From Acidobacteriota bacterium (GTDB taxonomy: Bacteria > Acidobacteriota > Thermoanaerobaculia > Multivoradales > J023): a DNA stretch of 64,000 bases. The stretch covers positions 375-64,374 of the forward strand of contig JAJCXR010000035.1 of NCBI GenBank assembly GCA_029263315.1, read 5' to 3'. Below are positions 1 to 64,000 of the stretch, one piece after another. The number at the start of each line of letters is the position of its first letter. Within the stretch, counting starts at the first letter, position 1. The notes under the pieces are model-generated. The model saw only the letters and a program-made list of their open reading frames with translations, had not been told where the DNA came from and did no database searches. Position numbers and translations under genes: made by a program.

Positions 1-108
1 CGGACGCACAAGCGTCTTCTCGACATCTACGATCCCACCAGTCACACGGTGGACGCGTTGATGAAGCTCGAGTTGCCGGCTGGCGTTGATGTTGAGATCA
101 AGCTCTAG
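1..108 (+). CDS. rpsJ: 30S ribosomal protein S10, 3' end (partial)
   Basis: Frame 1 reads RTHKRLLDI...[16 protein letters not shown], the S10 C-terminus, directly upstream of rplC. Confidence 0.95.
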
Positions 109-118
109 GGAGTACCCG

Positions 119-748
119 ATGAAAGGTATCCTCGGGAAAAAGATCGGGATGACCCAAATCTTCGATGAAGATGGCAAGGTCGTACCCGTCACAGTAGTCA
201 AGGCGGGTCCTTGCCTGGTCATCCAGCGCAAGACCGCGGAAACGGATGGCTATGATGCCATTCAGTTGGGCATGGTCGAAGATCGACCGCCCCGCAAGGT
301 GACGCAGGCTCGGCAAGGTCACTTCGACAAGGCAGGCGTTCCGGCGATGCGGAAGCTCATGGAGTTTCGCGTCGAGAATGGTGAAGAGCTTTCCCCCGGC
401 GATCAAGTCGTGGCATCGGTCTTTGCCGAGGACGACTATGTCGATGTGATCGGCACCAGCAAGGGCAAGGGCTTTCAGGGTGTGATCAAGCGCCACGGCT
501 TCGGCGGTGGACGGGCGACGCACGGCTCGATGTTTCATCGTGCCCCGGGCTCCATCGGCCAGGCGTCTTATCCAGCCCGCGTGTTCCCCGGAGTCCGGTT
601 GCCCGGGCGAATGGGTGGCAAGCGGGTGACGGTGAAGAACCTCCAGATCGTCAAGGTCAACGAGGAAGAAAACCTGATCTATCTGCGTGGTGCAGTGCCG
701 GGAGCACGCAACAGTTATGTTGCGCTGCAGGCCGCCAAGCGTGGCTGA
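119..748 (+). CDS. rplC: 50S ribosomal protein L3
   Basis: [45 protein letters not shown]; start set at ATG 119. Confidence 0.98.
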
Positions 749-762
749 GAGGTGAGCCGAGC

Positions 763-1386
763 ATGAAGATCACAGTCAAAAATCTCCGCAATGAGGATGT
801 TGGGGAAGTCGAGGTGCCGGAAACGGTCTTTGACTATCCTTACAAGGAACATCTCATTCACACGGCGGTCAAGTCCTACCTCGCCGGTTTGCGTCGGGGT
901 ACTCACAAGACCAAGACGCGGGACGAGGTCGCTGGCTCGGGGCGCAAGCTCTGGCGCCAGAAAGGAACTGGCCGGGCCCGTGTCGGTAGCGTGCGCAGTC
1001 CGCTGTGGCGCTCCGGTGGCACAGTGCATGGTCCGAAACCACGGTCCTACGCCAACAAGCTCAGCGTGCGCGAAAAGAAGAACGCCCTCAAGTCGGCGCT
1101 TTCCCGCAAGCTGGCAGATGAACAGATCCTGATCTTGAGGGATCTGCATCTCGAATCACACAGGACGGTGGCTCTCATCGAGCAGCTGTCGGCTCTCGGA
1201 GCAGAGAGCAAGGCGCTGCTCGTCGATTCGCAGGACAACAACAACCTGCAATTGGCCTCTCGCAACAATCCGAAGCTCAAGGCCGTCGATGCTCTGGCCG
1301 TCAATGTCTACGATGTTGTCGACCGCGAGCACCTGATTCTCTCCGAGGCTGCCTTGAATACCCTCGTGGAGGTGCTGTCGAAATGA
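763..1386 (+). CDS. rplD: 50S ribosomal protein L4
   Basis: [40 protein letters not shown]. Confidence 0.98.
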
Positions 1387-1673
1387 GAGTTCAAGACATC
1401 ATTCGTCGGCCGTTGATCACGGAAAAGTCGACGCTGCAACGGGAGCTGGGCAATACCTACGGTTTCGAGGTCGCCATGAGCGCCAACAAAATCGAAATCC
1501 GTCGGGCGGTTGAGGCTCAATTCAAAGTCAAGGTTGCCGAGGTTCGGGTCTCCCGGGTCCACGGCAAGCTCCGACGCCAGGGTCGCTACTTCGGTCGCCG
1601 CCCCGATTGGAAGAAGGCTTGGGTCCGGTTGGCTGAAGGTGAGAAGTCGATCGAGTTCTTCGAAGGCATGTAA
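1383..1673 (+). CDS. rplW: 50S ribosomal protein L23
   Basis: [28 protein letters not shown]; operon position. Confidence 0.97.
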
Positions 1674-1694
1674 GGACGGAAGGGACGTAAGGTC

Positions 1695-2528
1695 ATGGCA
1701 GTCAAAACATTCAGGCCCACCAGCCCGGGAAGTCGATTCAAGACATCGGCCACTTTCGACGAGTTGACGCAAGGCAATAAGCCCGTCAAGAGCTTGGTCG
1801 AAGGTAAGAAGCGGATCGGTGGTCGCAATAACAAAGGCCAGCAGACAATCTGGTTTCGCGGTGGTGGCCACAAGCGTCGCTATCGCAAGATCGATTTTCG
1901 GCGCCACGACAAGGTCGGGATTCCGGCCAAGGTCGCCAGCGTCGAATACGATCCCAACCGCACGGCACGCATCGCCTTGCTGAACTATGCCGACGGCGAG
2001 AAGCGTTACATCCTCTGGCCGGAAGGGCTCGCAGTCGGCACCACGGTGCAGGCGGGACCGGAAGCAGAGATCAATTCGGGCAATGCACTGCCGCTGCGCA
2101 GCATCCCCTTGGGTACCGTCATTCACAACGTCGAGCTCAAGATCGGTAAGGGTGGTCAGATGGTTCGCACCGCCGGGGCATCGGCTCAGCTGATGGCCAA
2201 AGATGGCGACTATGCACAGGTCAAGCTGCCCTCCGGCGAAGTTCGCCGGGTGCACCTGGAGTGCTACGCCACCGTCGGTCAGATCGGTAACTCAGAGCAC
2301 GGGGTCTTGTCCCTCGGCAAGGCTGGGCGCAATCGCTGGCTCGGTCGTCGTCCGCACAACCGCGGCGTGGTAATGAACCCGGTCGATCATCCGATGGGTG
2401 GTGGTGAAGGGCGCTCTTCGGGCGGTCGGCATCCTTGTACCCCCTGGGGCGTACCGACCAAGGGTTACAAGACTCGGAACAACAAACGTACCGATCGCAT
2501 GATTGTGCGGCGGCGCAACAAGCGCTAA
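1695..2528 (+). CDS. rplB: 50S ribosomal protein L2
   Basis: [39 protein letters not shown]. Confidence 0.99.
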
Positions 2529-2540
2529 GGGAGCGGTTTC

Positions 2541-2825
2541 ATGGCGAGGTCACTCAAAAAAGGCTTTTTCGTTGACGAGTCGCTGCTCGAGAAGGTTGAT
2601 CGTATGGAGAGCAGCGGCACCAAGCGTGTGATCAAGACGTGGTCACGCCGTTCGACGGTGATTCCCGATATGGTCGGGCACACCATCGCGGTGCACAATG
2701 GCTCGAAGTTCATCCCCGTCTACATCAGCGAGAACATGGTTGGGCACAAGCTCGGCGAATTCGCAATGACCCGCACTTTTCGCGGCCATTCTGGCAAAAA
2801 AGAAAAGATGGCCGGGCGGCGCTAA
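2541..2825 (+). CDS. rpsS: 30S ribosomal protein S19
   Basis: [29 protein letters not shown]. Confidence 0.98.
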
Positions 2826-2839
2826 GAGGAGACGAGGCG

Positions 2840-3205
2840 ATGGAAGTAACAGCAAGGCTGCGCCACCTGCAAGGCTCCCCGCAGAAGATGCGCTTGGTGG
2901 CGGATCTGATCCGGGGGGTCGATGTCGAGGAAGCAGCGACGGTGCTCAAGCACACCCACAAGCGGGCCGCAGGTCCGCTGGAGAAGCTGCTCAAATCTGC
3001 GGTGGCCAACGCCGAGAATTTGCATGACGACGTGGACATTGATCGTCTCTACGTCAAGGAAATCTTTGTCGACGGTGGACCGGTGCTCAAACGAGTCTGG
3101 TTCACCACCATGGGCCGCGCCTACCGCAAGGTGAAGCGCCAGAGCCACGTAACCATCAAGCTCGGAACCCGTGCAGCGGACGACGAGAACCGGAGAAGGA
3201 GCTAG
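2840..3205 (+). CDS. rplV: 50S ribosomal protein L22
   Basis: [31 protein letters not shown]; ATG 2840 after GAGG. Confidence 0.97.
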
Positions 3206-3209
3206 GGCA

Positions 3210-3860
3210 TTGGGACAGAAGACGCATCCTTACGGCTTTCGCTTGTCCTACAACAAGACGTGGCACTCGCGGTGGTATGCCGACAGTGACTATGCCGACA
3301 CGCTGCATCAGGATCTCACCCTGCGCAGCCGCTTGAAAAAGCGGCTTTCACACGCCGGAGTGAGTGAGATCGACATCGAGCGGGCGGCTGATCGTTTGCG
3401 GGTCACCATCTACACCTCACGCCCCGGCATCATCATCGGTCGCAAGGGCACAGAGGTGGACAAACTTCGGGACGACCTGCGCAAGATGACCGGGCGCGAA
3501 GTCCACATCAACATCCAAGAAATCCAGCGTCCAGAGCTCGATGCCCAGTTGGTGGCATTCTCCATCGCCGGACAACTCGAGCGCCGGGTCTCCTTCCGTC
3601 GAGTGATGAAGAAATCGATGGAATCGGCCTTCCGTTTTGGTGCCAAAGGTGTCAAAATCATGATTTCCGGCCGCCTTGGTGGCGCCGAGATCGCCCGGCG
3701 CGAGTGGTACCAAGAAGGGCGGCTCCCGCTCCATACTCTCAAAGCAGATATCGACTACGGATTCGCAGAGGCGCGCACGACCTATGGCGTGATCGGCGTC
3801 AAAGTGTGGGTCTACAAGGGAGATCTGCTCAAGGAAAAAGCCCGCAGAGCGGGCGCATAA
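3210..3860 (+). CDS. rpsC: 30S ribosomal protein S3
   Basis: TTG start, [46 protein letters not shown]. Confidence 0.98.
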
Positions 3861-3875
3861 TCGAGGGCCATTGCC

Positions 3876-4295
3876 ATGTTGATGCCCAAGAAAGTCAAAC
3901 ACAGAAAGCACCATCGGGGTCGTAAACCCGGACGTGCCAAAGGCGGAGATTATCTCGCCTTCGGCGACTACGGACTGCAAGCCCTCGAAGCAGGCTGGAT
4001 CACCTCACGGCAGATCGAGTCGGCTCGTATCGCCATCACGCGACACATCAAGCGCGGCGGTAAGGTGTGGATCCGAATATTCCCGGACAAGCCGGTGACC
4101 AAGAAGCCCCTCGAAACCCGTATGGGTAAGGGCAAAGGGCCACCGGAAGGTTGGGTTGCGGTAGTCAAACCCGGTCGAGTTCTTTACGAGCTCGAGGGTG
4201 TGAGTGTCGAGCTGGCTGAAGAAGCGATGCGACTCGCATCGCACAAACTCGGGATCAAGACCCGATTCATTCAGCGAGCTGGCTCGCATACCTGA
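3876..4295 (+). CDS. rplP: 50S ribosomal protein L16
   Basis: [32 protein letters not shown]. Confidence 0.98.
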
Positions 4296-4308
4296 GGAGA
4301 GAAGCGCG

Positions 4309-4500
4309 ATGAAAGCCTCTGAATTACGCGAATCGACTCTCGAAGAGCTCAAGGACAAAGAGGTCGAGTTGTCCCAACAGCTCTTCAATCTTCGTCTGCA
4401 GATTGTGACGGGCCAGCTGGAAAATCCGAGCAAGGTCAAGGTGGCGAAGCGAGATCTCGCCAGAGTTCTGACCGTCATGCGCGAAAAGGAAGTGCAGTAG
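4309..4500 (+). CDS. rpmC: 50S ribosomal protein L29
   Basis: MKASELRE...LFNLRLQ...KRDLARVLTV. Confidence 0.96.
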   Translation: MKASELRESTLEELKDKEVELSQQLFNLRLQIVTGQLENPSKVKVAKRDLARVLTVMREKEVQ

Positions 4501-4595
4501 CCCATCCTGACGGTACTGCGTAGACGGCACAGCAAGCTCAAACTGAGACAGGCTCATGAGATGGCCCGCATCTGAGACGGGCAGGAGTTGGTGAG

Positions 4596-4868
4596 ATGGC
4601 GGAAACGTCGAGCAACAGCGAAAGTCACCGTCAGATTCTGCAAGGAATCGTGGTCGGCGACAAGATGGACAAGACAATCACGGTGGAGGTCGAGCGGACG
4701 GTCATGCACCAGCTCTACCAACGCTATATGAAGCGCAACAAGAAGTTTGCCGCGCACGATGAGAACAACGATTGTCAGGTCGGGGACCGCGTGGTCATCG
4801 TCGCCTGCCGTCCGTTGTCGAAGCGTAAGCGGTGGCGCGTGCAAGAGATCCTGGCACGGGCGAAATGA
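4596..4868 (+). CDS. rpsQ: 30S ribosomal protein S17
   Basis: GIVVGDKMDKTITV, AHDENN, CRPLSKRKRW. Confidence 0.97.
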   Translation: MAETSSNSESHRQILQGIVVGDKMDKTITVEVERTVMHQLYQRYMKRNKKFAAHDENNDCQVGDRVVIVACRPLSKRKRWRVQEILARAK

Positions 4869-4878
4869 GGGTTGAGCG

Positions 4879-5247
4879 ATGATTCAGATGGGAACAATTC
4901 TGGACGTGGCGGACAACTCCGGCGCTAAAAAAATCGGTTGCATCACCATTATTGGTGGGTCCACCGGTAAGTATGGAGGCCTCGGCGACATCGTCACCGC
5001 GTCGGTGAAAGAAGCTCTTCCTGACGGCACCGTCAAGAAGGGGCAGGTCGTCAGGGCGGTCATCGTCCGTACCAAGAAGGCCTACCGTCGCAAGGACGGT
5101 AGCTACATTCGATTTGATACAAATTCGGCCGTGTTGATCAACGATCAGCGAGAGCCAGTCGGGACCCGTGTTTTTGGCCCCGTGGCCCGCGAGCTGCGCG
5201 AGAAGCAGTTCATGAAGATCGTGTCCCTGGCTCCCGAGGTCCTTTGA
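4879..5247 (+). CDS. rplN: 50S ribosomal protein L14
   Basis: [40 protein letters not shown]. Confidence 0.99.
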
Positions 5248-5274
5248 GACCTGCGGCAACTTGAGGTGAAGGCG

Positions 5275-5619
5275 ATGCCAAAACCGAAGAACAAACAGCA
5301 GAAGCTGCACGTCAAGAAAGGCGACGAGGTCGTCGTTCTTTCGGGGCGTGACCGCGGTGTGCGAGGCAAGGTGCTGCGCGTTCTCCGTTCCAAGGGGACG
5401 GCGATCGTCGAACGCATCAATCTTGTCAAGAAGCACACCCGTCCGAATCCGCAGCGGCAGATCCAGGGTGGAGTCCTCGAGCGTGAGGCCCCCATCTCGG
5501 TCGCCAAGTTGCAAGTCATCTGTCCGGAGAGCGGCAAGCCGACCCGTATCGGTCGCCGTCGCCTCGAAGACGGACGCAGCGTTCGCGTGGCCAAAAAGTC
5601 CGGCGCGACGTTGAACTAG
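5275..5619 (+). CDS. rplX: 50S ribosomal protein L24
   Basis: VKKGDEVVVLSGRDRG, REAPISVAK; start at 5275 or GTG 5266. Confidence 0.96.
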   Translation: MPKPKNKQQKLHVKKGDEVVVLSGRDRGVRGKVLRVLRSKGTAIVERINLVKKHTRPNPQRQIQGGVLEREAPISVAKLQVICPESGKPTRIGRRRLEDGRSVRVAKKSGATLN

Positions 5620-5632
5620 GAGCGGTTCTTAG

Positions 5633-6214
5633 ATGGCAAAGAAGAAAGAAGCAGGGCAGAACGGCGGATACGTGCCGCGCCTCAAGACCCGTTATCGGGA
5701 AGAGGTCGTCTCGAAGCTGCAAAAGGAATTCGACATCGACAATGTGATGGCGGTTCCGCGCATCGAGAAGATTTCCCTCAACGTGGGCTTGGGCGAGGCG
5801 AGTCGCAACTTCAAGTTGCTCGAGGCAGCTCAACTGGAGCTGTCGGATATCGCCGGCCAGCACGCCACCATCACACGTGCCAAGAAATCCATTGCCGCCT
5901 TCAAGCTACGTGAAGGGACGCCGATCGGCTGTCGCGTCACGTTGCGGGGTGATCGTATGTGGAATTTTCTGGACCGTTTGATCAGCGCAGCCCTGCCGCG
6001 CGTACGCGATTTCCGAGGTGTGTCGGGCAAGAGTTTCGATGGGCGTGGTAACTACACCCTCGGCATTCGTGAGCACGTCATCTTTCCGGAAGTCGACACC
6101 AACAAGATCGAGGGTACGAAGGGGCTCAATATCACCATCGTCACCTCTGGCAGCAATGATGAGCGCAGTCTTTTCATGCTGCGAGAGCTCGGTATGCCCT
6201 TCGCGGCGAGATGA
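5633..6214 (+). CDS. rplE: 50S ribosomal protein L5
   Basis: [32 protein letters not shown]. Confidence 0.98.
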
Positions 6215-6259
6215 GTGAAGGAACGGAACGTCTCACTGAGGCGACGACGGAGGTAATCT

Positions 6260-6445
6260 GTGGCTACTAAAGCAAAAATTGCAAAGACTCGCATTCGACC
6301 CAAGTTCAAGGTGCGCGCCAAGAATCGTTGTAAGCGGTGCGGTCGACCGCGGGCCTTCATGCGCAAGTTCGGCTTGTGTCGTATCTGCTTCCGGCAGCTA
6401 GCCCTTCAGGGTTATCTGCCTGGAGTGATCAAGGCCAGCTGGTGA
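6260..6445 (+). CDS. rpsZ: 30S ribosomal protein S14, zinc-binding type Z (61 aa)
   Basis: RCKRCGRPR...GLCRICFR, two CxxC pairs, ending LPGVIKASW. Confidence 0.97.
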
Positions 6446-6554
6446 GCCCACTGACTCAAGGGCTGTCGTCAAGGTATCGCAAAGTGCGGTGTCTGGGACG
6501 GGTGCCTGGCTTGGAATTGCACGAGAAGCACTGCGGAGCACGGGAGAGAACAAG

Positions 6555-6953
6555 ATGAGCATGACGGACCCGATTGCGGATTTCCTCACACGGATTCGCA
6601 ACGCGTTGATGGCAAAGCACGACCGTTTGGATGTGCCGGCTTCGAAGCTCAAGACGAACATTTCTACCCTCCTCAAACAGGAGGGGTTCATCGAAGACTA
6701 CGAGGTCATCGAAGAGAAGCCGCAGAGCACCTTGCGTGTCTACCTGCGATACAGCGATGAGGGCGTGCCGGCGATTCGCCGTCTGGCCAGGGTGAGCAAG
6801 CCCGGTCGACGGATCTATCGTGGCGCCGACGAGATCAAGCCGGTGCTCAGCGGTCTGGGTGTCTACATCGTCTCGACCTCGAAAGGGCTGCTCACCGATC
6901 GCCAAGCGCGTGAGGCGCGTATCGGCGGCGAGATTCTGTGCGAGCTCTGGTAG
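6555..6953 (+). CDS. rpsH: 30S ribosomal protein S8
   Basis: MTDPIADFLTRIRNA, SKPGRRIY, STSKGLLTD. Confidence 0.98.
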   Translation: MSMTDPIADFLTRIRNALMAKHDRLDVPASKLKTNISTLLKQEGFIEDYEVIEEKPQSTLRVYLRYSDEGVPAIRRLARVSKPGRRIYRGADEIKPVLSGLGVYIVSTSKGLLTDRQAREARIGGEILCELW

Positions 6954-6994
6954 GCGAGCCCGCCCAGGCACCATGCACTTAGAGGATTTTCGAT

Positions 6995-7534
6995 ATGTCG
7001 CGCATAGGTAAACAGCCAATCACCATCCCCAAGGGGACAACCGTGGAGATCAAGGACAATGTCCTGGTCGCCAAGGGTCCCAAGGGACGTGTCGAGCAGA
7101 AGCTGGCGGCGGAGTGCCCGGCCACCATCGAGGACGGTGTCATCACCGTTGCTCGGGCCAATGACTCCGGGCCTTCCAAGGCCCTGCACGGTCTCTATCG
7201 CTCGTTGATCAACAATGCCGTCGTCGGTGTCACGGAAGGCTTCCGCAAGGAGCTGGAGATCGTCGGCGTCGGCTATCGCGGAGAGATCAAGGGTAAAGAG
7301 ATCCATTTTGCCCTCGGCTACTCTCACCCGATCGTCTTTCCGATTCCCGATGGGGTCGCGGCGGAGATCGATCGCAACAACAAGATCACCCTCGATGGGG
7401 CCGATCGACAGCTGGTCGGTCAGGTTGCCGCCAACATTCGTAATCTGCGCCCGCCAGATCCCTACAAGGCGAAGGGCATTCGATATAGCGGTGAGCACAT
7501 CCGTCGTAAAGAAGGTAAGGCCGGCGGCCGCTAG
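6995..7534 (+). CDS. rplF: 50S ribosomal protein L6
   Basis: [28 protein letters not shown]. Confidence 0.98.
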
Positions 7535-7548
7535 GGAGAGGGAAAACG

Positions 7549-7935
7549 ATGAACGAGTTCCACAGCAAGAAGATGCGCGGCAAGCAGAAGCGGCACAAGC
7601 GGGCCCAGCTGCGCATTCGGCGAAAAGTTCAGGGTACCACCGAGCGTCCGAGGCTCTGTGTGTACAAGAGCTTGCGCTTTATCTACGCGCAGGTGATCGA
7701 CGATTCCACAGGCCGGACTCTAGTGCAGGCGAACTCCAAGGAGGCCGACGTGCTGAGCGGTCTCGAGTCGTCGGCCGGTGGCTGCGAGGCCGCCAAGGCG
7801 GTGGGAGCGTTGGTGGCCGAACGGGCCAAAGAAAAGGGCGTCGAGCAGGTGGTCTTCGACCGTGGTGGGTTTCTCTACCACGGCAAGGTGAAGTGCCTCG
7901 CCGAGGCTGCGAGAGAAAAAGGGCTGGTCTTCTGA
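7549..7935 (+). CDS. rplR: 50S ribosomal protein L18
   Basis: [23 protein letters not shown]. Confidence 0.97.
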
Positions 7936-8022
7936 GACTAGCTACCGAACGACGAATCAAGACGGAGAGCCGACTCTCGGATACTCCGAGAGTGCGGACA
8001 ACAGGGGTTAAGGAGAAGGCAA

Positions 8023-8595
8023 GTGGCTAGGGATTTCGAACGGGAACCCGAGTTCATCGAACAGGTCGTCCACATCAACCGCGTGACCAAAGTCGTCAAG
8101 GGCGGTAAGAACTTCTCCTTCTCCGCTCTGGTGGTTATCGGTGACGGTGCCGGTCGCGTCGGATACGGATCCGGCAAGGCCAAGGAAGTTCCGAGCGCCA
8201 TTCGCAAGGGGATTGAGGTTGCCAAGCGCAGCATGGTGGAGGTTCCACTAGAAGGAACGACCATTCCCCACGCAGTTACCGGAGTCTTCGGTGCGGGCCG
8301 CGTGCTCTTGAAGCCCGCTTCCCCCGGTACCGGCGTCATCGCCGGCGGCGCGGTGCGAGCGGTTGTCGAAGCGGCGGGCATCCAAGACATTTTGACCAAA
8401 TCTCTCGGAACCACCAACCCGCAGAACGTCGTCAAGGCCACGTTCGAAGGGTTGTTGTACTTGCGGAACGCCAGTGCTATCAACGCACTGCGCGGCTTCA
8501 AAGGGACCGAGGGTAACGAGGAGCCTTACGTCGAGGCGGCGTCAACCGAAGCAACTTCGGCTGATGGCGCCAAGACCGAAGCCGCTTCCGTCTGA
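8023..8595 (+). CDS. rpsE: 30S ribosomal protein S5 (acidic C-terminal tail)
   Basis: [34 protein letters not shown]; GTG start after AGGAG. Confidence 0.98.
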
Positions 8596-8615
8596 GGAAG
8601 CGCGGGGGAAGAGAG

Positions 8616-8813
8616 ATGGCGAATAAGACAAAGACGATCAAGGTCGAGCAATACAAAAGTCCGATCGGCTATTCCAAGAAGCAGCGCGAAGTGCTGCGTA
8701 GTCTCGGCCTGCGGCGCATCCGCCATGTGGTCGAGCGGCAGGACACTCCAGCGGTCCGTGGAATGGTCAACAAAATCTCCCATCTCGTGCGGATCGTCGA
8801 GGAGGCGTCATGA
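8616..8813 (+). CDS. rpmD: 50S ribosomal protein L30
   Basis: KSPIG...[10 protein letters not shown]...[16 protein letters not shown]. Confidence 0.97.
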
Positions 8814-9244
8814 AACTTCACGAACTATCGCCGGCTAAGGGTAGCAACAAGGCGAAGAAGCGTGTGGGTCGCGGACCCGGTTCCGGTACCGGCAAGACGG
8901 CGGGCCGTGGTCACAAGGGCCAGCGCTCCCGTGCGGGCTTTAGCCAGCGGATCGGCTTCGAAGGTGGCCAGATGCCACTCATTCGTCGTGTTCCCAAGCG
9001 TGGCTTCACCAACATCTTTCGCCAGGAAATTGCCGTCGTCAACGTCGGTGATCTTTCCGGGCTCGAGGGCGATGTGACGCCGGAGATGCTGGTTGCCCAG
9101 GGCCTGGTACGTAACGGCCTGCCGGTCAAGGTGCTCGGTGACGGAGAGCTGGCTGTCAAGTTGACGGTCAAGGCTCACCGGTTCAGCAAATCAGCCCGTC
9201 AGAAGATCGAGGCGGCGGGCGGGAGCTGCGAGGAGTTGGGCTAG
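8810..9244 (+). CDS. rplO: 50S ribosomal protein L15
   Basis: [30 protein letters not shown]. Confidence 0.98.
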
Positions 9245-10626
9245 TGCTGAGCGAGAGCTTCCGCAACATCTTCGCGATCCCGGATCTGCGCAAGCGAATC
9301 ATGTTTACATTCGCCTTGCTGGCGGTCTACCGGATCGGCTGCATCATCCCGACGCCCGGCGTGGATCCTTCAGTTCTACTGGAGATCATCGAGTCGGCCC
9401 GTAATACGATGCTCGGTTTCGTCAATACCTTCACCGGAGGTAGCCTGGAACGGGCGGCGATTTTTGCCCTCGGCATCATGCCGTACATCACATCGTCGAT
9501 CATCCTGCAACTGCTGACGGTGGTCTGGCCTTACCTCGAGAAACTGTCCAAAGAGGGCGAGCTCGGGCGGCGCAAGATCACCCAGTACACGCGGTACGGC
9601 ACCTTGGTGGTCTCGATCATCCAGTCGACCGGTATCGCGGTGGGCATTCAGAACGTGACTTCTCCAGGTGGAGCACCTTTGGTGACCCATCCTGGAGTCG
9701 GTTTCGTTTTGCTGACCGTCATCACCTTGACGGCCGGTTGTGCTTTTGTCATGTGGTTGGGTGAGCAGATCAGTGAGCGGGGCATCGGTAACGGTATCTC
9801 GTTGATCATCTTCGCCGGCATCGTCATCGGTCTGCCCGGCGCCATCGGCAGCACCTACACGAAGATCGAAAGCGGAAGCCTCAATGCCTTGGTGGTCATC
9901 ATCCTGATCGCCTTCATGGTGCTCGTCACCGCCTTCATCGTCTACATGGAAAAGGCGCAGCGCCGCATTCCCGTGCAGTACGCCAAGCGGGTCGTGGGTC
10001 GTAAGGTCTACGGTGGGCAAAACACCTACTTGCCGCTCCGGGTCAACACCGGTGGCGTGATTCCGGTGATTTTCGCCAGCTCGGTGGTCATGGTGCCACC
10101 GACCATCGCCGGCCTCTTCGAGGCAGAGTTTCTACAGAACGTCGCCACGGCCATCAGCTGGGGCAAGCCGATCTACTACTTGATCTACGTCTTCACCATC
10201 ATTTTCTTCTGTTACTTCTACGTGTCGATTATCTTCAATCCGCAAGATACGGCCGAGAACATGAGGAAGTATGGCGGTTTCATCCCGGGCATCCGCTCAG
10301 GACGCCGGACGGCCGAGTACATCGATCGCATTCTGACCCGCTTGACGTTGATCGGTGCGATATACCTGGCGGCGGTTTCCGTCCTGCCGGAGCTCATGCT
10401 GTTCGGATTTCAAGTCGACGCCATTCCTTTCATCGGTGAGGCGCTGGACCCCTATACGCCGAAGTTCATCTCACAAGGTCTCGGCATCGACTTCTACTTC
10501 GGTGGCACCTCGCTGCTGATCATCGTCGGTGTGGCGATGGATTTTGTGCAGCAGGTCGAGAGCCAACTGGTCATGCGGAATTACGATGGGTTCCTCAAGA
10601 AGGGCCGGGTTCGTGGCCGCCGCTAA
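9244..10626 (+). CDS. secY: Preprotein translocase subunit SecY
   Basis: FALGIMPYITSSII, WLGEQISERGIGNGISLIIFAGI, GFIPGIRSG, FGGTSLLIIVGV. Confidence 0.99.
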   Translation: MLSESFRNIFAIPDLRKRIMFTFALLAVYRIGCIIPTPGVDPSVLLEIIESARNTMLGFVNTFTGGSLERAAIFALGIMPYITSSIILQLLTVVWPYLEKLSKEGELGRRKITQYTRYGTLVVSIIQSTGIAVGIQNVTSPGGAPLVTHPGVGFVLLTVITLTAGCAFVMWLGEQISERGIGNGISLIIFAGIVIGLPGAIGSTYTKIESGSLNALVVIILIAFMVLVTAFIVYMEKAQRRIPVQYAKRVVGRKVYGGQNTYLPLRVNTGGVIPVIFASSVVMVPPTIAGLFEAEFLQNVATAISWGKPIYYLIYVFTIIFFCYFYVSIIFNPQDTAENMRKYGGFIPGIRSGRRTAEYIDRILTRLTLIGAIYLAAVSVLPELMLFGFQVDAIPFIGEALDPYTPKFISQGLGIDFYFGGTSLLIIVGVAMDFVQQVESQLVMRNYDGFLKKGRVRGRR

Positions 10627-11185
10627 GCGCATCGTCTTTCTGGGTCCCCCGAACTCCGGTAAGGGGACGCAGGCCGCAGGCCTGGCCGAGGAATTGGCTA
10701 TCCCCGCCATCTCCACCGGTGATATGCTGCGCCAGTCTGTGGCTGAGGGCAGCGCCCTTGGACGGCGGGTCGAAGGTGTCATGGCCCGCGGCGAGCTGGT
10801 CGACGACGACCTGATGGCCGATGTCGTCCGCCAGCGCTTGGCCAAGCCGGACGCCCAAAAGGGCTTCCTGCTGGATGGCTATCCTCGGACGCAAGCTCAG
10901 GCCGCGACGCTCAACGGGATCCTCGAGGAAACAGGCAGCGTTCTCGATCACACCGTGTTGATCGATGCACCTGAAGACGTCCTCGTAGCACGTGCCTTGG
11001 GCCGTGGACGGGTCGATGACCAAGAGGATGTGGTGCGGGAACGGCTTCGTCTCTATCGCGAAAAGACGGAGCCTTTGAATACATACTACGACTCTCAAGG
11101 TCTGCTGCGCCGTATCGACGGCGATCAAGGCGTCGACGAGGTTGCAGCGGCCATCCGGGCGGCGGTAGGAGCTGCAGCGGAATGA
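10613..11185 (+). CDS. adk: Adenylate kinase (short LID)
   Basis: IVFLGPPNSGKGTQA, ISTGDMLR, FLLDGYPRT; likely GTG start overlapping the secY end. Confidence 0.95.
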   Translation: MAAAKRIVFLGPPNSGKGTQAAGLAEELAIPAISTGDMLRQSVAEGSALGRRVEGVMARGELVDDDLMADVVRQRLAKPDAQKGFLLDGYPRTQAQAATLNGILEETGSVLDHTVLIDAPEDVLVARALGRGRVDDQEDVVRERLRLYREKTEPLNTYYDSQGLLRRIDGDQGVDEVAAAIRAAVGAAAE

Positions 11186-11982
11186 TCATTCTCAAGACCC
11201 CCGGCGAGCTCGACTTGATGGACGAGGCCAACGCCATCGTCCAACGGGTTCTCGATGGTATCGACGAGCGCGTCGCTCCGGGAGTCACCACCGCCGAGCT
11301 GGACAGCTGGGCGGAGGCAATCATCAGAGAGGCGGGAGCTGTCCCCGCTTTTCTCAACTACAAGGGATTCCCGGCAACGTTGTGCACGGCGCTCAACGAC
11401 GTCATCGTTCACGGAATCCCAGACAGCCGCCCCCTCGAAGCCGGCGATATCATCGGTTTTGACTGCGGGGTGATCTACAAAGGTTACTATGGGGATTCGG
11501 CGCGGACTTATGCCGTCGGTGAGGTGGCAGAAGGCGCTGCGACCCTGATGCGCGTGACGCGGGAGTCGCTCGAGTTGGCAGTGCAGCAGGTTCGACCTGG
11601 CAGTCGGCTCGGTGATATCGGTCATGCGGTTCAGAGTCATGTCGAGAAGCATGGCTTTTCGGTCGTCCGTCAGTTTGTCGGACACGGGGTGGGAACTTCG
11701 CTGCACGAGGATCCCCAGGTACCGAATTTTGGACGACCCGGCCGCGGATTGCGCCTCAAGCCGGGCATGGTGTTGGCCATCGAGCCGATGGTCAATTCCC
11801 GCTCAGACAAGGTGAGCATGGACGCGGACGGCTGGACCGCCCGTACCAAGGACGGCGGTCTCTCGGCTCATTTCGAGTACTCGGTGGCGGTGACCTCAGA
11901 AGGCCCACGCATCTTGGGTGTTGCCCCTGAGGTCCAGACCAGAATCGCCGATGTAGAGTGCCTTGCGACGAGTGTGAGCTGA
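11182..11982 (+). CDS. map: Type I methionine aminopeptidase
   Basis: [25 protein letters not shown]...LHEDP, IEPMV, SAHFEYS. Confidence 0.97.
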
Positions 11983-12017
11983 GTGAATCAAGAACGACGA
12001 CGGAACGGGGTAGAGTC

Positions 12018-12236
12018 TTGTCGAAAGAAGACGCGATAGAGGTCGAAGCAGTGGTCACTGAGACCCTGCCCAATGCAATGTTCCGGGTCGAGCTGGAAAA
12101 CAAGCATCAGGTGCTTGCACACATCTCTGGAAAGATGCGTAAGCACTTCATTCGAATCCTGCCCGGCGATCGGGTCTTGGTTGAATTGTCGCCCTACGAT
12201 CTCAACCGAGGGCGGATAATCTACCGCTTGAAGTAG
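12018..12236 (+). CDS. infA: Translation initiation factor IF-1
   Basis: TTG start; [39 protein letters not shown]. Confidence 0.98.
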
Positions 12237-12254
12237 GTAAGAGAGGCGAGACAG

Positions 12255-12368
12255 ATGAAAGTTCGAGCATCCGTGAAGCGCATTTGTTCGAAGTGCAAGG
12301 TCATTCGTCGACATGGTGTCGTGCGCGTGATCTGTGAAAATCCGAAGCACAAGCAGCGGCAAGGTTAG
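12255..12368 (+). CDS. rpmJ: 50S ribosomal protein L36 (absent from ORF track)
   Basis: Hand translation [37 protein letters not shown]. Confidence 0.98.
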
Positions 12369-12378
12369 GGAAAACGTC

Positions 12379-12759
12379 ATGGCACGCATAGCTGGGGTGG
12401 ACTTACCACCCAACAAACAGATTTGGGTGGGTCTTACTTATATCCATGGCATCGGTCCGTCTCGGGCCCGCGACATCTTGTCTCGGACCGACGTCGCGGA
12501 AACGACCAAGGCCAAGGATCTGACAGAGGATGAAGCCCGTCGTATTCGTAAGCTGATCCAGGACGAGATCCGGGTGGAGGGCGATTTGCGCAAGGAAGTC
12601 GCCCAGAACATCCGGCGTCTGATGGAGATTGGCTGTTATCGCGGGGTTCGTCATCGTCGAGGTCTACCGACCCGCGGTCAGCGCACCCACACCAACGCTC
12701 GTAGCCGCAAGGGGCCGCGACGTATGACCGTCGCCGGCAAGAAGCGGCCGACCAAATAA
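12379..12759 (+). CDS. rpsM: 30S ribosomal protein S13
   Basis: [33 protein letters not shown]. Confidence 0.98.
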
Positions 12760-12778
12760 GCAGTAGAGGTAGGCGCTA

Positions 12779-13177
12779 ATGGCCAGAGGAAAGACCGATA
12801 AGAAGTCGACTCGCCGCAAGGACAAGCGGGTCGTTCCCCATGCCCAAGCAATCATTCAGGCGACGTTCAACAATACGTTGGTGACCATCGCCGATCCTGA
12901 AGGCAACGTCATCGGTTGGGCTTCCGCGGGTAAAGCGGGTTTCAAGGGTTCCCGAAAGGGCACGCCCTTCGCCGCCCAGATGGCGGGCAAGGATGCCGGC
13001 CAAGTAGCCAAGGACATGGGTGTGAGAACCATCGATGTCATGGTCAAGGGGCCGGGTGGCGGACGTGAGTCGGCGATCCGGGCGCTGCAGAGTGTTGGCC
13101 TGCGGGTCAACTCGATCCGTGACGCGACGCCTATTCCGCACAACGGCTGTCGCCCGCGCAAGCGTCGCCGCGTCTAG
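12779..13177 (+). CDS. rpsK: 30S ribosomal protein S11
   Basis: [29 protein letters not shown]. Confidence 0.98.
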
Positions 13178-13368
13178 GTCCCCAAAGACAAACCTTCGCG
13201 TCTCGACGTCGGTAGCAATCTGGCCGCCTGGCATCTTGCCCGGCGGCCTTGCCGTCGATTCGAGGCCCATCAGTTTCCAGTGGTCCATGCTTTGAAGTCG
13301 GGACCGCAAACCAACCAACCGTGTCCCGTAGCTTCGGGTCCTGTCACAAGAATCCGGAGGAGAAACCA

Positions 13369-13998
13369 GTGGCCAGATACACAGGTTCCGTTTGCCGGCT
13401 GTGCCGCCGGGAACGCATGAAGCTCTTTCTCAAGGGCGATCGTTGTTTCAAAGAGAAGTGCGCTATCGAGCGTCGTGCCTACCCGCCTGGGCAACACGGT
13501 CAACGCCGTGGTCGTCGGACGTTGGGCTACGGCCTGCAACTGCGAGAGAAGCAGCGGGTCAAGCGCATCTATGGTGTCTTGGAACGTCAGTTCCGCAACT
13601 ACTTCAAGAAGGCTGACCGCAAAAAGGGCATCACCGGTGAGAACTTGCTCATCGCCCTCGAGAGCCGTCTCGACAACGCGGTCTACAGCTTGGGCTTTGG
13701 TGCCTCTCGGTCACAGGCTCGACAGCTGGTCCGGCATGGTCACATCCACGTCAACGGGCAGAAGGTCACCATTCCCTCCTTCGAGGTCAGTGTGAACCAG
13801 GTCGTTTCGGTGAAAGAGAGTAGCCGCAAGAACGACTTCATCCGCGCCAGCGTCGAAACGGCCAGGGGGCGTGGAGTCCCGGAATGGCTAGAGCTTGACG
13901 CCGAAAATTTCACCGGTAAGGTCGTCAGCATGCCGGTCCGCGATCAAATCAAGATCCCGATTCAAGAGCAGCTCATCGTCGAGCTCTACAGTCGATAG
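13369..13998 (+). CDS. rpsD: 30S ribosomal protein S4
   Basis: GTG start; [43 protein letters not shown]. Confidence 0.98.
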
Positions 13999-14055
13999 GT
14001 CTCGGTTTCTCGGTAACTTTTTCATCGAGACGAATTCCGAGAAAGGAGTACTTCC

Positions 14056-15048
14056 ATGCTTTGGAAGGGTTTTCAGCGCCCCAAGCGCGTAGATATTGAT
14101 AAAGAGACGATTACCCCAACGTACGCGAAATTTTCGGCTCAGCCCTTTGAGCGCGGCTTTGCGACGACGGTGGGCAATGCCCTGCGGCGGTGCCTGCTTT
14201 CCTCTATTGAGGGAGCAGCGGTCACCGCGATCCATATCGAGGGTGTCTTGCATGAGTTCTCGTCGATCCCCGGGGTCCTCGAGGACGTCATTGACGTCAT
14301 CCTCAATCTCCGCAGTGTGCCGATTCGCCTCAACAGCGAAGAGGCCAAATACCTGAGTGTCGATATCCAGGGGCCTGGCGAAGTTCGCGCCGGAGACCTG
14401 ATGGGCGATCCTTCGGTGGAGATCTGTGATCCGGATCTTCTGATCGCCACGCTCAACGAGGAAGCTCACTTGCGCATGCAGGTGCAGGTGCAGACGGGTC
14501 GCGGTTACGTCACCGCCGACAAGAACTTCGACGAGTCGATGGGCATTGGCTGGGTTCCTGTGGATTCCGTCCATAGCCCGGTACGACGGGTCAATTTTCG
14601 CGTCGAGCCCGCCCGTGTGGGTCGAGCCACCGACTACGAGCGCCTTGTATTGGAGGTTCATACCAACGGTACGATTCCGCCCGAGGAAGGTGTCTCGCTT
14701 GCCGCCATGTTGGTGAGGGATCACCTGGGGATCTTCACCCACGCTGAGGAAAGCCTCAAGGAAGAAGCGCCGGCGCCGCAGAGCGAAGAGCTCAGCGGTC
14801 TCGACAAAGTGCTGGGCAAGAGCATCGACGAGCTCGATCTCTCGGTTCGCTCGGCCAACTGTCTGAAGAATGCCAACATCTACACCCTGCGCGATCTCGT
14901 TCGCAAGAGCGAGAAGGAGATGCTCGAAACGAAGAACTTCGGTAAGAAGTCCCTCGAAGAGCTGCAGGATGTGCTCGGTAAGCTGGGCCTCAGTTTCGGC
15001 ATGGACGTGCCGGCTGATCCGCCGCCGGGTCTCGATCTCGCTGTTTGA
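14056..15048 (+). CDS. rpoA: DNA-directed RNA polymerase subunit alpha
   Basis: PFERGFATTVGNALRRCLLSSI, LSVRSANCLK, NFGKKSL. Confidence 0.99.
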   Translation: MLWKGFQRPKRVDIDKETITPTYAKFSAQPFERGFATTVGNALRRCLLSSIEGAAVTAIHIEGVLHEFSSIPGVLEDVIDVILNLRSVPIRLNSEEAKYLSVDIQGPGEVRAGDLMGDPSVEICDPDLLIATLNEEAHLRMQVQVQTGRGYVTADKNFDESMGIGWVPVDSVHSPVRRVNFRVEPARVGRATDYERLVLEVHTNGTIPPEEGVSLAAMLVRDHLGIFTHAEESLKEEAPAPQSEELSGLDKVLGKSIDELDLSVRSANCLKNANIYTLRDLVRKSEKEMLETKNFGKKSLEELQDVLGKLGLSFGMDVPADPPPGLDLAV

Positions 15049-15065
15049 GCTGAAGGAGATACGTC

Positions 15066-15455
15066 ATGCGACACGCAATGCGCGGCAGGAAGCTAGGCCG
15101 CACAACCGCCCACCGTTGGGCGATGTTCCGCAATCAGCTGCAGTCGTTGGTCGAGCACGAGCGGATCATCACGACCCTGCCGAAGGCCAAAGAGCTGCGA
15201 CCGATTTTCGAAAAGGCCATCACCCAAGGCAAACGTGGAACCGTCCACGCCCGCCGTCGGGTGCGGCGCGTCATCCCCAACCGGCTTCTCGTCAAGAAGC
15301 TGTTCGACGATATTGCACCGCGTTTTGCGGATCGCAATGGCGGGTATACCCGCATCATCAAGCTCGGACCCCGCAAGGGTGACGGCGCTGAAATGGCGTT
15401 GATCGAGTTGGTGGATTACGAGCTCGGGCAGGATTCCTCAGAGTCCGACGATTGA
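15066..15455 (+). CDS. rplQ: 50S ribosomal protein L17
   Basis: [44 protein letters not shown]. Confidence 0.98.
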
Positions 15456-15481
15456 TCTCTGAGCTGTTTATCGATCGTTAG

Positions 15482-15512
15482 AAAAGCCGACGCCTTTGGG
15501 CGTCGGCTTTTT
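15482..15512 (+). terminator. Intrinsic terminator closing the alpha operon
   Basis: AAAAGCCGACGCC-TTTG-GGCGTCGGCTTTT stem followed by a T-tract. Confidence 0.9.
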
Positions 15513-15564
15513 GCGTTTCAGGCGTCGAGTATTCCGGACTTCCGAGGATAAGAATTTGATCACC

Positions 15565-16011
15565 ATGACCCTCCTAGGCCTCACGACCTTTGTTCTCGGG
15601 CTGTTCGCCGGAAGCATGCTGACGGAAGCCGTCATTCTGGTGCCCTATTGGCGGTCGATGGAAGCGAAAACCTTCTTCGACCTCCACAGCACCCTGGGGC
15701 CGCAGCTCTACCGTTATTTTGCGCCACTCACCATCGCGGCGACCCTAATTCCAACGGCTACCGCCATCTTTTTCGTCTGGCGTGGCGGAAGCATGGGGGC
15801 CTACCCAACGTGGAGCTCGCTCTCGATGCTGGCCACCCTTGGAATCTATTTTCTGTATTTCAAGGCGGCCAATGAGAGCTTCGCCACCGGATCCGCTGGG
15901 GTTGCAGGGTTGGCGGCGGAATTGAGGAGATGGTGGATTTGGCAATGGATCAGAACCGTCATCGCGCTGGGGGCTTTTGGACTCTCGATTCTGGCAGTTG
16001 CTGGGATTTGA
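15565..16011 (+). CDS. DUF1772/anthrone-oxygenase-like membrane protein
   Basis: Four hydrophobic segments, GLFAG near the N-terminus, ANESF and WxxWQWIRT pattern near the C-terminus; start 15565 or TTG 15556. Confidence 0.65.
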   Translation: MTLLGLTTFVLGLFAGSMLTEAVILVPYWRSMEAKTFFDLHSTLGPQLYRYFAPLTIAATLIPTATAIFFVWRGGSMGAYPTWSSLSMLATLGIYFLYFKAANESFATGSAGVAGLAAELRRWWIWQWIRTVIALGAFGLSILAVAGI

Positions 16012-16080
16012 GGCTGCGGTGGAGCGCGGTCCTGGGAATACACTCACAGGCGGATTGCTCTATCCATGGCAGCTAAACCA

Positions 16081-16130
16081 GCATCATCAAGCTTGGACCC
16101 CGTAAGGGCGCCGGTGCTGAGATGGCGCTT
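16081..16130 (+). pseudogene. 50-nt diverged relic of the rplQ 3' coding region
   Basis: 42/50 identical to 15352-15401; encodes [16 protein letters not shown] vs [16 protein letters not shown]. Confidence 0.8.
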
Positions 16131-16246
16131 TGCAAGATCCAACGCGACGCAGCTGTCGAAGTAATCTCTGACGCCTTCCACGGCTGGACCGCATTTGAGG
16201 CCTGAGCTGATCTGACCCATCACCTGCTTAAAGATAGGAGAACCCC

Positions 16247-16939
16247 GTGCACGACCACAACACCCAACGTATTCTTATGGTCCTCACATCCCATGACGAG
16301 CTCGGAGATACCGGAAAAAAGACGGGCTTCTGGCTCGAAGAGTTTGCCGCCCCCTATTACCTGCTGAAAGACGCCGGTGTCGAGGTTACCTTGGCTTCCC
16401 CCAAAGGCGGGCAGCCACCGCTCGATCCGAAGAGCGACGAGCCGGACAACCAGACCGACATGACCCGGCGCTTCAAATCCGACCCGGCGGCTCAGAAAGC
16501 TCTGGCCAACACCACAAAGCTGGCTGATGTCTCGGCCGAGGATTTCGACGCTGTCTTCTATCCCGGTGGACATGGACCGATGTGGGACTTGCCGACCAAC
16601 AAGACATCCATTGCACTGATCGAGGCCTTTGTGAAGGCCGACAAGCCGGTGGGAGCGGTGTGCCATGCGCCCGCGGTGCTGGTCAACGTACGCCGAGGGG
16701 ATGGCGAGTATCTCGTCAAGGGTAAGCAGGTGACCGGCTTCACGAATGACGAAGAAGACGCCGTGGGGCTAAGCGACGTGGTGCCGTTTCTCCTGGAAGA
16801 CAAGCTCAAGGAACGGGGAGGCGTCTACAGCAAAGCCGGCACGTTCGAGCCGTTTGTTAAAGTCGACGGCAAGTTGGTGACCGGGCAGAATCCGCCGTCG
16901 TCCGCACCGACAGCCGAAGCGCTCCTGAAGCTGCTCTAA
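16247..16939 (+). CDS. DJ-1/PfpI (type 1 glutamine amidotransferase-like) family protein
   Basis: TGFWLEEFAAPY, ASPKGG, YPGGHGPMWDL, AVCHAP, TGQNP; AGGAG RBS before GTG. Confidence 0.92.
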   Translation: MHDHNTQRILMVLTSHDELGDTGKKTGFWLEEFAAPYYLLKDAGVEVTLASPKGGQPPLDPKSDEPDNQTDMTRRFKSDPAAQKALANTTKLADVSAEDFDAVFYPGGHGPMWDLPTNKTSIALIEAFVKADKPVGAVCHAPAVLVNVRRGDGEYLVKGKQVTGFTNDEEDAVGLSDVVPFLLEDKLKERGGVYSKAGTFEPFVKVDGKLVTGQNPPSSAPTAEALLKLL

Positions 16940-17048
16940 GCTGGCGGATTACCGATGCAGCTAGACATGGAATCAGAGCGTCAAGAGGCGACGCTGGCTG
17001 GTCGAAGTACCTCAATTCGATCGGCACAGCCCGAAACCCTGACCGTCA

Positions 17049-18710
17049 TCACAGTTTCCGCAAATACCGAATCACCCCGACCGGTGACGCTGCCGCGGCC
17101 CCCAACAGTCCACCGAGCATGGCCCCCATGACGCCCACCATGCCGACTTCGCTGCCGGCGAAGTAGAGGTTAGGGATCGGCGAGCGGGGTTCCAAGGAGC
17201 GGCTTCGGAAGCGTTCGGGGGTGGGTTCGAGGCCGTAGATCGAGCCCGCCTGGGGACGCACGAAGTGGTCGGTGGAGGCGGGGGTGGAGAGCTCGACATA
17301 GTCGATGAGCGGCTCCAACTCGGGCATGTGCTGGAGGAACTGTTGCAGCAGGGCCTCTTGCAGCTCGTCTTTGAAGCTCTCGTAGGCGATGCCCCGATGT
17401 TTCCATTGGCTGCCTTGCCAGGATGCGAAGTCTTCCCAAGGCACAAAGGTAATGACCTCGCCGGTATGACGTTGCTCGTCGCCGGGATCGTGCTCAGGGT
17501 CTTTGAGGCTCGGAAAGCTGCAGTAGAGGATGGGCGCTTTGCCCATGGGGCCACCGGGTTGGACGTGCCAGATGTCGTCCTCAGAGCTCCAGGTTTGGTA
17601 GAACCACTTGTTGGCTGCCGACGCCCCAGCCTGGCGGATGTCCCCCTTGAACCCTAGGTAGAGGCAGACATGGGCCGGCCCCGGCGTCAGCTGCGAGGCT
17701 TCGACGGCCCAAGCCTGCTGGGCCTCGCTTGTGGGCAGAAGTCGGTTGACGGTGGCGCCGACGCCGACGGCGCTGATCACCCGTTTGGCTCGGATCTCCT
17801 CGCCCCCCACCAAGCGCACGCCGACCGCTTTTCCCTTGTCGATGAGGATCTGTTCGACGTCCGCCAGGATGCGCGTCCAACCGCCGTTCTCCGCCACCGT
17901 TCCCAGGAGGCAGCGGGCGATGTTGGGTGATCCCCCCACCGGATAGTAGCCGCCGTGGGCGTAGTGACGACTGACCATGGCTTGCACGGCGAACGAGGCA
18001 CGGCTGGGCACGGTGCCGTAGTAGCCCCATTGGGCGGTGAGCAGGGTGCGCAGTTTGGGATTGTCGGTCAAGCCGGTGACCACCTCTTCGACGGTCTTGT
18101 CGAGGAAGCCCTGGGCTTTGCGGGCCAGCAGCCATTGCACCGGCGGGACGAGGCGCCGCGGTACGGCCCGGGAGACGAAATAGCCCTTGATCGTCGCCGC
18201 CACCTCGCGCACCAACTGGAGGTAACGGTCGATCGCCTCCGCCTCGTCCGGAAAGGCGGCGACCAGATTGGCGCGGAACTGTTGGGGCGTGTCGGGAAAC
18301 TCGATGTGCAGGCCGTCGGGGAAGAAGAACTCGTCGTAGACCGGGCCGAGGCTGGCCCATTTGAGCCTGCCGCGGGACAGGCTGCGCAGGAGCCGCCCGG
18401 TGAGGGAATGTTCCGTGACGTCGCCGATGGCGTGCACGCCGACGTCCCAGACATATCCCTTGCGCGGGAAAGCGTGAGTAAATCCTCCGGGTACATAGTG
18501 TTGCTCGAGCACCAGCACTCGGCGCCCGGTTTCGCTGAGGATGGCGGCGGCTGTCATGCCCCCCATGCCCGAGCCGATGACCAGATCGTCCCACGGACCC
18601 TCCGGTGAGTGCCGGCTCCAGGGTTTGCTGAGGCGCACCTTGGCGGACCGCCGTGCATTGGTAGTGGCGGTGCCCTGTTGCGCTGTCGAAGTGGAACTGT
18701 TGTCGCCCAC
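17049..18710 (-). CDS. Phytoene desaturase / retinol saturase-like FAD oxidoreductase
   Basis: VIGSGMGGMTAA Rossmann motif, LEQHYVPGGFTH, YYPVGGS, ELSTP, GSIYGL, NLYFAG. Confidence 0.85.
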   Translation of the reverse strand: MGDNSSTSTAQQGTATTNARRSAKVRLSKPWSRHSPEGPWDDLVIGSGMGGMTAAAILSETGRRVLVLEQHYVPGGFTHAFPRKGYVWDVGVHAIGDVTEHSLTGRLLRSLSRGRLKWASLGPVYDEFFFPDGLHIEFPDTPQQFRANLVAAFPDEAEAIDRYLQLVREVAATIKGYFVSRAVPRRLVPPVQWLLARKAQGFLDKTVEEVVTGLTDNPKLRTLLTAQWGYYGTVPSRASFAVQAMVSRHYAHGGYYPVGGSPNIARCLLGTVAENGGWTRILADVEQILIDKGKAVGVRLVGGEEIRAKRVISAVGVGATVNRLLPTSEAQQAWAVEASQLTPGPAHVCLYLGFKGDIRQAGASAANKWFYQTWSSEDDIWHVQPGGPMGKAPILYCSFPSLKDPEHDPGDEQRHTGEVITFVPWEDFASWQGSQWKHRGIAYESFKDELQEALLQQFLQHMPELEPLIDYVELSTPASTDHFVRPQAGSIYGLEPTPERFRSRSLEPRSPIPNLYFAGSEVGMVGVMGAMLGGLLGAAAASPVGVIRYLRKL

Positions 18711-18987
18711 GTGGATCTCCTGATCGGGTGCTGGGGTGGCGAGGGTCGAGTGTCACATCACGGTAGCGCAGTGTACCCCAAGGGGGGCACCTCGATCCCC
18801 GAGCCCAGGAAGCGTACGTCGACCTCGTCCGTCGGAACCTTGACCGACCAGCAACTTGGGCTGACCAGCCCACCGAGGGTACGGTATGGCCCTGGTACGG
18901 GCCCAGCGATGGCAGCCACCTGTTAGTTTTTCCGAACAGTCGGCGGCGTGAAAAGCTCGAGAAGCGGCCCCTGGGATACCGCGAACC

Positions 18988-19003
18988 TGGCATTGGCCTT
19001 GCT
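18988..19003 (+). promoter_or_regulatory. Putative sigma54 (-24/-12) promoter
   Basis: TGGCATTGGCCTTGCT: GG-N10-GC spacing with TT before GC, upstream of an operon that ends in a sigma54 activator. Confidence 0.6.
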
Positions 19004-19050
19004 TGGCTCAATGGCTTCACAAGGTCGATGAATTCCCCGCGGAGATCCCG

Positions 19051-20505
19051 ATGAGAAGATCGTTGTTGGCGCTTCAGCCTGCCCCTGTGCAGGCACCTCG
19101 AGATGGCGGCCTGGCCCGTCATCTCAAGAAGCTGTCGCCCTCCAAACGCGGCATCCTATGGCTCATCCTGGTGCTTTCTGCGGTGTCGTGGGCTCAGGCT
19201 AGCCCGGGTCGCAAAGGGTTCGAGGAACCGCGGTTTTTCATCGAAAGCATCAGTGTAGAAGGGGTTCGTCGCTCGTCGCCGAAGCTTATTCTTTCGGAGT
19301 CGCTGTTGGTCGCAGGGCAGGAATACAGCGAGCCTGAGTTGTTGGAAGCGGTGAACCGGATTCAGCGTCTGCCGTTCATTTTCGACGCCGGCTTCTCTTT
19401 GGGGCGAGGCTCGGAGCGGGGTAAGTTGGATTTGTCGATCACGGTCAAGGAAGTGGCACGGTTTTTCTTCGGTGCCGATACCGAAACCACGGTCTTCGTT
19501 CGCGACTTGGCCTTGGAGCGAAGCCTTGCCGATGGCGCCAGCACGGACTTGGATCTGGTGGCCGGCATGCGTTTCTTCATGGGTCAGTATGGATCCTTTT
19601 TCGCCGCCGTTTCGAGCGCCGAAACGGTGCAACTGGGTTTGACCCGCTACCAGGTGTTCGGTCATCGCGTTTTTCTCAGCTTAGGTCTGCTGCGCCAAGG
19701 CTGTTGTCCCGCGACGGTGCGGCCTTTGGGGCTCGACCCCACCTTCAGCAGCTGGACCAGTGAGGGCGACTCGACCCGCGGCAATTTCACCCTGGGGGTT
19801 CCGCTGCGCGGCGACCACTCCCTACGTTTTGATGCCTCGCGCTTCGAGAGCCCGGAAGGCAGCCGTCGCTTGGTACTGGATCCCTTGGATGCCGGCACCC
19901 TCGACATGCATCGGGATCTGGTGGACCAGCGTCTCGAACTGGCCTGGATCTATGACACCAGCGACGACCCTGATTTTCCGACGGAAGGTCGTTTCCTTTC
20001 TCTGGCCTTCGAGCTGCGGGAAGTGCGGGCCGACTTCCCGGTCTTCGCCCTCCCCTTGCCAACCGCAGACCAGGGCCAGCCCCCGGAGATGACGACCTTG
20101 CGTTCGCAGCTTTATCGCTTGGTGCTGGTGGGTACCCAACACTGGCCGGTGACCCACCGCCACACCTTGTCTGGGGGGCTGCGTCTGTCGGTGGGGACCA
20201 GCGATGTCGAGAATGTACCCTTGGAGGGACAGAGGTTGCTGAGCACCGAGGACCTCACCGTCTTCGAGGTGAATCTCGTGCTGCGCCACTCGATGCGCCT
20301 TTGGCGAGCTTCGCGCCATCTCGATTACCAGGAATTGCTTTGGCAGAACGTCTTCGAAGTGGGGCATGAAGGGACCTCCCCCAGTCTGGATCTGCTCAAT
20401 AACCCCCTCGACCGCTGGAGTTTCCAATCCTCGTTGGTCTTCCGCAGCACTTGGGGTGTCTTCCGCCTCGGATTGGCGGTGGAAGATGTGGGGAGGAATC
20501 TGTGA
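19051..20505 (+). CDS. Outer-membrane protein with N-terminal POTRA domain and predicted beta-barrel
   Basis: Signal-like ILWLILVLSAVSWAQA; IESISVEGVRRSSPKLILSESLL...EAVNRIQRLPF POTRA pattern; amphipathic strands; GGAG RBS 6 nt before ATG 19051. Confidence 0.65.
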   Translation: MRRSLLALQPAPVQAPRDGGLARHLKKLSPSKRGILWLILVLSAVSWAQASPGRKGFEEPRFFIESISVEGVRRSSPKLILSESLLVAGQEYSEPELLEAVNRIQRLPFIFDAGFSLGRGSERGKLDLSITVKEVARFFFGADTETTVFVRDLALERSLADGASTDLDLVAGMRFFMGQYGSFFAAVSSAETVQLGLTRYQVFGHRVFLSLGLLRQGCCPATVRPLGLDPTFSSWTSEGDSTRGNFTLGVPLRGDHSLRFDASRFESPEGSRRLVLDPLDAGTLDMHRDLVDQRLELAWIYDTSDDPDFPTEGRFLSLAFELREVRADFPVFALPLPTADQGQPPEMTTLRSQLYRLVLVGTQHWPVTHRHTLSGGLRLSVGTSDVENVPLEGQRLLSTEDLTVFEVNLVLRHSMRLWRASRHLDYQELLWQNVFEVGHEGTSPSLDLLNNPLDRWSFQSSLVFRSTWGVFRLGLAVEDVGRNL

Positions 20506-21167
20506 TCCGCTGGTTCCTCTTGGCCTTTTTCTGTGCCTCGACGATGCTGGCTCATGCCCCTCGGCTCGAAGTGTCCAGGACAGCCGACAGCACGGAGCAT
20601 TGGGTGGTGAGCCGTTTGCCGCCCATTCTCGACGATGACGAGATGCGTCGTCAGTTGGACACCGGCTTGACCACCAGCCTGGTGTTTCGTTTGACTTGGC
20701 GGGACCGTCAGGGCAAAAAAATTGAAGGCGGCGCCCGGGCGCAGATCCGTTACGAGCTGTGGGACGAGCTCTATGAGGTCGCCGTCTTGGATGGACAAGG
20801 GCGCCTCCAACGGGCCCAACTGGCGACCTTCGACGCCCTGGCGGCGTGGTGGTCCGAGTTGCGTTTGGTGGTGCTGGTGGCTTCCCCAGCCGCCGAGTTG
20901 CAAGATCCCCGGTTTCGCCCTTCGGCCCGTCTGAGTGTCGATGTTGTGCCCTTCTCCCGTGCCGAGCAACAGGACACCCAGCGCTGGTTTTCGGAATCTC
21001 TGGAGAAAGCGGGACGGGGCAATACCGAGGAGGTGGCCCGTTCGGTGGAAGAACCCGAGAAGCTGAGCCGAGTGCTCGGTTTGTTGATGGCCACGTCGAT
21101 CCAACGACGGGCCATTCTGACCCATCGTTGGAGCCTCGAGCCCAAACTGCTGAAGGCGGCGCCGTGA
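20502..21167 (+). CDS. Exported hypothetical protein, possibly DUF4390-like
   Basis: Signal peptide; LDTGLTTSLVFRL and IRYELWDELY resemble DUF4390; GTG overlaps the upstream stop; precedes the HK/RR pair. Confidence 0.5.
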   Translation: MIRWFLLAFFCASTMLAHAPRLEVSRTADSTEHWVVSRLPPILDDDEMRRQLDTGLTTSLVFRLTWRDRQGKKIEGGARAQIRYELWDELYEVAVLDGQGRLQRAQLATFDALAAWWSELRLVVLVASPAAELQDPRFRPSARLSVDVVPFSRAEQQDTQRWFSESLEKAGRGNTEEVARSVEEPEKLSRVLGLLMATSIQRRAILTHRWSLEPKLLKAAP

Positions 21168-22477
21168 GCTTGCCGCCACAGCTGCGGACGCCGTTGTTTG
21201 GGGCCATCCTCATGCTCTTGACGGCGATTCTGCTCTACCTCGCCTTTGAGCGTCATCTCGCCGGTGCGTGGTTCGCCTTTGGTGCCCACCCGGACATCCT
21301 CGCCGCCCTGGAAGAGGGGTTGGAGGATCAAAAGACCCTGGCCGAGCAGTCCCCCGAGCTACGGGATTTCTACCGACAGCGCTTCGAGCAACGCCAAGAG
21401 TTGGTGCAGCATTTGCGGATTCTCGATCACAGCCGAGAGCAGATCGTCGCCCGGTATCGTCAGCTGCTGCTCTTGGCTTTTGCCGCCACGGTATTCTCGA
21501 TCACCGCCCTATCGGTGGTCCGGGGGCGGCAACAGGCGCGACGCCTGAGCCGTCTAGGTGAAGCCCTCGAAGACTTGGCCCAGGGGCGAACCGATATCGT
21601 CGTCGGCGAGCACCGGCGGGACATCATCGGCCATATCGCCACCATGATCGAGCGCACTTCCCAGGTCATGGCCCGCGACCGTCGGCGCCTGGCGGTGTTG
21701 AAGAATCTTTCGGCCTGGCAAGAGGCGGCCCGTCGTCATGCCCATGAGATCCGCACGCCGTTGACCGGTGCCCGTCTCGAGCTCAGCCGGCTCAGCACCT
21801 TGCTCGAAGGTGAAAACCTCGAGCATTCAGACGAGGTCCGGCATGCGACACGCAGCGCCAATCAAGAGCTCGAGCGCCTGGGCCGTTTCACCCAGGAGTT
21901 CACTTCCTTCGCCCGCCTGCCGCGTCCGCGGTTGAAAGTGTGGGATCTGGCGGCCCTATTGATGGAATTTGTCGGCACCTTCGAGTCGGCATGGCCCAAC
22001 CTCGGCTTGCAGCTTGAACCTCCGCCGGAGGGCGGGGGCTCCAGCCCTGGGGCATCGTGGCATACCCTCATCGACCGCGACATGTTGCGTCAGGTGCTGG
22101 TGAACCTCTGCGACAACAGTGCCCTGGCCATGCCGCCGGAGCGTCGTGGGCAAATGATCTTTCGCCTGCGCCCAGGAGTGGGCCGAGAGATTTATCTAGA
22201 GGTGGCCGACGATGGTCCCGGAGTCGACCCGGCCGTCCGCCAACGCCTCTTCGAGCCCTACACCACCAGCCGCGGTATCGGCGAAGGCATGGGCCTCGGA
22301 TTGGCGATCTGCAAGAAGATCATGCTCGACCACGACGGGGATCTCGAGCTGCTCCATTCGTCGGAGGCGGGGACCACGTTTCGCCTCATTCTGCAACGCG
22401 CCGAGGAACCGACAGAGCCCTCCAACCCTTCACCCCGAGACGAGCCATCGCATCACCTTCAGGAGGACCCAGGATGA
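21164..22477 (+). CDS. Membrane sensor histidine kinase (NtrY-like)
   Basis: Two TM segments, HAMP-like linker, AHEIRTPL H-box, LVNLCDNS, DDGPG, LFEPY, GMGLGL. Confidence 0.92.
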   Translation: MSLPPQLRTPLFGAILMLLTAILLYLAFERHLAGAWFAFGAHPDILAALEEGLEDQKTLAEQSPELRDFYRQRFEQRQELVQHLRILDHSREQIVARYRQLLLLAFAATVFSITALSVVRGRQQARRLSRLGEALEDLAQGRTDIVVGEHRRDIIGHIATMIERTSQVMARDRRRLAVLKNLSAWQEAARRHAHEIRTPLTGARLELSRLSTLLEGENLEHSDEVRHATRSANQELERLGRFTQEFTSFARLPRPRLKVWDLAALLMEFVGTFESAWPNLGLQLEPPPEGGGSSPGASWHTLIDRDMLRQVLVNLCDNSALAMPPERRGQMIFRLRPGVGREIYLEVADDGPGVDPAVRQRLFEPYTTSRGIGEGMGLGLAICKKIMLDHDGDLELLHSSEAGTTFRLILQRAEEPTEPSNPSPRDEPSHHLQEDPG

Positions 22478-23868
22478 GTCGCATCCTCATCGTCGAAGAC
22501 GATTCTAAGATTCGCGCCAATCTACTCTTTCAGCTGCGAGAGGAAGGTCTGGCCCCCACCGCCGTTGACAGCGCCGAGGGGGCATTGGCGCATTGCGAGA
22601 CATCGACCCCCGACCTCCTGCTCAGCGATGTGCGGTTGCCGGGCATGAGCGGCATCGAGCTGGTCCGTCGTTTGGCGGCCCGCAAGTGCCTACCGCCGAC
22701 CATCATCGTGTCGGGTGAGGCGTCGATCAGCGAGACGGTGGACGCCCTCAAGCTCGGGGTGCACGATTTCATCGAGAAACCTTTCAGCCGGGAGCGCTTG
22801 CTGCAATCGATCCGCAATACCCTGGAGCATGCCGCCCTGCGGCGTGAAGTGGCCGATCTGCGCTCCGAGCTGGCGGCGGAACAGGCGATCCTCGGCGATT
22901 CGCCGGAAATCTGTCATCTGCGGGACCTCATGGCCAAGGCGGCACGCACCGACGCACGGGTGCTGATCCGCGGCGAAAGCGGCACCGGCAAGGAGCTGGT
23001 GGCCAACGCACTACACCGCGACAGCGCCCGCCGGGAGGGGCCGTTCATCAAGATCAACTGCGCCGCAATTCCCGCCCACCTCATCGAAGACGAGCTCTTC
23101 GGCCATGTCAAAGGGGCCTTCACCGATGCCCGCAGCACCAAGCCGGGGCTGTTCGAAGAGGCGGACGGTGGCACCCTCTTTCTCGACGAGATCGGCGATA
23201 TGGAGTACCCCTTGCAGTCCCGGTTGCTGCGGGTCCTGGAAGATGGGCGGGTGCGTCGCATCGGTGATACCAAGGACCACGAGGTCAACGTGCGCGTCCT
23301 AGCCGCCACCCACAGTGCCCTCGAAACCGCGGTGGAAGAAGGGCGGTTCCGCGAAGACCTCTACTTTCGGCTGGCCCACCTGCCCCTCGAGGTTCCCCCC
23401 CTGCGGGAGCGGCAAGGGGATGTGCGTTTGCTCTTCGACCACTTCATCGAGCATTTTTCGCAGCGCCACCGGATGCGTCCACGGCAGGTGGATCCGAGCA
23501 TCTATCCCTTGATCGAGGCCTACCGGTGGTCCGGCAATGTGCGCGAGCTGCGCAACGTCTGTGAGCGTTTGGTGGTGTTCGGAGGCGATCCGCTGACCGC
23601 CGATCAGTTGCCGTCGTCGTTCTTTGGCGACCATTCCGGCGGCGAGACGGGCTTGGTGCGTCTCGGGGAACGGGTGCCCAACCTCTCCCTGCGCGAATTC
23701 AAGAGCCAATGTGAGAAGGAGTACATCGAGCGGGTCCTCCTGCGCACCAACTGGAACGTCTCCGCCGCCGCCCGCCTGCTGGACATCCAGCGCACCTATC
23801 TGCATCAGAAGATCAGCAGCTTGGGAATCCGCAGACCAGGCTTGGTGGGGGTGGAAGGGTCTGCCTAG
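22474..23868 (+). CDS. Sigma54-dependent Fis-family response regulator (NtrC/NtrX-like)
   Basis: Receiver ILIVEDD...LSDVRLPG, GESGTGKE, GAFTDA, FLDEIG, RFREDLYFRL, WSGNVREL, C-terminal HTH. Confidence 0.96.
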   Translation: MSRILIVEDDSKIRANLLFQLREEGLAPTAVDSAEGALAHCETSTPDLLLSDVRLPGMSGIELVRRLAARKCLPPTIIVSGEASISETVDALKLGVHDFIEKPFSRERLLQSIRNTLEHAALRREVADLRSELAAEQAILGDSPEICHLRDLMAKAARTDARVLIRGESGTGKELVANALHRDSARREGPFIKINCAAIPAHLIEDELFGHVKGAFTDARSTKPGLFEEADGGTLFLDEIGDMEYPLQSRLLRVLEDGRVRRIGDTKDHEVNVRVLAATHSALETAVEEGRFREDLYFRLAHLPLEVPPLRERQGDVRLLFDHFIEHFSQRHRMRPRQVDPSIYPLIEAYRWSGNVRELRNVCERLVVFGGDPLTADQLPSSFFGDHSGGETGLVRLGERVPNLSLREFKSQCEKEYIERVLLRTNWNVSAAARLLDIQRTYLHQKISSLGIRRPGLVGVEGSA

Positions 23869-23926
23869 GAACCAAGAAACTGGAGCTGGACGGCGGGTCG
23901 GTCGATGTGATCCAGTGACGCCCAGA

Positions 23927-23945
23927 CGGTGCCAGGCACCTGCGG
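23927..23945. repeat. REP-like element family A (CGGTGCCAGGCACCTGCGG)
   Basis: Palindromic core GGTGCC-A-GGCACC plus TGCGG tail, 10 nt before the prmC start. Confidence 0.75.
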
Positions 23946-23955
23946 GAATTCTCCG

Positions 23956-24816
23956 ATGCACGACTTCATCACCATTGCCGAGCTGCTGACGGACGCCAGG
24001 GAACAGCTACGTCGCCCCAGCTTCGAAATCCCAGGGCGGGAGGCGGCCTTGTTGCTGGGGCACCTCCTAGGATGGAGTGAAGCCCAGGTCAGAGCCCGCA
24101 GCGACCGCAGGGTGGACGACGATCTGGCGAAGCGCTACCGAGGTTGGATCGAGCGCCGCTGTCTGGGTGAGCCGGTGGCCTATTTGCTGGGGGAGCGGGA
24201 GTTTTTCGGACGTACATTTCAGGTCGATGATCGGGTGTTGATCCCACGGCCGGAGACCGAGCACATCGTCGAAATCGCCCTGCAGCTGGCATTGCCCGTC
24301 GGGCCGCAAATCCTCGACATCGGCACCGGCTCCGGCTGTCTGGCCATCACCCTGGCGGCGGAGATACCGGCGGCGAAGGTCGTCGCCACCGATCTTTCCC
24401 CCGGCGCCTTGGCCGTCATGGACCACAATCGAAAGCAGTTAGGTGTTGCCGATCGAGCCCACGGTGTGGTCACCGACCTGGCCTCGGGCCTGCGACTCTC
24501 AGGTTTCGACTTGGTGGTGAGCAATCCACCGTACGTGGCGCGTCACGAGATGGCCTCCATGTCGCCGGAGGTCACGGACTTCGAGCCCCATCTTGCCCTC
24601 TTTGCCCCCGACGCCGGTCGCCGTCTCCTCCTGCGCTTGCTGGAAACAGCTAGCGCCTTGCGCCCGGGCGTTCACCTGTTGATCGAGATCGGCTACGACC
24701 AAGGGGATTGGCTGGAAGGCGCCGTCGCTGGGTATCCACACCTTGAGCTGCTGGCGATCCGCCGTGATCTGAGTGGTATCCCGCGGACGGCGGTATTACG
24801 GCGTCGACCCTTCTGA
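23956..24816 (+). CDS. prmC: Release factor glutamine methyltransferase
   Basis: EPVAYLLGEREFFG, VLIPRPETE, LDIGTGSGCLA, VSNPPY, IEIGYDQ. Confidence 0.96.
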   Translation: MHDFITIAELLTDAREQLRRPSFEIPGREAALLLGHLLGWSEAQVRARSDRRVDDDLAKRYRGWIERRCLGEPVAYLLGEREFFGRTFQVDDRVLIPRPETEHIVEIALQLALPVGPQILDIGTGSGCLAITLAAEIPAAKVVATDLSPGALAVMDHNRKQLGVADRAHGVVTDLASGLRLSGFDLVVSNPPYVARHEMASMSPEVTDFEPHLALFAPDAGRRLLLRLLETASALRPGVHLLIEIGYDQGDWLEGAVAGYPHLELLAIRRDLSGIPRTAVLRRRPF

Positions 24817-25183
24817 TTCGGCGCCAGGCACCTGCGGATCGGGTGCCGTGATTGGACGAGCTGTAGCCTGTCACGAGTGACTGAAGTCACTCGCTGCGGT
24901 GTCTTGTCCTCCGGCGGACCGGAGGACTGCCCTGACCAGAACCTTGGTTTGATTCGGTGCCAGGCACCTGCGGACAAGCACCTGCGACATGGAGCTCCTT
25001 CGAGCCGGCTAGGCGTTGCGTCGCAGCGCGCCTTCGCCTTTACCGGTGCCGGGATGTGCGACGTGCTGCCCCACCATGGGTAGGAACTTGGGGTGCACTG
25101 GGCCAATGGGCTCGGGGGCCGGTACCGGATCGGTGCCAGGCACCTGCGGAGACGGGGCAGATTCGGTGCCAGGCACCTGCGGA
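24815..25183. repeat. Four direct copies of the 24-nt family A repeat GATTCGGTGCCAGGCACCTGCGGA
   Basis: Copies at 24815, 24951, 25127 and 25160; gaps of 112, 152 and 9 nt. Confidence 0.85.
24991..25125 (-). pseudogene. Relic duplicate of the 3' end of the C5 DNA methyltransferase gene
   Basis: About 90% identical (by eye) to 25187-25320; encodes PEPIGPVHPKFLPMVGQHVAHPGTGKGEGALRRNA* vs PEATGPVHPKFLSMVGQHTAHPGTGKGEGALRRNA*. Confidence 0.8.
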
Positions 25184-25204
25184 GCCGGGGCTCCGTCGAG
25201 CTGG

Positions 25205-26437
25205 CTAGGCGTTGCGTCGCAGCGCGCCTTCGCCTTTGCCGGTGCCAGGATGTGCGGTGTGCTGCCCCACCATGGAAAGGAACTTGGGATGCACTGGGCC
25301 GGTGGCCTCGGGGGCTGGCAACGGTGTTCGCGGGGGTGGGATGAGGCTCGGGGTGGTGTCGACTCGATGGCCGAGCAGCTGAGCTCGGATGTGTCGGGCC
25401 AGCACCTCCGCCAAAGCCGATGGCACGGCGTTGCCGGCTTGTTTCTGGGCGCAGCGCAGTGGGCCCACAAGACGGAAGTCGTCGGGAAAGGTTTGCAGGC
25501 GGGCCAGCTCGCCGGCGGAGAGGCGACGGCTTTTCCAGTGGAAGGGGCCGATGGCCGGCCCGGGTTGGGCTTGCAGGGTCCAGGAAGGGCGATCCTTGGC
25601 CAGCTTGAGCAGGAAGCTCCAATAGCGCCGTCGCCAGCCGAAGAGGGGCAAGCCTTCTCCTCGGTCCGTATGATGAAGATAGTTCTCCCCTTCGGGGATC
25701 GAAACCAACAGGTCTGACCACTTACCGCGCATACGCAGCTCAGGATCGTCGTTGTCTTCGAGATCCCCCAAGGCGTCCCAGGCCGTTGTCCTGGGGCTGA
25801 GCCTCGTCCCGGGGTTGAGCGTCCCGCTTGAAGCAGGAGAGTTGCCGTGCGTCGCCGGTGGGAAGACGAAGTCCGTTCCCGAACGACAGCCGATGACGAA
25901 AACCCGTTCCCGGAGCTGCGGCACACCGTAATCCGCGGCGTTCAGCTTCTCGACACCGACCGAGTAGGTGACCCCCCGATCATGGTTGATGGTGTCGATG
26001 GTTCGGAGGATCGAGTCGAGACCTTCGCTCTTCTTCCGGAAGGCCAAGCCGGGCACGTTCTCCAGCAGGAATGCCTTCGGCAAGGTGTCCCGTAGGACAC
26101 GGCAATAGGCGGTCAAGGTGCTGGCCCGAGGGTCTTCCAAACGCAGCGAGTCACCGGCCGACCAATACCCCGCCTTGGAGAACGGTTGGCAGGGGGGCCC
26201 ACCCACCAGGACGTCGGCCTCGCCCTCCTGGAGGTTGGCGGTGGCCAAGATGTCTTCGGAGGTGACGCGATGGATATCGTTGGCGATCACCGGCCACGGG
26301 CGGTTGGCCTGGAGGGTCTGCACGGCATCGCCGTCCATCTCCACCGCCAGGCGGGTATGAAAGCCGGCCGCCTCGAAGCCCAGATCCAGCCCACCGGCGC
26401 CGGTGAACAGACTGATGATGTTGGGTGGGTGACTCAC
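25205..26437 (-). CDS. DNA (cytosine-5)-methyltransferase
   Basis: Motif I LFTGAGG, IV GGPPCQPFS, VI ENV, VIII QLRERVF, X QAGNAVP; GTG start at 26437. Confidence 0.95.
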   Translation of the reverse strand: MSHPPNIISLFTGAGGLDLGFEAAGFHTRLAVEMDGDAVQTLQANRPWPVIANDIHRVTSEDILATANLQEGEADVLVGGPPCQPFSKAGYWSAGDSLRLEDPRASTLTAYCRVLRDTLPKAFLLENVPGLAFRKKSEGLDSILRTIDTINHDRGVTYSVGVEKLNAADYGVPQLRERVFVIGCRSGTDFVFPPATHGNSPASSGTLNPGTRLSPRTTAWDALGDLEDNDDPELRMRGKWSDLLVSIPEGENYLHHTDRGEGLPLFGWRRRYWSFLLKLAKDRPSWTLQAQPGPAIGPFHWKSRRLSAGELARLQTFPDDFRLVGPLRCAQKQAGNAVPSALAEVLARHIRAQLLGHRVDTTPSLIPPPRTPLPAPEATGPVHPKFLSMVGQHTAHPGTGKGEGALRRNA

Positions 26438-26445
26438 GGTGCGCC

Positions 26446-26949
26446 CTAGCCGGCTGCCTGCGTGGCGTCGCCGATCCGAGGCTGTGGATGCTGTCGACGG
26501 TGGTGCATGCTGTCCAAGATATTCAGTATGAGGCCGCAAACCTGGCGCGGGTTACGCCGAATCTCGGACTCCCAGAATCGCAGGACGATCCAGCCTTGGG
26601 CCCGCAGCTCCGCGGCGACGGCGAGGTCCCGCTCCATGTTGCGCTCGATCTTGGCGATCCAATACTCGGCGTTGGTGCCCCGGGAGAGCTTCGCCTTGCG
26701 TTGCGGCCAATCGTTGCCATGCCAAAAGTCGCCGTCGCAGAAGATCGCCAGCTTGGCCTTGGTGAAAACGATATCGGGACGGCCCGGCAGCTCTTGCAGG
26801 TCGACCCGGAAGCGGCAGCCCGCCGCCCACAGCATGCGTCGCAGGAGAAGCTCACAGCGCGTACCCGATTTCTTGCTACAGCTCCTTGCCGCCCGGCTAG
26901 CGCGGGGTGAGGCCGGATGCAGCTCTTTGAAGGATGGGGCGCTTGGCAT
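26446..26949 (-). CDS. vsr: Very short patch repair endonuclease
   Basis: T.CELLLRRMLW, LPGRPDIVF, IFCDGDFWHG, YWIAKIERNMERD, GWIVLRFWESE. Confidence 0.92.
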   Translation of the reverse strand: MPSAPSFKELHPASPRASRAARSCSKKSGTRCELLLRRMLWAAGCRFRVDLQELPGRPDIVFTKAKLAIFCDGDFWHGNDWPQRKAKLSRGTNAEYWIAKIERNMERDLAVAAELRAQGWIVLRFWESEIRRNPRQVCGLILNILDSMHHRRQHPQPRIGDATQAAG

Positions 26950-26971
26950 GGCGATGGGTGAGCTCGGTGGC

Positions 26972-27013
26972 TGAAGTCTTCGATAGTTGAAGTCTTCGAT
27001 GTTCGAAGTCTAG
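26972..27013. repeat. 16-nt period tandem repeat (TGAAGTCTTCGAT...), about 2.5 units
   Basis: GTCTTC at 26976 and 26992, GTCTAG at 27008. Confidence 0.7.
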
Positions 27014-27098
27014 CAGAGGGCTCCGCCGACCCGTCCTGAGCCTCCAGCCGAGGTATCATGACAAGTCCAGACGAACGTATCTCAAGGAGTGGGGTGGT

Positions 27099-29258
27099 TT
27101 GGAGCTCTTCGACCGGTGGTGGGATCGCATCCGATACTCAGACGCTTTTCAGGCCCTGCCGGAAGAGCTGCGGTATCCCCCTGGGCTCTATGTGGTCTTG
27201 GCGGTGGCGGGACTGCTGCTGCTGTGGATTGTCATCGCCCTGGGGCGTCGGCTGTTTGCGCCGCGGCGGGGCGAGGCATCGGCGCGCCGTCAGTTGCGGC
27301 GCGAGATTCGCCAGCTGGAAAAGGCGGAGGACTGGCGAGGGGTTGGCCAACGCTTCGAGCATCTCGGCAAACCGAAGGCGGCGGTCGAAGCCTACCGGCG
27401 AGGCGGTCTGGTGGCCGAGGCGGCGGATCTCTGGGTACGTCTCGGCAAACGCGACCGGGCCAAGGACCTGGCCCGAGAGGGCGAAGCCTGGGCCGTCTAT
27501 GGTGAGCTCTGCGAGGCCGACGGCGAGCTCGGTGAAGCGGCGGCGGCCTTCGAGCGCTGCGATCAAATCTATGCCGCAGCCCGTTGCTATGAAGCGTCGG
27601 GGGAGCGTGAGGAGGCGGCCCGTTGTTACCAGCGTGCCGGCATGGACGCCCGCGCCATCGAGCTGTTGGCCGAAGGGCGAGGCCGTGAAGCGGCGATGAC
27701 CTTGGAGGCGGCGGTGCGCTCGTCGCTGCCGGAGGGTGGTGGCCAGGCCTTGGCTCCAGAGCTGGCGGCGGCGGTGCGGCGGTGTTGCCAGCTGTGGCTC
27801 GAAGAGCAGGAGGCCGAACGGGCCTATCGACTGGCGATGGACAGCGGGCAGTGGGAGATGGTGGTACCCATCGTCCGCGACTTCTTGCCCCCCAGCCTCG
27901 AAACGGCGGAGTCCTGCTTGCGGGCCGAGGCCTTCTTGGCGGCCGCTGAGATCTTCGCCAAGCTGGGCGATGAGCGGCAGGAGGCCTTGGCGCGGGGCGA
28001 GCACCATGCCCGCAGGGAGGAGCCCGAGCCGTCCGCAAGCTGGTGGGAAAGAGCCGAAGAGTGGGGGCCAGCGGCGGAGCAGTGGGCGGCGGCCGGGAAA
28101 CTGGAAAAGGCCGCCAACCTCTTCGAGAAGGCGGGGGATCTGAGGCAAGCGGCGGATCTGCACGGCCGTTGCGGCAACCTGGCCCGCCAACGGGAGCTCC
28201 GGCAACGCCTCGGTCAGGTGGCGAGCCTGACGGACCATCGACGGCTGCCCAAAGACTCCGACGAAGACCCCACCGCCGTCATGTCACCGGACGCCCCTTC
28301 GGTCCAAGTGCCCGCCCCGGTGCCGGCTGCCCCTGTGCCGTCTACACCTGTGCCAACTGCCCCTGTGCGGATAGCCCCGATGCCTGGAACGCCGTCAGCG
28401 ACGCCGACGGTTGCCGAGGCCGGCGGCAGCCCGCCTTCGGTCCTAACCCCTGCCGAGCGGCGCTACGTGTTGATGGAAGAGCTGGGCCGCGGCGGCATGG
28501 GGGTGGTCTACCGAGCGCAAGACCTGATGCTCAAACGCTTCGTCGCCTACAAGATGCTGCCCAAGCAGAGCCTGACCGACGACAACGAGGCGGAGAATCT
28601 GTTGGCGGAGGCGCGGGCCGCGGCCCGCTTATCCCACCCCAATATCGTCCAGGTCTATGACGCCGGGCGCAACGACGCCGGATTTTTTATCGTCATGGAA
28701 TGGGTGCGGGGCAAAGACTTCTCGGCCCTGTTGAGTGAACGCAAGTTGTCGATCGCCGGCGCCATCCGGGTGGGTCGCCAGATCTGTTCCGCTTTGGCCC
28801 ATGCCCACGAGCGGCGTATCATCCATCGCGACCTCAAACCTTCCAATCTCATGTGGACGGCCGAGAAGCAGGTCAAGCTCACCGACTTCGGGCTGGCCAG
28901 GGCCTTCGAGGACTCCATCGGTAAGGTGATGACCCGGCCGGCCGGCACACCCTTCTACATGGCGCCCGAGCAAATCCGAGGCGATGCCGTGGAGCCGCTG
29001 ACGGACATATACTCTTTCGGCTGTGTGCTCTACGAATTGCTGTGCAATAGTGGACCCTTCAGCGAAGGCGGATCGACCATCTACCACCACCTCAACTCGC
29101 CGCCCCGGGATCCCCGCTACCATCGCAAGAAGATCCCGCCGGCTTTGGCATTGTTGGTCATACGATGTCTCGACAAGGAACCCCACAAACGGCCACCGTC
29201 GGCCACCGCGGTGAGCCGAGAGCTGGCCACCATCGGCAAGTCTCTGGCGGCTCCGTAA
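27099..29258 (+). CDS. Hanks-type Ser/Thr kinase: N-terminal TM, helical repeats, C-terminal kinase domain
   Basis: LGRGGMGVVY, VAYKML, HRDLKPSN, DFG, GTPFYMAPE, DIYSFG; repeated AA..FE..G motifs; Pro-rich linker. Confidence 0.9.
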   Translation: MELFDRWWDRIRYSDAFQALPEELRYPPGLYVVLAVAGLLLLWIVIALGRRLFAPRRGEASARRQLRREIRQLEKAEDWRGVGQRFEHLGKPKAAVEAYRRGGLVAEAADLWVRLGKRDRAKDLAREGEAWAVYGELCEADGELGEAAAAFERCDQIYAAARCYEASGEREEAARCYQRAGMDARAIELLAEGRGREAAMTLEAAVRSSLPEGGGQALAPELAAAVRRCCQLWLEEQEAERAYRLAMDSGQWEMVVPIVRDFLPPSLETAESCLRAEAFLAAAEIFAKLGDERQEALARGEHHARREEPEPSASWWERAEEWGPAAEQWAAAGKLEKAANLFEKAGDLRQAADLHGRCGNLARQRELRQRLGQVASLTDHRRLPKDSDEDPTAVMSPDAPSVQVPAPVPAAPVPSTPVPTAPVRIAPMPGTPSATPTVAEAGGSPPSVLTPAERRYVLMEELGRGGMGVVYRAQDLMLKRFVAYKMLPKQSLTDDNEAENLLAEARAAARLSHPNIVQVYDAGRNDAGFFIVMEWVRGKDFSALLSERKLSIAGAIRVGRQICSALAHAHERRIIHRDLKPSNLMWTAEKQVKLTDFGLARAFEDSIGKVMTRPAGTPFYMAPEQIRGDAVEPLTDIYSFGCVLYELLCNSGPFSEGGSTIYHHLNSPPRDPRYHRKKIPPALALLVIRCLDKEPHKRPPSATAVSRELATIGKSLAAP

Positions 29259-29260
29259 CC

Positions 29261-30463
29261 GTGGCTGGCGGTGTATCTAGAGACGACGGCGACTGGCGCC
29301 GGTTGACGGTGCCCCTGGCGGGGGGCTCGGTCGCCCTGCGGTTGCCGTCGAGTCTCTCGGACTCCACCCTGTTTCGCGAGATCGCCAGCCAGGACGTCAT
29401 CCGCAAGAAGCTGCTGGATGCCTTGGAGAAGCTGGAGCGCAGCACCGGCAGCAATCGGGAGCTATTGCTGTGTCCGCGCATGCAGTTGCACGCCACCTCG
29501 CGGGGCTTCCTCTCGATCAGCCACGACCTACGCAGATTCGCCGAGGATCTGGCCTCGTTTCATTCCAGCATCCCAGAATTGGACGAAGCACGGGGCACAG
29601 CCCAAACCTTGTTTCGGGGGCAGCTCGAGCAGGCGATCAACGAGGTGGAGGCATCGCATCAGGAGCTGTTCGAGTCCGACGACGACCTGGCGGAACGGTA
29701 TTTGCCCGAAGAGAAGCTGGTGGCCTTTCGCAAGAAGCTGGCCAAGAGCGCCGGCCGGGTGCGCACGGATTTGCAGAAGATCTTCGCCCATCTCTTGGCG
29801 CGGGACCCCCGCAACATCTTCCGGGCCCAGGGGGCCCGCAGTGAGCAGGAGATCCTTTTCCGCCAGTTCAAGCGGGAGGTGGCGGTCACCGAGCGCCTTT
29901 ACACCGCCGTACGACGGCTCGATACCTACATGCGTGGCGCCATCGTGCCGTCGGATCTGCTGCAATTGGTGGCCGACAAGATCGAGCGCCAAGGCAGTAT
30001 CGCTTGCCTCTTCGATCCCGACTACAAGATGTTCTTTGACGCCCTGGTCGAGGAGGCCCTGGAACGGTTGATTCCAGAGTTGCACGATATCCTCAATCTC
30101 GACGGTATTTGGTACGACGATTTCGAGAATATCGAGTCGAAGTCGCACATGCTGTCCAACGCTTGCCTGGTCTTCAAAGCCCTGCTCACCGAGCGTTGGG
30201 GCCTGCGGCAGGAGATCGAGGTTTCCAGCCTGACGTTCCATGAGTTGCAGGATACGCGGGTCGAGCCCTGGATGCGTTCCATGCTGGAGACCTTCAACAC
30301 CTATCGCCATCGCGAGATCGCCGCCAGCGTACGGCTGCTCGATCAAGTGTTGGTCGATTTGGAGGGTGCCCTCCTGCAGTGGGAGCAGGGCATCACCCGC
30401 CGCGCCTTTGCGCGGGCGGAGTGGCGTCAGGCGGTGCCGTTGCAGCGGCGGGGTGGTAGTTAG
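29261..30463 (+). CDS. Hypothetical protein (about 400 aa, helix-rich), coupled to the kinase
   Basis: Long ORF beginning 2 nt after the kinase stop; no motif recognised. Confidence 0.7.
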   Translation: MAGGVSRDDGDWRRLTVPLAGGSVALRLPSSLSDSTLFREIASQDVIRKKLLDALEKLERSTGSNRELLLCPRMQLHATSRGFLSISHDLRRFAEDLASFHSSIPELDEARGTAQTLFRGQLEQAINEVEASHQELFESDDDLAERYLPEEKLVAFRKKLAKSAGRVRTDLQKIFAHLLARDPRNIFRAQGARSEQEILFRQFKREVAVTERLYTAVRRLDTYMRGAIVPSDLLQLVADKIERQGSIACLFDPDYKMFFDALVEEALERLIPELHDILNLDGIWYDDFENIESKSHMLSNACLVFKALLTERWGLRQEIEVSSLTFHELQDTRVEPWMRSMLETFNTYRHREIAASVRLLDQVLVDLEGALLQWEQGITRRAFARAEWRQAVPLQRRGGS

Positions 30464-30475
30464 CAGCGAGTGACG

Positions 30476-31600
30476 TCAGTCCTCCGCTGTCTTTTTCTCT
30501 GCCGGTTTATCTTCCTCTTCCAGCGCCGCCAACGCCTTGGCGACGACGCGGTCCAGCTTGGCGGCGGCTTGGGGTGACCAGCCGGAATCCTTGAACAAGA
30601 TCTCGCCGCGGTGGTCCACCACCAGATAGGTCGGGTAGCGACCGACTTTGAAGATGCCGCCGGTCAGGCTGCGGCGCGGGTCGTGGATCTGTGGCCAGTC
30701 CATGGAGTGTTTATCGATGAACTTTTCGAGCCCACCGAGGCTACGGTCAGCGCTGATGGAAAGCAGGACAAATGGGTCGTCTCGATGCCGTCTTGCCATG
30801 CGCCGCAGGTGGGGTACGGCGTTGACGCAGGGGCCGCACCAGGTGGCCCAGAAGTCGAAGACCACCACCTTGCCGAGCAGACTTTGGTCGGTGAAGTGCT
30901 GGCCGTCGAGGGTGCGGGCCGAGAACTCGGCGACCAGCGGGACGCGGGCCCGTCGCGGCTCGGCGATGTAGGACTTGGCCTGCCCTATCAAATGATGGGG
31001 TGCCAGGGCCCGGCCTTGGGATGCCTGATCGACGAAGCGCTGCAACTCGGCGACCCCTTCGTCGTCCCGTTCCAAGGCCAACAATGCCAGGCCGAGATTG
31101 AATCGCACCACCGGCAGGCCGTCTCCGCTGAGCTCGATGAGTCCCCGGAAAGACTCCACGGCCCCTTGCAGTTGGCTTGGGGAACCCTGGCCGCCGGCAT
31201 AGAGGGCGGTGGCCACTTGGCTGTGGGCGGCGATAAGCTCGGTATCACCGGTGGCCAAGGGTAGGGCTCGACGGGCCAGCCCGGCTGCCTCGGAGAATCG
31301 TTCCATCTTGCTCAGGCAGCGGGCTTGGCCGATGAGGATCTCGAAATGCGGCTCGCCCAGCTGCTTGGCCGCCCGGTGAAACGCCTTGAGGGCCTTGGGG
31401 AAATCTTGCTCGTGGGCCAGGAGCCTCGCCTTGTCCAGGCTCTTTTGCCATGCCTCGGCAGCGACCAGGGCGCTGCCGGTCGACAGGATCAAAGCGAGGA
31501 GGAGGCAAAGACCTGAGCCGAGACTCCTTGCGGAGCGGCGACGCTGGTCGGTCGCACGGTGGCGCGGTGAGCTCAGCAAGGCGGTGTGGGGTCTGCTCAT
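30476..31600 (-). CDS. TPR-containing TlpA-family redoxin
   Basis: TM/signal segment, TPR-like helices, GKVVVFDFWATWCGPC, GRYPTYLVVDHRG. Confidence 0.88.
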   Translation of the reverse strand: MSRPHTALLSSPRHRATDQRRRSARSLGSGLCLLLALILSTGSALVAAEAWQKSLDKARLLAHEQDFPKALKAFHRAAKQLGEPHFEILIGQARCLSKMERFSEAAGLARRALPLATGDTELIAAHSQVATALYAGGQGSPSQLQGAVESFRGLIELSGDGLPVVRFNLGLALLALERDDEGVAELQRFVDQASQGRALAPHHLIGQAKSYIAEPRRARVPLVAEFSARTLDGQHFTDQSLLGKVVVFDFWATWCGPCVNAVPHLRRMARRHRDDPFVLLSISADRSLGGLEKFIDKHSMDWPQIHDPRRSLTGGIFKVGRYPTYLVVDHRGEILFKDSGWSPQAAAKLDRVVAKALAALEEEDKPAEKKTAED

Positions 31601-31826
31601 GGGGTTGTCCTTTATTCCTTTCAGCCGCGCCATGATAACCCCCGCAGGCCCAATCTCGGAGCTCAAGGGCGGGGTATCGGAGGCTCCGAATCCCGCCTGG
31701 CAGGCTGCTGGGGGTGGGCGACCCTAGGACGTGGCCTGTGCTAATGTGGTTACCTTGTGCTCAGTAGGCTCGGTCCGGTCGCTGACGCGTCGTGGCCGGG
31801 CACCGGCTTGATGGGGAAGAATCTCA

Positions 31827-33173
31827 GTGTCCCAGCCGCCAGTGTCCACATCCAAGCCTGACCGCTCGGGTCGAGGCTCGTCCCTCGGTCGTCGCCTGCG
31901 GGCTTCCGACCAAACATCCTATGACGTAGCGACCGAGCGTCTGTCGACCCCGGATCAACTGGATCAGGTGATCCGGGTGGCGCGCTTTCCCCACTGGTTG
32001 GCCCTGTCGGCCCTGTTCTTGGTCTTGGCCGCCGCCGTTGCCGGCAGTATTCTGGTGCCGGTCCCGGTGACGGTGCGAGGTCAAGGCATCTTGATCAATG
32101 CCGAAGGCATTCTCAGTGTCACCTCCGATACGGAAGGCCGATTGTTGGGGCTTGATGTCGAGCCGGGGCGTTTGGTGCAAGAAGGCGAGCTGGTGGCACG
32201 CATCGATCAACCCCAGCTGCGCCAGGATTTGCTCAACCGTCAGGCGGAGCTGACCGAGCTGCGCCGTCGCCGCGACACCATCGAGGCCTTCCATCAGCGT
32301 ACCTCGACGACCCAACTGCAGACCATCGCCGACCGTCGGCGGGCCCTCGAGCAACGGCAAACCTTTGCCGAAGAGGATGCCCGTTTGATGCGGGAGCAAC
32401 TGCGGGACGAGGTCATGCTGCAAGGCCAGGGCATCCTCTCGGCGCGCCAGATCACCGAGTCCCGGCGCCGGGTCAACGAGGCGGAGCAGGAGCTGACCGC
32501 CATCGACAACGAGCTGCGGTTTTTCAGCCAGATGATGGCCGAGAACGAGTTGAAGCAGGAACGGGAGCTGCTCGATATCAGCCTCGAAATCAGCGATCTC
32601 GAGCGTATCGTCGACAGTCTCGACGAGCGGTACCGTCGCCACAGTGAGGTCAAGAGCCCCTACTCCGGACGGGTGGTGGAGCTCAGCGTCAACGAGGGCG
32701 AGATCGTCGGTCGCAACGCTGCTTTGTTCTCCCTCTTGCCCACCGGCGACGCGGCATCCCCCGGCTCCGATCAGCTCATCGCCGTGATCTACGTGCCACC
32801 CTCGGACGGCAAAAAAGTGTTGCAGGGCATGGATGTGCAACTCGAGCTGACACCGGTCAAACGGGAGGAGTTCGGTTTTATGCTGGGGCGGGTGGCGTCG
32901 GTGGCGGAGGTACCTTCGACCACCGACGGCATGATGCGAATCCTCAAGAACCGGCAGTTGGTCGATCAATTGTCGGGAACCCAAGCCCCCTTTGAGGTGC
33001 GGGTCGCCTTGCGCCGCGATGCGTCGACCCATACCGGTTTTAAATGGTCGTCCTCGGCGGGGCCGCAGGTGGAGATCAATATCGGAACCCTCTGTGTCGG
33101 TGATGTGATCACCCAACGGGAACGACCGATCAACCTGCTGATCCCAGCCCTGGGGCGTTTTTTCGATGACTGA
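31827..33173 (+). CDS. NHLM-type bacteriocin secretion membrane fusion protein (HlyD family)
   Basis: ERLSTPDQLDQVIRV, V.GQGIL, coiled coil, SPYSGRVVE, VKREEFGFMLGRV, GFKWSSSAGP, PINLLIP. Confidence 0.9.
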   Translation: MSQPPVSTSKPDRSGRGSSLGRRLRASDQTSYDVATERLSTPDQLDQVIRVARFPHWLALSALFLVLAAAVAGSILVPVPVTVRGQGILINAEGILSVTSDTEGRLLGLDVEPGRLVQEGELVARIDQPQLRQDLLNRQAELTELRRRRDTIEAFHQRTSTTQLQTIADRRRALEQRQTFAEEDARLMREQLRDEVMLQGQGILSARQITESRRRVNEAEQELTAIDNELRFFSQMMAENELKQERELLDISLEISDLERIVDSLDERYRRHSEVKSPYSGRVVELSVNEGEIVGRNAALFSLLPTGDAASPGSDQLIAVIYVPPSDGKKVLQGMDVQLELTPVKREEFGFMLGRVASVAEVPSTTDGMMRILKNRQLVDQLSGTQAPFEVRVALRRDASTHTGFKWSSSAGPQVEINIGTLCVGDVITQRERPINLLIPALGRFFDD

Positions 33174-35592
33174 GACGGCGCTCAAGGACATCGAAGGGCG
33201 ACCTTGGCGCCGGACATTGCGGGGCCTTTGGCAGGGTTGGCATGAGCACCTGCGGGGCTGGCGGAGCTGGGGTCCGTGGAACCGTCGGCGTCGCCGCACG
33301 CCCACCCTGCTGCAAATGCAGGAGACGGAATGTGGCGCCGCTTGCCTGGGGATCATCCTCGGTTATTACGGCCGCCATGAGCCCTTGGAAACGCTGCGCT
33401 ACGAGTGCGGGGTCACCCGCGACGGCGCCAAGGCGAGCAATGTTCTGCGGGCGGCTCGGGGTTACGGTTTGACCGCCAAGGGTTTTGCCCTCAATGCCAT
33501 GCAGGTGAGCCGTGCCCCTCTGCCCCTGGTATCCCTGTGGAATTTCACCCATTTTGTGGTGGTCGAAGGTTTCGTCGGCGGCAAGGTCTACCTCAATGAC
33601 CCCGCCACCGGGCCGCGCACCGTCTCGGAGCAGCGCTTCGTCGAGGGATACTCGGGGGTCTCCCTGGCCTTTCTTCCCGGCTCCGGATTCACCACCAACC
33701 GGCGGCCTCCGGGGGCCATGGCCAGCCTGCTGGAACGCACCCGCAGCTCGCGCCGGGCCTATGCCTTCATCATCCTGGCGAGCCTGATCTTCTTTTTGCC
33801 GGGCCTCATGATGCCGGCCTTTTTGCGCATTTACGTCGACTACTTCCTGGTCCAAGGGCAAGACCGCTGGCTGACCTTCATCCTTGCATCGATGCTGGCG
33901 ACGGCCCTCTTCACGGGGGTCCTGGTGTGGTTGCTCGACAACAGCCTGATCCGTTTCTACACCAAGCTCCAAACCCTGTGGTCGAGCCGCATGGTGTGGC
34001 GCATCCTGCGGCTGCCCCTGAGCTATTTCGACCAGCGCTCCGGTGGCGATTTGAGCACCCGTATCCAGTCCAATGGCATGCTGGCGTGGTTGGTGGCCGG
34101 GGAGCTGTCGAGCACCTTCCTCGGCCTGGCGACGCTGCTCGTCTATGCCCTCATCATGTGGCAATACGATGTCCTGCTGACCCTCATCGGGATGGGCTTC
34201 GCGGCGGTCAACTTGATCGCCTTCTGGATCGTCTCTCGCCGCCTCGAGGACATCAACCAGCAACTGCACCGCGATCGAGGCAAGACGGCGGGCATCTTGA
34301 TGCAAGGTCTGCGCTCCATCGATTCCTACCAAGCCAACGGCACCGAGGCGGTGTTTTTCAATCGCTGGGCCGGGCACCAGGCCAAGGTGGCCAACGCCCG
34401 CCAGTCCCTGGGCAAGACCCGCGCTCTGTTGACGGCCATTCCACTCTTGCTGGCCATGGTCAGCACCACCGCCATCCTCTTGGTGGGTGGCTTGCGCATC
34501 ATGGACGGCGCCCTGACGATCGGCATGTTGGTGGCCTTTCAAGGGCTGATGGTGGCGTTTTCGTTGCCGGTCAAGCAGGTCATCGACGCCAGCGCCAAGA
34601 TCCAAGAAGCCCAGGGCCTGTTGTATCGCCTCGACGATGTCATGCGGCAGAGTATCGACGCCGAGTTTGAGCAAGAAGAGACAACCCTGGAGCTGATGGG
34701 TCGCCAGCAGGGCGCCGCCGCCGTCGACGAGGGCTCGATGGAGGAGGCTCGCCGGCAGGAATCGGCGTTCGAGTCCGATTCCCTTACCACCGACTTCGCA
34801 TCCGAGGGGTTGTCCCCGGGCCGACACTCCGCCGAGCTGATGGTCCCGCGGCTACGGACCGCCAAACGCCGCAAGCTCGGTGGTGGGCTGGAGATGCGGC
34901 AGATTTGCTTCGGTTTCAATCCCCTGGACCCCCCTTGGATCGACGGCTTCGACCTCTCGGTGGCGCCCGGGGGGTGGGTCGCCTTGGTGGGCCCTTCGGG
35001 CAGCGGCAAGTCGACGTTGGGGCGCATGATCGCCGGCGTTGTCCGACCCTGGTCCGGGGATATCTGGATCGATGGCCAGAAGCTGGTGGAGATTCCGCGT
35101 CAGGTGCTGCGCAACACGGTGGCGGTGGTGGACCAAAACATCTCTCTCTTCGAAGGCACGGTGGCCGAGAACATCGCCATGTGGGATGCCACACTGCCGG
35201 AGGCGCGCATGGTCGAGGCGGCCCGCGACGCCGGGCTGCACGACGAGATCGCCGCCCGTCCGGGGGGTTACCGGGAGCTCATCGAAGAGGGTGGGCGCAA
35301 CTTTTCTGGCGGCGAGCGACAACGCATCGAAATCGCTCGGGCCCTGGTGGCCGAACCCTCTATCTTGTTGCTCGACGAAGCCACTAGCGCCCTCGATGCG
35401 CGGACGGAAAACGGCATCATTCGCAACTTGCGACGGCGGGGCCAGACCTGCGTGCTCATCGCCCATCGCTTGAGCACCATCCGCGATTGTGACGAGATCA
35501 TCGTCCTCGATGCCGGGCAAGTCGTCGAACGGGGCGACCATCGGACACTGATGGAACGCGACGGTGCCTATCGCAAGCTGGTGCATTCATGA
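33166..35592 (+). CDS. NHLM-type peptidase-containing ABC transporter (C39 + TMD + NBD)
   Basis: TPTLLQMQETECGAACL (catalytic Cys), WNFTHFVV (His), YLNDPA (Asp), GPSGSGKST, FSGGERQR, LLLDEATSALD. Confidence 0.93.
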   Translation: MTETALKDIEGRPWRRTLRGLWQGWHEHLRGWRSWGPWNRRRRRTPTLLQMQETECGAACLGIILGYYGRHEPLETLRYECGVTRDGAKASNVLRAARGYGLTAKGFALNAMQVSRAPLPLVSLWNFTHFVVVEGFVGGKVYLNDPATGPRTVSEQRFVEGYSGVSLAFLPGSGFTTNRRPPGAMASLLERTRSSRRAYAFIILASLIFFLPGLMMPAFLRIYVDYFLVQGQDRWLTFILASMLATALFTGVLVWLLDNSLIRFYTKLQTLWSSRMVWRILRLPLSYFDQRSGGDLSTRIQSNGMLAWLVAGELSSTFLGLATLLVYALIMWQYDVLLTLIGMGFAAVNLIAFWIVSRRLEDINQQLHRDRGKTAGILMQGLRSIDSYQANGTEAVFFNRWAGHQAKVANARQSLGKTRALLTAIPLLLAMVSTTAILLVGGLRIMDGALTIGMLVAFQGLMVAFSLPVKQVIDASAKIQEAQGLLYRLDDVMRQSIDAEFEQEETTLELMGRQQGAAAVDEGSMEEARRQESAFESDSLTTDFASEGLSPGRHSAELMVPRLRTAKRRKLGGGLEMRQICFGFNPLDPPWIDGFDLSVAPGGWVALVGPSGSGKSTLGRMIAGVVRPWSGDIWIDGQKLVEIPRQVLRNTVAVVDQNISLFEGTVAENIAMWDATLPEARMVEAARDAGLHDEIAARPGGYRELIEEGGRNFSGGERQRIEIARALVAEPSILLLDEATSALDARTENGIIRNLRRRGQTCVLIAHRLSTIRDCDEIIVLDAGQVVERGDHRTLMERDGAYRKLVHS

Positions 35593-38492
35593 CCTCACCG
35601 GGGAGCAAAGACGCGGCGGCCTCCGCCGTCGGCGGGCCAGAGCCGACCGCCGGCCTCACCGGGGCCACGCCGTTGCGGTTGCCACCGGGGGGTGCTTGTC
35701 GTCTGCAGCAGGGGAAGGTGGACCTCTATGCCGAGTTGCTCGACGGCGACGGCGCCATCCTGCGGCGTGAGCAACTCTTCGACCTCGATGCCGGAGCCCT
35801 GCTCTATGACTTGCCGACCTTGCCGGGTCTGCGCTGGATCGTCCTCGGACGGGGCCCGACACAACTCCAGCCGGTGGCGGTGGCGACCTTGACCCCGAGC
35901 CAAGTGCAGCCGTGGTTGGCGGGGCTGTGCGGCGTCCTGGAACGGACCTTCCGGGGTGTCGGCTTGATGCAACACCACCTCTCCGCCGGCGGTGCGCCCT
36001 TCGAGGCCGCTGCGGGGGAGCACGTCAGCTCCTCGGCGGGCATCACCTGGGCCCGTTTCGAAGGCTCGCCGCTGAGGTACCTCGATGACCTGGCGCTGGT
36101 GCCCGGTGGCGGCTCGGTTTACTTCCCGCTCAGCCCGGGGACTTGGCTGACCCCGACGGCCACCGTCGAGGTCGAACCCCTGGCTTTGGACGAGCCCCGT
36201 TTGGTCACCGCCTTGCCACAGGCCATGGAGCACTTTCATCGGGTCGTCGTGGAGTTGGTGAAGGAATCATGGGTCGCTGCCTTTCAGCAGGAGCAGCATC
36301 GATTGAGCCGTCGGCAACATTTGACTCAACGGGAGCGGCTCGCCGTCTTGTCACGCTTCAGTACGGTCATCGACGGCGGCGGTGAGTGGGACCTCGACGC
36401 CGGTGCCTCACCCCTGGTGCGGGTGTGCCAGCACATCGGTCGCCAGCTCGGGGTACAAGTGCGCCCCCCCGCCTTGTCGCCGGATAGGCGTCAGGGGGTG
36501 GCGGCGCAAGTGGAGGCGATCAGCCGTCGGTCGCGTCTACGGGCCAGGCAGGTGGTCTTGCGGGACGGCTGGTGGCGACGGGAAATGCGTCCCATGCTGG
36601 CCTTTCGGCGCGACTCCGGCAAGCCGGTGGCCTTGCTTCCCTGGCGGGGAGGACAAGCGGTTTGGGATCCGGCCAAGGCGGTTTGCATGGCCGACCAAGG
36701 GGGGCAGCGGCTGCGTAAAATCGATGCTGGCCAAGCCCAGGATATTGCGCCCCTCGCCTACTCTTTCTTCCGTGTCTTGCCCGATCGTCCCTTGCGCACC
36801 GCCGATCTGCTGGCCTTCGCCATGCGCTTCTGTCGACGAGACCTGGCGATGGCCTTGCTGTGCAGCCTGTGCGGTGTGGCGATGGCCCTCTTGGTGCCCA
36901 TCGCCACCGGCTGGATCGTCGACATCACCATCCCGGGGCACCAAACCTCGCAGCTGTTTTCCATCGCCCTGGCGTTGCTCATCGCCACCTTCGCCATTTT
37001 CAGCCTCAAGATCTGCGAAGACATCGCCCTGCTGCGTTTTGAGGGTCGCCTGGCAGAAACCCTACAGCCGGCCATCCTCGATCGTTTGTTGCGCCTGCCG
37101 AACACCTTCTTCCGGCGCTACTCCGCCGGCGATCTGGCGGAGCGGGTGCAGGCCATCGAGACGGTGGAGACCCGTCTCTCGGAGGGCTTGATGTCTTCCC
37201 TGCTCTCGGGTTGTCTGTCGTTGATCAACTTTGCCCTGCTGGTCTACATCTCGCCCAAGGCGGCCATGGTGGCGGCGTTGTTGTTGTTGGTTTTGATGAT
37301 TGGGTTTCTGCTGACGGCCCATCGTCAAAAGGCTTTCTGGCTGCGCATCCACCGCCTCGAGGGGCGGCTGGCGAGCATGATCTTGCAGATGATGCACGGT
37401 ATGCAGCGGGTGCGTTTGGCGGGTTCGGAAGATCGCATGTTCGTACGTTGGGGCAACCTGTCGATGAAGTTCCGCGATGTTCTCAATGCTTGCTACAACA
37501 GCGAGATGCTCTTCGGCGTCTTCAGCAAGAGTTTTCAAGTGCTGTGCTTCGCCATCCTCTTTGCGGTGATGGCTCCGATTGCTCGGGAGGGGTTGTCGAC
37601 GGGGCGTTTCCTCGCCTTCATCGCCGCCTTCACCATGGTGCTCACCGGTTTGGCCGAAATGGCCAGGGTGGTGATCAGCTCGATGGAGGTGGTGCCCGCC
37701 TTCGAACGTCTGCATCCCCTCTTGGACAGTGTTCCCGAGAGTGAAATGGAGCGGGCCCATCCCGGCGTGCTCAGCGGTCGTTTGGAGGTGCACCAGCTGA
37801 CCTTTCGCTATGGTGAGGGCATGCCTTGGGTCTTGCAGGGGTTGTGTTTGCAGGCCCGGGCGGGTGAGAGCATCGCCATCGTCGGTCCATCGGGATGCGG
37901 CAAATCGACCCTGTTGCGGCTCATCCTGGGTTTTGAGCATGCCACCGCCGGTAGTATCTACTTTGACGGCAAGGACGTGGCGGGTCTCGACTTGCGAGAG
38001 GTACGGCACCAGATCGGTGTGGTGTTGCAGAATGACCAATTGATGGAGGCCAGTCTCTTCCAGAACATTCGAGGCGACAAGGACATCTCCATGGACGAGG
38101 CTTGGCGGGCCGCCGAGATGTCGGGGATCGCCGACGACATCCGGGCCATGCCCTTGGGTATGCACACCGTCGTGTCCGCCCGGGGCGCCGACCTCTCCGG
38201 AGGTCAAGTGCAGCGTCTGCTCATCGCCCGCGCCCTGGCCTCCCGCCCCCGTATCCTGCTGCTCGACGAAGCCACCAGCGCCTTGGACAACTTGACCCAG
38301 TCCTTGGTCACCGACAGTCTCGATCATCTGCGGGTCACCCGCATCACCATCGCCCATCGCTTGAGCACCGTCCGCAAGGCGGACCGTATCTTTGTCATTC
38401 GACGGGGCCAGGTGGTGGAAGAAGGGACCTACCAGAGCCTCATGGACAAGCCGGCGTTCTTCGCTGAGTTGGTGCAACGGCAGCTCCACTGA
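35589..38492 (+). CDS. NHLM-type ABC transporter ATP-binding/permease subunit (no peptidase)
   Basis: Long N-terminal region, WWRREMRPMLAF, GKPVALLP, TMD, GPSGCGKST, LSGGQVQR, LDEATSALD. Confidence 0.9.
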   Translation: MTSPGSKDAAASAVGGPEPTAGLTGATPLRLPPGGACRLQQGKVDLYAELLDGDGAILRREQLFDLDAGALLYDLPTLPGLRWIVLGRGPTQLQPVAVATLTPSQVQPWLAGLCGVLERTFRGVGLMQHHLSAGGAPFEAAAGEHVSSSAGITWARFEGSPLRYLDDLALVPGGGSVYFPLSPGTWLTPTATVEVEPLALDEPRLVTALPQAMEHFHRVVVELVKESWVAAFQQEQHRLSRRQHLTQRERLAVLSRFSTVIDGGGEWDLDAGASPLVRVCQHIGRQLGVQVRPPALSPDRRQGVAAQVEAISRRSRLRARQVVLRDGWWRREMRPMLAFRRDSGKPVALLPWRGGQAVWDPAKAVCMADQGGQRLRKIDAGQAQDIAPLAYSFFRVLPDRPLRTADLLAFAMRFCRRDLAMALLCSLCGVAMALLVPIATGWIVDITIPGHQTSQLFSIALALLIATFAIFSLKICEDIALLRFEGRLAETLQPAILDRLLRLPNTFFRRYSAGDLAERVQAIETVETRLSEGLMSSLLSGCLSLINFALLVYISPKAAMVAALLLLVLMIGFLLTAHRQKAFWLRIHRLEGRLASMILQMMHGMQRVRLAGSEDRMFVRWGNLSMKFRDVLNACYNSEMLFGVFSKSFQVLCFAILFAVMAPIAREGLSTGRFLAFIAAFTMVLTGLAEMARVVISSMEVVPAFERLHPLLDSVPESEMERAHPGVLSGRLEVHQLTFRYGEGMPWVLQGLCLQARAGESIAIVGPSGCGKSTLLRLILGFEHATAGSIYFDGKDVAGLDLREVRHQIGVVLQNDQLMEASLFQNIRGDKDISMDEAWRAAEMSGIADDIRAMPLGMHTVVSARGADLSGGQVQRLLIARALASRPRILLLDEATSALDNLTQSLVTDSLDHLRVTRITIAHRLSTVRKADRIFVIRRGQVVEEGTYQSLMDKPAFFAELVQRQLH

Positions 38493-38513
38493 GGGTTGGC
38501 ACGAGGAGTCGAT

Positions 38514-39059
38514 ATGCAGAAGGTTCTCTACATCTTGGGTCAGCTCAACGACGCCGATGTCGAGTGGCTGAGCGACGAAGGGGAGCGGCGCAAGTACGTG
38601 CAAGGGGCCCACTTGATCGAGCAAGGGGTGGCCAACGACGACCTCTTCATCGTCCTGCAAGGTTTCGTCTCGGTGGTGGTGGATGGCCTGGGGGAGCTCC
38701 ATGTGCTCGGCAGTGGTGAAATCCTGGGGGAGATGTCATTGGTGGATTCGCGGCCCCCCTCGGCGACGGTGATCGCCCAGGGGGATGTCTATGTGTTGTC
38801 CTTATCCTTCACCACGTTGCGTCGGCAGGTGGAAACGGACCACGGCTTCGGCATGCGCTTTTACCGGGCCCTGGCGACTTTCCTGTCGCAGCGTCTACGC
38901 AACGAAAGGACGCCGGACTTCAACCGCGAGATCGGTCTTTTGGCGGATCAGGAACAGGACGGTGAGCTCGACGCCTATGTGCTCGACAATCTACAAGTTG
39001 CCGGTGCCCGTTTCGATCGTCTGCTCAAGAAGATGATGAGCGGCTCGGTCGACGGTTGA
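38514..39059 (+). CDS. Cyclic nucleotide-binding domain protein, bacteriocin-system type
   Basis: MQKVLYILGQLNDADVEWL, GEILGEMSLVDSRPPSATV, FYRALATFLSQRLR, AGARFDRLL. Confidence 0.88.
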   Translation: MQKVLYILGQLNDADVEWLSDEGERRKYVQGAHLIEQGVANDDLFIVLQGFVSVVVDGLGELHVLGSGEILGEMSLVDSRPPSATVIAQGDVYVLSLSFTTLRRQVETDHGFGMRFYRALATFLSQRLRNERTPDFNREIGLLADQEQDGELDAYVLDNLQVAGARFDRLLKKMMSGSVDG

Positions 39060-39079
39060 AGCCTGAGGAGGACGCTGAC

Positions 39080-40120
39080 ATGCGATATCTGAAGCTGGCT
39101 GGAGGCATCTTGCTCTGCGCCATGGCCACAAGCGGTAACCTGTGGGCGGCGCAGTGGCAGGAGCTCGGCATCGACGCCACCTCCACCTATGCCCAGTGGT
39201 ACCGTCCCGATACGGTGCCCGCCGAGGAAGCGGCCCCTTTGGTGATTTTCTTGCACGGCGCCGGGTCGACACCGGAAGCTTGGATGCCGCTGTTGCAGGA
39301 CCATGCCGAGACGGCGGGTTTTGTCCTGGCGCTGCCCAAGTCGATCTCCGACTTTGGTTGGGGGGTGGGTCGAGATCACGAGACGCTGCGTCATCTCATC
39401 GCGGAGCTGTCCCAGGAGACTTCCATCGAGCGCCGTCGGGTGAGCTTGGCGGGGCATTCCTCCGGCGGCGCTTTCGCCTACGTGGCAGCCCTCGGCGGAC
39501 GGTTGCGCATCGCTTCGGTCTTTGCCCTCGCGGCGCCGTTTCGCACCGTCCTCGAAGTGGCCGATACCACCCACACGCCAACCCTCCGCCTGTACTACGG
39601 CACCGAAGATCCGAACTATCGGATTCTGCCACCCCTCGGGGACATGCTCGATCGTCTGGCCGTGACCTGGCAGGTCGAGATAGCTCCCGGCTTCGGTCAT
39701 AGCTCGTGGCCGGCCACCACCTTGGGCGATGGCTTCCACTTCCTGCTGCAGTACGAGCTGACCGGGCCCTGTGAGCCCTCGCCGCATCGACTGTGCTTGC
39801 TGGACGGGCGCTTTGCGGTGGAGCTATCGTGGTCGGACCATCAGGGCAACCATGGGGTCGGCTCGAGGGTCGAGCAGCAGACCACCGACTCCGGCTTGCT
39901 TTGGTTTTTTGGCCAGGCCAACTGGGAGTTGCTGGTGAAGGTGCTCGACGGCTGCGGCGTCAATGGCCATTATTGGGTCTTCGCCGCCGCCGCCACCGAC
40001 GTGGAGTACGAGTTGCGGGTCACCGATCTGGCCACCGGTCTCGAAGCGAGCTACCTCAATTCTTTGGGGCAAGCCGCGTCGGCGGTCAATGACACGGGGG
40101 CGTTTGCTAGCTGTCCGTGA
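39080..40120 (+). CDS. Secreted alpha/beta hydrolase with Acidobacteria-type C-terminal domain
   Basis: Signal peptide, LVIFLHGAG, GHSSGG nucleophile elbow, YYGTED, GFGH; C-terminus LCLLDGRF...LWFF...ELLVKVLDGC...WVFAAAATDVEY...AFASCP. Confidence 0.8.
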   Translation: MRYLKLAGGILLCAMATSGNLWAAQWQELGIDATSTYAQWYRPDTVPAEEAAPLVIFLHGAGSTPEAWMPLLQDHAETAGFVLALPKSISDFGWGVGRDHETLRHLIAELSQETSIERRRVSLAGHSSGGAFAYVAALGGRLRIASVFALAAPFRTVLEVADTTHTPTLRLYYGTEDPNYRILPPLGDMLDRLAVTWQVEIAPGFGHSSWPATTLGDGFHFLLQYELTGPCEPSPHRLCLLDGRFAVELSWSDHQGNHGVGSRVEQQTTDSGLLWFFGQANWELLVKVLDGCGVNGHYWVFAAAATDVEYELRVTDLATGLEASYLNSLGQAASAVNDTGAFASCP

Positions 40121-40305
40121 TTTGAAGCCGTCGTCAAAGACTGGGACTCCGAATCCGGGGCCTGGCAGTCGCGATACATTTCGGCAGTGGAGACACATCG
40201 TCGCCAATTTGGCACTGTCGAGCTCCCGACGCCGCGTTGTAGGGCAGGACGTTTTGACCTGGCGGGACGTCCATGTCGGCGATCTGGTCGCCGTGGGAGG
40301 TCTCC

Positions 40306-41565
40306 ATGCAAGACAACTGGCAACCCCTCTTACAGGGGGACATGGCGGAGGACGCTTGGCGGGCGATCCGCGCCATCGCGGCGGATCTTGGGCCACCGGA
40401 CCGGGCCTTTGCGGACAATGCGCGCTGGGGTTTGGCCGGCGGAGCCGCCGGCACGGCGTTGTTCTTTGCCTATTTGGCCGAGGTCAGTGAGGACTCGCAG
40501 CATCGGGATTTGGCCTGTGAGCATCTGGAAACGGCCCTCGACGGGGCTGGCCAGGCCCAAGCCTTCGGGCTCTGGGACGGCCTGTTGGGGGTGTCCTGGG
40601 TTTTTGACCACTTGGCCGGTCGTCTCTTCGAGGTGGAGGACGACGAAGATGGGAGCGATATCGACCGTGCCTTGACCAATCTTCTGCAAAGCGCTCCACA
40701 GTATGAGAATTACGACTTGATCCAAGGTCTGGCCGGTTTTGGCGTCGCTTGCCTGGAGGGGCTCCCCCGTCCGGGGGCTCGCCAGGCCTTGGACTTGGTG
40801 CTCGACCATCTGGTGGGTGGCCAACTGCAACTCGACGGCGGCGTCACCTGGCTCACGCCGCCGGATTTGTTGCCACCCTGGCAGCGGCAGCTGGCGCCGG
40901 AGGGTTACTACAACCTCGGCGTAGCCCATGGCGTGGCGGCGGTCCTGACCCTTCTCGCCCGCTGTGTCCAGGCATCGATCCGCCGCCAAGAGCTTCTGCC
41001 GCTGCTCGATGAGCTGGTGCAGTGGATCCTGGCACAGCGCTCGGAGTTGGGATTCCCCAGCTGGATTCCCAAAGATCGGCCGGTCGTCGAAGGGGCTCGG
41101 CTGGCCTGGTGCTACGGTGATCCGGGGGTCGCCGCGGCCCTCCTGGCGGCGGCCCAAGCCACCGGTCGTCACAGCTGGGCGGCGATGGCCGAGGAGGTGG
41201 CACACCAGGCCGCCGGTCGCGATCCGGCCCTGGCCCGAGTCCAGGACGCCGGACTGTGCCATGGCTCCGCCGGAGTGGCTCATCTTTTCCATCGCCTCTA
41301 CCGGGGCACCGGCAATGCCGACCTGGCGGAGGCTGCCCGACATTGGTTCCTCCACACTTTGGAGATGCGGCGTCCGGGGGCGGGTTTTGGAGGATTCCAA
41401 GCCTGGACGCTGCCACGGGGGCAACTCGAGGGCGAGTTGCAATGGGTTGACGATCCCGGCCTGCTCACCGGCTCGGCGGGGATCGGCCTCAGCTTGCTGG
41501 CGGCGGTGACCTCGCAGGAGCCACGCTGGGACCGCGCCCTGATGGTGTCGACATCGGCCCCCTAG
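40306..41565 (+). CDS. lanC: Class I lanthipeptide cyclase
   Basis: GLAGGAAG, YDLIQGLAG, YNLGVAHG, AWCYGDPG, GLCHGSAG, GLLTGSAG; GGAGG RBS. Confidence 0.95.
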   Translation: MQDNWQPLLQGDMAEDAWRAIRAIAADLGPPDRAFADNARWGLAGGAAGTALFFAYLAEVSEDSQHRDLACEHLETALDGAGQAQAFGLWDGLLGVSWVFDHLAGRLFEVEDDEDGSDIDRALTNLLQSAPQYENYDLIQGLAGFGVACLEGLPRPGARQALDLVLDHLVGGQLQLDGGVTWLTPPDLLPPWQRQLAPEGYYNLGVAHGVAAVLTLLARCVQASIRRQELLPLLDELVQWILAQRSELGFPSWIPKDRPVVEGARLAWCYGDPGVAAALLAAAQATGRHSWAAMAEEVAHQAAGRDPALARVQDAGLCHGSAGVAHLFHRLYRGTGNADLAEAARHWFLHTLEMRRPGAGFGGFQAWTLPRGQLEGELQWVDDPGLLTGSAGIGLSLLAAVTSQEPRWDRALMVSTSAP

Positions 41566-41655
41566 AGACCGCACCAGGCTCGGCTTCTGCGGCCTTGGAC
41601 GAGTTGGCCAAGGCCTGAGAGGAAGCGAAACGGTGGGAGAGAATCTCGCCGGAGA

Positions 41656-41701
41656 CGAGTGGTTGAAACCACTCGCTAGGATGTTTCGTCCCTCCGGGAC
41701 G
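41656..41701. repeat. Bipartite REP-like element family B (hairpin + CGTCCCTCCGGGACG)
   Basis: CGAGTGGTT-GA-AACCACTCG stem, 11-nt gap, then a second palindrome; same layout as 52365-52424. Confidence 0.6.
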
Positions 41702-41834
41702 CCGGAAAGCGGCATGCAGGGATAGTCCCTAATTCCTGTCCCGCTTCGGCGCTCCTAATCTGGAGAAAAAGAATTGGATTGTGACCACGCCAAGGGGCCT
41801 CCCTGGGCACCGTTTCGGTATTTCAGGACGGAAA

Positions 41835-44800
41835 CTAGGCTAGCCGTTCGGCCCGCTGCCGAGCCCGCTGGGACAGCCGGTGGCGGTGCAAGAAGTCGTA
41901 GAGCACCGCTTCGTGGGCCCTGGCGTTGGCTGGAATCAAGCGGTTGACGGTCATGTGGGCCAAGCTAGACCCCAAGCTACCTAGCGGTATGGCCAGCTGC
42001 CGCGATTGAGCCAGGGCTCGCAGGGCCGCCATCGGTTGTTTCAAGTGGTGATCGCGTTGCCGTAGGACGAGCAAGGACGTTTCCAGGGGTGACAAGCTCG
42101 CCGCCTTGGCCTGTGTTGTTGGCTGGCGGACCGTGTCGAGCTTCCGCAGAGCGGCGCTGATCAGTTGTTTGTGCTGGCGTAGCTTCTGCGCCATGCCTCG
42201 GCGCATGCGTTTGTCGATCCCCATCTCGTCGGCGAAACCCTGGCGCATGGTGTCGATGCAGGCGATGTGGGAGGCCAGGTCGTCGGCGAAGAGCCCGGCC
42301 AGCAGCCCGTTGAGGCTCGCCAAGGTGGCCAGCCAACGATGGGTGGCGCCAACATCCCCCCGCAAGACGGGCAGCATGGCGAGCACGGCGACGCTGTCGT
42401 GGTGGAAGATCTGCTCACAGAGGTCGAGCCCGGGCCGGCCCCCATAGCGTTCGATTTCCGGCTCGTAGGTGGCGAGCTGTAGATTCCAAATGCAGCCTTG
42501 ATCGAGGAGCCGCGTCGCCAGGGCGGACAAACGTTGTTGGAGATCCCAGCGCAAGCCCTCGTCGGGCACTTGGAAGCGCACCCGGAGGTGGAATTCGGGA
42601 TCGCTATAACGAATGAAAAACCAGCGACGGATCTCCTGCCCATAGTTTTGCACCAGTTGGCGGATGGGACCTTGCAGGATGTCGTCGGCGGTGGTCGAGC
42701 CGGTGTAGAGCTTGGCGAAAAGCCACTGGGAGCCTGGCAAATATTTTTCGCCGAGGTCTTGCCCCGTCAAGGGACCCCCGGTGAGAATGGAGGAGCTGCC
42801 GACGGCCAGGGGGCTGCTCTGCGCCCCGGCTTCGACCTCGGGGGCCGGCCGCGGCCGACGACGGACCAAGGGCAGGATGAGCTCGTGGGCATAGCGTCCT
42901 TCAGGCCCTTGCAGCACCAAATTGTTACCCTGTTGGAGGAATTCCAGGAGACGAAAGCTGCGACGCCGTTGCACGATACTGAGGAGAGCCTCCACCGACA
43001 GGCGGTGGTCGAAGTCGACAAACAGCTCGTTGTCGCCGTCGGCCAGCAGCACGCGACGGGGAAGCTCCCGCTCCTGACACCAGCGGTCCAGGGCCGGTTG
43101 CCGTCGGTGGCTTTCAAGAGTCGCCCAAGGACGGATCTCCTCTCCGCTCACCACCCACTCCGCCGGCCTCAAGATGGTGCGACCATACACTACCCTCGGC
43201 AGCTGGGAGAGTTGGTCGAGGGGTCCCCAGGACCAAGCCAAGCCGCCGCAAACCCCCTGGGATTGCAGCGAGCAGAGAAAGCGATAGATACCTAGGCCAC
43301 GCAGGGAGAAATTATGGGCGCTGGTGAGGCGGGGGATGACCCGTTTGCCGAGCCGTTGGGACCACAGGATCACCTCGTCGCCGACGACGCTGACCCGAAG
43401 ATCGTCGAGTGGGATTTGATGCTCCTGCGGGCAGCCGCTGTGGCCGAGGAACGGGATCTCATATCTGCGCAACACCGGGCGCAGCAGAATGTTGCCGATG
43501 CGACCTTCCGGCAAGTGCACGATTTCGGCGTAAACGGCGTCGGGCCGGTGCGCCTCCTCCCGTTGCAGATGGGCCCGCACGTGCTCTGCCAAGGCGGCGT
43601 CGGCGTGGCAGAAGCGACCCAACAACGCCGCCCCCGACGGGCCGCTGGCCCCCTTGAGCAACAACTGGAACTGACCTTGGTCGACGGCCTCGGAGGACGA
43701 CGCGAGCAGAGTGCAGATGATCTGCATGGCGTCCGGCAGCGGCTTCAACGGAATGTCGTCCAGGCGATCCAGATCATCGTCCGTCAGTCGCAGCACCTTC
43801 TCTCCCCGACGGGCGCCGGTGAAGAGCTTCTGGGTGATTAGCCCTTGGGCCTGACCCCAGGGGACCTCCCGGTTGCCCGGGCGGGACGGAAAGTGGATGC
43901 CTTGGAGCAGTGGAGCGTCGTGACTGCCCAGGCCAGCTGTGGGGGAGAAACCGATGCCCACTTCTTCGTCGAGCGCTTCCACCAGGGGCACCGCACGGCC
44001 CGGTTCATAACGTCGCCTGAAGGCCTCGCGAAAACTGGCGAAAGGGTCGAAAATGGTGTCCCCCCGCAGTCTATGCAGACAGGCCACCGCCGCCATCGCC
44101 TCCTCCACGACCTGGGAGTTGAGCTGTAGATCCGGAGCCGGCTTGCCAGCGTCGACCTGGAAAAGGCGAGGCAAGGCGATCTCCGGCCCCAAGGGCTCGA
44201 GCTGGCGTCCCAGGCGACGATAGACCTGGCCGACTTCGACGATCGAGCTTCGAGAATCCTGCTGTTTCCCCTTCGCGGGCGTCAGATCCAGCCGCCTCAA
44301 GGCATCCCGAATCTCGGCCAAGCCAGCGGCGATGGGCGCCGTTTTTGGAATGGGGGCGAGATGCTCGATGAAGTCGTGCACCGGCTCGGTTCCGGTGACC
44401 CCGGGGCCCAGATTGGAGACCAGAAGTTGAGTGTCCACCATTTCATGGACGAGCTCCATGGCTTCGTCGAGGCTGATCGCTTCGACGTCCGTAGGTTGCT
44501 CGGCATCGTTCGCCGGCTGCTGACGATGTTGTTGATCGAAATCGACGATGCAGCGGGCGATGTCGAGCACGGTGGCGCCCCCCCGCGCCGCCCGCAACGC
44601 CGCCGAAAGGTAGGGATCATCGCCCACCGCCACCAGATGGTACGACCGCTGCTGACCGTCGAGACGGCCTTCCGCATAACGCCAACGGCCGGCGGTGAAG
44701 TAGAGGCTGCTGTTGGGGGAATAGCGGAGGGCGGCCCGCACCTCCGGATCCGTCTCGAGGTGGTGGGCCAAGCGGAAGAGGTAGTCCATGTCGAGGCGCG

Positions 44801-45242
44801 TATGACGACGGTTGGCGTGACGGGGGGCAAGCTTTAGGTGGGTGCCATTGCCTAGCCGCCCCAGGGAGCCCCCGGCGAACAGGCCAAACGGCGTGGAGCG
44901 GGTCATCATGCGTACGACGTAGCGGGCCAGGGAGCTGCGCAGCCGCGCCGCCCGCTTGGCCGGCGTCGAAGCATCGAGATGCCCTAAACCTTCGATCAAT
45001 GACGGCGAGGCCACGAACAGAGCTTCGGCGATTTCCGGCCGTTGCGCCATTGCGAAGAGATGATCTTCCGATGGGTCAGTTCCTGTGTCGGACGAGGCTG
45101 CCTGGGCGTCGAGCCATGCTAGATGCTCGTCGAAGGGCAGGAGGGGAGAGCGCAGGACGAAGAAGTCTTCCGCCCGGTGATGCGGAAGGCTGCGCCTGGG
45201 GACGGTTCGGGTGGGTGCGTTGGTGGTGTCGATTGTCATCAC
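41835..45242 (-). CDS. lanB: Class I lanthipeptide dehydratase, full length (glutamylation + elimination domains)
   Basis: FFVLRSPLLPF, IAEALFVASPSL, RSTPFGLFAG, LGRF, PRLTSAHN, WLFAKLY, WFFIRYSDPEFHLRVRF, YEPEIERYGG, HMTVNRL; 1135 aa. Confidence 0.95.
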   Translation of the reverse strand: MMTIDTTNAPTRTVPRRSLPHHRAEDFFVLRSPLLPFDEHLAWLDAQAASSDTGTDPSEDHLFAMAQRPEIAEALFVASPSLIEGLGHLDASTPAKRAARLRSSLARYVVRMMTRSTPFGLFAGGSLGRLGNGTHLKLAPRHANRRHTRLDMDYLFRLAHHLETDPEVRAALRYSPNSSLYFTAGRWRYAEGRLDGQQRSYHLVAVGDDPYLSAALRAARGGATVLDIARCIVDFDQQHRQQPANDAEQPTDVEAISLDEAMELVHEMVDTQLLVSNLGPGVTGTEPVHDFIEHLAPIPKTAPIAAGLAEIRDALRRLDLTPAKGKQQDSRSSIVEVGQVYRRLGRQLEPLGPEIALPRLFQVDAGKPAPDLQLNSQVVEEAMAAVACLHRLRGDTIFDPFASFREAFRRRYEPGRAVPLVEALDEEVGIGFSPTAGLGSHDAPLLQGIHFPSRPGNREVPWGQAQGLITQKLFTGARRGEKVLRLTDDDLDRLDDIPLKPLPDAMQIICTLLASSSEAVDQGQFQLLLKGASGPSGAALLGRFCHADAALAEHVRAHLQREEAHRPDAVYAEIVHLPEGRIGNILLRPVLRRYEIPFLGHSGCPQEHQIPLDDLRVSVVGDEVILWSQRLGKRVIPRLTSAHNFSLRGLGIYRFLCSLQSQGVCGGLAWSWGPLDQLSQLPRVVYGRTILRPAEWVVSGEEIRPWATLESHRRQPALDRWCQERELPRRVLLADGDNELFVDFDHRLSVEALLSIVQRRRSFRLLEFLQQGNNLVLQGPEGRYAHELILPLVRRRPRPAPEVEAGAQSSPLAVGSSSILTGGPLTGQDLGEKYLPGSQWLFAKLYTGSTTADDILQGPIRQLVQNYGQEIRRWFFIRYSDPEFHLRVRFQVPDEGLRWDLQQRLSALATRLLDQGCIWNLQLATYEPEIERYGGRPGLDLCEQIFHHDSVAVLAMLPVLRGDVGATHRWLATLASLNGLLAGLFADDLASHIACIDTMRQGFADEMGIDKRMRRGMAQKLRQHKQLISAALRKLDTVRQPTTQAKAASLSPLETSLLVLRQRDHHLKQPMAALRALAQSRQLAIPLGSLGSSLAHMTVNRLIPANARAHEAVLYDFLHRHRLSQRARQRAERLA

Positions 45243-45505
45243 ACCCTACAACGCGGAGAAATGTGCCGCGCAGTGCCGTTTTTGTGGGGTTGTTTTAGCC
45301 ATCGCAGGTACTTTCGCAGGCAGCCCTATCGGCGGTCTTCGTCGGCGAGGTGGGTGCGGCTGGCATCTGAGTCCGGGGGGCGATGGCACCTTCTGCGAGA
45401 TCCGTGCGCGTTGATAGATGACAGGGCTTCCCTAGAGGCCCGCTGCACTCTCTCCCATCGAAGGGAGACATCTTGAATGGAGACACCGGAAGACATGGAG
45501 GGGCC

Positions 45506-45697
45506 ATGAAGAAAACCTTGCGTCGATTGCGCTTGGAACGTGAAACGCTCCGCAACCTCACCCCCGAGCACTTGGGACAAGTCGTCGGCGGCACTGGGGG
45601 GACTATCGATGACACCGACACCCGTCACAACTCTTGCAACTTGGCCGAATCCAAGCCTATTTCCGTTTGCCAGAGCTGCCTCCCCTTTGTTTGCTAA
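45506..45697 (+). CDS. lanA: Lanthipeptide precursor 1 (29-aa GG leader, 34-aa core)
   Basis: MKKTLRRLRLERETLRNLTPEHLGQVVGG|TGGTIDDTDTRHNSCNLAESKPISVCQSCLPFVC; GGAG RBS; adjacent to lanB. Confidence 0.9.
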   Translation: MKKTLRRLRLERETLRNLTPEHLGQVVGGTGGTIDDTDTRHNSCNLAESKPISVCQSCLPFVC

Positions 45698-45757
45698 GCC
45701 CTGGTCCCCGTGAGACGTTAGCGTGAGGTTCGAAACGACCGAAACTAGGAAAACACC

Positions 45758-45943
45758 ATGAAGAAAACACTACGCCGTTTGCGTTTGGAGCGTGAGACGC
45801 TTCGCAACTTGACACCGCAGGATCTGGAGCAGGTGGTCGGTGGCAATCCCTTGGACGATGGCGATACGCGCTACAACTCCTGTGATCTGGCGATCACACG
45901 GCCACGCTTGGTGTGCTGCAGCCTCTTGCCCCTTGGCTGCTAG
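45758..45943 (+). CDS. lanA: Lanthipeptide precursor 2 (29-aa GG leader, 32-aa core)
   Basis: MKKTLRRLRLERETLRNLTPQDLEQVVGG|NPLDDGDTRYNSCDLAITRPRLVCCSLLPLGC. Confidence 0.9.
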   Translation: MKKTLRRLRLERETLRNLTPQDLEQVVGGNPLDDGDTRYNSCDLAITRPRLVCCSLLPLGC

Positions 45944-46012
45944 TCGCTGAAGCCGACAGCCCTGCGGCAGGGATGGCGTGGAGATGTCGTCCCTGCCGTC
46001 GGCTGGGGTTCT

Positions 46013-46630
46013 TCAGCCCAGCTCGCGCACCAGAAAGGCCCGCGCCAAAGCCCAATCGCGGGCCACGGTGCGACGGGAGCAACCGATGGCCAAGGCCGTT
46101 TCATCGAGGGTCAAGCCGGCGAAGCAATGCAAATGCACCACCAAGGCGAGCCGCGGCTCATGCTCTGAGAGTCGTCCCAGGGCCAGTTGCAGCCCCATGG
46201 GGTCCATGTCCTCTTTGAGGGCCGCCGGTAACTGATCGAGGAACTCGTAACGCACCACCTCCGCCTTGCGACGATCCGCCATCTTGGTGCGGGCGTGGTC
46301 GAGCAGGATGCGCCGCATGGTGACGGCGGCAATGGCGAAGAAATGTTTACGATTGCGCCAATTGACGTGCCGCTGGGCGCGCAGCCGCAAGTACGCCTCG
46401 TGCACCAAGGCGCGGGGCTCCAACGTGTGGTCCGTACGTTCGTTGCGCAGGTAGCCCCGAGCCTGTTGGTTGAGCTCCCGGTAGACAAGCTCGAGCAATT
46501 GGTTTTCCTCGAGATGGGAGCTGCCTTTCCAAGATTGCAGGAGATGGGTGATCTCACCCCGCTCCTCTTGGCTCAGGGGACAGGCCGGGTGATGGGGTGC
46601 GGAGGCGTAGGCTGGAGGCTCGATCTGCAT
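46013..46630 (-). CDS. ECF sigma factor, STK-associated (TIGR02999-like)
   Basis: LVYREL...YLRNERTDHTLEPRALVHEAYLRL, NRKHFFAIAAVTMRRILLDHAR, RTVARDWALARAFL. Confidence 0.92.
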   Translation of the reverse strand: MQIEPPAYASAPHHPACPLSQEERGEITHLLQSWKGSSHLEENQLLELVYRELNQQARGYLRNERTDHTLEPRALVHEAYLRLRAQRHVNWRNRKHFFAIAAVTMRRILLDHARTKMADRRKAEVVRYEFLDQLPAALKEDMDPMGLQLALGRLSEHEPRLALVVHLHCFAGLTLDETALAIGCSRRTVARDWALARAFLVRELG

Positions 46631-49376
46631 GGCTCTCTCCAGAAGGACTCTCAGACGTTGGGGCCAAGGAGGCCCGACAGTTTTCTAAGTAGGTCTCCCA
46701 AGGTTCCACCATGCGACTCAGGTCGTCGGGTTGGTTGGCGGCACGCAGGGCGGCACGGGAACGCTGCAGCAAGGGCTCGGCTTCGTCGCATCGGCCTTGG
46801 ACGGCCAGGTTCTCGCCCAGGAAGAGCTCGACCCTGGATACGGACAGGGCTTTTTCGCCATGGGCTGCCTGGCGGATGTAGAGGGCGCGACGCAAGAGAG
46901 GCTCCCCGGTGGCCGCGTCGGCGTCCAAGGTCCGGCAGCGACCGATACCGATCAGTTGATAGGCCAACAAGGAAGCGTCCGGGGGGAAGAACGTTTCGGC
47001 CATGGTCAAGGAGCGTCGCAGGATGGGCTCGGCGGCCACCGGGTCGTGACGCCTGAAGAGATGGAACCAGCCGTAGTTGCCCAAGGTGACAGCGAGGAAG
47101 GGGCTGGACTCCCCCTCCAGCCGTTGCCGCATGGCGATACTTTCCTCAAACGCCTGGCTTGCTTTGTCGAGATAGCCTGCACGGGAAAGGATGCCGGCAA
47201 GGATGTCGTAGGAGGTGGCCAAGTTAGGATGATCCTGGCCCTGATAGAGCCGTTGCTGAACCGCGATCTTCCTGCGGGCATAATCGATCGCCACGTCGAT
47301 CTGCTCCGGCAGCTCCGCCTTGACGTCGGCAAGTTTGCCGAGGAGGGTCAAGGTCTTTGGATGCTCAGGGCCCAGCAACGCTTCGGCATCGGCCAGTAGA
47401 TCTTCGAAGATGCCCTCCGTCGCCCGGGCGCCGCGCTGGCGATAGATGGCCTCGCCGAGGGTGAGCTGAGCGTCGAGACGTTCTTCTTCGTGCCCGGAAT
47501 CGCCATGGACGGCAAAAATCTCCAGGGCTCGGCGGGCCGTCGCTGCCGCGTCGTCGACGCGGTATTGCAGCAATTCCACATAGCTGATGTGACTGAGGCT
47601 GACCGCTTCCTCCAAGCTGCCGGCGCCAAAATCCATCAGGCGCATTTGGCGACTTCGCTCCAAGAGGGCAAGCGCTTTTTCGAAGGCACCTCGGCGGATG
47701 TGGGTTTGAGCCAACAAATCGAGGGTCTCGACCCCGGCCGAATCGTCGGGCCATGCGGTCTGTTGCCACAGGGCCTCGGCCCGCCGCAGCAGGCGCTCGG
47801 CATCCTCCAAATTGCCAAGGCTGTAGAACACGCGGCCCACCGCTTCGAACAGGGCCGCCTGCACCCTTGGCTGAGTCTGAAGCTGGCCATCGATGCGCGG
47901 CTCGGCGGCCAACAGGATGTCGCGCACCGACGGGTCCTCCCCCAGGGTATGGGCGGGGTCCGAGCCCTCGAAGAGCCCGAGCAGCAGCTCGAGAATGCGT
48001 TCCGACTTGGCGGCCTCCGCCTGGGCCCGGTCCCGCTCGCGGCCCATCTCGTGATTTTGTGTCGCCAGGACGATGGAAGAGACCAGCAAGGTGACCACCA
48101 GCGTCATGCCGATGCTGGCCACCAGCCAGTTGCGCCGCAGCCAACGGGAGAAGCGGTAGGTCATGGTCGGCAGCCGCGCCGCCACCGGCAGACCTTGTGT
48201 CCATCGTTGCAAATCGTTGTCCATCAGCTCGACGGAGCCATAGCGCCCTGAGGGCTCGAGGCGCAGGGCTTTGTTGAGGATGGCTTCCAGATCTTGACGA
48301 CGGGTGCGGTCGAGGGCCAGGAAGGCCTCGGCCGACGGTCGGGTATCCGTTGGCTGGTCGAGGGTGCGGTGGGCCGAACGCTCCAGGGATACGGAGACCG
48401 TATCCTCTTGCATCTCGGCCAGCCGTTCACTGATGCTGCGGGCGAAGGGAAGGCGTCCGGTGAGCAGGCGAAACAGCAAGACCCCAAGACTGAACGTATC
48501 CGAGGCTGTGGTGACGGGTTGGCCGAGGAGCTGCTCAGGGCTGGCGTAGCTCGGGGTCAGTGGTCCGGGGCCGACCCCCGTCGGGTCCCAATCGCTGCCC
48601 TCGGGGGTCAGCAGCTTGGAGATGCCGAAATCCAGTAGCTTGGGCTCTCCCTCGGGGGTGACCAGAATGTTGCTTGGTTTGAGGTCCCGATGCACCACGA
48701 GGTTGCGGTGGGCGTAGGCGACGGCCTTGCAGACACGGCGGAAGAGGGCGATCCGTTGGCGTGCGTCGAGCTTCTCGTCGTCGCAGTAGGCACTGATCGG
48801 GCGCCCCCCTTCGATGTACTCCATGACGATGAAGGGGACACCCCGCTCGCTGGTGCCGCCGCCGTAGAGTCGGGCAATGCCAGGGTGCTCCAGGCTGGCG
48901 TGCACTTGACGCTCGGTGAGGAAGCGCTCGTAGCCTTCCACTCGACCGCTGGCGTGCAGGGTTTTGATGGCCACCAGACGGTCGAAGGCGTTGTCCGTGC
49001 GAGCAGCGAGTAAAACTTGGCTCATGCCGCCGCGGCCGAGCTCGTTGAGGATCGTATAGGGACCCAATTGTCTCGACGGTGCCATGTCCAGCGTGCTGGC
49101 GCTGAGCTGCTCGACGGTGACGCAGAATCCGGCGTCGGTGAACTGCTCCGCTAGATCGTGGGCCCGCAGCAGGCTCTCCACCTCGTCGCGCACCGTCGAG
49201 TCCGTGGGATAGAGGGCATCCAACCGGGCGTTCCGCTCCGTTTCCGGTAGATCGAAGATCTGCTGGAAGACGGCGCTCATTTCTTGCCAAGGTGTCGCCA
49301 TGGGATGGTTCGCCAAGGATAGATCCGGCGGAAACTCCGATGGGGCATCGTCGATTCGACCTATCTCTTGATTCAT
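46554..49376 (-). CDS. Ser/Thr kinase with TM segment and C-terminal TPR repeats
   Basis: LGRGGMSQV, VAIK, HRDLKPSN, LLDFG, TPSYASPE, one TM, LGPEHPKT/QDHPNLATS TPR repeats; start may be 49301. Confidence 0.92.
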   Translation of the reverse strand: MNQEIGRIDDAPSEFPPDLSLANHPMATPWQEMSAVFQQIFDLPETERNARLDALYPTDSTVRDEVESLLRAHDLAEQFTDAGFCVTVEQLSASTLDMAPSRQLGPYTILNELGRGGMSQVLLAARTDNAFDRLVAIKTLHASGRVEGYERFLTERQVHASLEHPGIARLYGGGTSERGVPFIVMEYIEGGRPISAYCDDEKLDARQRIALFRRVCKAVAYAHRNLVVHRDLKPSNILVTPEGEPKLLDFGISKLLTPEGSDWDPTGVGPGPLTPSYASPEQLLGQPVTTASDTFSLGVLLFRLLTGRLPFARSISERLAEMQEDTVSVSLERSAHRTLDQPTDTRPSAEAFLALDRTRRQDLEAILNKALRLEPSGRYGSVELMDNDLQRWTQGLPVAARLPTMTYRFSRWLRRNWLVASIGMTLVVTLLVSSIVLATQNHEMGRERDRAQAEAAKSERILELLLGLFEGSDPAHTLGEDPSVRDILLAAEPRIDGQLQTQPRVQAALFEAVGRVFYSLGNLEDAERLLRRAEALWQQTAWPDDSAGVETLDLLAQTHIRRGAFEKALALLERSRQMRLMDFGAGSLEEAVSLSHISYVELLQYRVDDAAATARRALEIFAVHGDSGHEEERLDAQLTLGEAIYRQRGARATEGIFEDLLADAEALLGPEHPKTLTLLGKLADVKAELPEQIDVAIDYARRKIAVQQRLYQGQDHPNLATSYDILAGILSRAGYLDKASQAFEESIAMRQRLEGESSPFLAVTLGNYGWFHLFRRHDPVAAEPILRRSLTMAETFFPPDASLLAYQLIGIGRCRTLDADAATGEPLLRRALYIRQAAHGEKALSVSRVELFLGENLAVQGRCDEAEPLLQRSRAALRAANQPDDLSRMVEPWETYLENCRASLAPTSESPSGESHADRASSLRLRTPSPGLSPEPRGAG

Positions 49377-49696
49377 AAACGCTCTACGTTTAGATGCGCT
49401 TTGAGGTTACAAGATAGGGGTGATTTGCAGCAAGATCGGGGCCAAGCAACGACTTGCCGGTGTGACAGCTGCCGGTGCCCCGCTCCGGGTAGTCGCCAAG
49501 AATCGCATTTTCGGTCAGCAAGCTGTATAAATCTCAGGTCGAGGGCGTACAATCCGCAGTTCCTTTCCCCGACTTCCCCCTGGGTTATCAGATAGGGTTC
49601 AAGTGGCGTCGCAGGGCTGGCGAGCGTGGTGCTCAGCTACCGAGACGGTGTTATGTTGGACGCTCCCCATTGGAACGTACTGGAGGCTCGAATTAC

Positions 49697-50895
<1,199 letters not shown>

Positions 50896-50899
<4 letters not shown>

Positions 50900-52335
50900 G
50901 CGACGACGCCCCATCCCGAGCTTCCGGCGCTGCTGCCGAGGGCGCCGAGGACGACGCCCGCGGCGGTCTGATCGGCGGTCGCTTCGAGCAGCCGACGGGG
51001 GACGACATGTTGCGCTACTCGTCGTCCCTGGCGGTGGATCTGCGCATGCTCGACGAAGACGTGGCGGGTTCCCTCGCCCATGCCCGCATGCTGGGCGAGG
51101 TGGGTCTGCTCAGCGACGACGAGGTGACCACCCTCTGCCAGGGTTTGGAAGAGGTGCGCCGGGAGATCGCCGGTGGGACCTGGGTGCCCGATGATCGCCA
51201 TGAGGACATCCACATGGCGGTGGAAACCCGCCTCACCGAGTTGGTGGGTGAGGCCGGCAAGAAGTTGCATACCGCCCGTTCGCGCAACGATCAAGTGGCG
51301 ACCGATGTCCGTCTGTGGCTGAAGAAAGGGTTGCTCGCCCTCGGCCGTGCGGTCGAGGGTTTGGTCGCCGCCTTGCTGGCCCGCATCGAGGCGGACGGCC
51401 CTACGCTGATGCCCGGTTACACCCATTTGCAGCGCGGCCAGCCCATCCTCTTGGGGCACCATCTGCTGGCCCACATCGGGCCCTTGATGCGCGACCGGGA
51501 GCGCTTTTGCGACGCCTTCGGCCGGGTCGATCGGTCGCCCTTGGGGGCCTGTGCGATGGCCGGCACGCCCCATCCCATCGACCGCCGACGCAGCGCCGAG
51601 CTGCTGGGTTTCGGCACGCTGATGGAAAACGCCATGGACGCCGTCGCCGCCCGCGACCACGTCCAGGAAGTGGCGGCCGCCTGCGCCATTTGCATGACCC
51701 ACCTATCGCGTATGGCCGAGGAGCTGGTGTTGTGGTCGGCGGCGGAGTTTCGTTTTGTGCGCATGGGCGAAGCCTATGCCACCGGCTCGAGCATCATGCC
51801 CCAGAAGCGCAACCCCGACGCCGCCGAGTTGGTGCGGGGCAAGACGGCCCGAGTGCAAGGGGATTTGGTGTCCTTGCTGGCCATGGTCAAGAACCTGCCC
51901 CTGGCCTACAACCGGGATCTTCAAGAAGACCGCGAAAGCCTGTTCCACGCCGTCGAGACCACCCACGCCTCCCTCGAGATCTGCCGCGGCATGTGGCAGA
52001 CCCTAGAGATCTACGACCAACGTTTTGTCGCCGATCTGGAGGGGGATTTCAGCTTGGCCACCGAGCTGGCGGACCTCCTGGCCGGCCGTGGTGTGCCGTT
52101 CCGTGAAGCCCACGAGGTGGTGGGTCGCATCGTCCGTTGGTGCGAAGAGCAGGGCGGCAATCTATCCCTCTTCACCGTCGAGGTGGCGCAGACTTTCCAC
52201 CCGGCCTTTCCCGATGACCTGGGCGATTGGCTCGATCCCAGGGCCGCCGCCGAGCGTCGCAACTCCCTGGGTGGCACCGCCTGGAGCGAAGTCGAGCGAC
52301 AAGTGGCCCAGGTACGGCGCCAGTTGGAGACCTGA
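50896..52335 (+). CDS. argH: Argininosuccinate lyase
   Basis: [49 protein letters not shown]. Confidence 0.98.
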
Positions 52336-52364
52336 GGGCGTCCTTGCTGGCCCTCACCCCTGAG

Positions 52365-52608
52365 GCCCGGGGTGGCGTCGCTGCGCTCCTGACCCCGGGC
52401 TGATAGGGAGTATCCCTGCGGGATCAGAATGCCGAGGTGGCTGATTAGAGGTGCCAGGCGCCTGCGGATAGATGCTTCTCGAGATCGAAGAGAATCCCCC
52501 CTCGGTCCCCCCTTTTTCAAAGGGGGGAGGTCGAAAGGCCATATATCCATGGTTTAGCGAGAGACTCTGGTTCTCCCCCTTTAGCAAAGGCGGAGCTAGA
52601 GGGGGATT
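52365..52608. repeat. Cluster of three REP-like families between convergent argH and acyl-CoA dehydrogenase genes
   Basis: Family B at 52365-52424, family A GGTGCCAGGCGCCTGCGGA at 52450-52468, inverted pair of CCCCCTTT-N3-AAAGG units at 52493-52528 and 52574-52608. Confidence 0.75.
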
Positions 52609-52668
52609 TGAACGTTGGCTAGACGGGATCTTTGGGCGTTCGGCATCGTCGGGTGCCCGACGGTGCCC

Positions 52669-53877
52669 TCACCCCCCGTGACGCCTCAGCTCCAGCTTGG
52701 CCACCGTTTCCCGGTGCACCTCGTCGGGACCGTCGGCCAGCCGCAAGGTGCGGCTGTTGGCCCACAGGAAAGCCAACGGCGTATCACCGCTGACGCCGGC
52801 TCCGCCGTGGGCCTGGATGGCGCGGTCGAGCACGTCGAGGGCGACGTTGGGGGCCACCACTTTGATCATGGCGATGTCGGCCCGGGCCACCTTGTTGCCC
52901 ACCGTATCCATCTTGTGGGCCGCCGCCAGGGTGAGCAGACGCGCCTGGTCGATCTGAATGCGGCTGTTGGCGATGTCGGCGCGGATCGTGCCCTGCTCGG
53001 CCAGGGTGCGGCCGAAGGCGACCCGGGAGGTGACCCGTTGGCACATCAGCTCGAGGGCCCGCTCGGCAACACCGATCAAGCGCATGCAGTGGTGGATGCG
53101 TCCGGGGCCGAGGCGCCCTTGGGCGATCTCGAAACCCCGGCCTTCCCCCAGCAGCATATGATCCGCCGGCACCCGGACGTTGTCGAAGTGGATCTCGGCG
53201 TGACCATGGGGTGCGTCGTCGTAGCCGAAGACGGTGAGCATGCGGCGGACGGTGATGCCGGGGGTGTCGAGGGGTACCAGAATCATTGAATGGGCGTGGT
53301 GGCGCGAGGCGGCGTTGGGGCTGCGGCCGAGAAAAATGGCCACCCGGCAGCGCCGATCACCGGCCCCGGAGGTCCACCACTTGGTACCGTTGAGCACGTA
53401 CTCGTTGCCGTCGCGCTCGATGGTCGCTTGGATGTTGGTGGCATCGGAGGAGGCCACGTCCGGCTCCGTCATGGCGAAGCAGGAGCGGATCACCCCGGCC
53501 AGCAATGGCTGCAACCAGCGTTCCTTCTGAGCGCTGCTGCCGTAGCGCTCCAGGACCTCCATGTTGCCGGTGTCGGGGGCGGCGCAGTTGAAGATCTCAG
53601 GCGCCCAAGGCACCCGTCCCATCACCTCGCACAGCGGTGCGTACTCCAGATTGCTAAGGCCAGCTCCCCGCTTGCTGTCCGGCAGAAAGAGATTCCATAG
53701 GCCGGCGGCTTGGGCCTTGGCCTTGAGTTGCTCGACGATGGGCGGCACTTGCCAGCGATCCTCAGAAGCCCCGTGTTGCTCGAGGTAGGTGGGCTCGTTG
53801 GGGTAGACATGCTCGTCCATGAAGGCCCGTAGACGTTGATGGTAGTCACTGGCGCGGGGCGTCGGGTCGAAGATCAT
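52669..53877 (-). CDS. Acyl-CoA dehydrogenase (ACAD10/11-like)
   Basis: [63 protein letters not shown]. Confidence 0.95.
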
Positions 53878-54000
53878 GGGCGGTGGGCTCCTATCAGCTC
53901 ATTGAGAAAACCTGTGGACCAATGACCGTCAGGATACCGGCTGTTGTCGCGTATTCCAACGCAGGGGCGATTTCCCATCGTCCCGACTTGTGGCTAAACT

Positions 54001-55020
54001 ATGGCAGGAGACGACCCCCAAATGGACCTGCAATTCACCGGTGAACGCCTGATCCCAGGGCAAAGTGATCCGCTTCTGGAGGAGGAGCATCGGGCCCGCT
54101 ATCGCTTGGCGGCCGAGTGGCTGACGGGGCGGCAACGGGTGCTCGATTTCGGCTGTGGCGAAGGGTACGGCACGGAGATTCTTCAGGACGGTGGCGCCGA
54201 CAGCGTATTTGGAACTGATATCGCCATCGATACAATCGTCCATGGGCGACGTCGCTACGGCTCCGATCGTCGTCACTTCACGGTCACCGACTGCCAACGG
54301 AGCTGTTTGCGCGACCAAAGCTTTGATGGCATCGTCGCTTTGGAGGTCATCGAGCATGTGCGGAGCCCACACTTTGTGCTGGAGGAAGCCCGGCGCCTGC
54401 TCACCAAAGACGGTCTGTTGGTGGTCTCGACCCCTGACAAGAAGGTCTACAGCGACGAAACCGGCTTCGAGAATCCCTTTCATCACCAAGAGCTCTATCC
54501 GGAAGAGCTCGAAGCCTTGGTGGCGGAGTATTTTCCCTACTACCTGATGGCGGTGCAGACCTTGGCGGAAGGCCAGGGGTTCTTCGCCGAGCCCGCAACG
54601 CCAGCTGCACCGGGGCGCCTCGTGCCCCCGGTGCTCGACGCTCCGCCCACCGGCCCCTATCTGCTGGTCTGCGCCTCCCAGTCCCCACTGCCACCGAGGA
54701 TCGCCGCCAGTCTACCGGCCGTCTACCTCGGGCGCGGCGACGAAAACTTTCGGCTGCGGCGGTCCATTCTTCGATTGCATGGTGAATTCGAAGAGCGCAG
54801 CGCCTGGGCGTTGGATCTCAATCGGCAGCTGAATGACCGCAACGAACGCATTCTCGCCCTGCAGAAAGAATTCGAAGAGCGCAGCGCCTGGGCCTTGAGC
54901 CTCAATGAAGACAATCAACGGTTGCGGCGCTTGTCGGAGGAGCAGGCGGAGGAAATCCGGCGGCTAGAAGGTCGTCTCCAGGTGCTGTCCAGGGAAATGG
55001 CTGACCTCGAGACCTCTTGA
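54001..55020 (+). CDS. Class I SAM-dependent methyltransferase with C-terminal coiled coil
   Basis: FTGERLIPG, VLDFGCGEGYG, ALEVIEHV, STP, NPFHHQE; duplicated EFEERSAWAL heptad block. Confidence 0.88.
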   Translation: MAGDDPQMDLQFTGERLIPGQSDPLLEEEHRARYRLAAEWLTGRQRVLDFGCGEGYGTEILQDGGADSVFGTDIAIDTIVHGRRRYGSDRRHFTVTDCQRSCLRDQSFDGIVALEVIEHVRSPHFVLEEARRLLTKDGLLVVSTPDKKVYSDETGFENPFHHQELYPEELEALVAEYFPYYLMAVQTLAEGQGFFAEPATPAAPGRLVPPVLDAPPTGPYLLVCASQSPLPPRIAASLPAVYLGRGDENFRLRRSILRLHGEFEERSAWALDLNRQLNDRNERILALQKEFEERSAWALSLNEDNQRLRRLSEEQAEEIRRLEGRLQVLSREMADLETS

Positions 55021-55097
55021 TCGCCAGACCCTTGATCGTCGCTTCACCTTCCAGTCCAGGCAAATCTGTAACCTGAGCCGGTACCGTGGCAACATAA

Positions 55098-55181
55098 GAA
55101 GACGACAACACTTGAAGACGGTACTTTAGAAGACTGCAACTCTAGAAGACTGCAACTCTAAAAGACTGCAACTCTAAAGAC
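55098..55181. repeat. 15-16-nt period tandem repeat (TAGAAGACTGCAACTC), about 6 units
   Basis: GAAGAC/AAAGAC at 55098, 55114, 55129, 55145, 55161 and 55176; three near-perfect central units. Confidence 0.8.
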
Positions 55182-55247
55182 CCTGCCCGATGCCTTGACG
55201 CGTGCTACACATTTCTGGAGCACGCCGTTGGTGCCCCAGGAGCTTGC

Positions 55248-56519
55248 ATGGAAATCCTTACTTTAGCCCTCATCGCCGCCAGCGTTCTTGGTTTTGGCCT
55301 CGTTTCGGCCAAAGCCCAGAAGACGATCTTTACCCCGCCCATCGTTTTTGTCGGCGTCGGCTGGTTATTGGCAGAGCATGGGTTCGGAATCCTCGATCTG
55401 AACATCGAAGAGCATGCCATCCACACCTTGGCCGAGCTCACCCTGGTGTTGGTATTGTTCACCGACGCCTCGCGGATCAACCTTTCTCAGCTGCGTCGAG
55501 AGCACGCCCTGCCGGTGCGTCTGCTGACCATTGGCCTGCCCTTGACCATTGGCCTGGGCGCTCTGGCGGCGGTCTGGCTCTTTCCCCATTTCACCCTCTG
55601 GGAAGCGGCCCTGCTGGCGGCGGTGCTGGCACCCACCGACGCTGCCCTGGGCCAGGCGGTGGTCAGCTCACCCAAGGTGCCGGTGCAGATTCGCCAAGCT
55701 CTCAATGTGGAGAGCGGCCTCAACGACGGCATTGCGCTGCCGGTGGTGCTGCTCTTCCTCTCCGCTTGCTCGGCGGCGGTGGAAGGCGGAGGCGGGGCAT
55801 CGTACTGGCTGCGCTTCGCCGCCTTGCAAGTGACCCTCGGACCTTTGGTGGGCATCCTCGTCGGATGGCTCGGGGGTCGCTTGGTGGAGAAGGCGACGGT
55901 CACCGGATGGATGAACCAATCCTTCCAGAACTTGGCGTCCTTGGGCTTGGCGGTCCTCGCCTTTGGAGGCGCCGAATTGGTCGGTGGCAACGGCTTCATC
56001 GCCGCCTTTGTGGCCGGCCTCACCCTGGGCAATGTCACCCGTCACAACTGCGAGTGTCTCTACGAGTTTGCCGAAGCCGAAGGGCAGCTGATGACGCTGC
56101 TGGTATTTTTGGTCTTCGGCGCTGCCATGGTGCCCGAAGCCCTGGCCCATGCCGGATGGCAGACATTTCTCTATGCCGTGCTCAGCTTGACGGTCATCCG
56201 CATGCTGCCGGTATTTCTCAGCTTGCTCGGCCTCAAGTTGCGACCAGCCACCATCGGTTTCCTGGCCTGGTTTGGGCCCCGCGGCATCGCCTCGATTCTT
56301 TTTGGCCTACTGGTGGTCAGCGAGTCGATTCTCGGCGGCGGCGAGGAGATTTTCAGCGTCGTCCTGGTGACGGTGCTGTTGAGCGTCCTGTTGCACGGCA
56401 TCACGTCCTATCCGGGGGCCGTCTGGTACTCGAAGCACACCGAAAAATTCTCCCCAGAGGACGCGATGGAGCTACAACCGGTGCCCGAAATGCGAGTGCG
56501 GATTCGCCACGAGGGTTGA
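55248..56519 (+). CDS. Cation:proton antiporter (CPA1 family)
   Basis: About 12 TM segments, LFTDA, LAPTDAAL, NVESGLNDG, WFGPRGIAS. Confidence 0.92.
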   Translation: MEILTLALIAASVLGFGLVSAKAQKTIFTPPIVFVGVGWLLAEHGFGILDLNIEEHAIHTLAELTLVLVLFTDASRINLSQLRREHALPVRLLTIGLPLTIGLGALAAVWLFPHFTLWEAALLAAVLAPTDAALGQAVVSSPKVPVQIRQALNVESGLNDGIALPVVLLFLSACSAAVEGGGGASYWLRFAALQVTLGPLVGILVGWLGGRLVEKATVTGWMNQSFQNLASLGLAVLAFGGAELVGGNGFIAAFVAGLTLGNVTRHNCECLYEFAEAEGQLMTLLVFLVFGAAMVPEALAHAGWQTFLYAVLSLTVIRMLPVFLSLLGLKLRPATIGFLAWFGPRGIASILFGLLVVSESILGGGEEIFSVVLVTVLLSVLLHGITSYPGAVWYSKHTEKFSPEDAMELQPVPEMRVRIRHEG

Positions 56520-56542
56520 GCGGTTTGGATCCCACGCAGGCT

Positions 56543-56579
56543 CCCTCTCCCGTCCCCGGGAGAGGGCGGGGGGTGAGGG
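56543..56579. repeat. REP-like palindrome CCCTCTCCCG-N4-CGGGAGAGGG plus GGGGTGAGGG tail
   Basis: Perfect 10-bp stem between convergent antiporter and tkt genes. Confidence 0.6.
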
Positions 56580-56603
56580 GGGCGGAGCCTCATCAAGGCT
56601 CGA

Positions 56604-58616
56604 TCAGAGCAGCGCTTCCACCCGCCGCACCACATTGTCGGTGGTGAAACCGTAGTGCTCGGCCAGGTCCGCCAGCGGCGCCGAGGCGCCAAAGCCGTCG
56701 ATGCCCAGGATGTCACCTTGGGCACCCACGTACTTGTGCCAACCCATGGGAGAGCCCGCTTCGATGGCCAAGCGACGGCCCACGGCGCTCGGCAACACCG
56801 ATTCGCGATAGGCCTCGTCTTGGGCATCGAAGAGGCTCCAGCAGGGCATGCTCACCACCCGAGCAGCGATGCCCTTGTCCGCCAGCTGGGCCTGGGAGGC
56901 CACCGCCAAGGGGACTTCGGAGCCGCTGGCGATGAGCAGCACTTGCGGCTCACCATCGCAGTCGGACACCACGTAAGCACCCCGGGAGACGCCGTCCGCT
57001 GCTTTGTCGGCCGTCCCTTCGAGGGTGGGCAGGCTTTGGCGGGTCAAAGCCAAGGCTGTGGGCCCAGAGGTGTTCTCTAGGGCCACCCGCCAGGCGGCGG
57101 AGGTTTCGTTGGCGTCGCCGGGACGCAATACCGTCAAGCCCGGGATCGAGCGCAGGGACAGCAGCTGGCTGATCGGTTGATGGGTGGGGCCGTCCTCGCC
57201 GAGGAAGATCGAGTCGTGGGTCAGGATGTAGATGGTGGGCAAACCCATCAGCGCCGCCAGGCGAATGGCCGGTCGCATGTAGTCCGAGAAGATGAGAAAC
57301 GTGCCGCCGTAAGGTCGCAGCAGGCCGCTCAAGGCCATGCCGTTCATCGCCGAGGCCATGGCATGCTCGCGCACCCCGAAGTGGAAGTTGCGACCGCCCG
57401 GCGTCTGGGGGGAGAAGAAGTCTGCCCCCGGCACCGTGGTGTTGTTGGAGCCCGCCAAGTCCGCCGAGCCACCCACCAACTCCGGCAGGTGGGGCGCGAT
57501 GGCGGTCAGCACCTTACCGGAGGATTTGCGGGTGGCGAGGTTGCCGTCTTCGGGGCGGAAGGTGGGCAGCTCGAGGTTGTCCGGCAATTGCCTCGCCATG
57601 CGTCGGTCGAGGTCCGCCGCCAACTCGGGATGGGCCTGGCGATAGGTGCTGAGCATTTCCTGCCAGGCGGTCTGCCGTTCACCCCCCTCGGTGATCACGT
57701 GGGCAAAGGCACGACGCGCCGTCTCCGGCACGTGCAGCTCCGGCTCGAGGGGCCAACCCAGGGCTTCCTTGGTGAGCCGGCGCTCTTCGCTGCCCAGGGG
57801 TGCACCATGGGACGACGAGCTGTCTTGCTTGTTGGGGCTACCGAAGCCGATGTGGGTGCGTACCCGCACCAGGGTGGGGCGCTGCGTCTCCGCCTTGGCG
57901 GCCACCATGGCGGCGTCGAGGGCCGTCAAGTCGTTGCCGTCCTCCACTTCCAGGGTGTGCCAGCCATAGGCTTGGTAGCGGGCGACCACATCTTCGGTGA
58001 AGGAAATGTCGGTGGAGCCGTCGATGGTGATGCGATTGTCGTCGTAGAAGACGATCAGCTTGCCCAGGGCCATGTGGCCGGCCATCGACGAAGCCTCCGC
58101 GGCGATTCCTTCCATCAAGTCACCGTCACTGGCCAGCACCCAGGTGTGGTGGTCGAAGAGGGGAAAGCCGTCGCGGTTGAATTGGGCCGCTAGCATCCGC
58201 TCGGCAATGGCCATGCCGACGGCGTTGCCCAAGCCTTGGCCGAGGGGGCCGGTGGTGGTCTCGACACCGACGGTGTGGCCGTACTCCGGATGCCCCGGGG
58301 TCTTGGAGTGCAGCTGGCGAAAGTTGATCAGCTCGTCCAAGGGGAGGTCGTAGCCGCTCAAGTGCAAGAGCGAGTAGATCAGCGCCGAGGCATGGCCGCA
58401 GGAGAGCACAAAACGATCGCGATTGGGCCAGTCGGGGGTCGACGGATCGTGCCGCAGATGGCGCGTCCACAGTTGGTAGGCCAGGGCCGCCTGGCCCATG
58501 GGGGCGCCCGGGTGGCCGCTGTTGGCCTGTTCCACCATATCCACCGCCAAAAAGCGGAGGGTGTTGATCGCAATCTGGTCCGGGTCGCGGGGGTCGAGGT
58601 TCGCCGGGTCAGTCAT
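56604..58616 (-). CDS. tkt: Transketolase
   Basis: [66 protein letters not shown]. Confidence 0.98.
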
Positions 58617-58734
58617 TGGGTGCCTCCAGGAATCGTCTGGACAGGGGGAAATAGGGGCGCCGTCCGTCGACAGACACGTCCTGTGGTCTTGGCATCATGG
58701 GAAAATATCGGGGCTGAAGCTCAGCGAAGGGATT

Positions 58735-58833
<99 letters not shown>

Positions 58834-58848
58834 GCGGTCGGGAGGCGA

Positions 58849-58877
58849 AGTTTACTGACACCGTGGCCGGGAGTCAA
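58849..58877 (-). promoter_or_regulatory. Sigma70-type promoter of tRNA-Ser
   Basis: Minus strand TTGACT-N17-TAAACT followed by a GC-rich discriminator, 15 nt upstream of the tRNA. Confidence 0.75.
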
Positions 58878-59054
58878 AGCCCTTGTGCACCCGATTGAGG
58901 ATTTTTGCGACCGTCGAACGGCTTCCCGCCTTGAGCCGCGCTCCGGGGGCGTGTTAGCGTCCCGTTGCGGGCGTCCAACAGCATCGTTCATCCGGCCAGC
59001 ATCATTGATCCGGCCAGGGCCGCCACGCCACATCTCAACCCCGAGGTACAGATC

Positions 59055-60521
59055 ATGTCGAGTCATTCCGTCGGACCGGTACGGGTCCGCTTTCCCCCGT
59101 CCCCCACCGGTTTCCTCCACGTCGGCGGCGCCCGCACCGCCATCTACAACGATTTGCTACGCCACCACCACGGCGGTAGCTTTGTGCTGCGCATCGAGGA
59201 TACCGACCGCCAGCGCTCCGATCAGGCGATGACCCGGCAGATCCTCTCCGCCCTGCAATGGCTCGGCATCCAGCACGACGAGGGCCCCTTCCTACAGAGC
59301 GACAACGTCGAGAAGCATCGCCAGGCGGCCATGCGGCTGCTCGACGAGGGCAAGGCTTACCACTGCTTTCACGGGCAAGAGGAAGTGGAAGCGATGCGCA
59401 CCGCCGCCCTCTCCAGGGGCGAGAATTTTCAGTATCGCACCTATTTCCGGGAGCCGGCCAGCGACGAGGTGTCGCGCCGTATCGCCGCCGGCGAGGCTTA
59501 CGCCATCCGTTTCCGCATGCCCAAGGAGGCGGTGAGCTTCCACGATGTCGTGCGCGGTGATGTCTCGTTTCCGGCCGAAGGTCTCGACGACTTCATCATC
59601 CTGCGCTCCGACGGCACCCCCACCTACCATCTGTCCGTGGTCTGTGACGACATCGAGCATCGGGTGAGCCACATCTTCCGCGGCGAAGATCACGTCTCCA
59701 ATACCCCGAAACACATCCCCCTCTTCGAAGCCCTCGGCGCCCCGGTGCCCGTCTTCGGTCACTTGCCGATGATCATGGGGCCCAACAAGAAGCGTCTGTC
59801 GAAGCGCACCGGCGCCGCCTCCGTCGAAGAGTTTCGCGACCAGGGCATCCTGCCGCAAGCCCTCTACAACTACCTCGCCCTGCTCGGCTGGTCCCCCGGC
59901 GACGACCGCGAGGTGATGAGCCGGCAAGAGATGGTCGATGCCATCTCCATCGATCGCCTGGTCACCTCCTCCGCCGTCTTCGACTACGACAAGCTGGCCT
60001 GGATGAACGCCCAATACATGTCCGGCGAGCCCCTCGAGCAAATCCTCCACCACGCCAAGCCCTTCCTCGCCGCGCAGGGCCTCTCCGAAGTCGAGCCGCA
60101 GCGCTTGGCCGCCGTCGTCGACCTCTACCGTCAACGGGCCCACAACCTCAAAGAGCTGGCCCAGTTCATCGAGCCCTTCTTCCAAGAGCAGCTAACCTAC
60201 GACCCCGAGCTGTGCAAGAAATTTCTCAAGGACCCCGCCATCCCCGGCCTCGTCGACAGCCTCGCCGAGCGCTACGGCGCCCTCGATACGTTCGACATCG
60301 AGAGCACCGAGGCCGCCCTACGCCAGCTCGCCACCGAGCAAGAAATCAAACCCGGCGTCCTCATCCACCCCACCCGCATGGCCCTCACCGCCAGCAAGGC
60401 CGGGCCGCCCCTCTTCGACGTCGTCGCCGCCATGGGCCAAGCCGAAAGCCAGCGTCATCTGCACCACTTCGCCAACTACCTGAGGCAAGCCCAAGACGTC
60501 GCCGAAGTGGCAAACCCTTGA
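59055..60521 (+). CDS. gltX: Glutamate--tRNA ligase
   Basis: VRVRFPPSPTGFLHVGGART, LRIEDTD, PTYHLSVVCDD, RGEDH, KRLSKR, GPPLF. Confidence 0.97.
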   Translation: MSSHSVGPVRVRFPPSPTGFLHVGGARTAIYNDLLRHHHGGSFVLRIEDTDRQRSDQAMTRQILSALQWLGIQHDEGPFLQSDNVEKHRQAAMRLLDEGKAYHCFHGQEEVEAMRTAALSRGENFQYRTYFREPASDEVSRRIAAGEAYAIRFRMPKEAVSFHDVVRGDVSFPAEGLDDFIILRSDGTPTYHLSVVCDDIEHRVSHIFRGEDHVSNTPKHIPLFEALGAPVPVFGHLPMIMGPNKKRLSKRTGAASVEEFRDQGILPQALYNYLALLGWSPGDDREVMSRQEMVDAISIDRLVTSSAVFDYDKLAWMNAQYMSGEPLEQILHHAKPFLAAQGLSEVEPQRLAAVVDLYRQRAHNLKELAQFIEPFFQEQLTYDPELCKKFLKDPAIPGLVDSLAERYGALDTFDIESTEAALRQLATEQEIKPGVLIHPTRMALTASKAGPPLFDVVAAMGQAESQRHLHHFANYLRQAQDVAEVANP

Positions 60522-60547
60522 CCTCATCAAAAGGCGGACTATAAAAT
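60518..60547 (+). promoter_or_regulatory. Sigma70-type promoter of tRNA-Gln
   Basis: TTGACC then TATAAA (N16) or TAAAAT (N18), followed by a GC-rich discriminator. Confidence 0.6.
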
Positions 60548-60559
60548 CCGCCTCCTTGG

Positions 60560-60633
60560 TGGGAGTTCGTCTAATGGTAGGACATACGGCTCTGGACCGT
60601 AGAATCGGGGTTCGAATCCCTGACTCCCAGCCA
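60560..60633 (+). tRNA. tRNA-Gln(CTG)
   Basis: TGGGAGT acceptor stem, TACGG-CT-CTG-GA-CCGTA anticodon arm, GGTTCGAATCC, ACTCCCA-G-CCA. Confidence 0.96.
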
Positions 60634-60960
60634 ACCTCTTCTCTTCTTCAATAGAATCAGCGGTTTGCGCTTGTCTCGGTGGGGCAAGTGACATTTTCAA
60701 GAGTCATTTGTTGCTGGCTGGGCTGGGACACGTGTGCTTGTGTGGAGAGTTTCCTCTTCTGACCGCCCCACGACCATGGCACTGACGTCATGGGTCGCCG
60801 CGTGGTGGCCAAGGGGGACGTATGTCCAAAGAGGTCGTGGCAGTGCTTTTTGCTTTGCTGGTGTTCTCCGGCTTCCCGGCTGCCAATCAGCCAGGTACGG
60901 GAGACGATCCGATCGATCTTCAGCTCCATCTCTCTTCAGCTCCATCACTGTGTTCGTTTT

Positions 60961-61449
60961 CTAATCTGGAGAAAACTCCGTGCGCACAACTTTTCCCTTT
61001 TCCAGGTATACCACTCCCACATCGGAGTCATAGCGAGTCTCATCGCTGTGACAAAAGCTCATCGTTGTCGCTGACTGATGTACCAATTTATAGCCAGCCA
61101 TGATTTCTGACACTTCTCCGACGGTCATCCGTGGATCTATTTGACGGAAATCTTGCAAGAATACTTTCCTCGTATTCCACGGCGTCAAAAAAAGAATCAA
61201 GAGAACGGCGACAAAGGCAACGCTGACTACTGCCACTCGCCTCGCAGCATCCGGAGAGAACTTCAGGGTAATCACTGCGCAGAGCAGGCCAAGAATCCCG
61301 ACAAGAACATACGATCCTTGCGAAAGGGGGATTCGCAGAACGACTTCAATGAAAGCGACTAGGGAAAGACCCAAAGTCGCCAAGATTCCGTAGAGCACGA
61401 CGATCGTAACCCTCTCTGCTGGCAAAGCTGCACTCTCTACAGAGGACAT
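60961..61449 (-). CDS. Hypothetical membrane protein with SmpA/BamE-like C-terminal motif
   Basis: Three hydrophobic segments, then FRQIDPRMTVGEVSEIMAG, resembling I..GMT..EV..LG; start uncertain. Confidence 0.5.
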   Translation of the reverse strand: MSSVESAALPAERVTIVVLYGILATLGLSLVAFIEVVLRIPLSQGSYVLVGILGLLCAVITLKFSPDAARRVAVVSVAFVAVLLILFLTPWNTRKVFLQDFRQIDPRMTVGEVSEIMAGYKLVHQSATTMSFCHSDETRYDSDVGVVYLEKGKVVRTEFSPD

Positions 61450-61816
61450 GCTGGCCAACCAATCCCGATAACGATGGCGCAGAGAAACCGCTTGTGATTC
61501 ATCCTCAGTCCTTCCAAAGAAAATATTTGCTGACTCTTTCCTTACTCCATCAGATCCTGTGCGTTCCCTCGGTCTCTGAAAAGAAGAGCGCACGAAGGGG
61601 AACACCTTTCGACCATTGTTGGAAGGTTCACCGATACCATGCAGGGAGTCATCGGGCCCGATCGCTCAAAATTTTGCCCAGTGTCGACTTATGAAAGTTT
61701 ATACCAGATCAGCGTAGCCGAAAAGCCGGAAAAGTTAGTGCGGTGTATGGCGTAATGATTGTACACAGGGGGCAATTGGAGGCCGGCCAATCAGCCTCGA
61801 GGATGTACTCTTAGCT

Positions 61817-62390
61817 CTACTTAGTCAGATTGCCCATTCCCTGCCAGAAGCCCACCTGGTGGGCCTTTGCGGGCATACGCAGCATCAATGGATGCTTGGC
61901 GTTGTCGATGCCGGATCTCCATCTGACGGACAACTTCTTCTGTCGTGATGTCTCGACGAGGCAGGACCTGAGTCAGCAGTATCTTGATATCCGTGCTGCT
62001 CATCAAGGGGTGGGTCTGACCGTGCTTCTGGCGCTCTTGGAGGATGAATAGCATCGCCATCATGACCAAGGCCATGTGGTTGTGCCATGCCTTCCAGCCT
62101 CGGGCCTGATACTCGTCCAGCCCAGCATCCTGCTTTGCATCTTGGAAGGCCCGCTCAATCCAAAAGCGTTGGCGCTGCGTTTGAGCCAGCCGGGCGACCG
62201 GTGTCGAGACGGGAGCGTTGCTCATGGCGTACTTGATGACACCCGGCTGGTCCACCTCTCGGGTAACCAAGGCGTGCCAACACCGCGCCCGCTCTTCGCG
62301 TCCATCCCACAACCAGACCCGGCGATGCAGTGCTTCCAAATACAGGCGACCCTTCGTCGTGTGACGGATCCTCGCTTTTCTTGTAATCTA
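61817..62390 (-). mobile_element. IS701-family transposase remnant (C-terminal third only)
   Basis: KYAMSNAP, RFWIERAFQDAKQDAGLDEYQARGWKAWHNHMALVMMAMLF; an in-frame stop just upstream of IRHTTKG; no N-terminal DDE part. Confidence 0.85.
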
Positions 62391-62426
62391 TGATGACTCG
62401 TTCATTGAGTAAGTAGGAGAACTAAA

Positions 62427-62930
62427 GTGAATAGTCAAACTAGTCAAGCCATAGCCCTGTCTTCCTTTACCACCGGTCGCTTACCTAGCACCGGTCGCCT
62501 ACTTGGCATCGATCGCCTACTGACCAGCCTGGCTCTAGTCGCCTGGTTGGCTGCCGTCGCTCCAACCGCCTACGCCGAGTGCAACGTTGCACCTCAAGCG
62601 CAAACTGACGAGGTCTCGGTCCTCGACCTCGCCAGCGTCTTGATCGATCCTCTGGCCAACGATTTCGATCCAGACGGTCAGCCCTTGGCCTTGCAGTATT
62701 TGGGGGATACCTGTTTCGGAAGCGTCGCCGTGAGCGGCGAGACCCTGACGTACCAGCCCCTGGCGGGGGTGGCCGAGAGCTGCAGCATCGCCTACCGCGC
62801 CATCGACAGCAGCGGCGCCAGCGCCTCGAGCGCCATCGCGGTGACGGTGAGTCTGTTCGAGCCGGTGGTGTTCGGCGACGGCTTCGAAGGCGGCTCGACG
62901 GCTCAATGGTCGGCAACGGTGGTCGAGTAG
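62427..62930 (+). CDS. Exported Ig-like (cadherin/Big_9-type) protein with C-terminal FxDGFExG motif
   Basis: Signal peptide, APQAQTD...IDPLANDFDPDGQPL, LTYQP, ends VFGDGFEGGSTAQWSATVVE; AGGAG RBS. Confidence 0.75.
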   Translation: MNSQTSQAIALSSFTTGRLPSTGRLLGIDRLLTSLALVAWLAAVAPTAYAECNVAPQAQTDEVSVLDLASVLIDPLANDFDPDGQPLALQYLGDTCFGSVAVSGETLTYQPLAGVAESCSIAYRAIDSSGASASSAIAVTVSLFEPVVFGDGFEGGSTAQWSATVVE

Positions 62931-62931
62931 C

Positions 62932-64000
62932 ATGGGCGGTTCTAACAAGCGTTCCCTACGGTGTTGGCTACCGGCCCTTCTAACCGTCTGTCTCGTCGTC
63001 CCGGCCGTGGCTCAGGATCATCCCAACCACCAGCGGGGTTTCCAGGCCGACAAGGTCTACCAACTGGGCAACCTCGACAGCATCAACGTCTTCAATGGCA
63101 ATCTGGTGCTCACCCTGCCCATCGGTCGGCCGTTGGCCATCGGCGGGCCGTTGGCCTTCGGCTTGGCCTTGACCTACAACACCCAGCTGTGGGATTTCGA
63201 CTACCGCTGCGACCAGGGGGACCCCGGATTTCGCTGCTTTTCGTCGTCGAAACCCCATCCGGGGTTCAATGCCGGAGCGGGTTGGACGTTGTCTCCCGGT
63301 CGTTTGTTGCCCCCGGCGACGGCGACCAACCCCGGTGGCGACTGGCTCTACGTCAGCGGCGACGGCGCCAGCCACACCTGGTACCCGACGCTGCATTTCG
63401 GCGAGGTGGACGATCCCGGCGACACGCCGGGCAATCAGAGTGTCCTCTACACTCGGGATGGCTCGTATTTGCGTCTCAAGGTCGAAGCGGGGCAGCGCGT
63501 CGTGGAGTTGGGCAACGGTCTGCGCCAGCGCTTCGTACCCGGCCCGGCGGACGAATGGTTGTTGATCCGTAGCGAGGATCCCTTCGGCAACGCCGTCGAC
63601 GTCAGCTACCACCCCAGCGCCGCTGCTTACACGGAGCAGCGATTCACCGATAGCCACGGCCGCCAGCAACGCATCGTCTTCCAGCAGACCGGCGATCCGT
63701 TGTTCCCTCGTCTGGTGCAGTACGTCGAGCTGACGGCGGTGGGGGGCAGCAGCGCCATCTGGAGCTTCGAGACCACCTGGGCGACGGTGCCGCGGGGTTG
63801 CCCCCACAATGACCCGATGTTTCCCGACACCGGGGTGGATATCCCGCTCCTCACCAAGGTGCGTTTGCCGGACGGCAGCAGCTACCGCATGCCCCTGGCG
63901 GACTACCATGTGCCGTCGAATCCGGCGGGGTGTGTCGCCACCTCGGGTCGCATCAAGGGGCTGGGATTGCCCACCGGTGGCAAGATCGAGTGGACTTACC
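62932..64000 (+). CDS. RHS/YD-repeat protein N-terminal region (partial, runs off the window; absent from ORF track)
   Basis: Open frame from ATG 62932: signal peptide, DSINVFNGNLVLTLP, LTYN, GAGWTL, YTRDGSYLRL, DPFGN, LTKVRLPDG, LPTGGKIEWTY. Confidence 0.8.
   Translation, partial: MGGSNKRSLRCWLPALLTVCLVVPAVAQDHPNHQRGFQADKVYQLGNLDSINVFNGNLVLTLPIGRPLAIGGPLAFGLALTYNTQLWDFDYRCDQGDPGFRCFSSSKPHPGFNAGAGWTLSPGRLLPPATATNPGGDWLYVSGDGASHTWYPTLHFGEVDDPGDTPGNQSVLYTRDGSYLRLKVEAGQRVVELGNGLRQRFVPGPADEWLLIRSEDPFGNAVDVSYHPSAAAYTEQRFTDSHGRQQRIVFQQTGDPLFPRLVQYVELTAVGGSSAIWSFETTWATVPRGCPHNDPMFPDTGVDIPLLTKVRLPDGSSYRMPLADYHVPSNPAGCVATSGRIKGLGLPTGGKIEWTY

Follow-up and report, generated by a model that had tools for sequence, protein, structure and literature searches.

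The window analysed, a 64,000-nucleotide stretch, contains a four-gene NHLM-type export module followed directly downstream by a class I lanthipeptide cluster (Table 1). Its host is described as a soil-type Acidobacterium, and the initial guess of a Thermoanaerobaculia host is upheld. The nine genes placed here by the initial annotation (HlyD, C39-ABC, second ABC, cNMP protein, hydrolase, LanC, LanB and two precursors) are all confirmed at the positions in the table. From HlyD to the hydrolase, neighboring genes overlap or lie 3 nt apart, the end of HlyD overlapping the start of ABC1 by 8 nt, and lanC begins 152 nt past the hydrolase on the same strand. This tight arrangement argues that the module serves the LanBC genes, as does the finding that no further transporter or protease is encoded from 27 kb to 50 kb of the window. 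The LanBC cluster holds no PCAT, LanT or LanP of its own. It also holds no outer-membrane factor gene, which counts against the link. Only the cNMP-like protein stays below its curated cut-off; every other part passes.

Table 1. Features of the export module and the adjoining lanthipeptide cluster (positions within the window).
Feature	Position	Strand	Description
HlyD-type membrane-fusion protein, NHLM exporter	31827..33173	+	448 aa; TIGR03794, Pfam HlyD_3
ABC1, C39 peptidase/permease/ATPase	33166..35592	+	808 aa; predicted leader-cutting exporter subunit
ABC2, permease/ATPase without active peptidase (predicted)	35589..38492	+	967 aa; TIGR03797
cNMP-binding-like protein, single-domain, fourth module gene	38496..39059	+	PF00027
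Secreted alpha/beta hydrolase	39056..40120	+	Pfam Abhydrolase_2, Abhydrolase_6
LanC lanthionine cyclase	40273..41565	+	430 aa; PF05147
LanB dehydratase, full-length	41835..45242	-	1135 aa; Lant_dehydr_N + Lant_dehydr_C
LanA1 precursor	45507..45697	+	63 aa; NF038153 lant_leader_L1a
LanA2 precursor	45758..45943	+	61 aa; NF038153 lant_leader_L1a
ECF sigma factor	46013..46630	-	PF07638 Sigma70_ECF
Ser/Thr protein kinase with TPR repeats	46554..49376	-	940 aa; Pkinase, TPR_12/TPR_10

In profile searches, HlyD reaches 321 bits (TIGR03794, cut-off 156), ABC1 925 bits (TIGR03796, cut-off 853) and ABC2 777 bits (TIGR03797, cut-off 709), the ABC2 match spanning residues 274-966. ABC1 comprises Peptidase_C39, ABC_membrane and ABC_tran domains (Pfam). 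The best solved match of its C39 domain is LahT150 (6MPZ, 128 bits), and the motifs QMQETECGAAC, THFVVV and NDPA are all present, leaving the catalytic motifs intact. Phylogenetically, the protein lies inside the NHLM ABC1 family and apart from the PCATs adjacent to LanB genes. It belongs to a distinct clade of that family and, at 921-925 bits, is the lowest-scoring true member among its relatives, the other matches above the cut-off spanning 934-1113 bits.

ABC2 carries an N-terminal extension of ~270 aa that is conserved in nine other NHLM ABC2 proteins; residues 1-414 have no Pfam match and residues 1-274 no NCBIfam match. Its AF2 model (pLDDT 80) predicts two beta-barrels, a long helix and a C39-like domain. 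Foldseek searches with this model return weak matches to PKA regulatory subunits and CRP-family proteins, and the C39-like domain matches that of HlyB (3ZUA). The cNMP-like protein, which probably starts at the ATG at 38514 to give 181 aa, matches PF00027 (E 3e-16). Its gene lies directly 3′ of ABC2 in all seven clade loci read and upstream of HlyD in a Kouleothrix locus, whose protein is included in an alignment with a mean column identity of 72%. The initial description of an NHLM-type cassette thus stands for the three transport genes, whereas the cNMP protein, at 117 bits over positions 139-316 of the 317-position TIGR03896 model, falls below the cut-off of 161.

LanC matches PF05147 (E 4e-43), and its alignment to 8BYK displays GVAHG, WCYGDPG and CHGSAG, the motifs of the acid/base histidine and zinc ligands. 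That LanB is full-length is borne out by matches to positions 1-649 of 649 of Lant_dehydr_N (E 3e-162) and 1-254 of 255 of Lant_dehydr_C (E 1e-58); its best solved relatives are MibB (5EHK) and NisB. Both predicted double-glycine precursors likewise hold up, passing the NF038153 cut-off of 22 bits with 23.4 bits for LanA1 and 23.0 bits for LanA2 (24.4 and 23.5 bits in a search of the genome, where they are the only L1a leaders). LanA1 has the leader MKKTLRRLRLERETLRNLTPEHLGQVVGG and a 34-aa core with eight Ser/Thr and four Cys, while LanA2 combines a leader of the same type with a 32-aa core bearing four Ser/Thr and four Cys. The 29-residue leader contains the class I recognition motif LxLxRx5L, hydrophobic residues at -4, -7, -12 and -15 before GG that mark a C39 site, and a VVGG end in both precursors, which share their first 20 residues and have aligning Cys/Ser/Thr positions. 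The core pattern DDxDTRxNSC... was not seen in other loci. The LanBC genes form a class I lanthipeptide cluster whose leaders belong to the widespread 'L1a' or pinensin-type family. It is composed of LanB, LanC, two precursors and, probably, the ECF sigma factor (PF07638, E 7e-43) and its paired Ser/Thr kinase (Pkinase, E 5e-44) as regulators. This sigma-kinase pair also adjoins LanB in two other loci (L023 and L034) and a LanM-PCAT cluster on contig C21 of the same genome, and 12 of 80 loci have a homolog of the kinase no more than 10 kb from LanB.

The place of the hydrolase is doubtful. It probably starts at the ATG at 39080, and its translation shows a signal-peptide-like N-terminus and a GHSSG serine-hydrolase motif. 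If it belonged to the pathway, it could act outside the cytoplasm, trimming residues after GG or removing or adding an ester. The position of its gene between those of the cNMP protein and LanC, overlapping the cNMP stop codon, and its retention in L097, an orthologous locus (81% ABC1 identity), favor such a role. Membership is nevertheless very improbable: the gene is missing from the 80 LanB loci, the Kouleothrix locus and the six stand-alone modules; its C-terminal domain of ~115 aa recurs in many secreted proteins of the genome; and its family matches, apart from those in Table 1, are limited to a weak one to PHB-depolymerase-type esterases.

The initial annotation took class I LanBC systems to use typically a simple LanT, often with LanP, a premise that is outdated. 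Class I LanBC genes with double-glycine leaders and a C39 exporter were described in myxobacteria and Mycobacterium in 2014 (Singh & Sareen, PMC3951391), and clusters with an LxLxKx5L leader, GG and a C39 exporter in Bacteroidetes in 2020 (Walker et al., PMC7268733). The same is true among relatives of the window's LanB, where a C39-ABC gene lies within 10 kb of LanB in 33 of 80 loci. The closest known systems are accordingly pinensin family I_17 (NF038153 'L1a') of Bacteroidetes, the myxobacterial and mycobacterial LanBC clusters with LanT(C39), and viridisin of Thalassomonas (PMC9680876). They share with the window a separate full-length LanB and LanC, short LxLx(K/R)x5L leaders with a double-glycine end, Cys-rich hypervariable cores often present on several precursors, and predicted leader removal by the C39 domain of an ABC exporter. 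The window differs in having Arg for Lys in the published leader motif, and in that the single bifunctional PCAT is missing and the adjoining exporter is a multi-gene module in which HlyD and a cNMP-like protein accompany two distinct ABC proteins.

That module has the gene order of the NHLM cassette defined by TIGR03794/03796/03797 and TIGR03896 (Haft et al. 2010, PMC2887384), with an attached cNMP-domain protein, an ABC1 whose C39 domain appears to be of the active type and an ABC2 with a C39-like domain predicted to be inactive. It departs from the cassette in having a cNMP protein of one domain rather than two and in adjoining precursors whose leader is short and of the class I type. The view that NHLM export is tied to YcaO or LanM chemistry does not hold, since the exporter also co-occurs with many graspetide groups (PMC13097080); it is promiscuous and already known beside several RiPP classes. 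LahT of Lachnospiraceae C6A11 (Bobeica et al. 2019, PMC6363468) serves LanM chemistry and Nif11-type leaders in prochlorosin-type class II systems, unlike the tRNA-dependent LanB plus LanC found here. LahT150 is nonetheless a broad-specificity double-glycine protease that accepts cyclized lanthipeptide cores, requires only the last ~13 leader residues and cuts short lanthipeptide leaders too. Type I secretion by HlyB/HlyD/TolC likewise combines an ABC protein bearing an inactive C39-like domain, as in ABC2, with a HlyD-family adaptor. That system recognizes a C-terminal signal, whereas the substrate here would be a small peptide with an N-terminal leader, and the window has two different ABC subunits, one with a seemingly active protease, and no outer-membrane factor gene in the cluster. 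Leader type and C39 export being already known, ranking the locus as the strongest candidate for an undescribed system was an overstatement. The neighborhood is rare, its parts are well known and the lanthipeptide cluster looks ordinary; what is unusual is the NHLM module replacing the usual single PCAT, an arrangement found only in the window, its 81% relative and the Kouleothrix MAG.

Conservation of the pairing is limited. Co-occurrence in related genomes, proposed initially as a check, largely fails. Seven exporter contexts were read from the ABC1 clade (59-81% identity), and LanBC adjoins the exporter in one, the 81% ortholog. The other six (61-67% ABC1 identity) lack both LanB and LanC within 10 kb, and their neighbors vary; the module can thus exist independently and probably has other substrates. 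Retention of the arrangement in L097 supports the link, but there an opposite-strand BNR-repeat gene separates the hydrolase from lanC. A continuous operon is thus not a conserved trait, which counts against the link. LanB and NHLM ABC2 occur together in 8 of 201 genomes of the class, adjacent in the window's genome only, and their co-occurrence across genomes falls short of significance (odds ratio 2.2, p 0.105). Six solitary relatives out of seven and adjacency in one genome of 201 are evidence against a conserved LanBC-NHLM system. Of 41 relatives, 15 carry a LanB homolog at 41-50% identity, and no ABC exporter flanks LanB in 47 of the 80 loci, many of these 47 being truncated. Processing in trans thus appears common, a point against dependence of LanBC on the module. 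A regular-expression scan of 81 loci (the 80 plus L097) found candidate precursors in 34, many with LxLx(K/R)x5L...GG leaders and some of them chance matches.

A second juxtaposition is found in a Kouleothrix (Chloroflexota) MAG (L035), where LanC, two L1a LanAs (NF038153, 35 and 34 bits), LanB, cNMP, HlyD, ABC1 and ABC2 lie on one strand, with scores of 269 (TIGR03794), 1111 (TIGR03796) and 951 (TIGR03797). Since its ABC1 and that of the window fall in different NHLM subclades, both far from the LanB-adjacent PCATs, the two juxtapositions are of separate origin.

These data bear on whether the module handles the LanA peptides at all. The most likely account, reasonably probable, is that the resident exporter serves the adjoining LanBC island, with the LahT-like C39 domain cutting after VVGG. 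Alternatively, the module may be a general resident exporter of other double-glycine substrates next to which LanBC was inserted by chance. In that case LanA1 and LanA2 would be processed and secreted in trans by a different PCAT, or only opportunistically by the module. The solitary relatives in unrelated neighborhoods, the adjacency in none of the 200 other genomes, the lack of a significant genome-level association, the many LanB loci lacking a nearby exporter and the interrupted L097 junction all fit such an account, as does the fact that the genome encodes two more PCATs and another NHLM cassette. Those PCATs, however, each sit beside their own RiPP enzyme (LanM on C21, a LanB-like gene on C30) and are taken to be occupied by these maturases, and no NHLP or Nif11 precursor, the canonical substrate, was detected anywhere in the genome; both observations favor service to LanBC. 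By rough arithmetic, in an 8 Mb genome with two cassettes a single LanBC cluster would fall within 5 kb of either one with a chance of ~0.003, and the juxtaposition recurred independently in Kouleothrix. Incidental adjacency is rather unlikely. That the lanthipeptide genes have fallen silent or are decaying, and yield no product, is scarcely credible: NF038153 scores barely exceed the cut-off, but every reading frame is intact and complete, the catalytic motifs are preserved, the precursors keep their identical leader starts and aligned residues, and the cluster is conserved in L097. The hybrid pathway proposed initially is partly supported: its premises on LanBC export and on the chemistry tied to NHLM do not stand, and it is partly rescued by the independent Kouleothrix juxtaposition and the absence of another transporter or protease from the window's cluster; a functional link of exporter and LanBC genes is plausible.

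If the exporter does serve the island, LanB, to judge from its intact domains and motifs, would glutamylate core Ser/Thr residues and eliminate the glutamate, and LanC would close up to four thioether rings. The C39 domain of ABC1 would then recognize the leader and cleave it, and a presumed ABC1/ABC2 pair could export the product together with HlyD and an outer-membrane factor whose gene lies elsewhere. Speculatively, the cNMP-like protein, as a free partner, and ABC2, through its CNB-like N-terminus, may act as a gate on export. In evolutionary terms, the LanBC island would have come to lie beside an exporter that stands alone in most relatives, and the NHLM exporter would replace the PCAT usual for LanB relatives, a swap that would have arisen independently in Kouleothrix.

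Genes were called from an ORF listing and HMM scans of the window, and every gene named in the initial annotation was recovered. The HlyD, ABC1 and ABC2 genes adjoin one another, and each exceeds the cut-off of its equivalog model (TIGR03794, TIGR03796 and TIGR03797), giving an NHLM cassette; together with the gene for a cNMP-like protein they form a four-gene module. Junctions from HlyD through to the hydrolase are overlaps of 8, 4 and 4 nt or a 3-nt gap, and lanC starts 152 nt past the hydrolase. lanB and lanC are convergent, and the lanA pair diverges from lanB on the upstream side of the latter, with 265 nt between them. argG and argH lie beyond the ECF sigma factor/TPR kinase pair on the downstream side, and the upstream flank of the module holds a kinase, an ORF without family match and a TPR-thioredoxin-like gene.

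Features of the window and RiPP-related loci on other contigs of its genome, with model matches
Feature	Position	Strand	Evidence or content
Unmatched ORF, 432 aa	29165-30463		
HlyD adaptor	31827-33173	+	TIGR03794, 321 bits (cut-off 156)
ABC1	33166-35592	+	Peptidase_C39, ABC_membrane, ABC_tran; TIGR03796, 925 bits (cut-off 853)
ABC2	35589-38492	+	TIGR03797, 777 bits (cut-off 709)
ABC2 N-terminal extension	35589-36410		residues 1-274
cNMP-domain protein, 187 aa	38496-39059	+	PF00027; TIGR03896, 117 bits (cut-off 161)
Alpha/beta hydrolase	39056-40120	+	
Hydrolase C-terminal domain	39764-40120		residues about 237-354
LanC	40273-41565	+	PF05147, E 4e-43
LanB, full-length	41835-45242	-	PF04738 and PF14028
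LanA1 precursor	45507-45697	+	NF038153
LanA2 precursor	45758-45943	+	NF038153
ECF sigma factor and TPR Ser/Thr kinase	46013-49376	-	PF07638 (sigma factor)
Class II cluster	C21		LanM, PCAT, ECF sigma, kinase-TPR
LanB-like locus (L105)	C30:38500-45300		N-terminal dehydratase domain only, 903 aa; adjoins GAF-domain HlyD and PCAT
Second, canonical NHLM cassette (L106)	C53:129500-138100		OEP, HlyD, ABC1 (1082 bits), ABC2 (1007-aa open frame)

GC content is flat (0.62-0.66) over 22-60 kb, and composition thus gives no signal of recent horizontal transfer. A scan for promoters and terminators returned sites at a frequency not above that of shuffled sequence. No gene for an outer-membrane factor (TolC/OEP) was found between positions 27 and 50 kb in the window, leaving the tripartite set of type I secretion incomplete there. 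The unmatched upstream ORF sits between the Ser/Thr kinase and the TPR-thioredoxin-like gene and has no Pfam match; it is likened by size and position to a 395-aa ORF, also without Pfam match, at the same place in L097, the locus with the most similar ABC1. The secreted hydrolase carries a C-terminal domain of ~115 aa without family assignment, reading CEPSPHRLCLLDGRF...VKVLDGC...TDVEY..., which has more than 10 paralogues in the genome at 41-57% identity (contigs C38, C15, C3, C48, C33, C18 and C22).

The LanB dehydratase is complete in both domains (glutamylation, PF04738 positions 1-649 of 649, E 3e-162; elimination, PF14028 positions 1-254 of 255, E 1e-58), with MibB and NisB as its closest solved structures. 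Alignment to 8BYK shows that LanC keeps the motifs GVAHG, WCYGDPG and CHGSAG, which we take to correspond to the NisC residues that supply the Zn ligands (Cys, Cys-His) and the acid/base His. The two precursors are LanA1, with leader MKKTLRRLRLERETLRNLTPEHLGQVVGG and core TGGTIDDTDTRHNSCNLAESKPISVCQSCLPFVC, and LanA2, with leader MKKTLRRLRLERETLRNLTPQDLEQVVGG and core NPLDDGDTRYNSCDLAITRPRLVCCSLLPLGC; one core holds 8 Ser/Thr and 4 Cys, the other 4 Ser/Thr and 4 Cys. Both pass NF038153, the model of the L1a or pinensin-type leader, by a narrow margin (23.4 and 23.0 bits, cut-off 22; 24.4 and 23.5 in a genome search), and they are the only L1a leaders which that search found in the genome. The leader segment LRLERETLRNL reads as LxLxRx5L, that is, the LxLxKx5L motif of Bacteroidetes class I LanAs (Walker et al., PMC7268733) with Arg for Lys; ahead of the GG of its VVGG end, Val stands at -4 and Leu at -7, -12 and -15. 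As judged from sequence, LanB, LanC and the adjoining LanAs constitute a class I lanthipeptide cluster, and modification of the precursors, with up to 4 rings, is predicted.

Of 41 relatives, 15 carry LanB homologs, at 41-50% identity. A search with an 11-sequence LanB alignment (a one-protein query had returned none) yielded 80 LanB loci spanning Acidobacteriota, Myxococcota, Planctomycetota, Actinomycetota, Chloroflexota, Bacteroidota and other phyla, which were compared by tblastn with the window's proteins as queries. LanC was present in 48 of the 80, a C39-ABC gene lay within 10 kb in 33, and an HlyD-like gene was seen in five. Exporters adjoining LanB in relatives score ~620 bits on TIGR03796, below the cut-off. 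A regex scan of 81 loci (the 80 plus L097) flagged candidate precursors in 34, some of these matches arising by chance; at many of the flagged loci the encoded precursors fit MKK..KL.L.KETLRNL....VVGG and continue into Cys-rich cores that are hypervariable. Class I clusters with GG leaders and C39 exporters have already been described (PMC3951391, PMC7268733, PMC9680876). The LanB loci of relatives and the precursor survey thus show the lanthipeptide half to be unexceptional: its type is widespread and has been described before, and novelty is limited to the core sequence.

The ECF sigma (PF07638) and TPR Ser/Thr kinase pair flanks not only LanBC in the window and the LanM-PCAT cluster on C21 (L104, 11813-15878) but also LanB loci in two other genomes (L023 and L034), which makes the pair a candidate for a regulator that recurs with lanthipeptide clusters across these phyla. 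In a genome of the same family (G016:C44:72415-92595, partly L063), a LanB with its own PCAT shares a contig with a true NHLM ABC1 (1083 bits) about 15 kb away, possibly a RiPP island that combines these ingredients more loosely.

On the exporter side, ABC1 carries a C39 domain (about residues 37-190) whose match to LahT150 (PDB 6MPZ) scores 128 bits; its catalytic Gln, Cys, His and Asp are intact, and the segments QMQETECGAAC, THFVVV and NDPA align with LahT150. The canonical NHLM accessory protein of TIGR03896 has two cNMP domains, whereas the window's version has one: it scores below the model cut-off, and the match is limited to positions 139-316, the second half. This single-domain form is common to all members of the ABC1 clade and to L035, a locus from Kouleothrix (Chloroflexota). 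In an alignment of cNMP-like proteins (A3), the protein (38514-39059, 181 aa) is the most conserved of the module, at 72% mean column identity, and its phosphate-binding cassette reads GEMSLVDSRPPSATV. Pro presumably occupies the site of the PKA-type phosphate-binding Arg, with an Arg two residues earlier, and this substitution suggests that the ligand may be neither cAMP nor cGMP. ABC2 bears a conserved N-terminal extension of ~270 aa, also found in L035, in L097 and the other module relatives (L098-L103), and in L106; neither Pfam, searched with residues 1-414, nor NCBIfam, searched with residues 1-274, gave a match. An AF2 model (pLDDT 80) contains two beta-barrels and a 60-residue helix, followed by a C39-like domain. 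With Foldseek, PKA regulatory subunits and CRP-family proteins were matched only weakly (E 1e-3 to 5e-2), so that tandem degenerate cNMP-binding-like domains are suggested as a lead only.

ABC1 has its closest homologs in a clade of 59-81% identity, and beyond this clade the values fall to about 50%. Seven exporter contexts were read from this clade. The closest (L097, 81%) is a syntenic ortholog locus in the order kinase, unknown ORF, AhpC-like gene, HlyD, ABC1, ABC2, cNMP, hydrolase, BNR-repeat gene, LanC and LanB, with the BNR-repeat gene on the opposite strand between hydrolase and LanC. The other six (61-67%) keep the four-gene module, their ABC2 spanning 950-987 aa and their cNMP protein 179-189 aa; their neighbours are unrelated, and no LanB or LanC lies within 10 kb. 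Among 201 sampled genomes of the class, 36 have TIGR03797, 27 a LanB homolog and eight both, a genome-level association that falls short of significance (odds ratio 2.2, p 0.105); the two adjoin in the window's genome only. The expectation that LanBC and NHLM genes co-localise in related genomes was thus not borne out, adjacency being confined to one of 201 genomes, one of seven module relatives and one of 80 LanB loci. The NHLM cassette was originally defined beside NHLP, Nif11, TOMM and LanM systems (PMC2887384) and has been found with many graspetide groups too (PMC13097080); no description of the three-gene NHLM cassette, or of the full module, beside LanB and LanC was found in the literature surveyed.

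L035, the one LanB locus of the 80 with two separate ABC genes and a cNMP protein, provides a second case. This Kouleothrix sp. MAG encodes on one strand LanC, two LanAs, LanB, a single-domain cNMP protein (TIGR03896, 154 bits), HlyD (TIGR03794, 269 bits), ABC1 (TIGR03796, 1111 bits) and ABC2 (TIGR03797, 951 bits), and its LanA leaders, KKLALNKETVQEL...AGG, reach 35 and 34 bits with NF038153. In a maximum-likelihood tree built from 69 ABC1 and PCAT sequences, a fully supported split divides the NHLM family from PCATs that adjoin LanB. Both the window's ABC1 and its ortholog fall inside a 22-member clade of mostly stand-alone modules, and the Kouleothrix ABC1 falls in another NHLM subclade, close to the C53 cassette of the window's own genome. 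Given this placement in different subclades, the LanBC-NHLM juxtaposition arose at least twice.

The 8-Mb assembly of the window's genome holds several more RiPP-related loci. These include the class II cluster on C21 and the C30 locus, which is a different RiPP locus of the same genome. Gene neighbours on the other contigs give each of the other PCATs a partner enzyme of its own, and this adjacency to their own maturases makes export of the LanAs in trans by another PCAT less likely. In the C53 cassette, ABC2 is followed by an AAA_16/TPR/zinc-ribbon protein, and no cNMP gene is present. Whole-genome searches found neither NHLP (TIGR03793) nor Nif11 (TIGR03798) precursors; control genomes likewise gave none for NHLP, which leaves the sensitivity of that search in doubt.

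A less likely reading is that the adjacency of module and LanBC is incidental. Most module relatives stand alone, module and LanBC are unassociated across the class, and many LanB loci have no nearby exporter, all of which count against a dedicated link. On the other side, all parts are identified and intact, the cluster contains no other processing or export gene, and the LanBC-module arrangement is conserved in the nearest relative and recurs independently in another phylum. On balance, the module is probably used by this lanthipeptide cluster. The C39 domain of ABC1 would then cut the leaders after VVGG, a step supported by the tolerance of LahT150 for short leaders and cyclised cores (PMC6363468), and ABC1 and ABC2, with HlyD, would export the product. 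The initial annotation had read the locus as a hybrid pathway, an interpretation upheld in part: its gene observations stand, and the coupling of the two halves is supported only to the extent just described. We tentatively propose, further, repeated recruitment: a cNMP-associated heteromeric NHLM exporter may on at least two separate occasions, in Thermoanaerobaculia and in Chloroflexota, have become the dedicated leader-cutting exporter of a class I lanthipeptide made by tRNA-dependent LanB and LanC, displacing the usual single PCAT.

Since every part falls in a described family, understanding of lanthipeptide biosynthesis and PCAT-type export is unchanged. The earlier view of the locus as the strongest candidate for an undescribed system gives way to a narrower one, in which known parts follow a known logic and what sets the locus apart is a rare, lineage-specific pairing. 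Should LanBC and the module prove to be coupled, short class I leaders would join the known substrates of NHLM exporters, and a LahT150-like protease domain would be at hand for L1a leader removal in heterologous production of cryptic Gram-negative lanthipeptides; the two peptides would then count among the first class I lanthipeptides of Thermoanaerobaculia origin. Were the recruitment proposal true, the short L1a leader would be a genuine NHLM substrate, and a nucleotide-type signal could control when a class I lanthipeptide is released. The product, whose core conserves DDxDTRxNSC...C, would in that case add a new scaffold to the lanthipeptides, from a lineage not yet cultured.

What the first reader, a model, noticed from the sequence alone, without database searches (positions are those of the whole stretch)
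45506..45844. Leader carries both a class I LxLxKx5L-type motif and a textbook double-glycine C39 site
Seen: the first 20 leader residues are identical in the two precursors. LRLERETLRNL is LxLxRx5L, a K-to-R variant of the pinensin-type class I leader motif. It is followed by L(-12)xxxxL(-7)xxV(-4)xGG, the hydrophobic pattern recognised by C39 PCAT peptidases. Inference: one 29-aa leader serves both LanB and the NHLM peptidase, much shorter than the NHLP/Nif11 leaders such cassettes usually handle.
Basis: partly seen in the sequence, partly recalled or inferred. Interest (0 to 1): 0.65.

Follow-up and report, generated by a model that had tools for sequence, protein, structure and literature searches.

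The report
Known two-part lanthipeptide leader peptide
Two small neighbouring genes encode precursors of a ring-containing peptide (class I lanthipeptide) whose 29-residue leader combines an enzyme-docking box with a Gly-Gly cleavage/export signal; this leader type is already described and curated, so this is an ordinary new example, in an Acidobacteria genome with an unusual exporter.

Summary
lanA1 (45506-45697) and lanA2 (45758-45943) share an identical 20-residue N-terminus. It contains LRLERETLRNL (LxLxRx5L). Then come L(-12), L(-7), V(-4) and G(-2)G(-1).

Both precursors match NCBIfam NF038153 (lant_leader_L1a) above its cut-off. The model spans the box through the Gly-Gly. Walker et al. 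2020 (PMC7268733) already reported class I LanAs with LxLxKx5L leaders that end in Gly-Gly and sit in clusters with C39 proteases. Ped15 peptides and viridisins are characterised examples.

My comparative tests fit the two-part reading:
- The box is present whenever this LanB clade is present.
- The Gly-Gly tail has come and gone at least 6 times.
- C39 transporters are found only next to Gly-Gly-type leaders, though this is not significant after phylogenetic correction.
- R is commoner than K at the motif position (34 vs 26).

The host is an Acidobacteriota genome. The one atypical point is the exporter, a true three-gene NHLM cassette. In a 401-genome phylum sample, 12 other LanB genes have a simpler PCAT nearby and none has this cassette. 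The genome has no NHLP or Nif11 precursor. C39 recognition needs only about the last 13 leader residues, so a short leader is not mechanistically surprising.

Verdict: a new member of a known kind, of low interest.

The parts
45506..45697 (+). lanA1, class I lanthipeptide precursor (63 aa): leader 1-29, core 30-63 with 4 Cys and 8 Ser/Thr
   Evidence: NF038153 23.8 bits. GGAGG lies 6 nt before the ATG (read directly from the sequence).
45527..45559 (+). Box LRLERETLRNL (residues 8-18; LxLxRx5L), the proposed LanB-docking element
   Evidence: Invariant in 12 homologues. Present in box-only and box+GG leaders next to LanB relatives. All 16 genomes of the phylum sample with the leader have LanB.
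45548..45592 (+). Double-glycine cleavage/export element, residues 15-29 (L-15, L-12, L-7, V-4, G-2 G-1). It overlaps the box at L15-L18.
   Evidence: Read directly from the sequence. Register conserved in 44 relatives. C39 recognition of positions -4/-7/-12 is from PMC10885120.
45758..45943 (+). lanA2, second precursor (61 aa); leader = 45758-45844
   Evidence: NF038153 23.0 bits.
41835..45242 (-). lanB, full-length dehydratase (1135 aa), divergent from lanA1
   Evidence: PF04738 541.8 bits and PF14028 200 bits. Homologous to MibB 5ehk (E 2e-50) and NisB.
40273..41565 (+). lanC, cyclase (430 aa)
   Evidence: PF05147 147.8 bits.
33166..35592 (+). C39 peptidase-ABC transporter (PCAT, NHLM ABC1). 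The C39 domain is about residues 46-171 (33301-33678).
   Evidence: TIGR03796 924.8 bits against a cut-off of 853.3. PF03412 103 bits. The C39 domain matches LahT147 (6mpz) at E 1e-34, with the ECGAAC, HFVV and NDP motifs kept.
35589..38492 (+). NHLM ABC2 (permease/ATPase without a peptidase; extra 273-aa N-terminus)
   Evidence: TIGR03797 777.1 bits against a cut-off of 709.4. The N-terminus has no Pfam hit.
31827..33173 (+). NHLM HlyD-type periplasmic adaptor
   Evidence: TIGR03794 321.1 bits against a cut-off of 156.2.
38496..39059 (+). cNMP-binding protein, in the export operon
   Evidence: PF00027 59.4 bits. Conserved in L003.
39056..40120 (+). alpha/beta hydrolase, role unknown; a possible second trimming enzyme
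   Evidence: Abhydrolase_2/6. Conserved in L003.
45385..45413 (+). Promoter-like motif GGCAC-N17-CGCGTTG upstream of lanA1. Sister copies lie at 45249-45277 (-) before lanB and 40211-40239 (+) before lanC.
   Evidence: Three copies in the window against 0.06 expected. Same positions in L003, L004 and L005.
45946..46017 (.). Strong hairpin after the lanA2 stop, between lanA2 and the convergent ECF sigma gene
   Evidence: -51.7 kcal/mol, z -6.25.
46013..46630 (-). ECF sigma factor (PF07638); with the Ser/Thr kinase-TPR gene 46554-49376 (-) it is the candidate regulator
   Evidence: Conserved next to lanA in L003 and L005.

Best explanation
lanA1 and lanA2 are precursors of a class I lanthipeptide. 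They carry the already described 'L1a' leader, which has an LxLx[K/R]ETLxxL box followed at fixed spacing by a double-glycine helix.

Proposed course:
1. The N-terminal box (residues about 5-18) docks the unmodified precursor on the full-length LanB. LanB dehydrates Ser/Thr in the core, and LanC closes thioether rings with the four Cys.
2. The C39 domain of the PCAT (NHLM ABC1) then binds L(-12), L(-7) and V(-4) and cuts after G28-G29.
3. ABC1/ABC2 with the HlyD adaptor export the 32-34-residue product across the Gram-negative envelope.

L15 and L18 belong to both elements, so the two proteins probably bind one after the other rather than together.

Shown here: the motifs, family membership, purifying selection, an intact C39 catalytic set, and the co-occurrence patterns. 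Inferred: physical binding, the order of events, and the exact cleavage site.
For: Membership: NF038153 is over its cut-off for both peptides, aligned from residue 1 to the Gly-Gly.

Cluster: LanB, LanC, PCAT, ABC2 and HlyD are all over curated cut-offs.

Literature:
- Walker 2020 (PMC7268733) describes LxLxKx5L leaders ending in Gly-Gly, with C39 proteases in the clusters.
- VdsCB still modified VdsA after the Gly-Gly motif and the two residues before it were replaced by a NisP site (PMC9680876).
- LahT150 was used for leader cleavage of PedA15.2 (PMC12328550).

Box linked to LanB:
- Leaders next to 33 LanB relatives from 7 phyla all keep the box, including 12 loci whose leaders have no Gly-Gly.
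- In 401 Acidobacteriota genomes, 16 of 16 with the leader have LanB, against 44 of 401 overall (p 3e-17).

Gly-Gly linked to C39:
- A C39 domain lies within 10 kb in 10 of 21 Gly-Gly-type loci and 0 of 12 box-only loci (Fisher p 0.005).
- On the LanB tree the Gly-Gly tail changes at least 6 times, and C39 never goes the opposite way.

C39 competence: the best solved match is LahT147 (E 1e-34), with catalytic Cys, His and Asp conserved.

No rival substrate: the genome has no NHLP or Nif11 leader.

Selection: 11 synonymous-only codon differences and 0 residue changes in leader codons 1-20.
Against: - There is no direct evidence of binding or cleavage.
- With phylogenetically independent contrasts the Gly-Gly/C39 link is only directional: 3-4 of 6 the same way, none opposite, p 0.125-0.25.
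- Eleven Gly-Gly-type loci show no C39 within 10 kb.
- L15 and L18 are also classical C39 recognition positions. Part of the 'LanB box' could therefore be transporter signal, as Haft et al. argued for NHLP leaders (PMC2887384).
- The export operon lacks the GGCAC-N17-CGCGTTG motif that precedes lanA, lanB and lanC, so co-regulation is not shown.
- The AlphaFold2 model of LanA1 is uninformative (pLDDT 50).
Confidence: 0.72

Rival explanations
1. The whole 22-residue conserved unit, from L(-22) to G(-1), is mainly an export/cleavage signal read by the PCAT. LanB recognises something else: the core, or only a few box residues.
For: - L(-15) and L(-12) lie inside the box and are known C39 contact positions (ComA: -15, -12, -7, -4; PMC10885120).
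- The box and the Gly-Gly keep a fixed register in 44 relatives.
- Haft et al. concluded that leader conservation in NHLP families tracks the transporter more than the modifying enzymes (PMC2887384).
Against: - Twelve LanB loci (Myxococcaceae, Gemmatimonadota, some Acidobacteriota) keep the box but have neither Gly-Gly nor C39.
- The leader family occurs only in LanB-bearing genomes (16 of 16).
- Viridisin precursors whose Gly-Gly motif was replaced were still modified (PMC9680876).
Confidence: 0.15
2. The leader is removed, wholly or in a second step, by another enzyme. The candidate is the conserved alpha/beta hydrolase in the operon (39056-40120). The Gly-Gly site would then be only the first cut, or unused. 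lanA1 also has a second Gly-Gly (T30-G31-G32).
For: - The hydrolase is translationally coupled in the export operon and conserved in the syntenic relative L003.
- Stepwise leader trimming is known in other lanthipeptide classes (PMC10885120).
- LanA1-type cores start TGGT.
Against: - The only invariant Gly-Gly in the family is G28-G29.
- The hydrolase's best hits are esterase/PHB-depolymerase-like families, not peptidase families.
- The C39 domain is intact and LahT-like.
Confidence: 0.1
3. The NHLM cassette is merely a neighbour that serves other substrates. The LanAs are exported and cleaved by one of the genome's other C39-ABC transporters.
For: - The genome holds three further full-length C39-ABC genes (C53, C21, C30).
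- The lan promoter motif is absent before the cassette.
- In the phylum sample, LanB genes normally pair with a different, sub-cut-off PCAT clade.
Against: - The cassette, cNMP protein and hydrolase run with overlapping stops and starts up to 153 nt before lanC.
- The same layout is kept in L003.
- A bona fide cassette also sits beside L1a-type LanAs in Kouleothrix (L107).
- No NHLP or Nif11 substrate exists in the genome.
Confidence: 0.08

Closest known systems
NCBIfam NF038153 'lant_leader_L1a' / class I LanAs with LxLxKx5L leaders ending in Gly-Gly (Walker et al. 2020, BMC Genomics, PMC7268733)
   Same: Same box, same Gly-Gly end, separate LanB and LanC, and a C39 protease in the cluster. 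Both window peptides score over the curated cut-off.
   Different: That group was described for Bacteroidetes; here the host is Acidobacteriota. R replaces K at the motif position, but that is the majority state outside Bacteroidetes.
Ped15.1/15.2 (Pedobacter lusitanus), thalassomonasins and viridisins (Thalassomonas): characterised class I lanthipeptides with double-glycine leaders
   Same: Several precursors with a conserved Gly-Gly leader next to LanB and LanC, in Gram-negative hosts. Modification is directed by the leader (PMC9680876). LahT150 was used for leader cleavage of PedA15.2 (PMC12328550).
   Different: Different phyla and unrelated core peptides. Those papers do not describe a three-gene NHLM cassette. 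I could not compare the leader sequences themselves, because they are printed only in figures and PMC9845027 is not held.
Pinensin cluster (Chitinophaga pinensis; Mohr et al. 2015)
   Same: Founding member of the LxLxKx5L-leader group of class I lanthipeptides, per Walker 2020.
   Different: Pinensin uses a split LanB (PinB1/PinB2). The window has a single 1135-aa LanB.
NHLP / Nif11-leader RiPP systems with the TIGR03794/03796/03797 export cassette (Haft et al. 2010, PMC2887384), including prochlorosins
   Same: The same three-gene cassette, all three proteins over the equivalog cut-offs. The same roughly 13-residue Gly-Gly 'motif 2' logic.
   Different: The leader is 29 aa and has no NHLP or Nif11 domain (no hit; none in the whole genome). 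The modifying enzymes are LanB/LanC rather than YcaO or LanM.
LahT/LahA (Lachnospiraceae PCAT; structure 6mpz, Bobeica et al. 2019)
   Same: It is the closest solved C39 domain (E 1e-34). It recognises hydrophobic residues at -4, -7 and -12 plus Gly-Gly, exactly the pattern present here.
   Different: LahT belongs to a class II (LanM) cluster in a Gram-positive bacterium and works as a single-gene PCAT.

Membership tests
NCBIfam NF038153 lant_leader_L1a (class I lanthipeptide leader) | HMM score over the curated cut-off (22 bits) across the full model | tested here: met
   23.8 and 23.0 bits; residues 1-29 align to model positions 1-32 of 32. The margin over the cut-off is small.
NCBIfam NF038153 lant_leader_L1a (class I lanthipeptide leader) | Encoded beside separate LanB and LanC genes, with a Cys- and Ser/Thr-containing core | tested here: met
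   LanB lies 264 nt away, divergent; LanC is next to LanB. The cores have 4 Cys each.
Double-glycine (C39/PCAT-processed) leader | Gly-Gly (or Gly-Ala/Ser) at -2/-1, with hydrophobic residues at -4, -7 and -12 | tested here: met
   V26, L23, L18, G28G29 in both peptides. These are invariant in 12 homologues.
Double-glycine (C39/PCAT-processed) leader | A cognate C39 peptidase domain with catalytic Cys, His and Asp | tested here: met
   PF03412 103 bits. The alignment to LahT147 keeps ECGAAC, HFVV and NDP.
Double-glycine (C39/PCAT-processed) leader | Actual cleavage after Gly-Gly by that peptidase | not testable with these tools
   Needs an in vitro or in vivo assay.
Pinensin-type cluster | Leader motif LxLxKx5L with Lys | tested here: not met
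   R12 stands in place of K. Among 63 relatives R occurs 34 times and K 26 times, so Lys is not essential to the wider family.
Pinensin-type cluster | [quoted passage not shown] | tested here: not met
   A single 1135-aa ORF carries both PF04738 and PF14028.
NHLP / Nif11 leader families (TIGR03793, TIGR03798) | HMM match of the leader | tested here: not met
   Neither family appears at E <= 0.1 for either peptide. The best hits in the whole genome are 14.8 and 14.1 bits, against cut-offs of 50.9 and 32.3.
NHLM three-gene export cassette (TIGR03794, TIGR03796, TIGR03797) | All three proteins over the equivalog cut-offs and adjacent | tested here: met
   321.1/156.2, 924.8/853.3 and 777.1/709.4 bits (score/cut-off); consecutive overlapping genes at 31827-38492.
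Class I lanthipeptide system | LanB dehydratase (PF04738 + PF14028) and LanC cyclase (PF05147) | tested here: met
   LanB is homologous to MibB and NisB structures.

The most novel reading that the evidence does not exclude
LanB docking and C39 cleavage use overlapping residues (L15, L18) of one short leader, which would enforce an ordered hand-off from dehydratase/cyclase to exporter. In this Acidobacteriota lineage that leader has been re-coupled from the usual dedicated LanT-type PCAT to a true NHLM ABC1/ABC2/HlyD/cNMP cassette. In sister genomes of the same order and phylum, the same leader heads 11-19 precursor genes scattered across the genome, served by a single LanB. That would be a class I counterpart of the prochlorosin 'one enzyme, many substrates' libraries.
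Probability: 0.3. Interest if true: 0.45.

Novelty: new member of a known kind. Interest (0 to 1): 0.2.

Why it matters
There is little new biology in the leader itself. The box-plus-Gly-Gly leader is published, curated and experimentally used.

The locus is useful in three ways:
- It is a clean, intact Acidobacteriota example with two new core peptides.
- It shows that a true NHLM cassette can be paired with a 29-residue leader. This supports the view that these exporters read only the Gly-Gly-proximal helix.
- Its relatives form a natural series of box-only and box-plus-Gly-Gly leaders, in which the two leader functions could be separated experimentally.

Tried and rejected
- The first genome-contig scan, with LanB as a single protein, found nothing. 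An alignment of three LanBs worked.
- The AlphaFold2 model of LanA1 with a 12-sequence alignment has mean pLDDT 50, pTM 0.15 and only a 4-residue helix. It says nothing about leader structure. No complex prediction is possible with the tools.
- Bothwell et al. 2021 (PMC9845027) is not held, so Ped15 leader processing is cited only through reviews.
- I tested whether the many L1a-type leaders away from LanB in G176, G232 and G266 belong to other RiPP enzymes. Their neighbours are unrelated genes (patatin, metallo-beta-lactamase, MurB, RpoC, CHAD, a NACHT-FGE protein). I rejected that idea in favour of service in trans by the single LanB.
- I considered a sigma-54 reading of the conserved TGGCAC upstream of lanA1. 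I rejected it because the GG-to-GC spacing is wrong and is not conserved among the four loci. The conserved pair is GGCAC-N17-CGCGTTG.
- NG86 dN/dS could not be computed because dS is saturated. I report codon counts instead.
- The phylogenetically corrected test of Gly-Gly against C39 lacks power: only 6 contrasts.

Full report
**Observation**

The region holds two tandem small genes on the + strand: lanA1 (45506-45697, 63 aa) and lanA2 (45758-45943, 61 aa). The leaders are MKKTLRRLRLERETLRNLTPEHLGQVVGG and MKKTLRRLRLERETLRNLTPQDLEQVVGG. Residues 1-20 are identical. L8-x-L10-x-R12-x5-L18 is present. Counting back from G29: L18 = -12, L23 = -7, V26 = -4, and G28G29 = -2/-1.

The identity is not a recent duplication. 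In codons 1-20, 11 codons differ only synonymously and none changes the residue. The DNA upstream of the two start codons is unrelated. Twelve further metagenomic homologues keep R6 R7 L8 R9 L10 R12 E13 T14 L18 T19 P20 L23 V26 G28 G29 invariant, while the cores vary.

**Surroundings**

- lanB (41835-45242, -, full length, PF04738 + PF14028) is divergent from lanA1.
- lanC (40273-41565, +) is convergent with lanB.
- Upstream of lanC runs a chain of overlapping + strand genes: HlyD adaptor (31827-33173), C39-ABC transporter (33166-35592), a second ABC (35589-38492), a cNMP-binding protein (38496-39059) and an alpha/beta hydrolase (39056-40120).
- The three transport proteins pass the equivalog cut-offs of the NHLM cassette: TIGR03794 at 321, TIGR03796 at 925 and TIGR03797 at 777 bits.
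- Downstream of lanA2 lie a strong hairpin and a convergent ECF sigma factor with a Ser/Thr kinase-TPR gene.
- A metagenomic relative (L003) has the same gene order, with three precursors.

**Organism**

RpoA from the window is 71-72% identical to that of four Acidobacteriota MAGs labelled Thermoanaerobaculaceae, Holophagales or uncultured Acidobacteriota. It is 55% identical or less to the other nine genomes tested, including Blastocatellia and Holophagaceae and members of five other phyla. The genome is about 8 Mb and 92% complete.

**What the leader is**

Both peptides match NCBIfam NF038153, 'lant_leader_L1a: class I lanthipeptide', above its curated cut-off. The match runs from residue 1 to the Gly-Gly. 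One curated model thus already covers the box and the Gly-Gly together.

- Walker et al. [quoted passage not shown] They add that many of these leaders end in Gly-Gly and that a C39 protease is often encoded in the cluster.
- Characterised examples with double-glycine class I leaders are Ped15.1/15.2, the thalassomonasins and the viridisins (PMC9680876).
- In the viridisin work the Gly-Gly motif and the two residues before it were replaced by a NisP site, and the synthetase still modified the peptide.
- LahT150 was used for leader cleavage of PedA15.2 (PMC12328550).

The finding therefore restates a known leader type.

**Tests of the two-part reading**

I fetched 80 loci around LanB relatives (40-46% identity). 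They come from Acidobacteriota, Myxococcota, Gemmatimonadota, Planctomycetota, Chloroflexota, Bacillota and Pseudomonadota. I searched them with a leader HMM built here. Leaders were found in 33 loci.

All of them keep the box, but they fall into two kinds:
- box plus Gly-Gly (or Gly-Ala / Ala-Gly) at fixed spacing;
- box only (Myxococcaceae, Gemmatimonadota, some Acidobacteriota).

By my reading, a C39 domain lies within 10 kb in 10 of 21 Gly-Gly-type loci and in 0 of 12 box-only loci (Fisher p 0.005). An automatic classification gave 9 of 17 against 1 of 16 (p 0.007).

On a LanB tree the Gly-Gly tail changes state at least 6 times. In 6 phylogenetically independent contrasts C39 went the same way in 3-4, never the opposite way, and did not differ in the rest (sign test p 0.125-0.25). 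The link is consistent in direction but not significant once relatedness is allowed for.

At genome level, all 16 genomes of a 401-genome Acidobacteriota sample with NF038153 over the cut-off also have LanB. Overall, 44 of 401 genomes have LanB (p 3e-17).

In the Gly-Gly-type relatives the register is fixed: L-22, L-20, K/R-18, E-17, T-16, L-15, L-12, L/M-7, V-4, G-2, G-1. The two 'motifs' therefore overlap at L-15 and L-12. At the 'K' position R occurs 34 times and K 26 times in 63 leaders, so the K-to-R change is the norm in this clade.

**The peptidase**

The window's C39 domain is most similar to LahT147 (6mpz, E 1e-34). The catalytic Cys (ECGAAC), His (HFVV) and Asp (NDP) are conserved. 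LahT reads hydrophobic residues at -4, -7 and -12 and fails on leaders that lack them (PMC10885120). The window leaders have exactly that pattern.

**The NHLM question**

- The genome has no NHLP or Nif11 leader. The best hits are 14.8 and 14.1 bits, against cut-offs of 50.9 and 32.3. The LanAs are therefore the obvious substrates.
- The genome has a second bona fide cassette on contig C53. It sits next to an outer-membrane efflux protein, a LanM, a LanC-like gene and a 94-aa precursor with a 49-residue Gly-Gly leader.
- Among the ten of the sixteen C39-bearing loci whose PCAT I scored, only one (Kouleothrix, L107; 1111 bits) is a bona fide TIGR03796. The other nine score 618-668 bits.
- In the phylum sample, 22 genomes have a bona fide TIGR03796, but only the window's lies beside LanB. 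Twelve LanB genes have a sub-cut-off PCAT within about 5 kb.
- The exporter is therefore atypical for this LanB clade.
- Haft et al. already noted that NHLP, Nif11 and classical bacteriocin leaders share the 13-residue stretch before Gly-Gly (PMC2887384). A short leader is thus compatible with this cassette.

**Mechanism**

The box docks on LanB, which dehydrates the core. LanC cyclises it. The C39 domain then binds the L-12/L-7/V-4 helix and cuts after G29. ABC1/ABC2/HlyD export the product. Because L15 and L18 are shared, binding is probably sequential.

Shown here: the motifs, family membership, selection on the leader, an intact C39 domain and the co-occurrence patterns. Inferred: binding, the order of events and the cleavage site.

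**Rivals**

- The box may be mostly transporter signal.
- A second enzyme, such as the operon's hydrolase, may trim the leader.
- The cassette may only be a neighbour.

Each is less well supported; the rival entries give the evidence.

**Verdict**

The locus is a new member of a known kind, and the exporter swap is its only unusual feature. Interest is low.

**What led nowhere**

- The AlphaFold2 model of LanA1 was uninformative.
- One key paper (PMC9845027) is not held.

Noticed in passing
window 40211-40239 (+), 45249-45277 (-), 45385-45413 (+); also L003, L004, L005: The bipartite motif GGCAC-N17-CGCGTTG occurs exactly three times in the 64-kb window (0.06 expected), directly upstream of lanC, lanB and lanA1. 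It holds the same positions in three related loci. Its architecture resembles an ECF-type promoter, and an ECF sigma factor plus a Ser/Thr kinase-TPR gene sit next to lanA in the window, L003 and L005. There is no copy before the export operon.
   Followed up: partly
G176, G232, G266 (loci L120-L129, L131): Related Acidobacteriota genomes carry 11-19 L1a-type precursor genes with Cys-rich, highly variable cores. These are scattered next to unrelated genes, and each genome has only one full-length LanB of this clade. This looks like a prochlorosin-style one-enzyme-many-substrates layout for class I lanthipeptides.
   Followed up: partly
own genome contig C53, about 131-150 kb (L118:5632-18808, L119:102-7616): This is a second bona fide NHLM cassette (HlyD, ABC1 at 1082 bits, ABC2). 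An outer-membrane efflux protein gene precedes it. After it come a zinc-ribbon/AAA/TPR protein, a LanC-like gene, a 94-aa precursor with a 49-residue Gly-Gly leader, a LanM, a JmjC-type oxygenase and a DUF7005 protein.
   Followed up: partly
L089, L095, L099, L104, L105 (Myxococcaceae/Archangiaceae); L082, L093 (Gemmatimonadota): LanB/LanC loci whose precursors keep the LxLx[K/R]ETVRxL box but have no Gly-Gly and no C39 transporter nearby. L093 has six such precursors in tandem. Their leader protease is unknown.
   Followed up: no
window 45946-46017: A very stable hairpin (-51.7 kcal/mol, z -6.25) lies right after the lanA2 stop. It abuts the stop of the convergent ECF sigma gene and is probably a bidirectional terminator.
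   Followed up: partly
window 35589-36410: The ABC2 protein has a 273-residue N-terminal extension ahead of the TIGR03797 match, with no Pfam hit. The second cassette's ABC2 is similarly long (1005 aa).
   Followed up: no
window 45593-45604: The LanA1-type cores start TGGT, which gives a second Gly-Gly three residues after the conserved one. LanA2-type cores start NPLDD instead. Either a second cut or simply core variation is possible.
   Followed up: no
L005:5050-8057: In this low-coverage ENA contig, the LanB next to a close LanA1 homologue is called as three separate ORFs, and no transporter lies beside it. This is either assembly frameshifts or a decaying cluster.
   Followed up: no
window 30476-31666 (-): A TPR plus thioredoxin-like (AhpC/TSA, redoxin) protein is encoded divergently just upstream of the HlyD gene. 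A role in handling the Cys-rich peptide is conceivable but untested.
   Followed up: no
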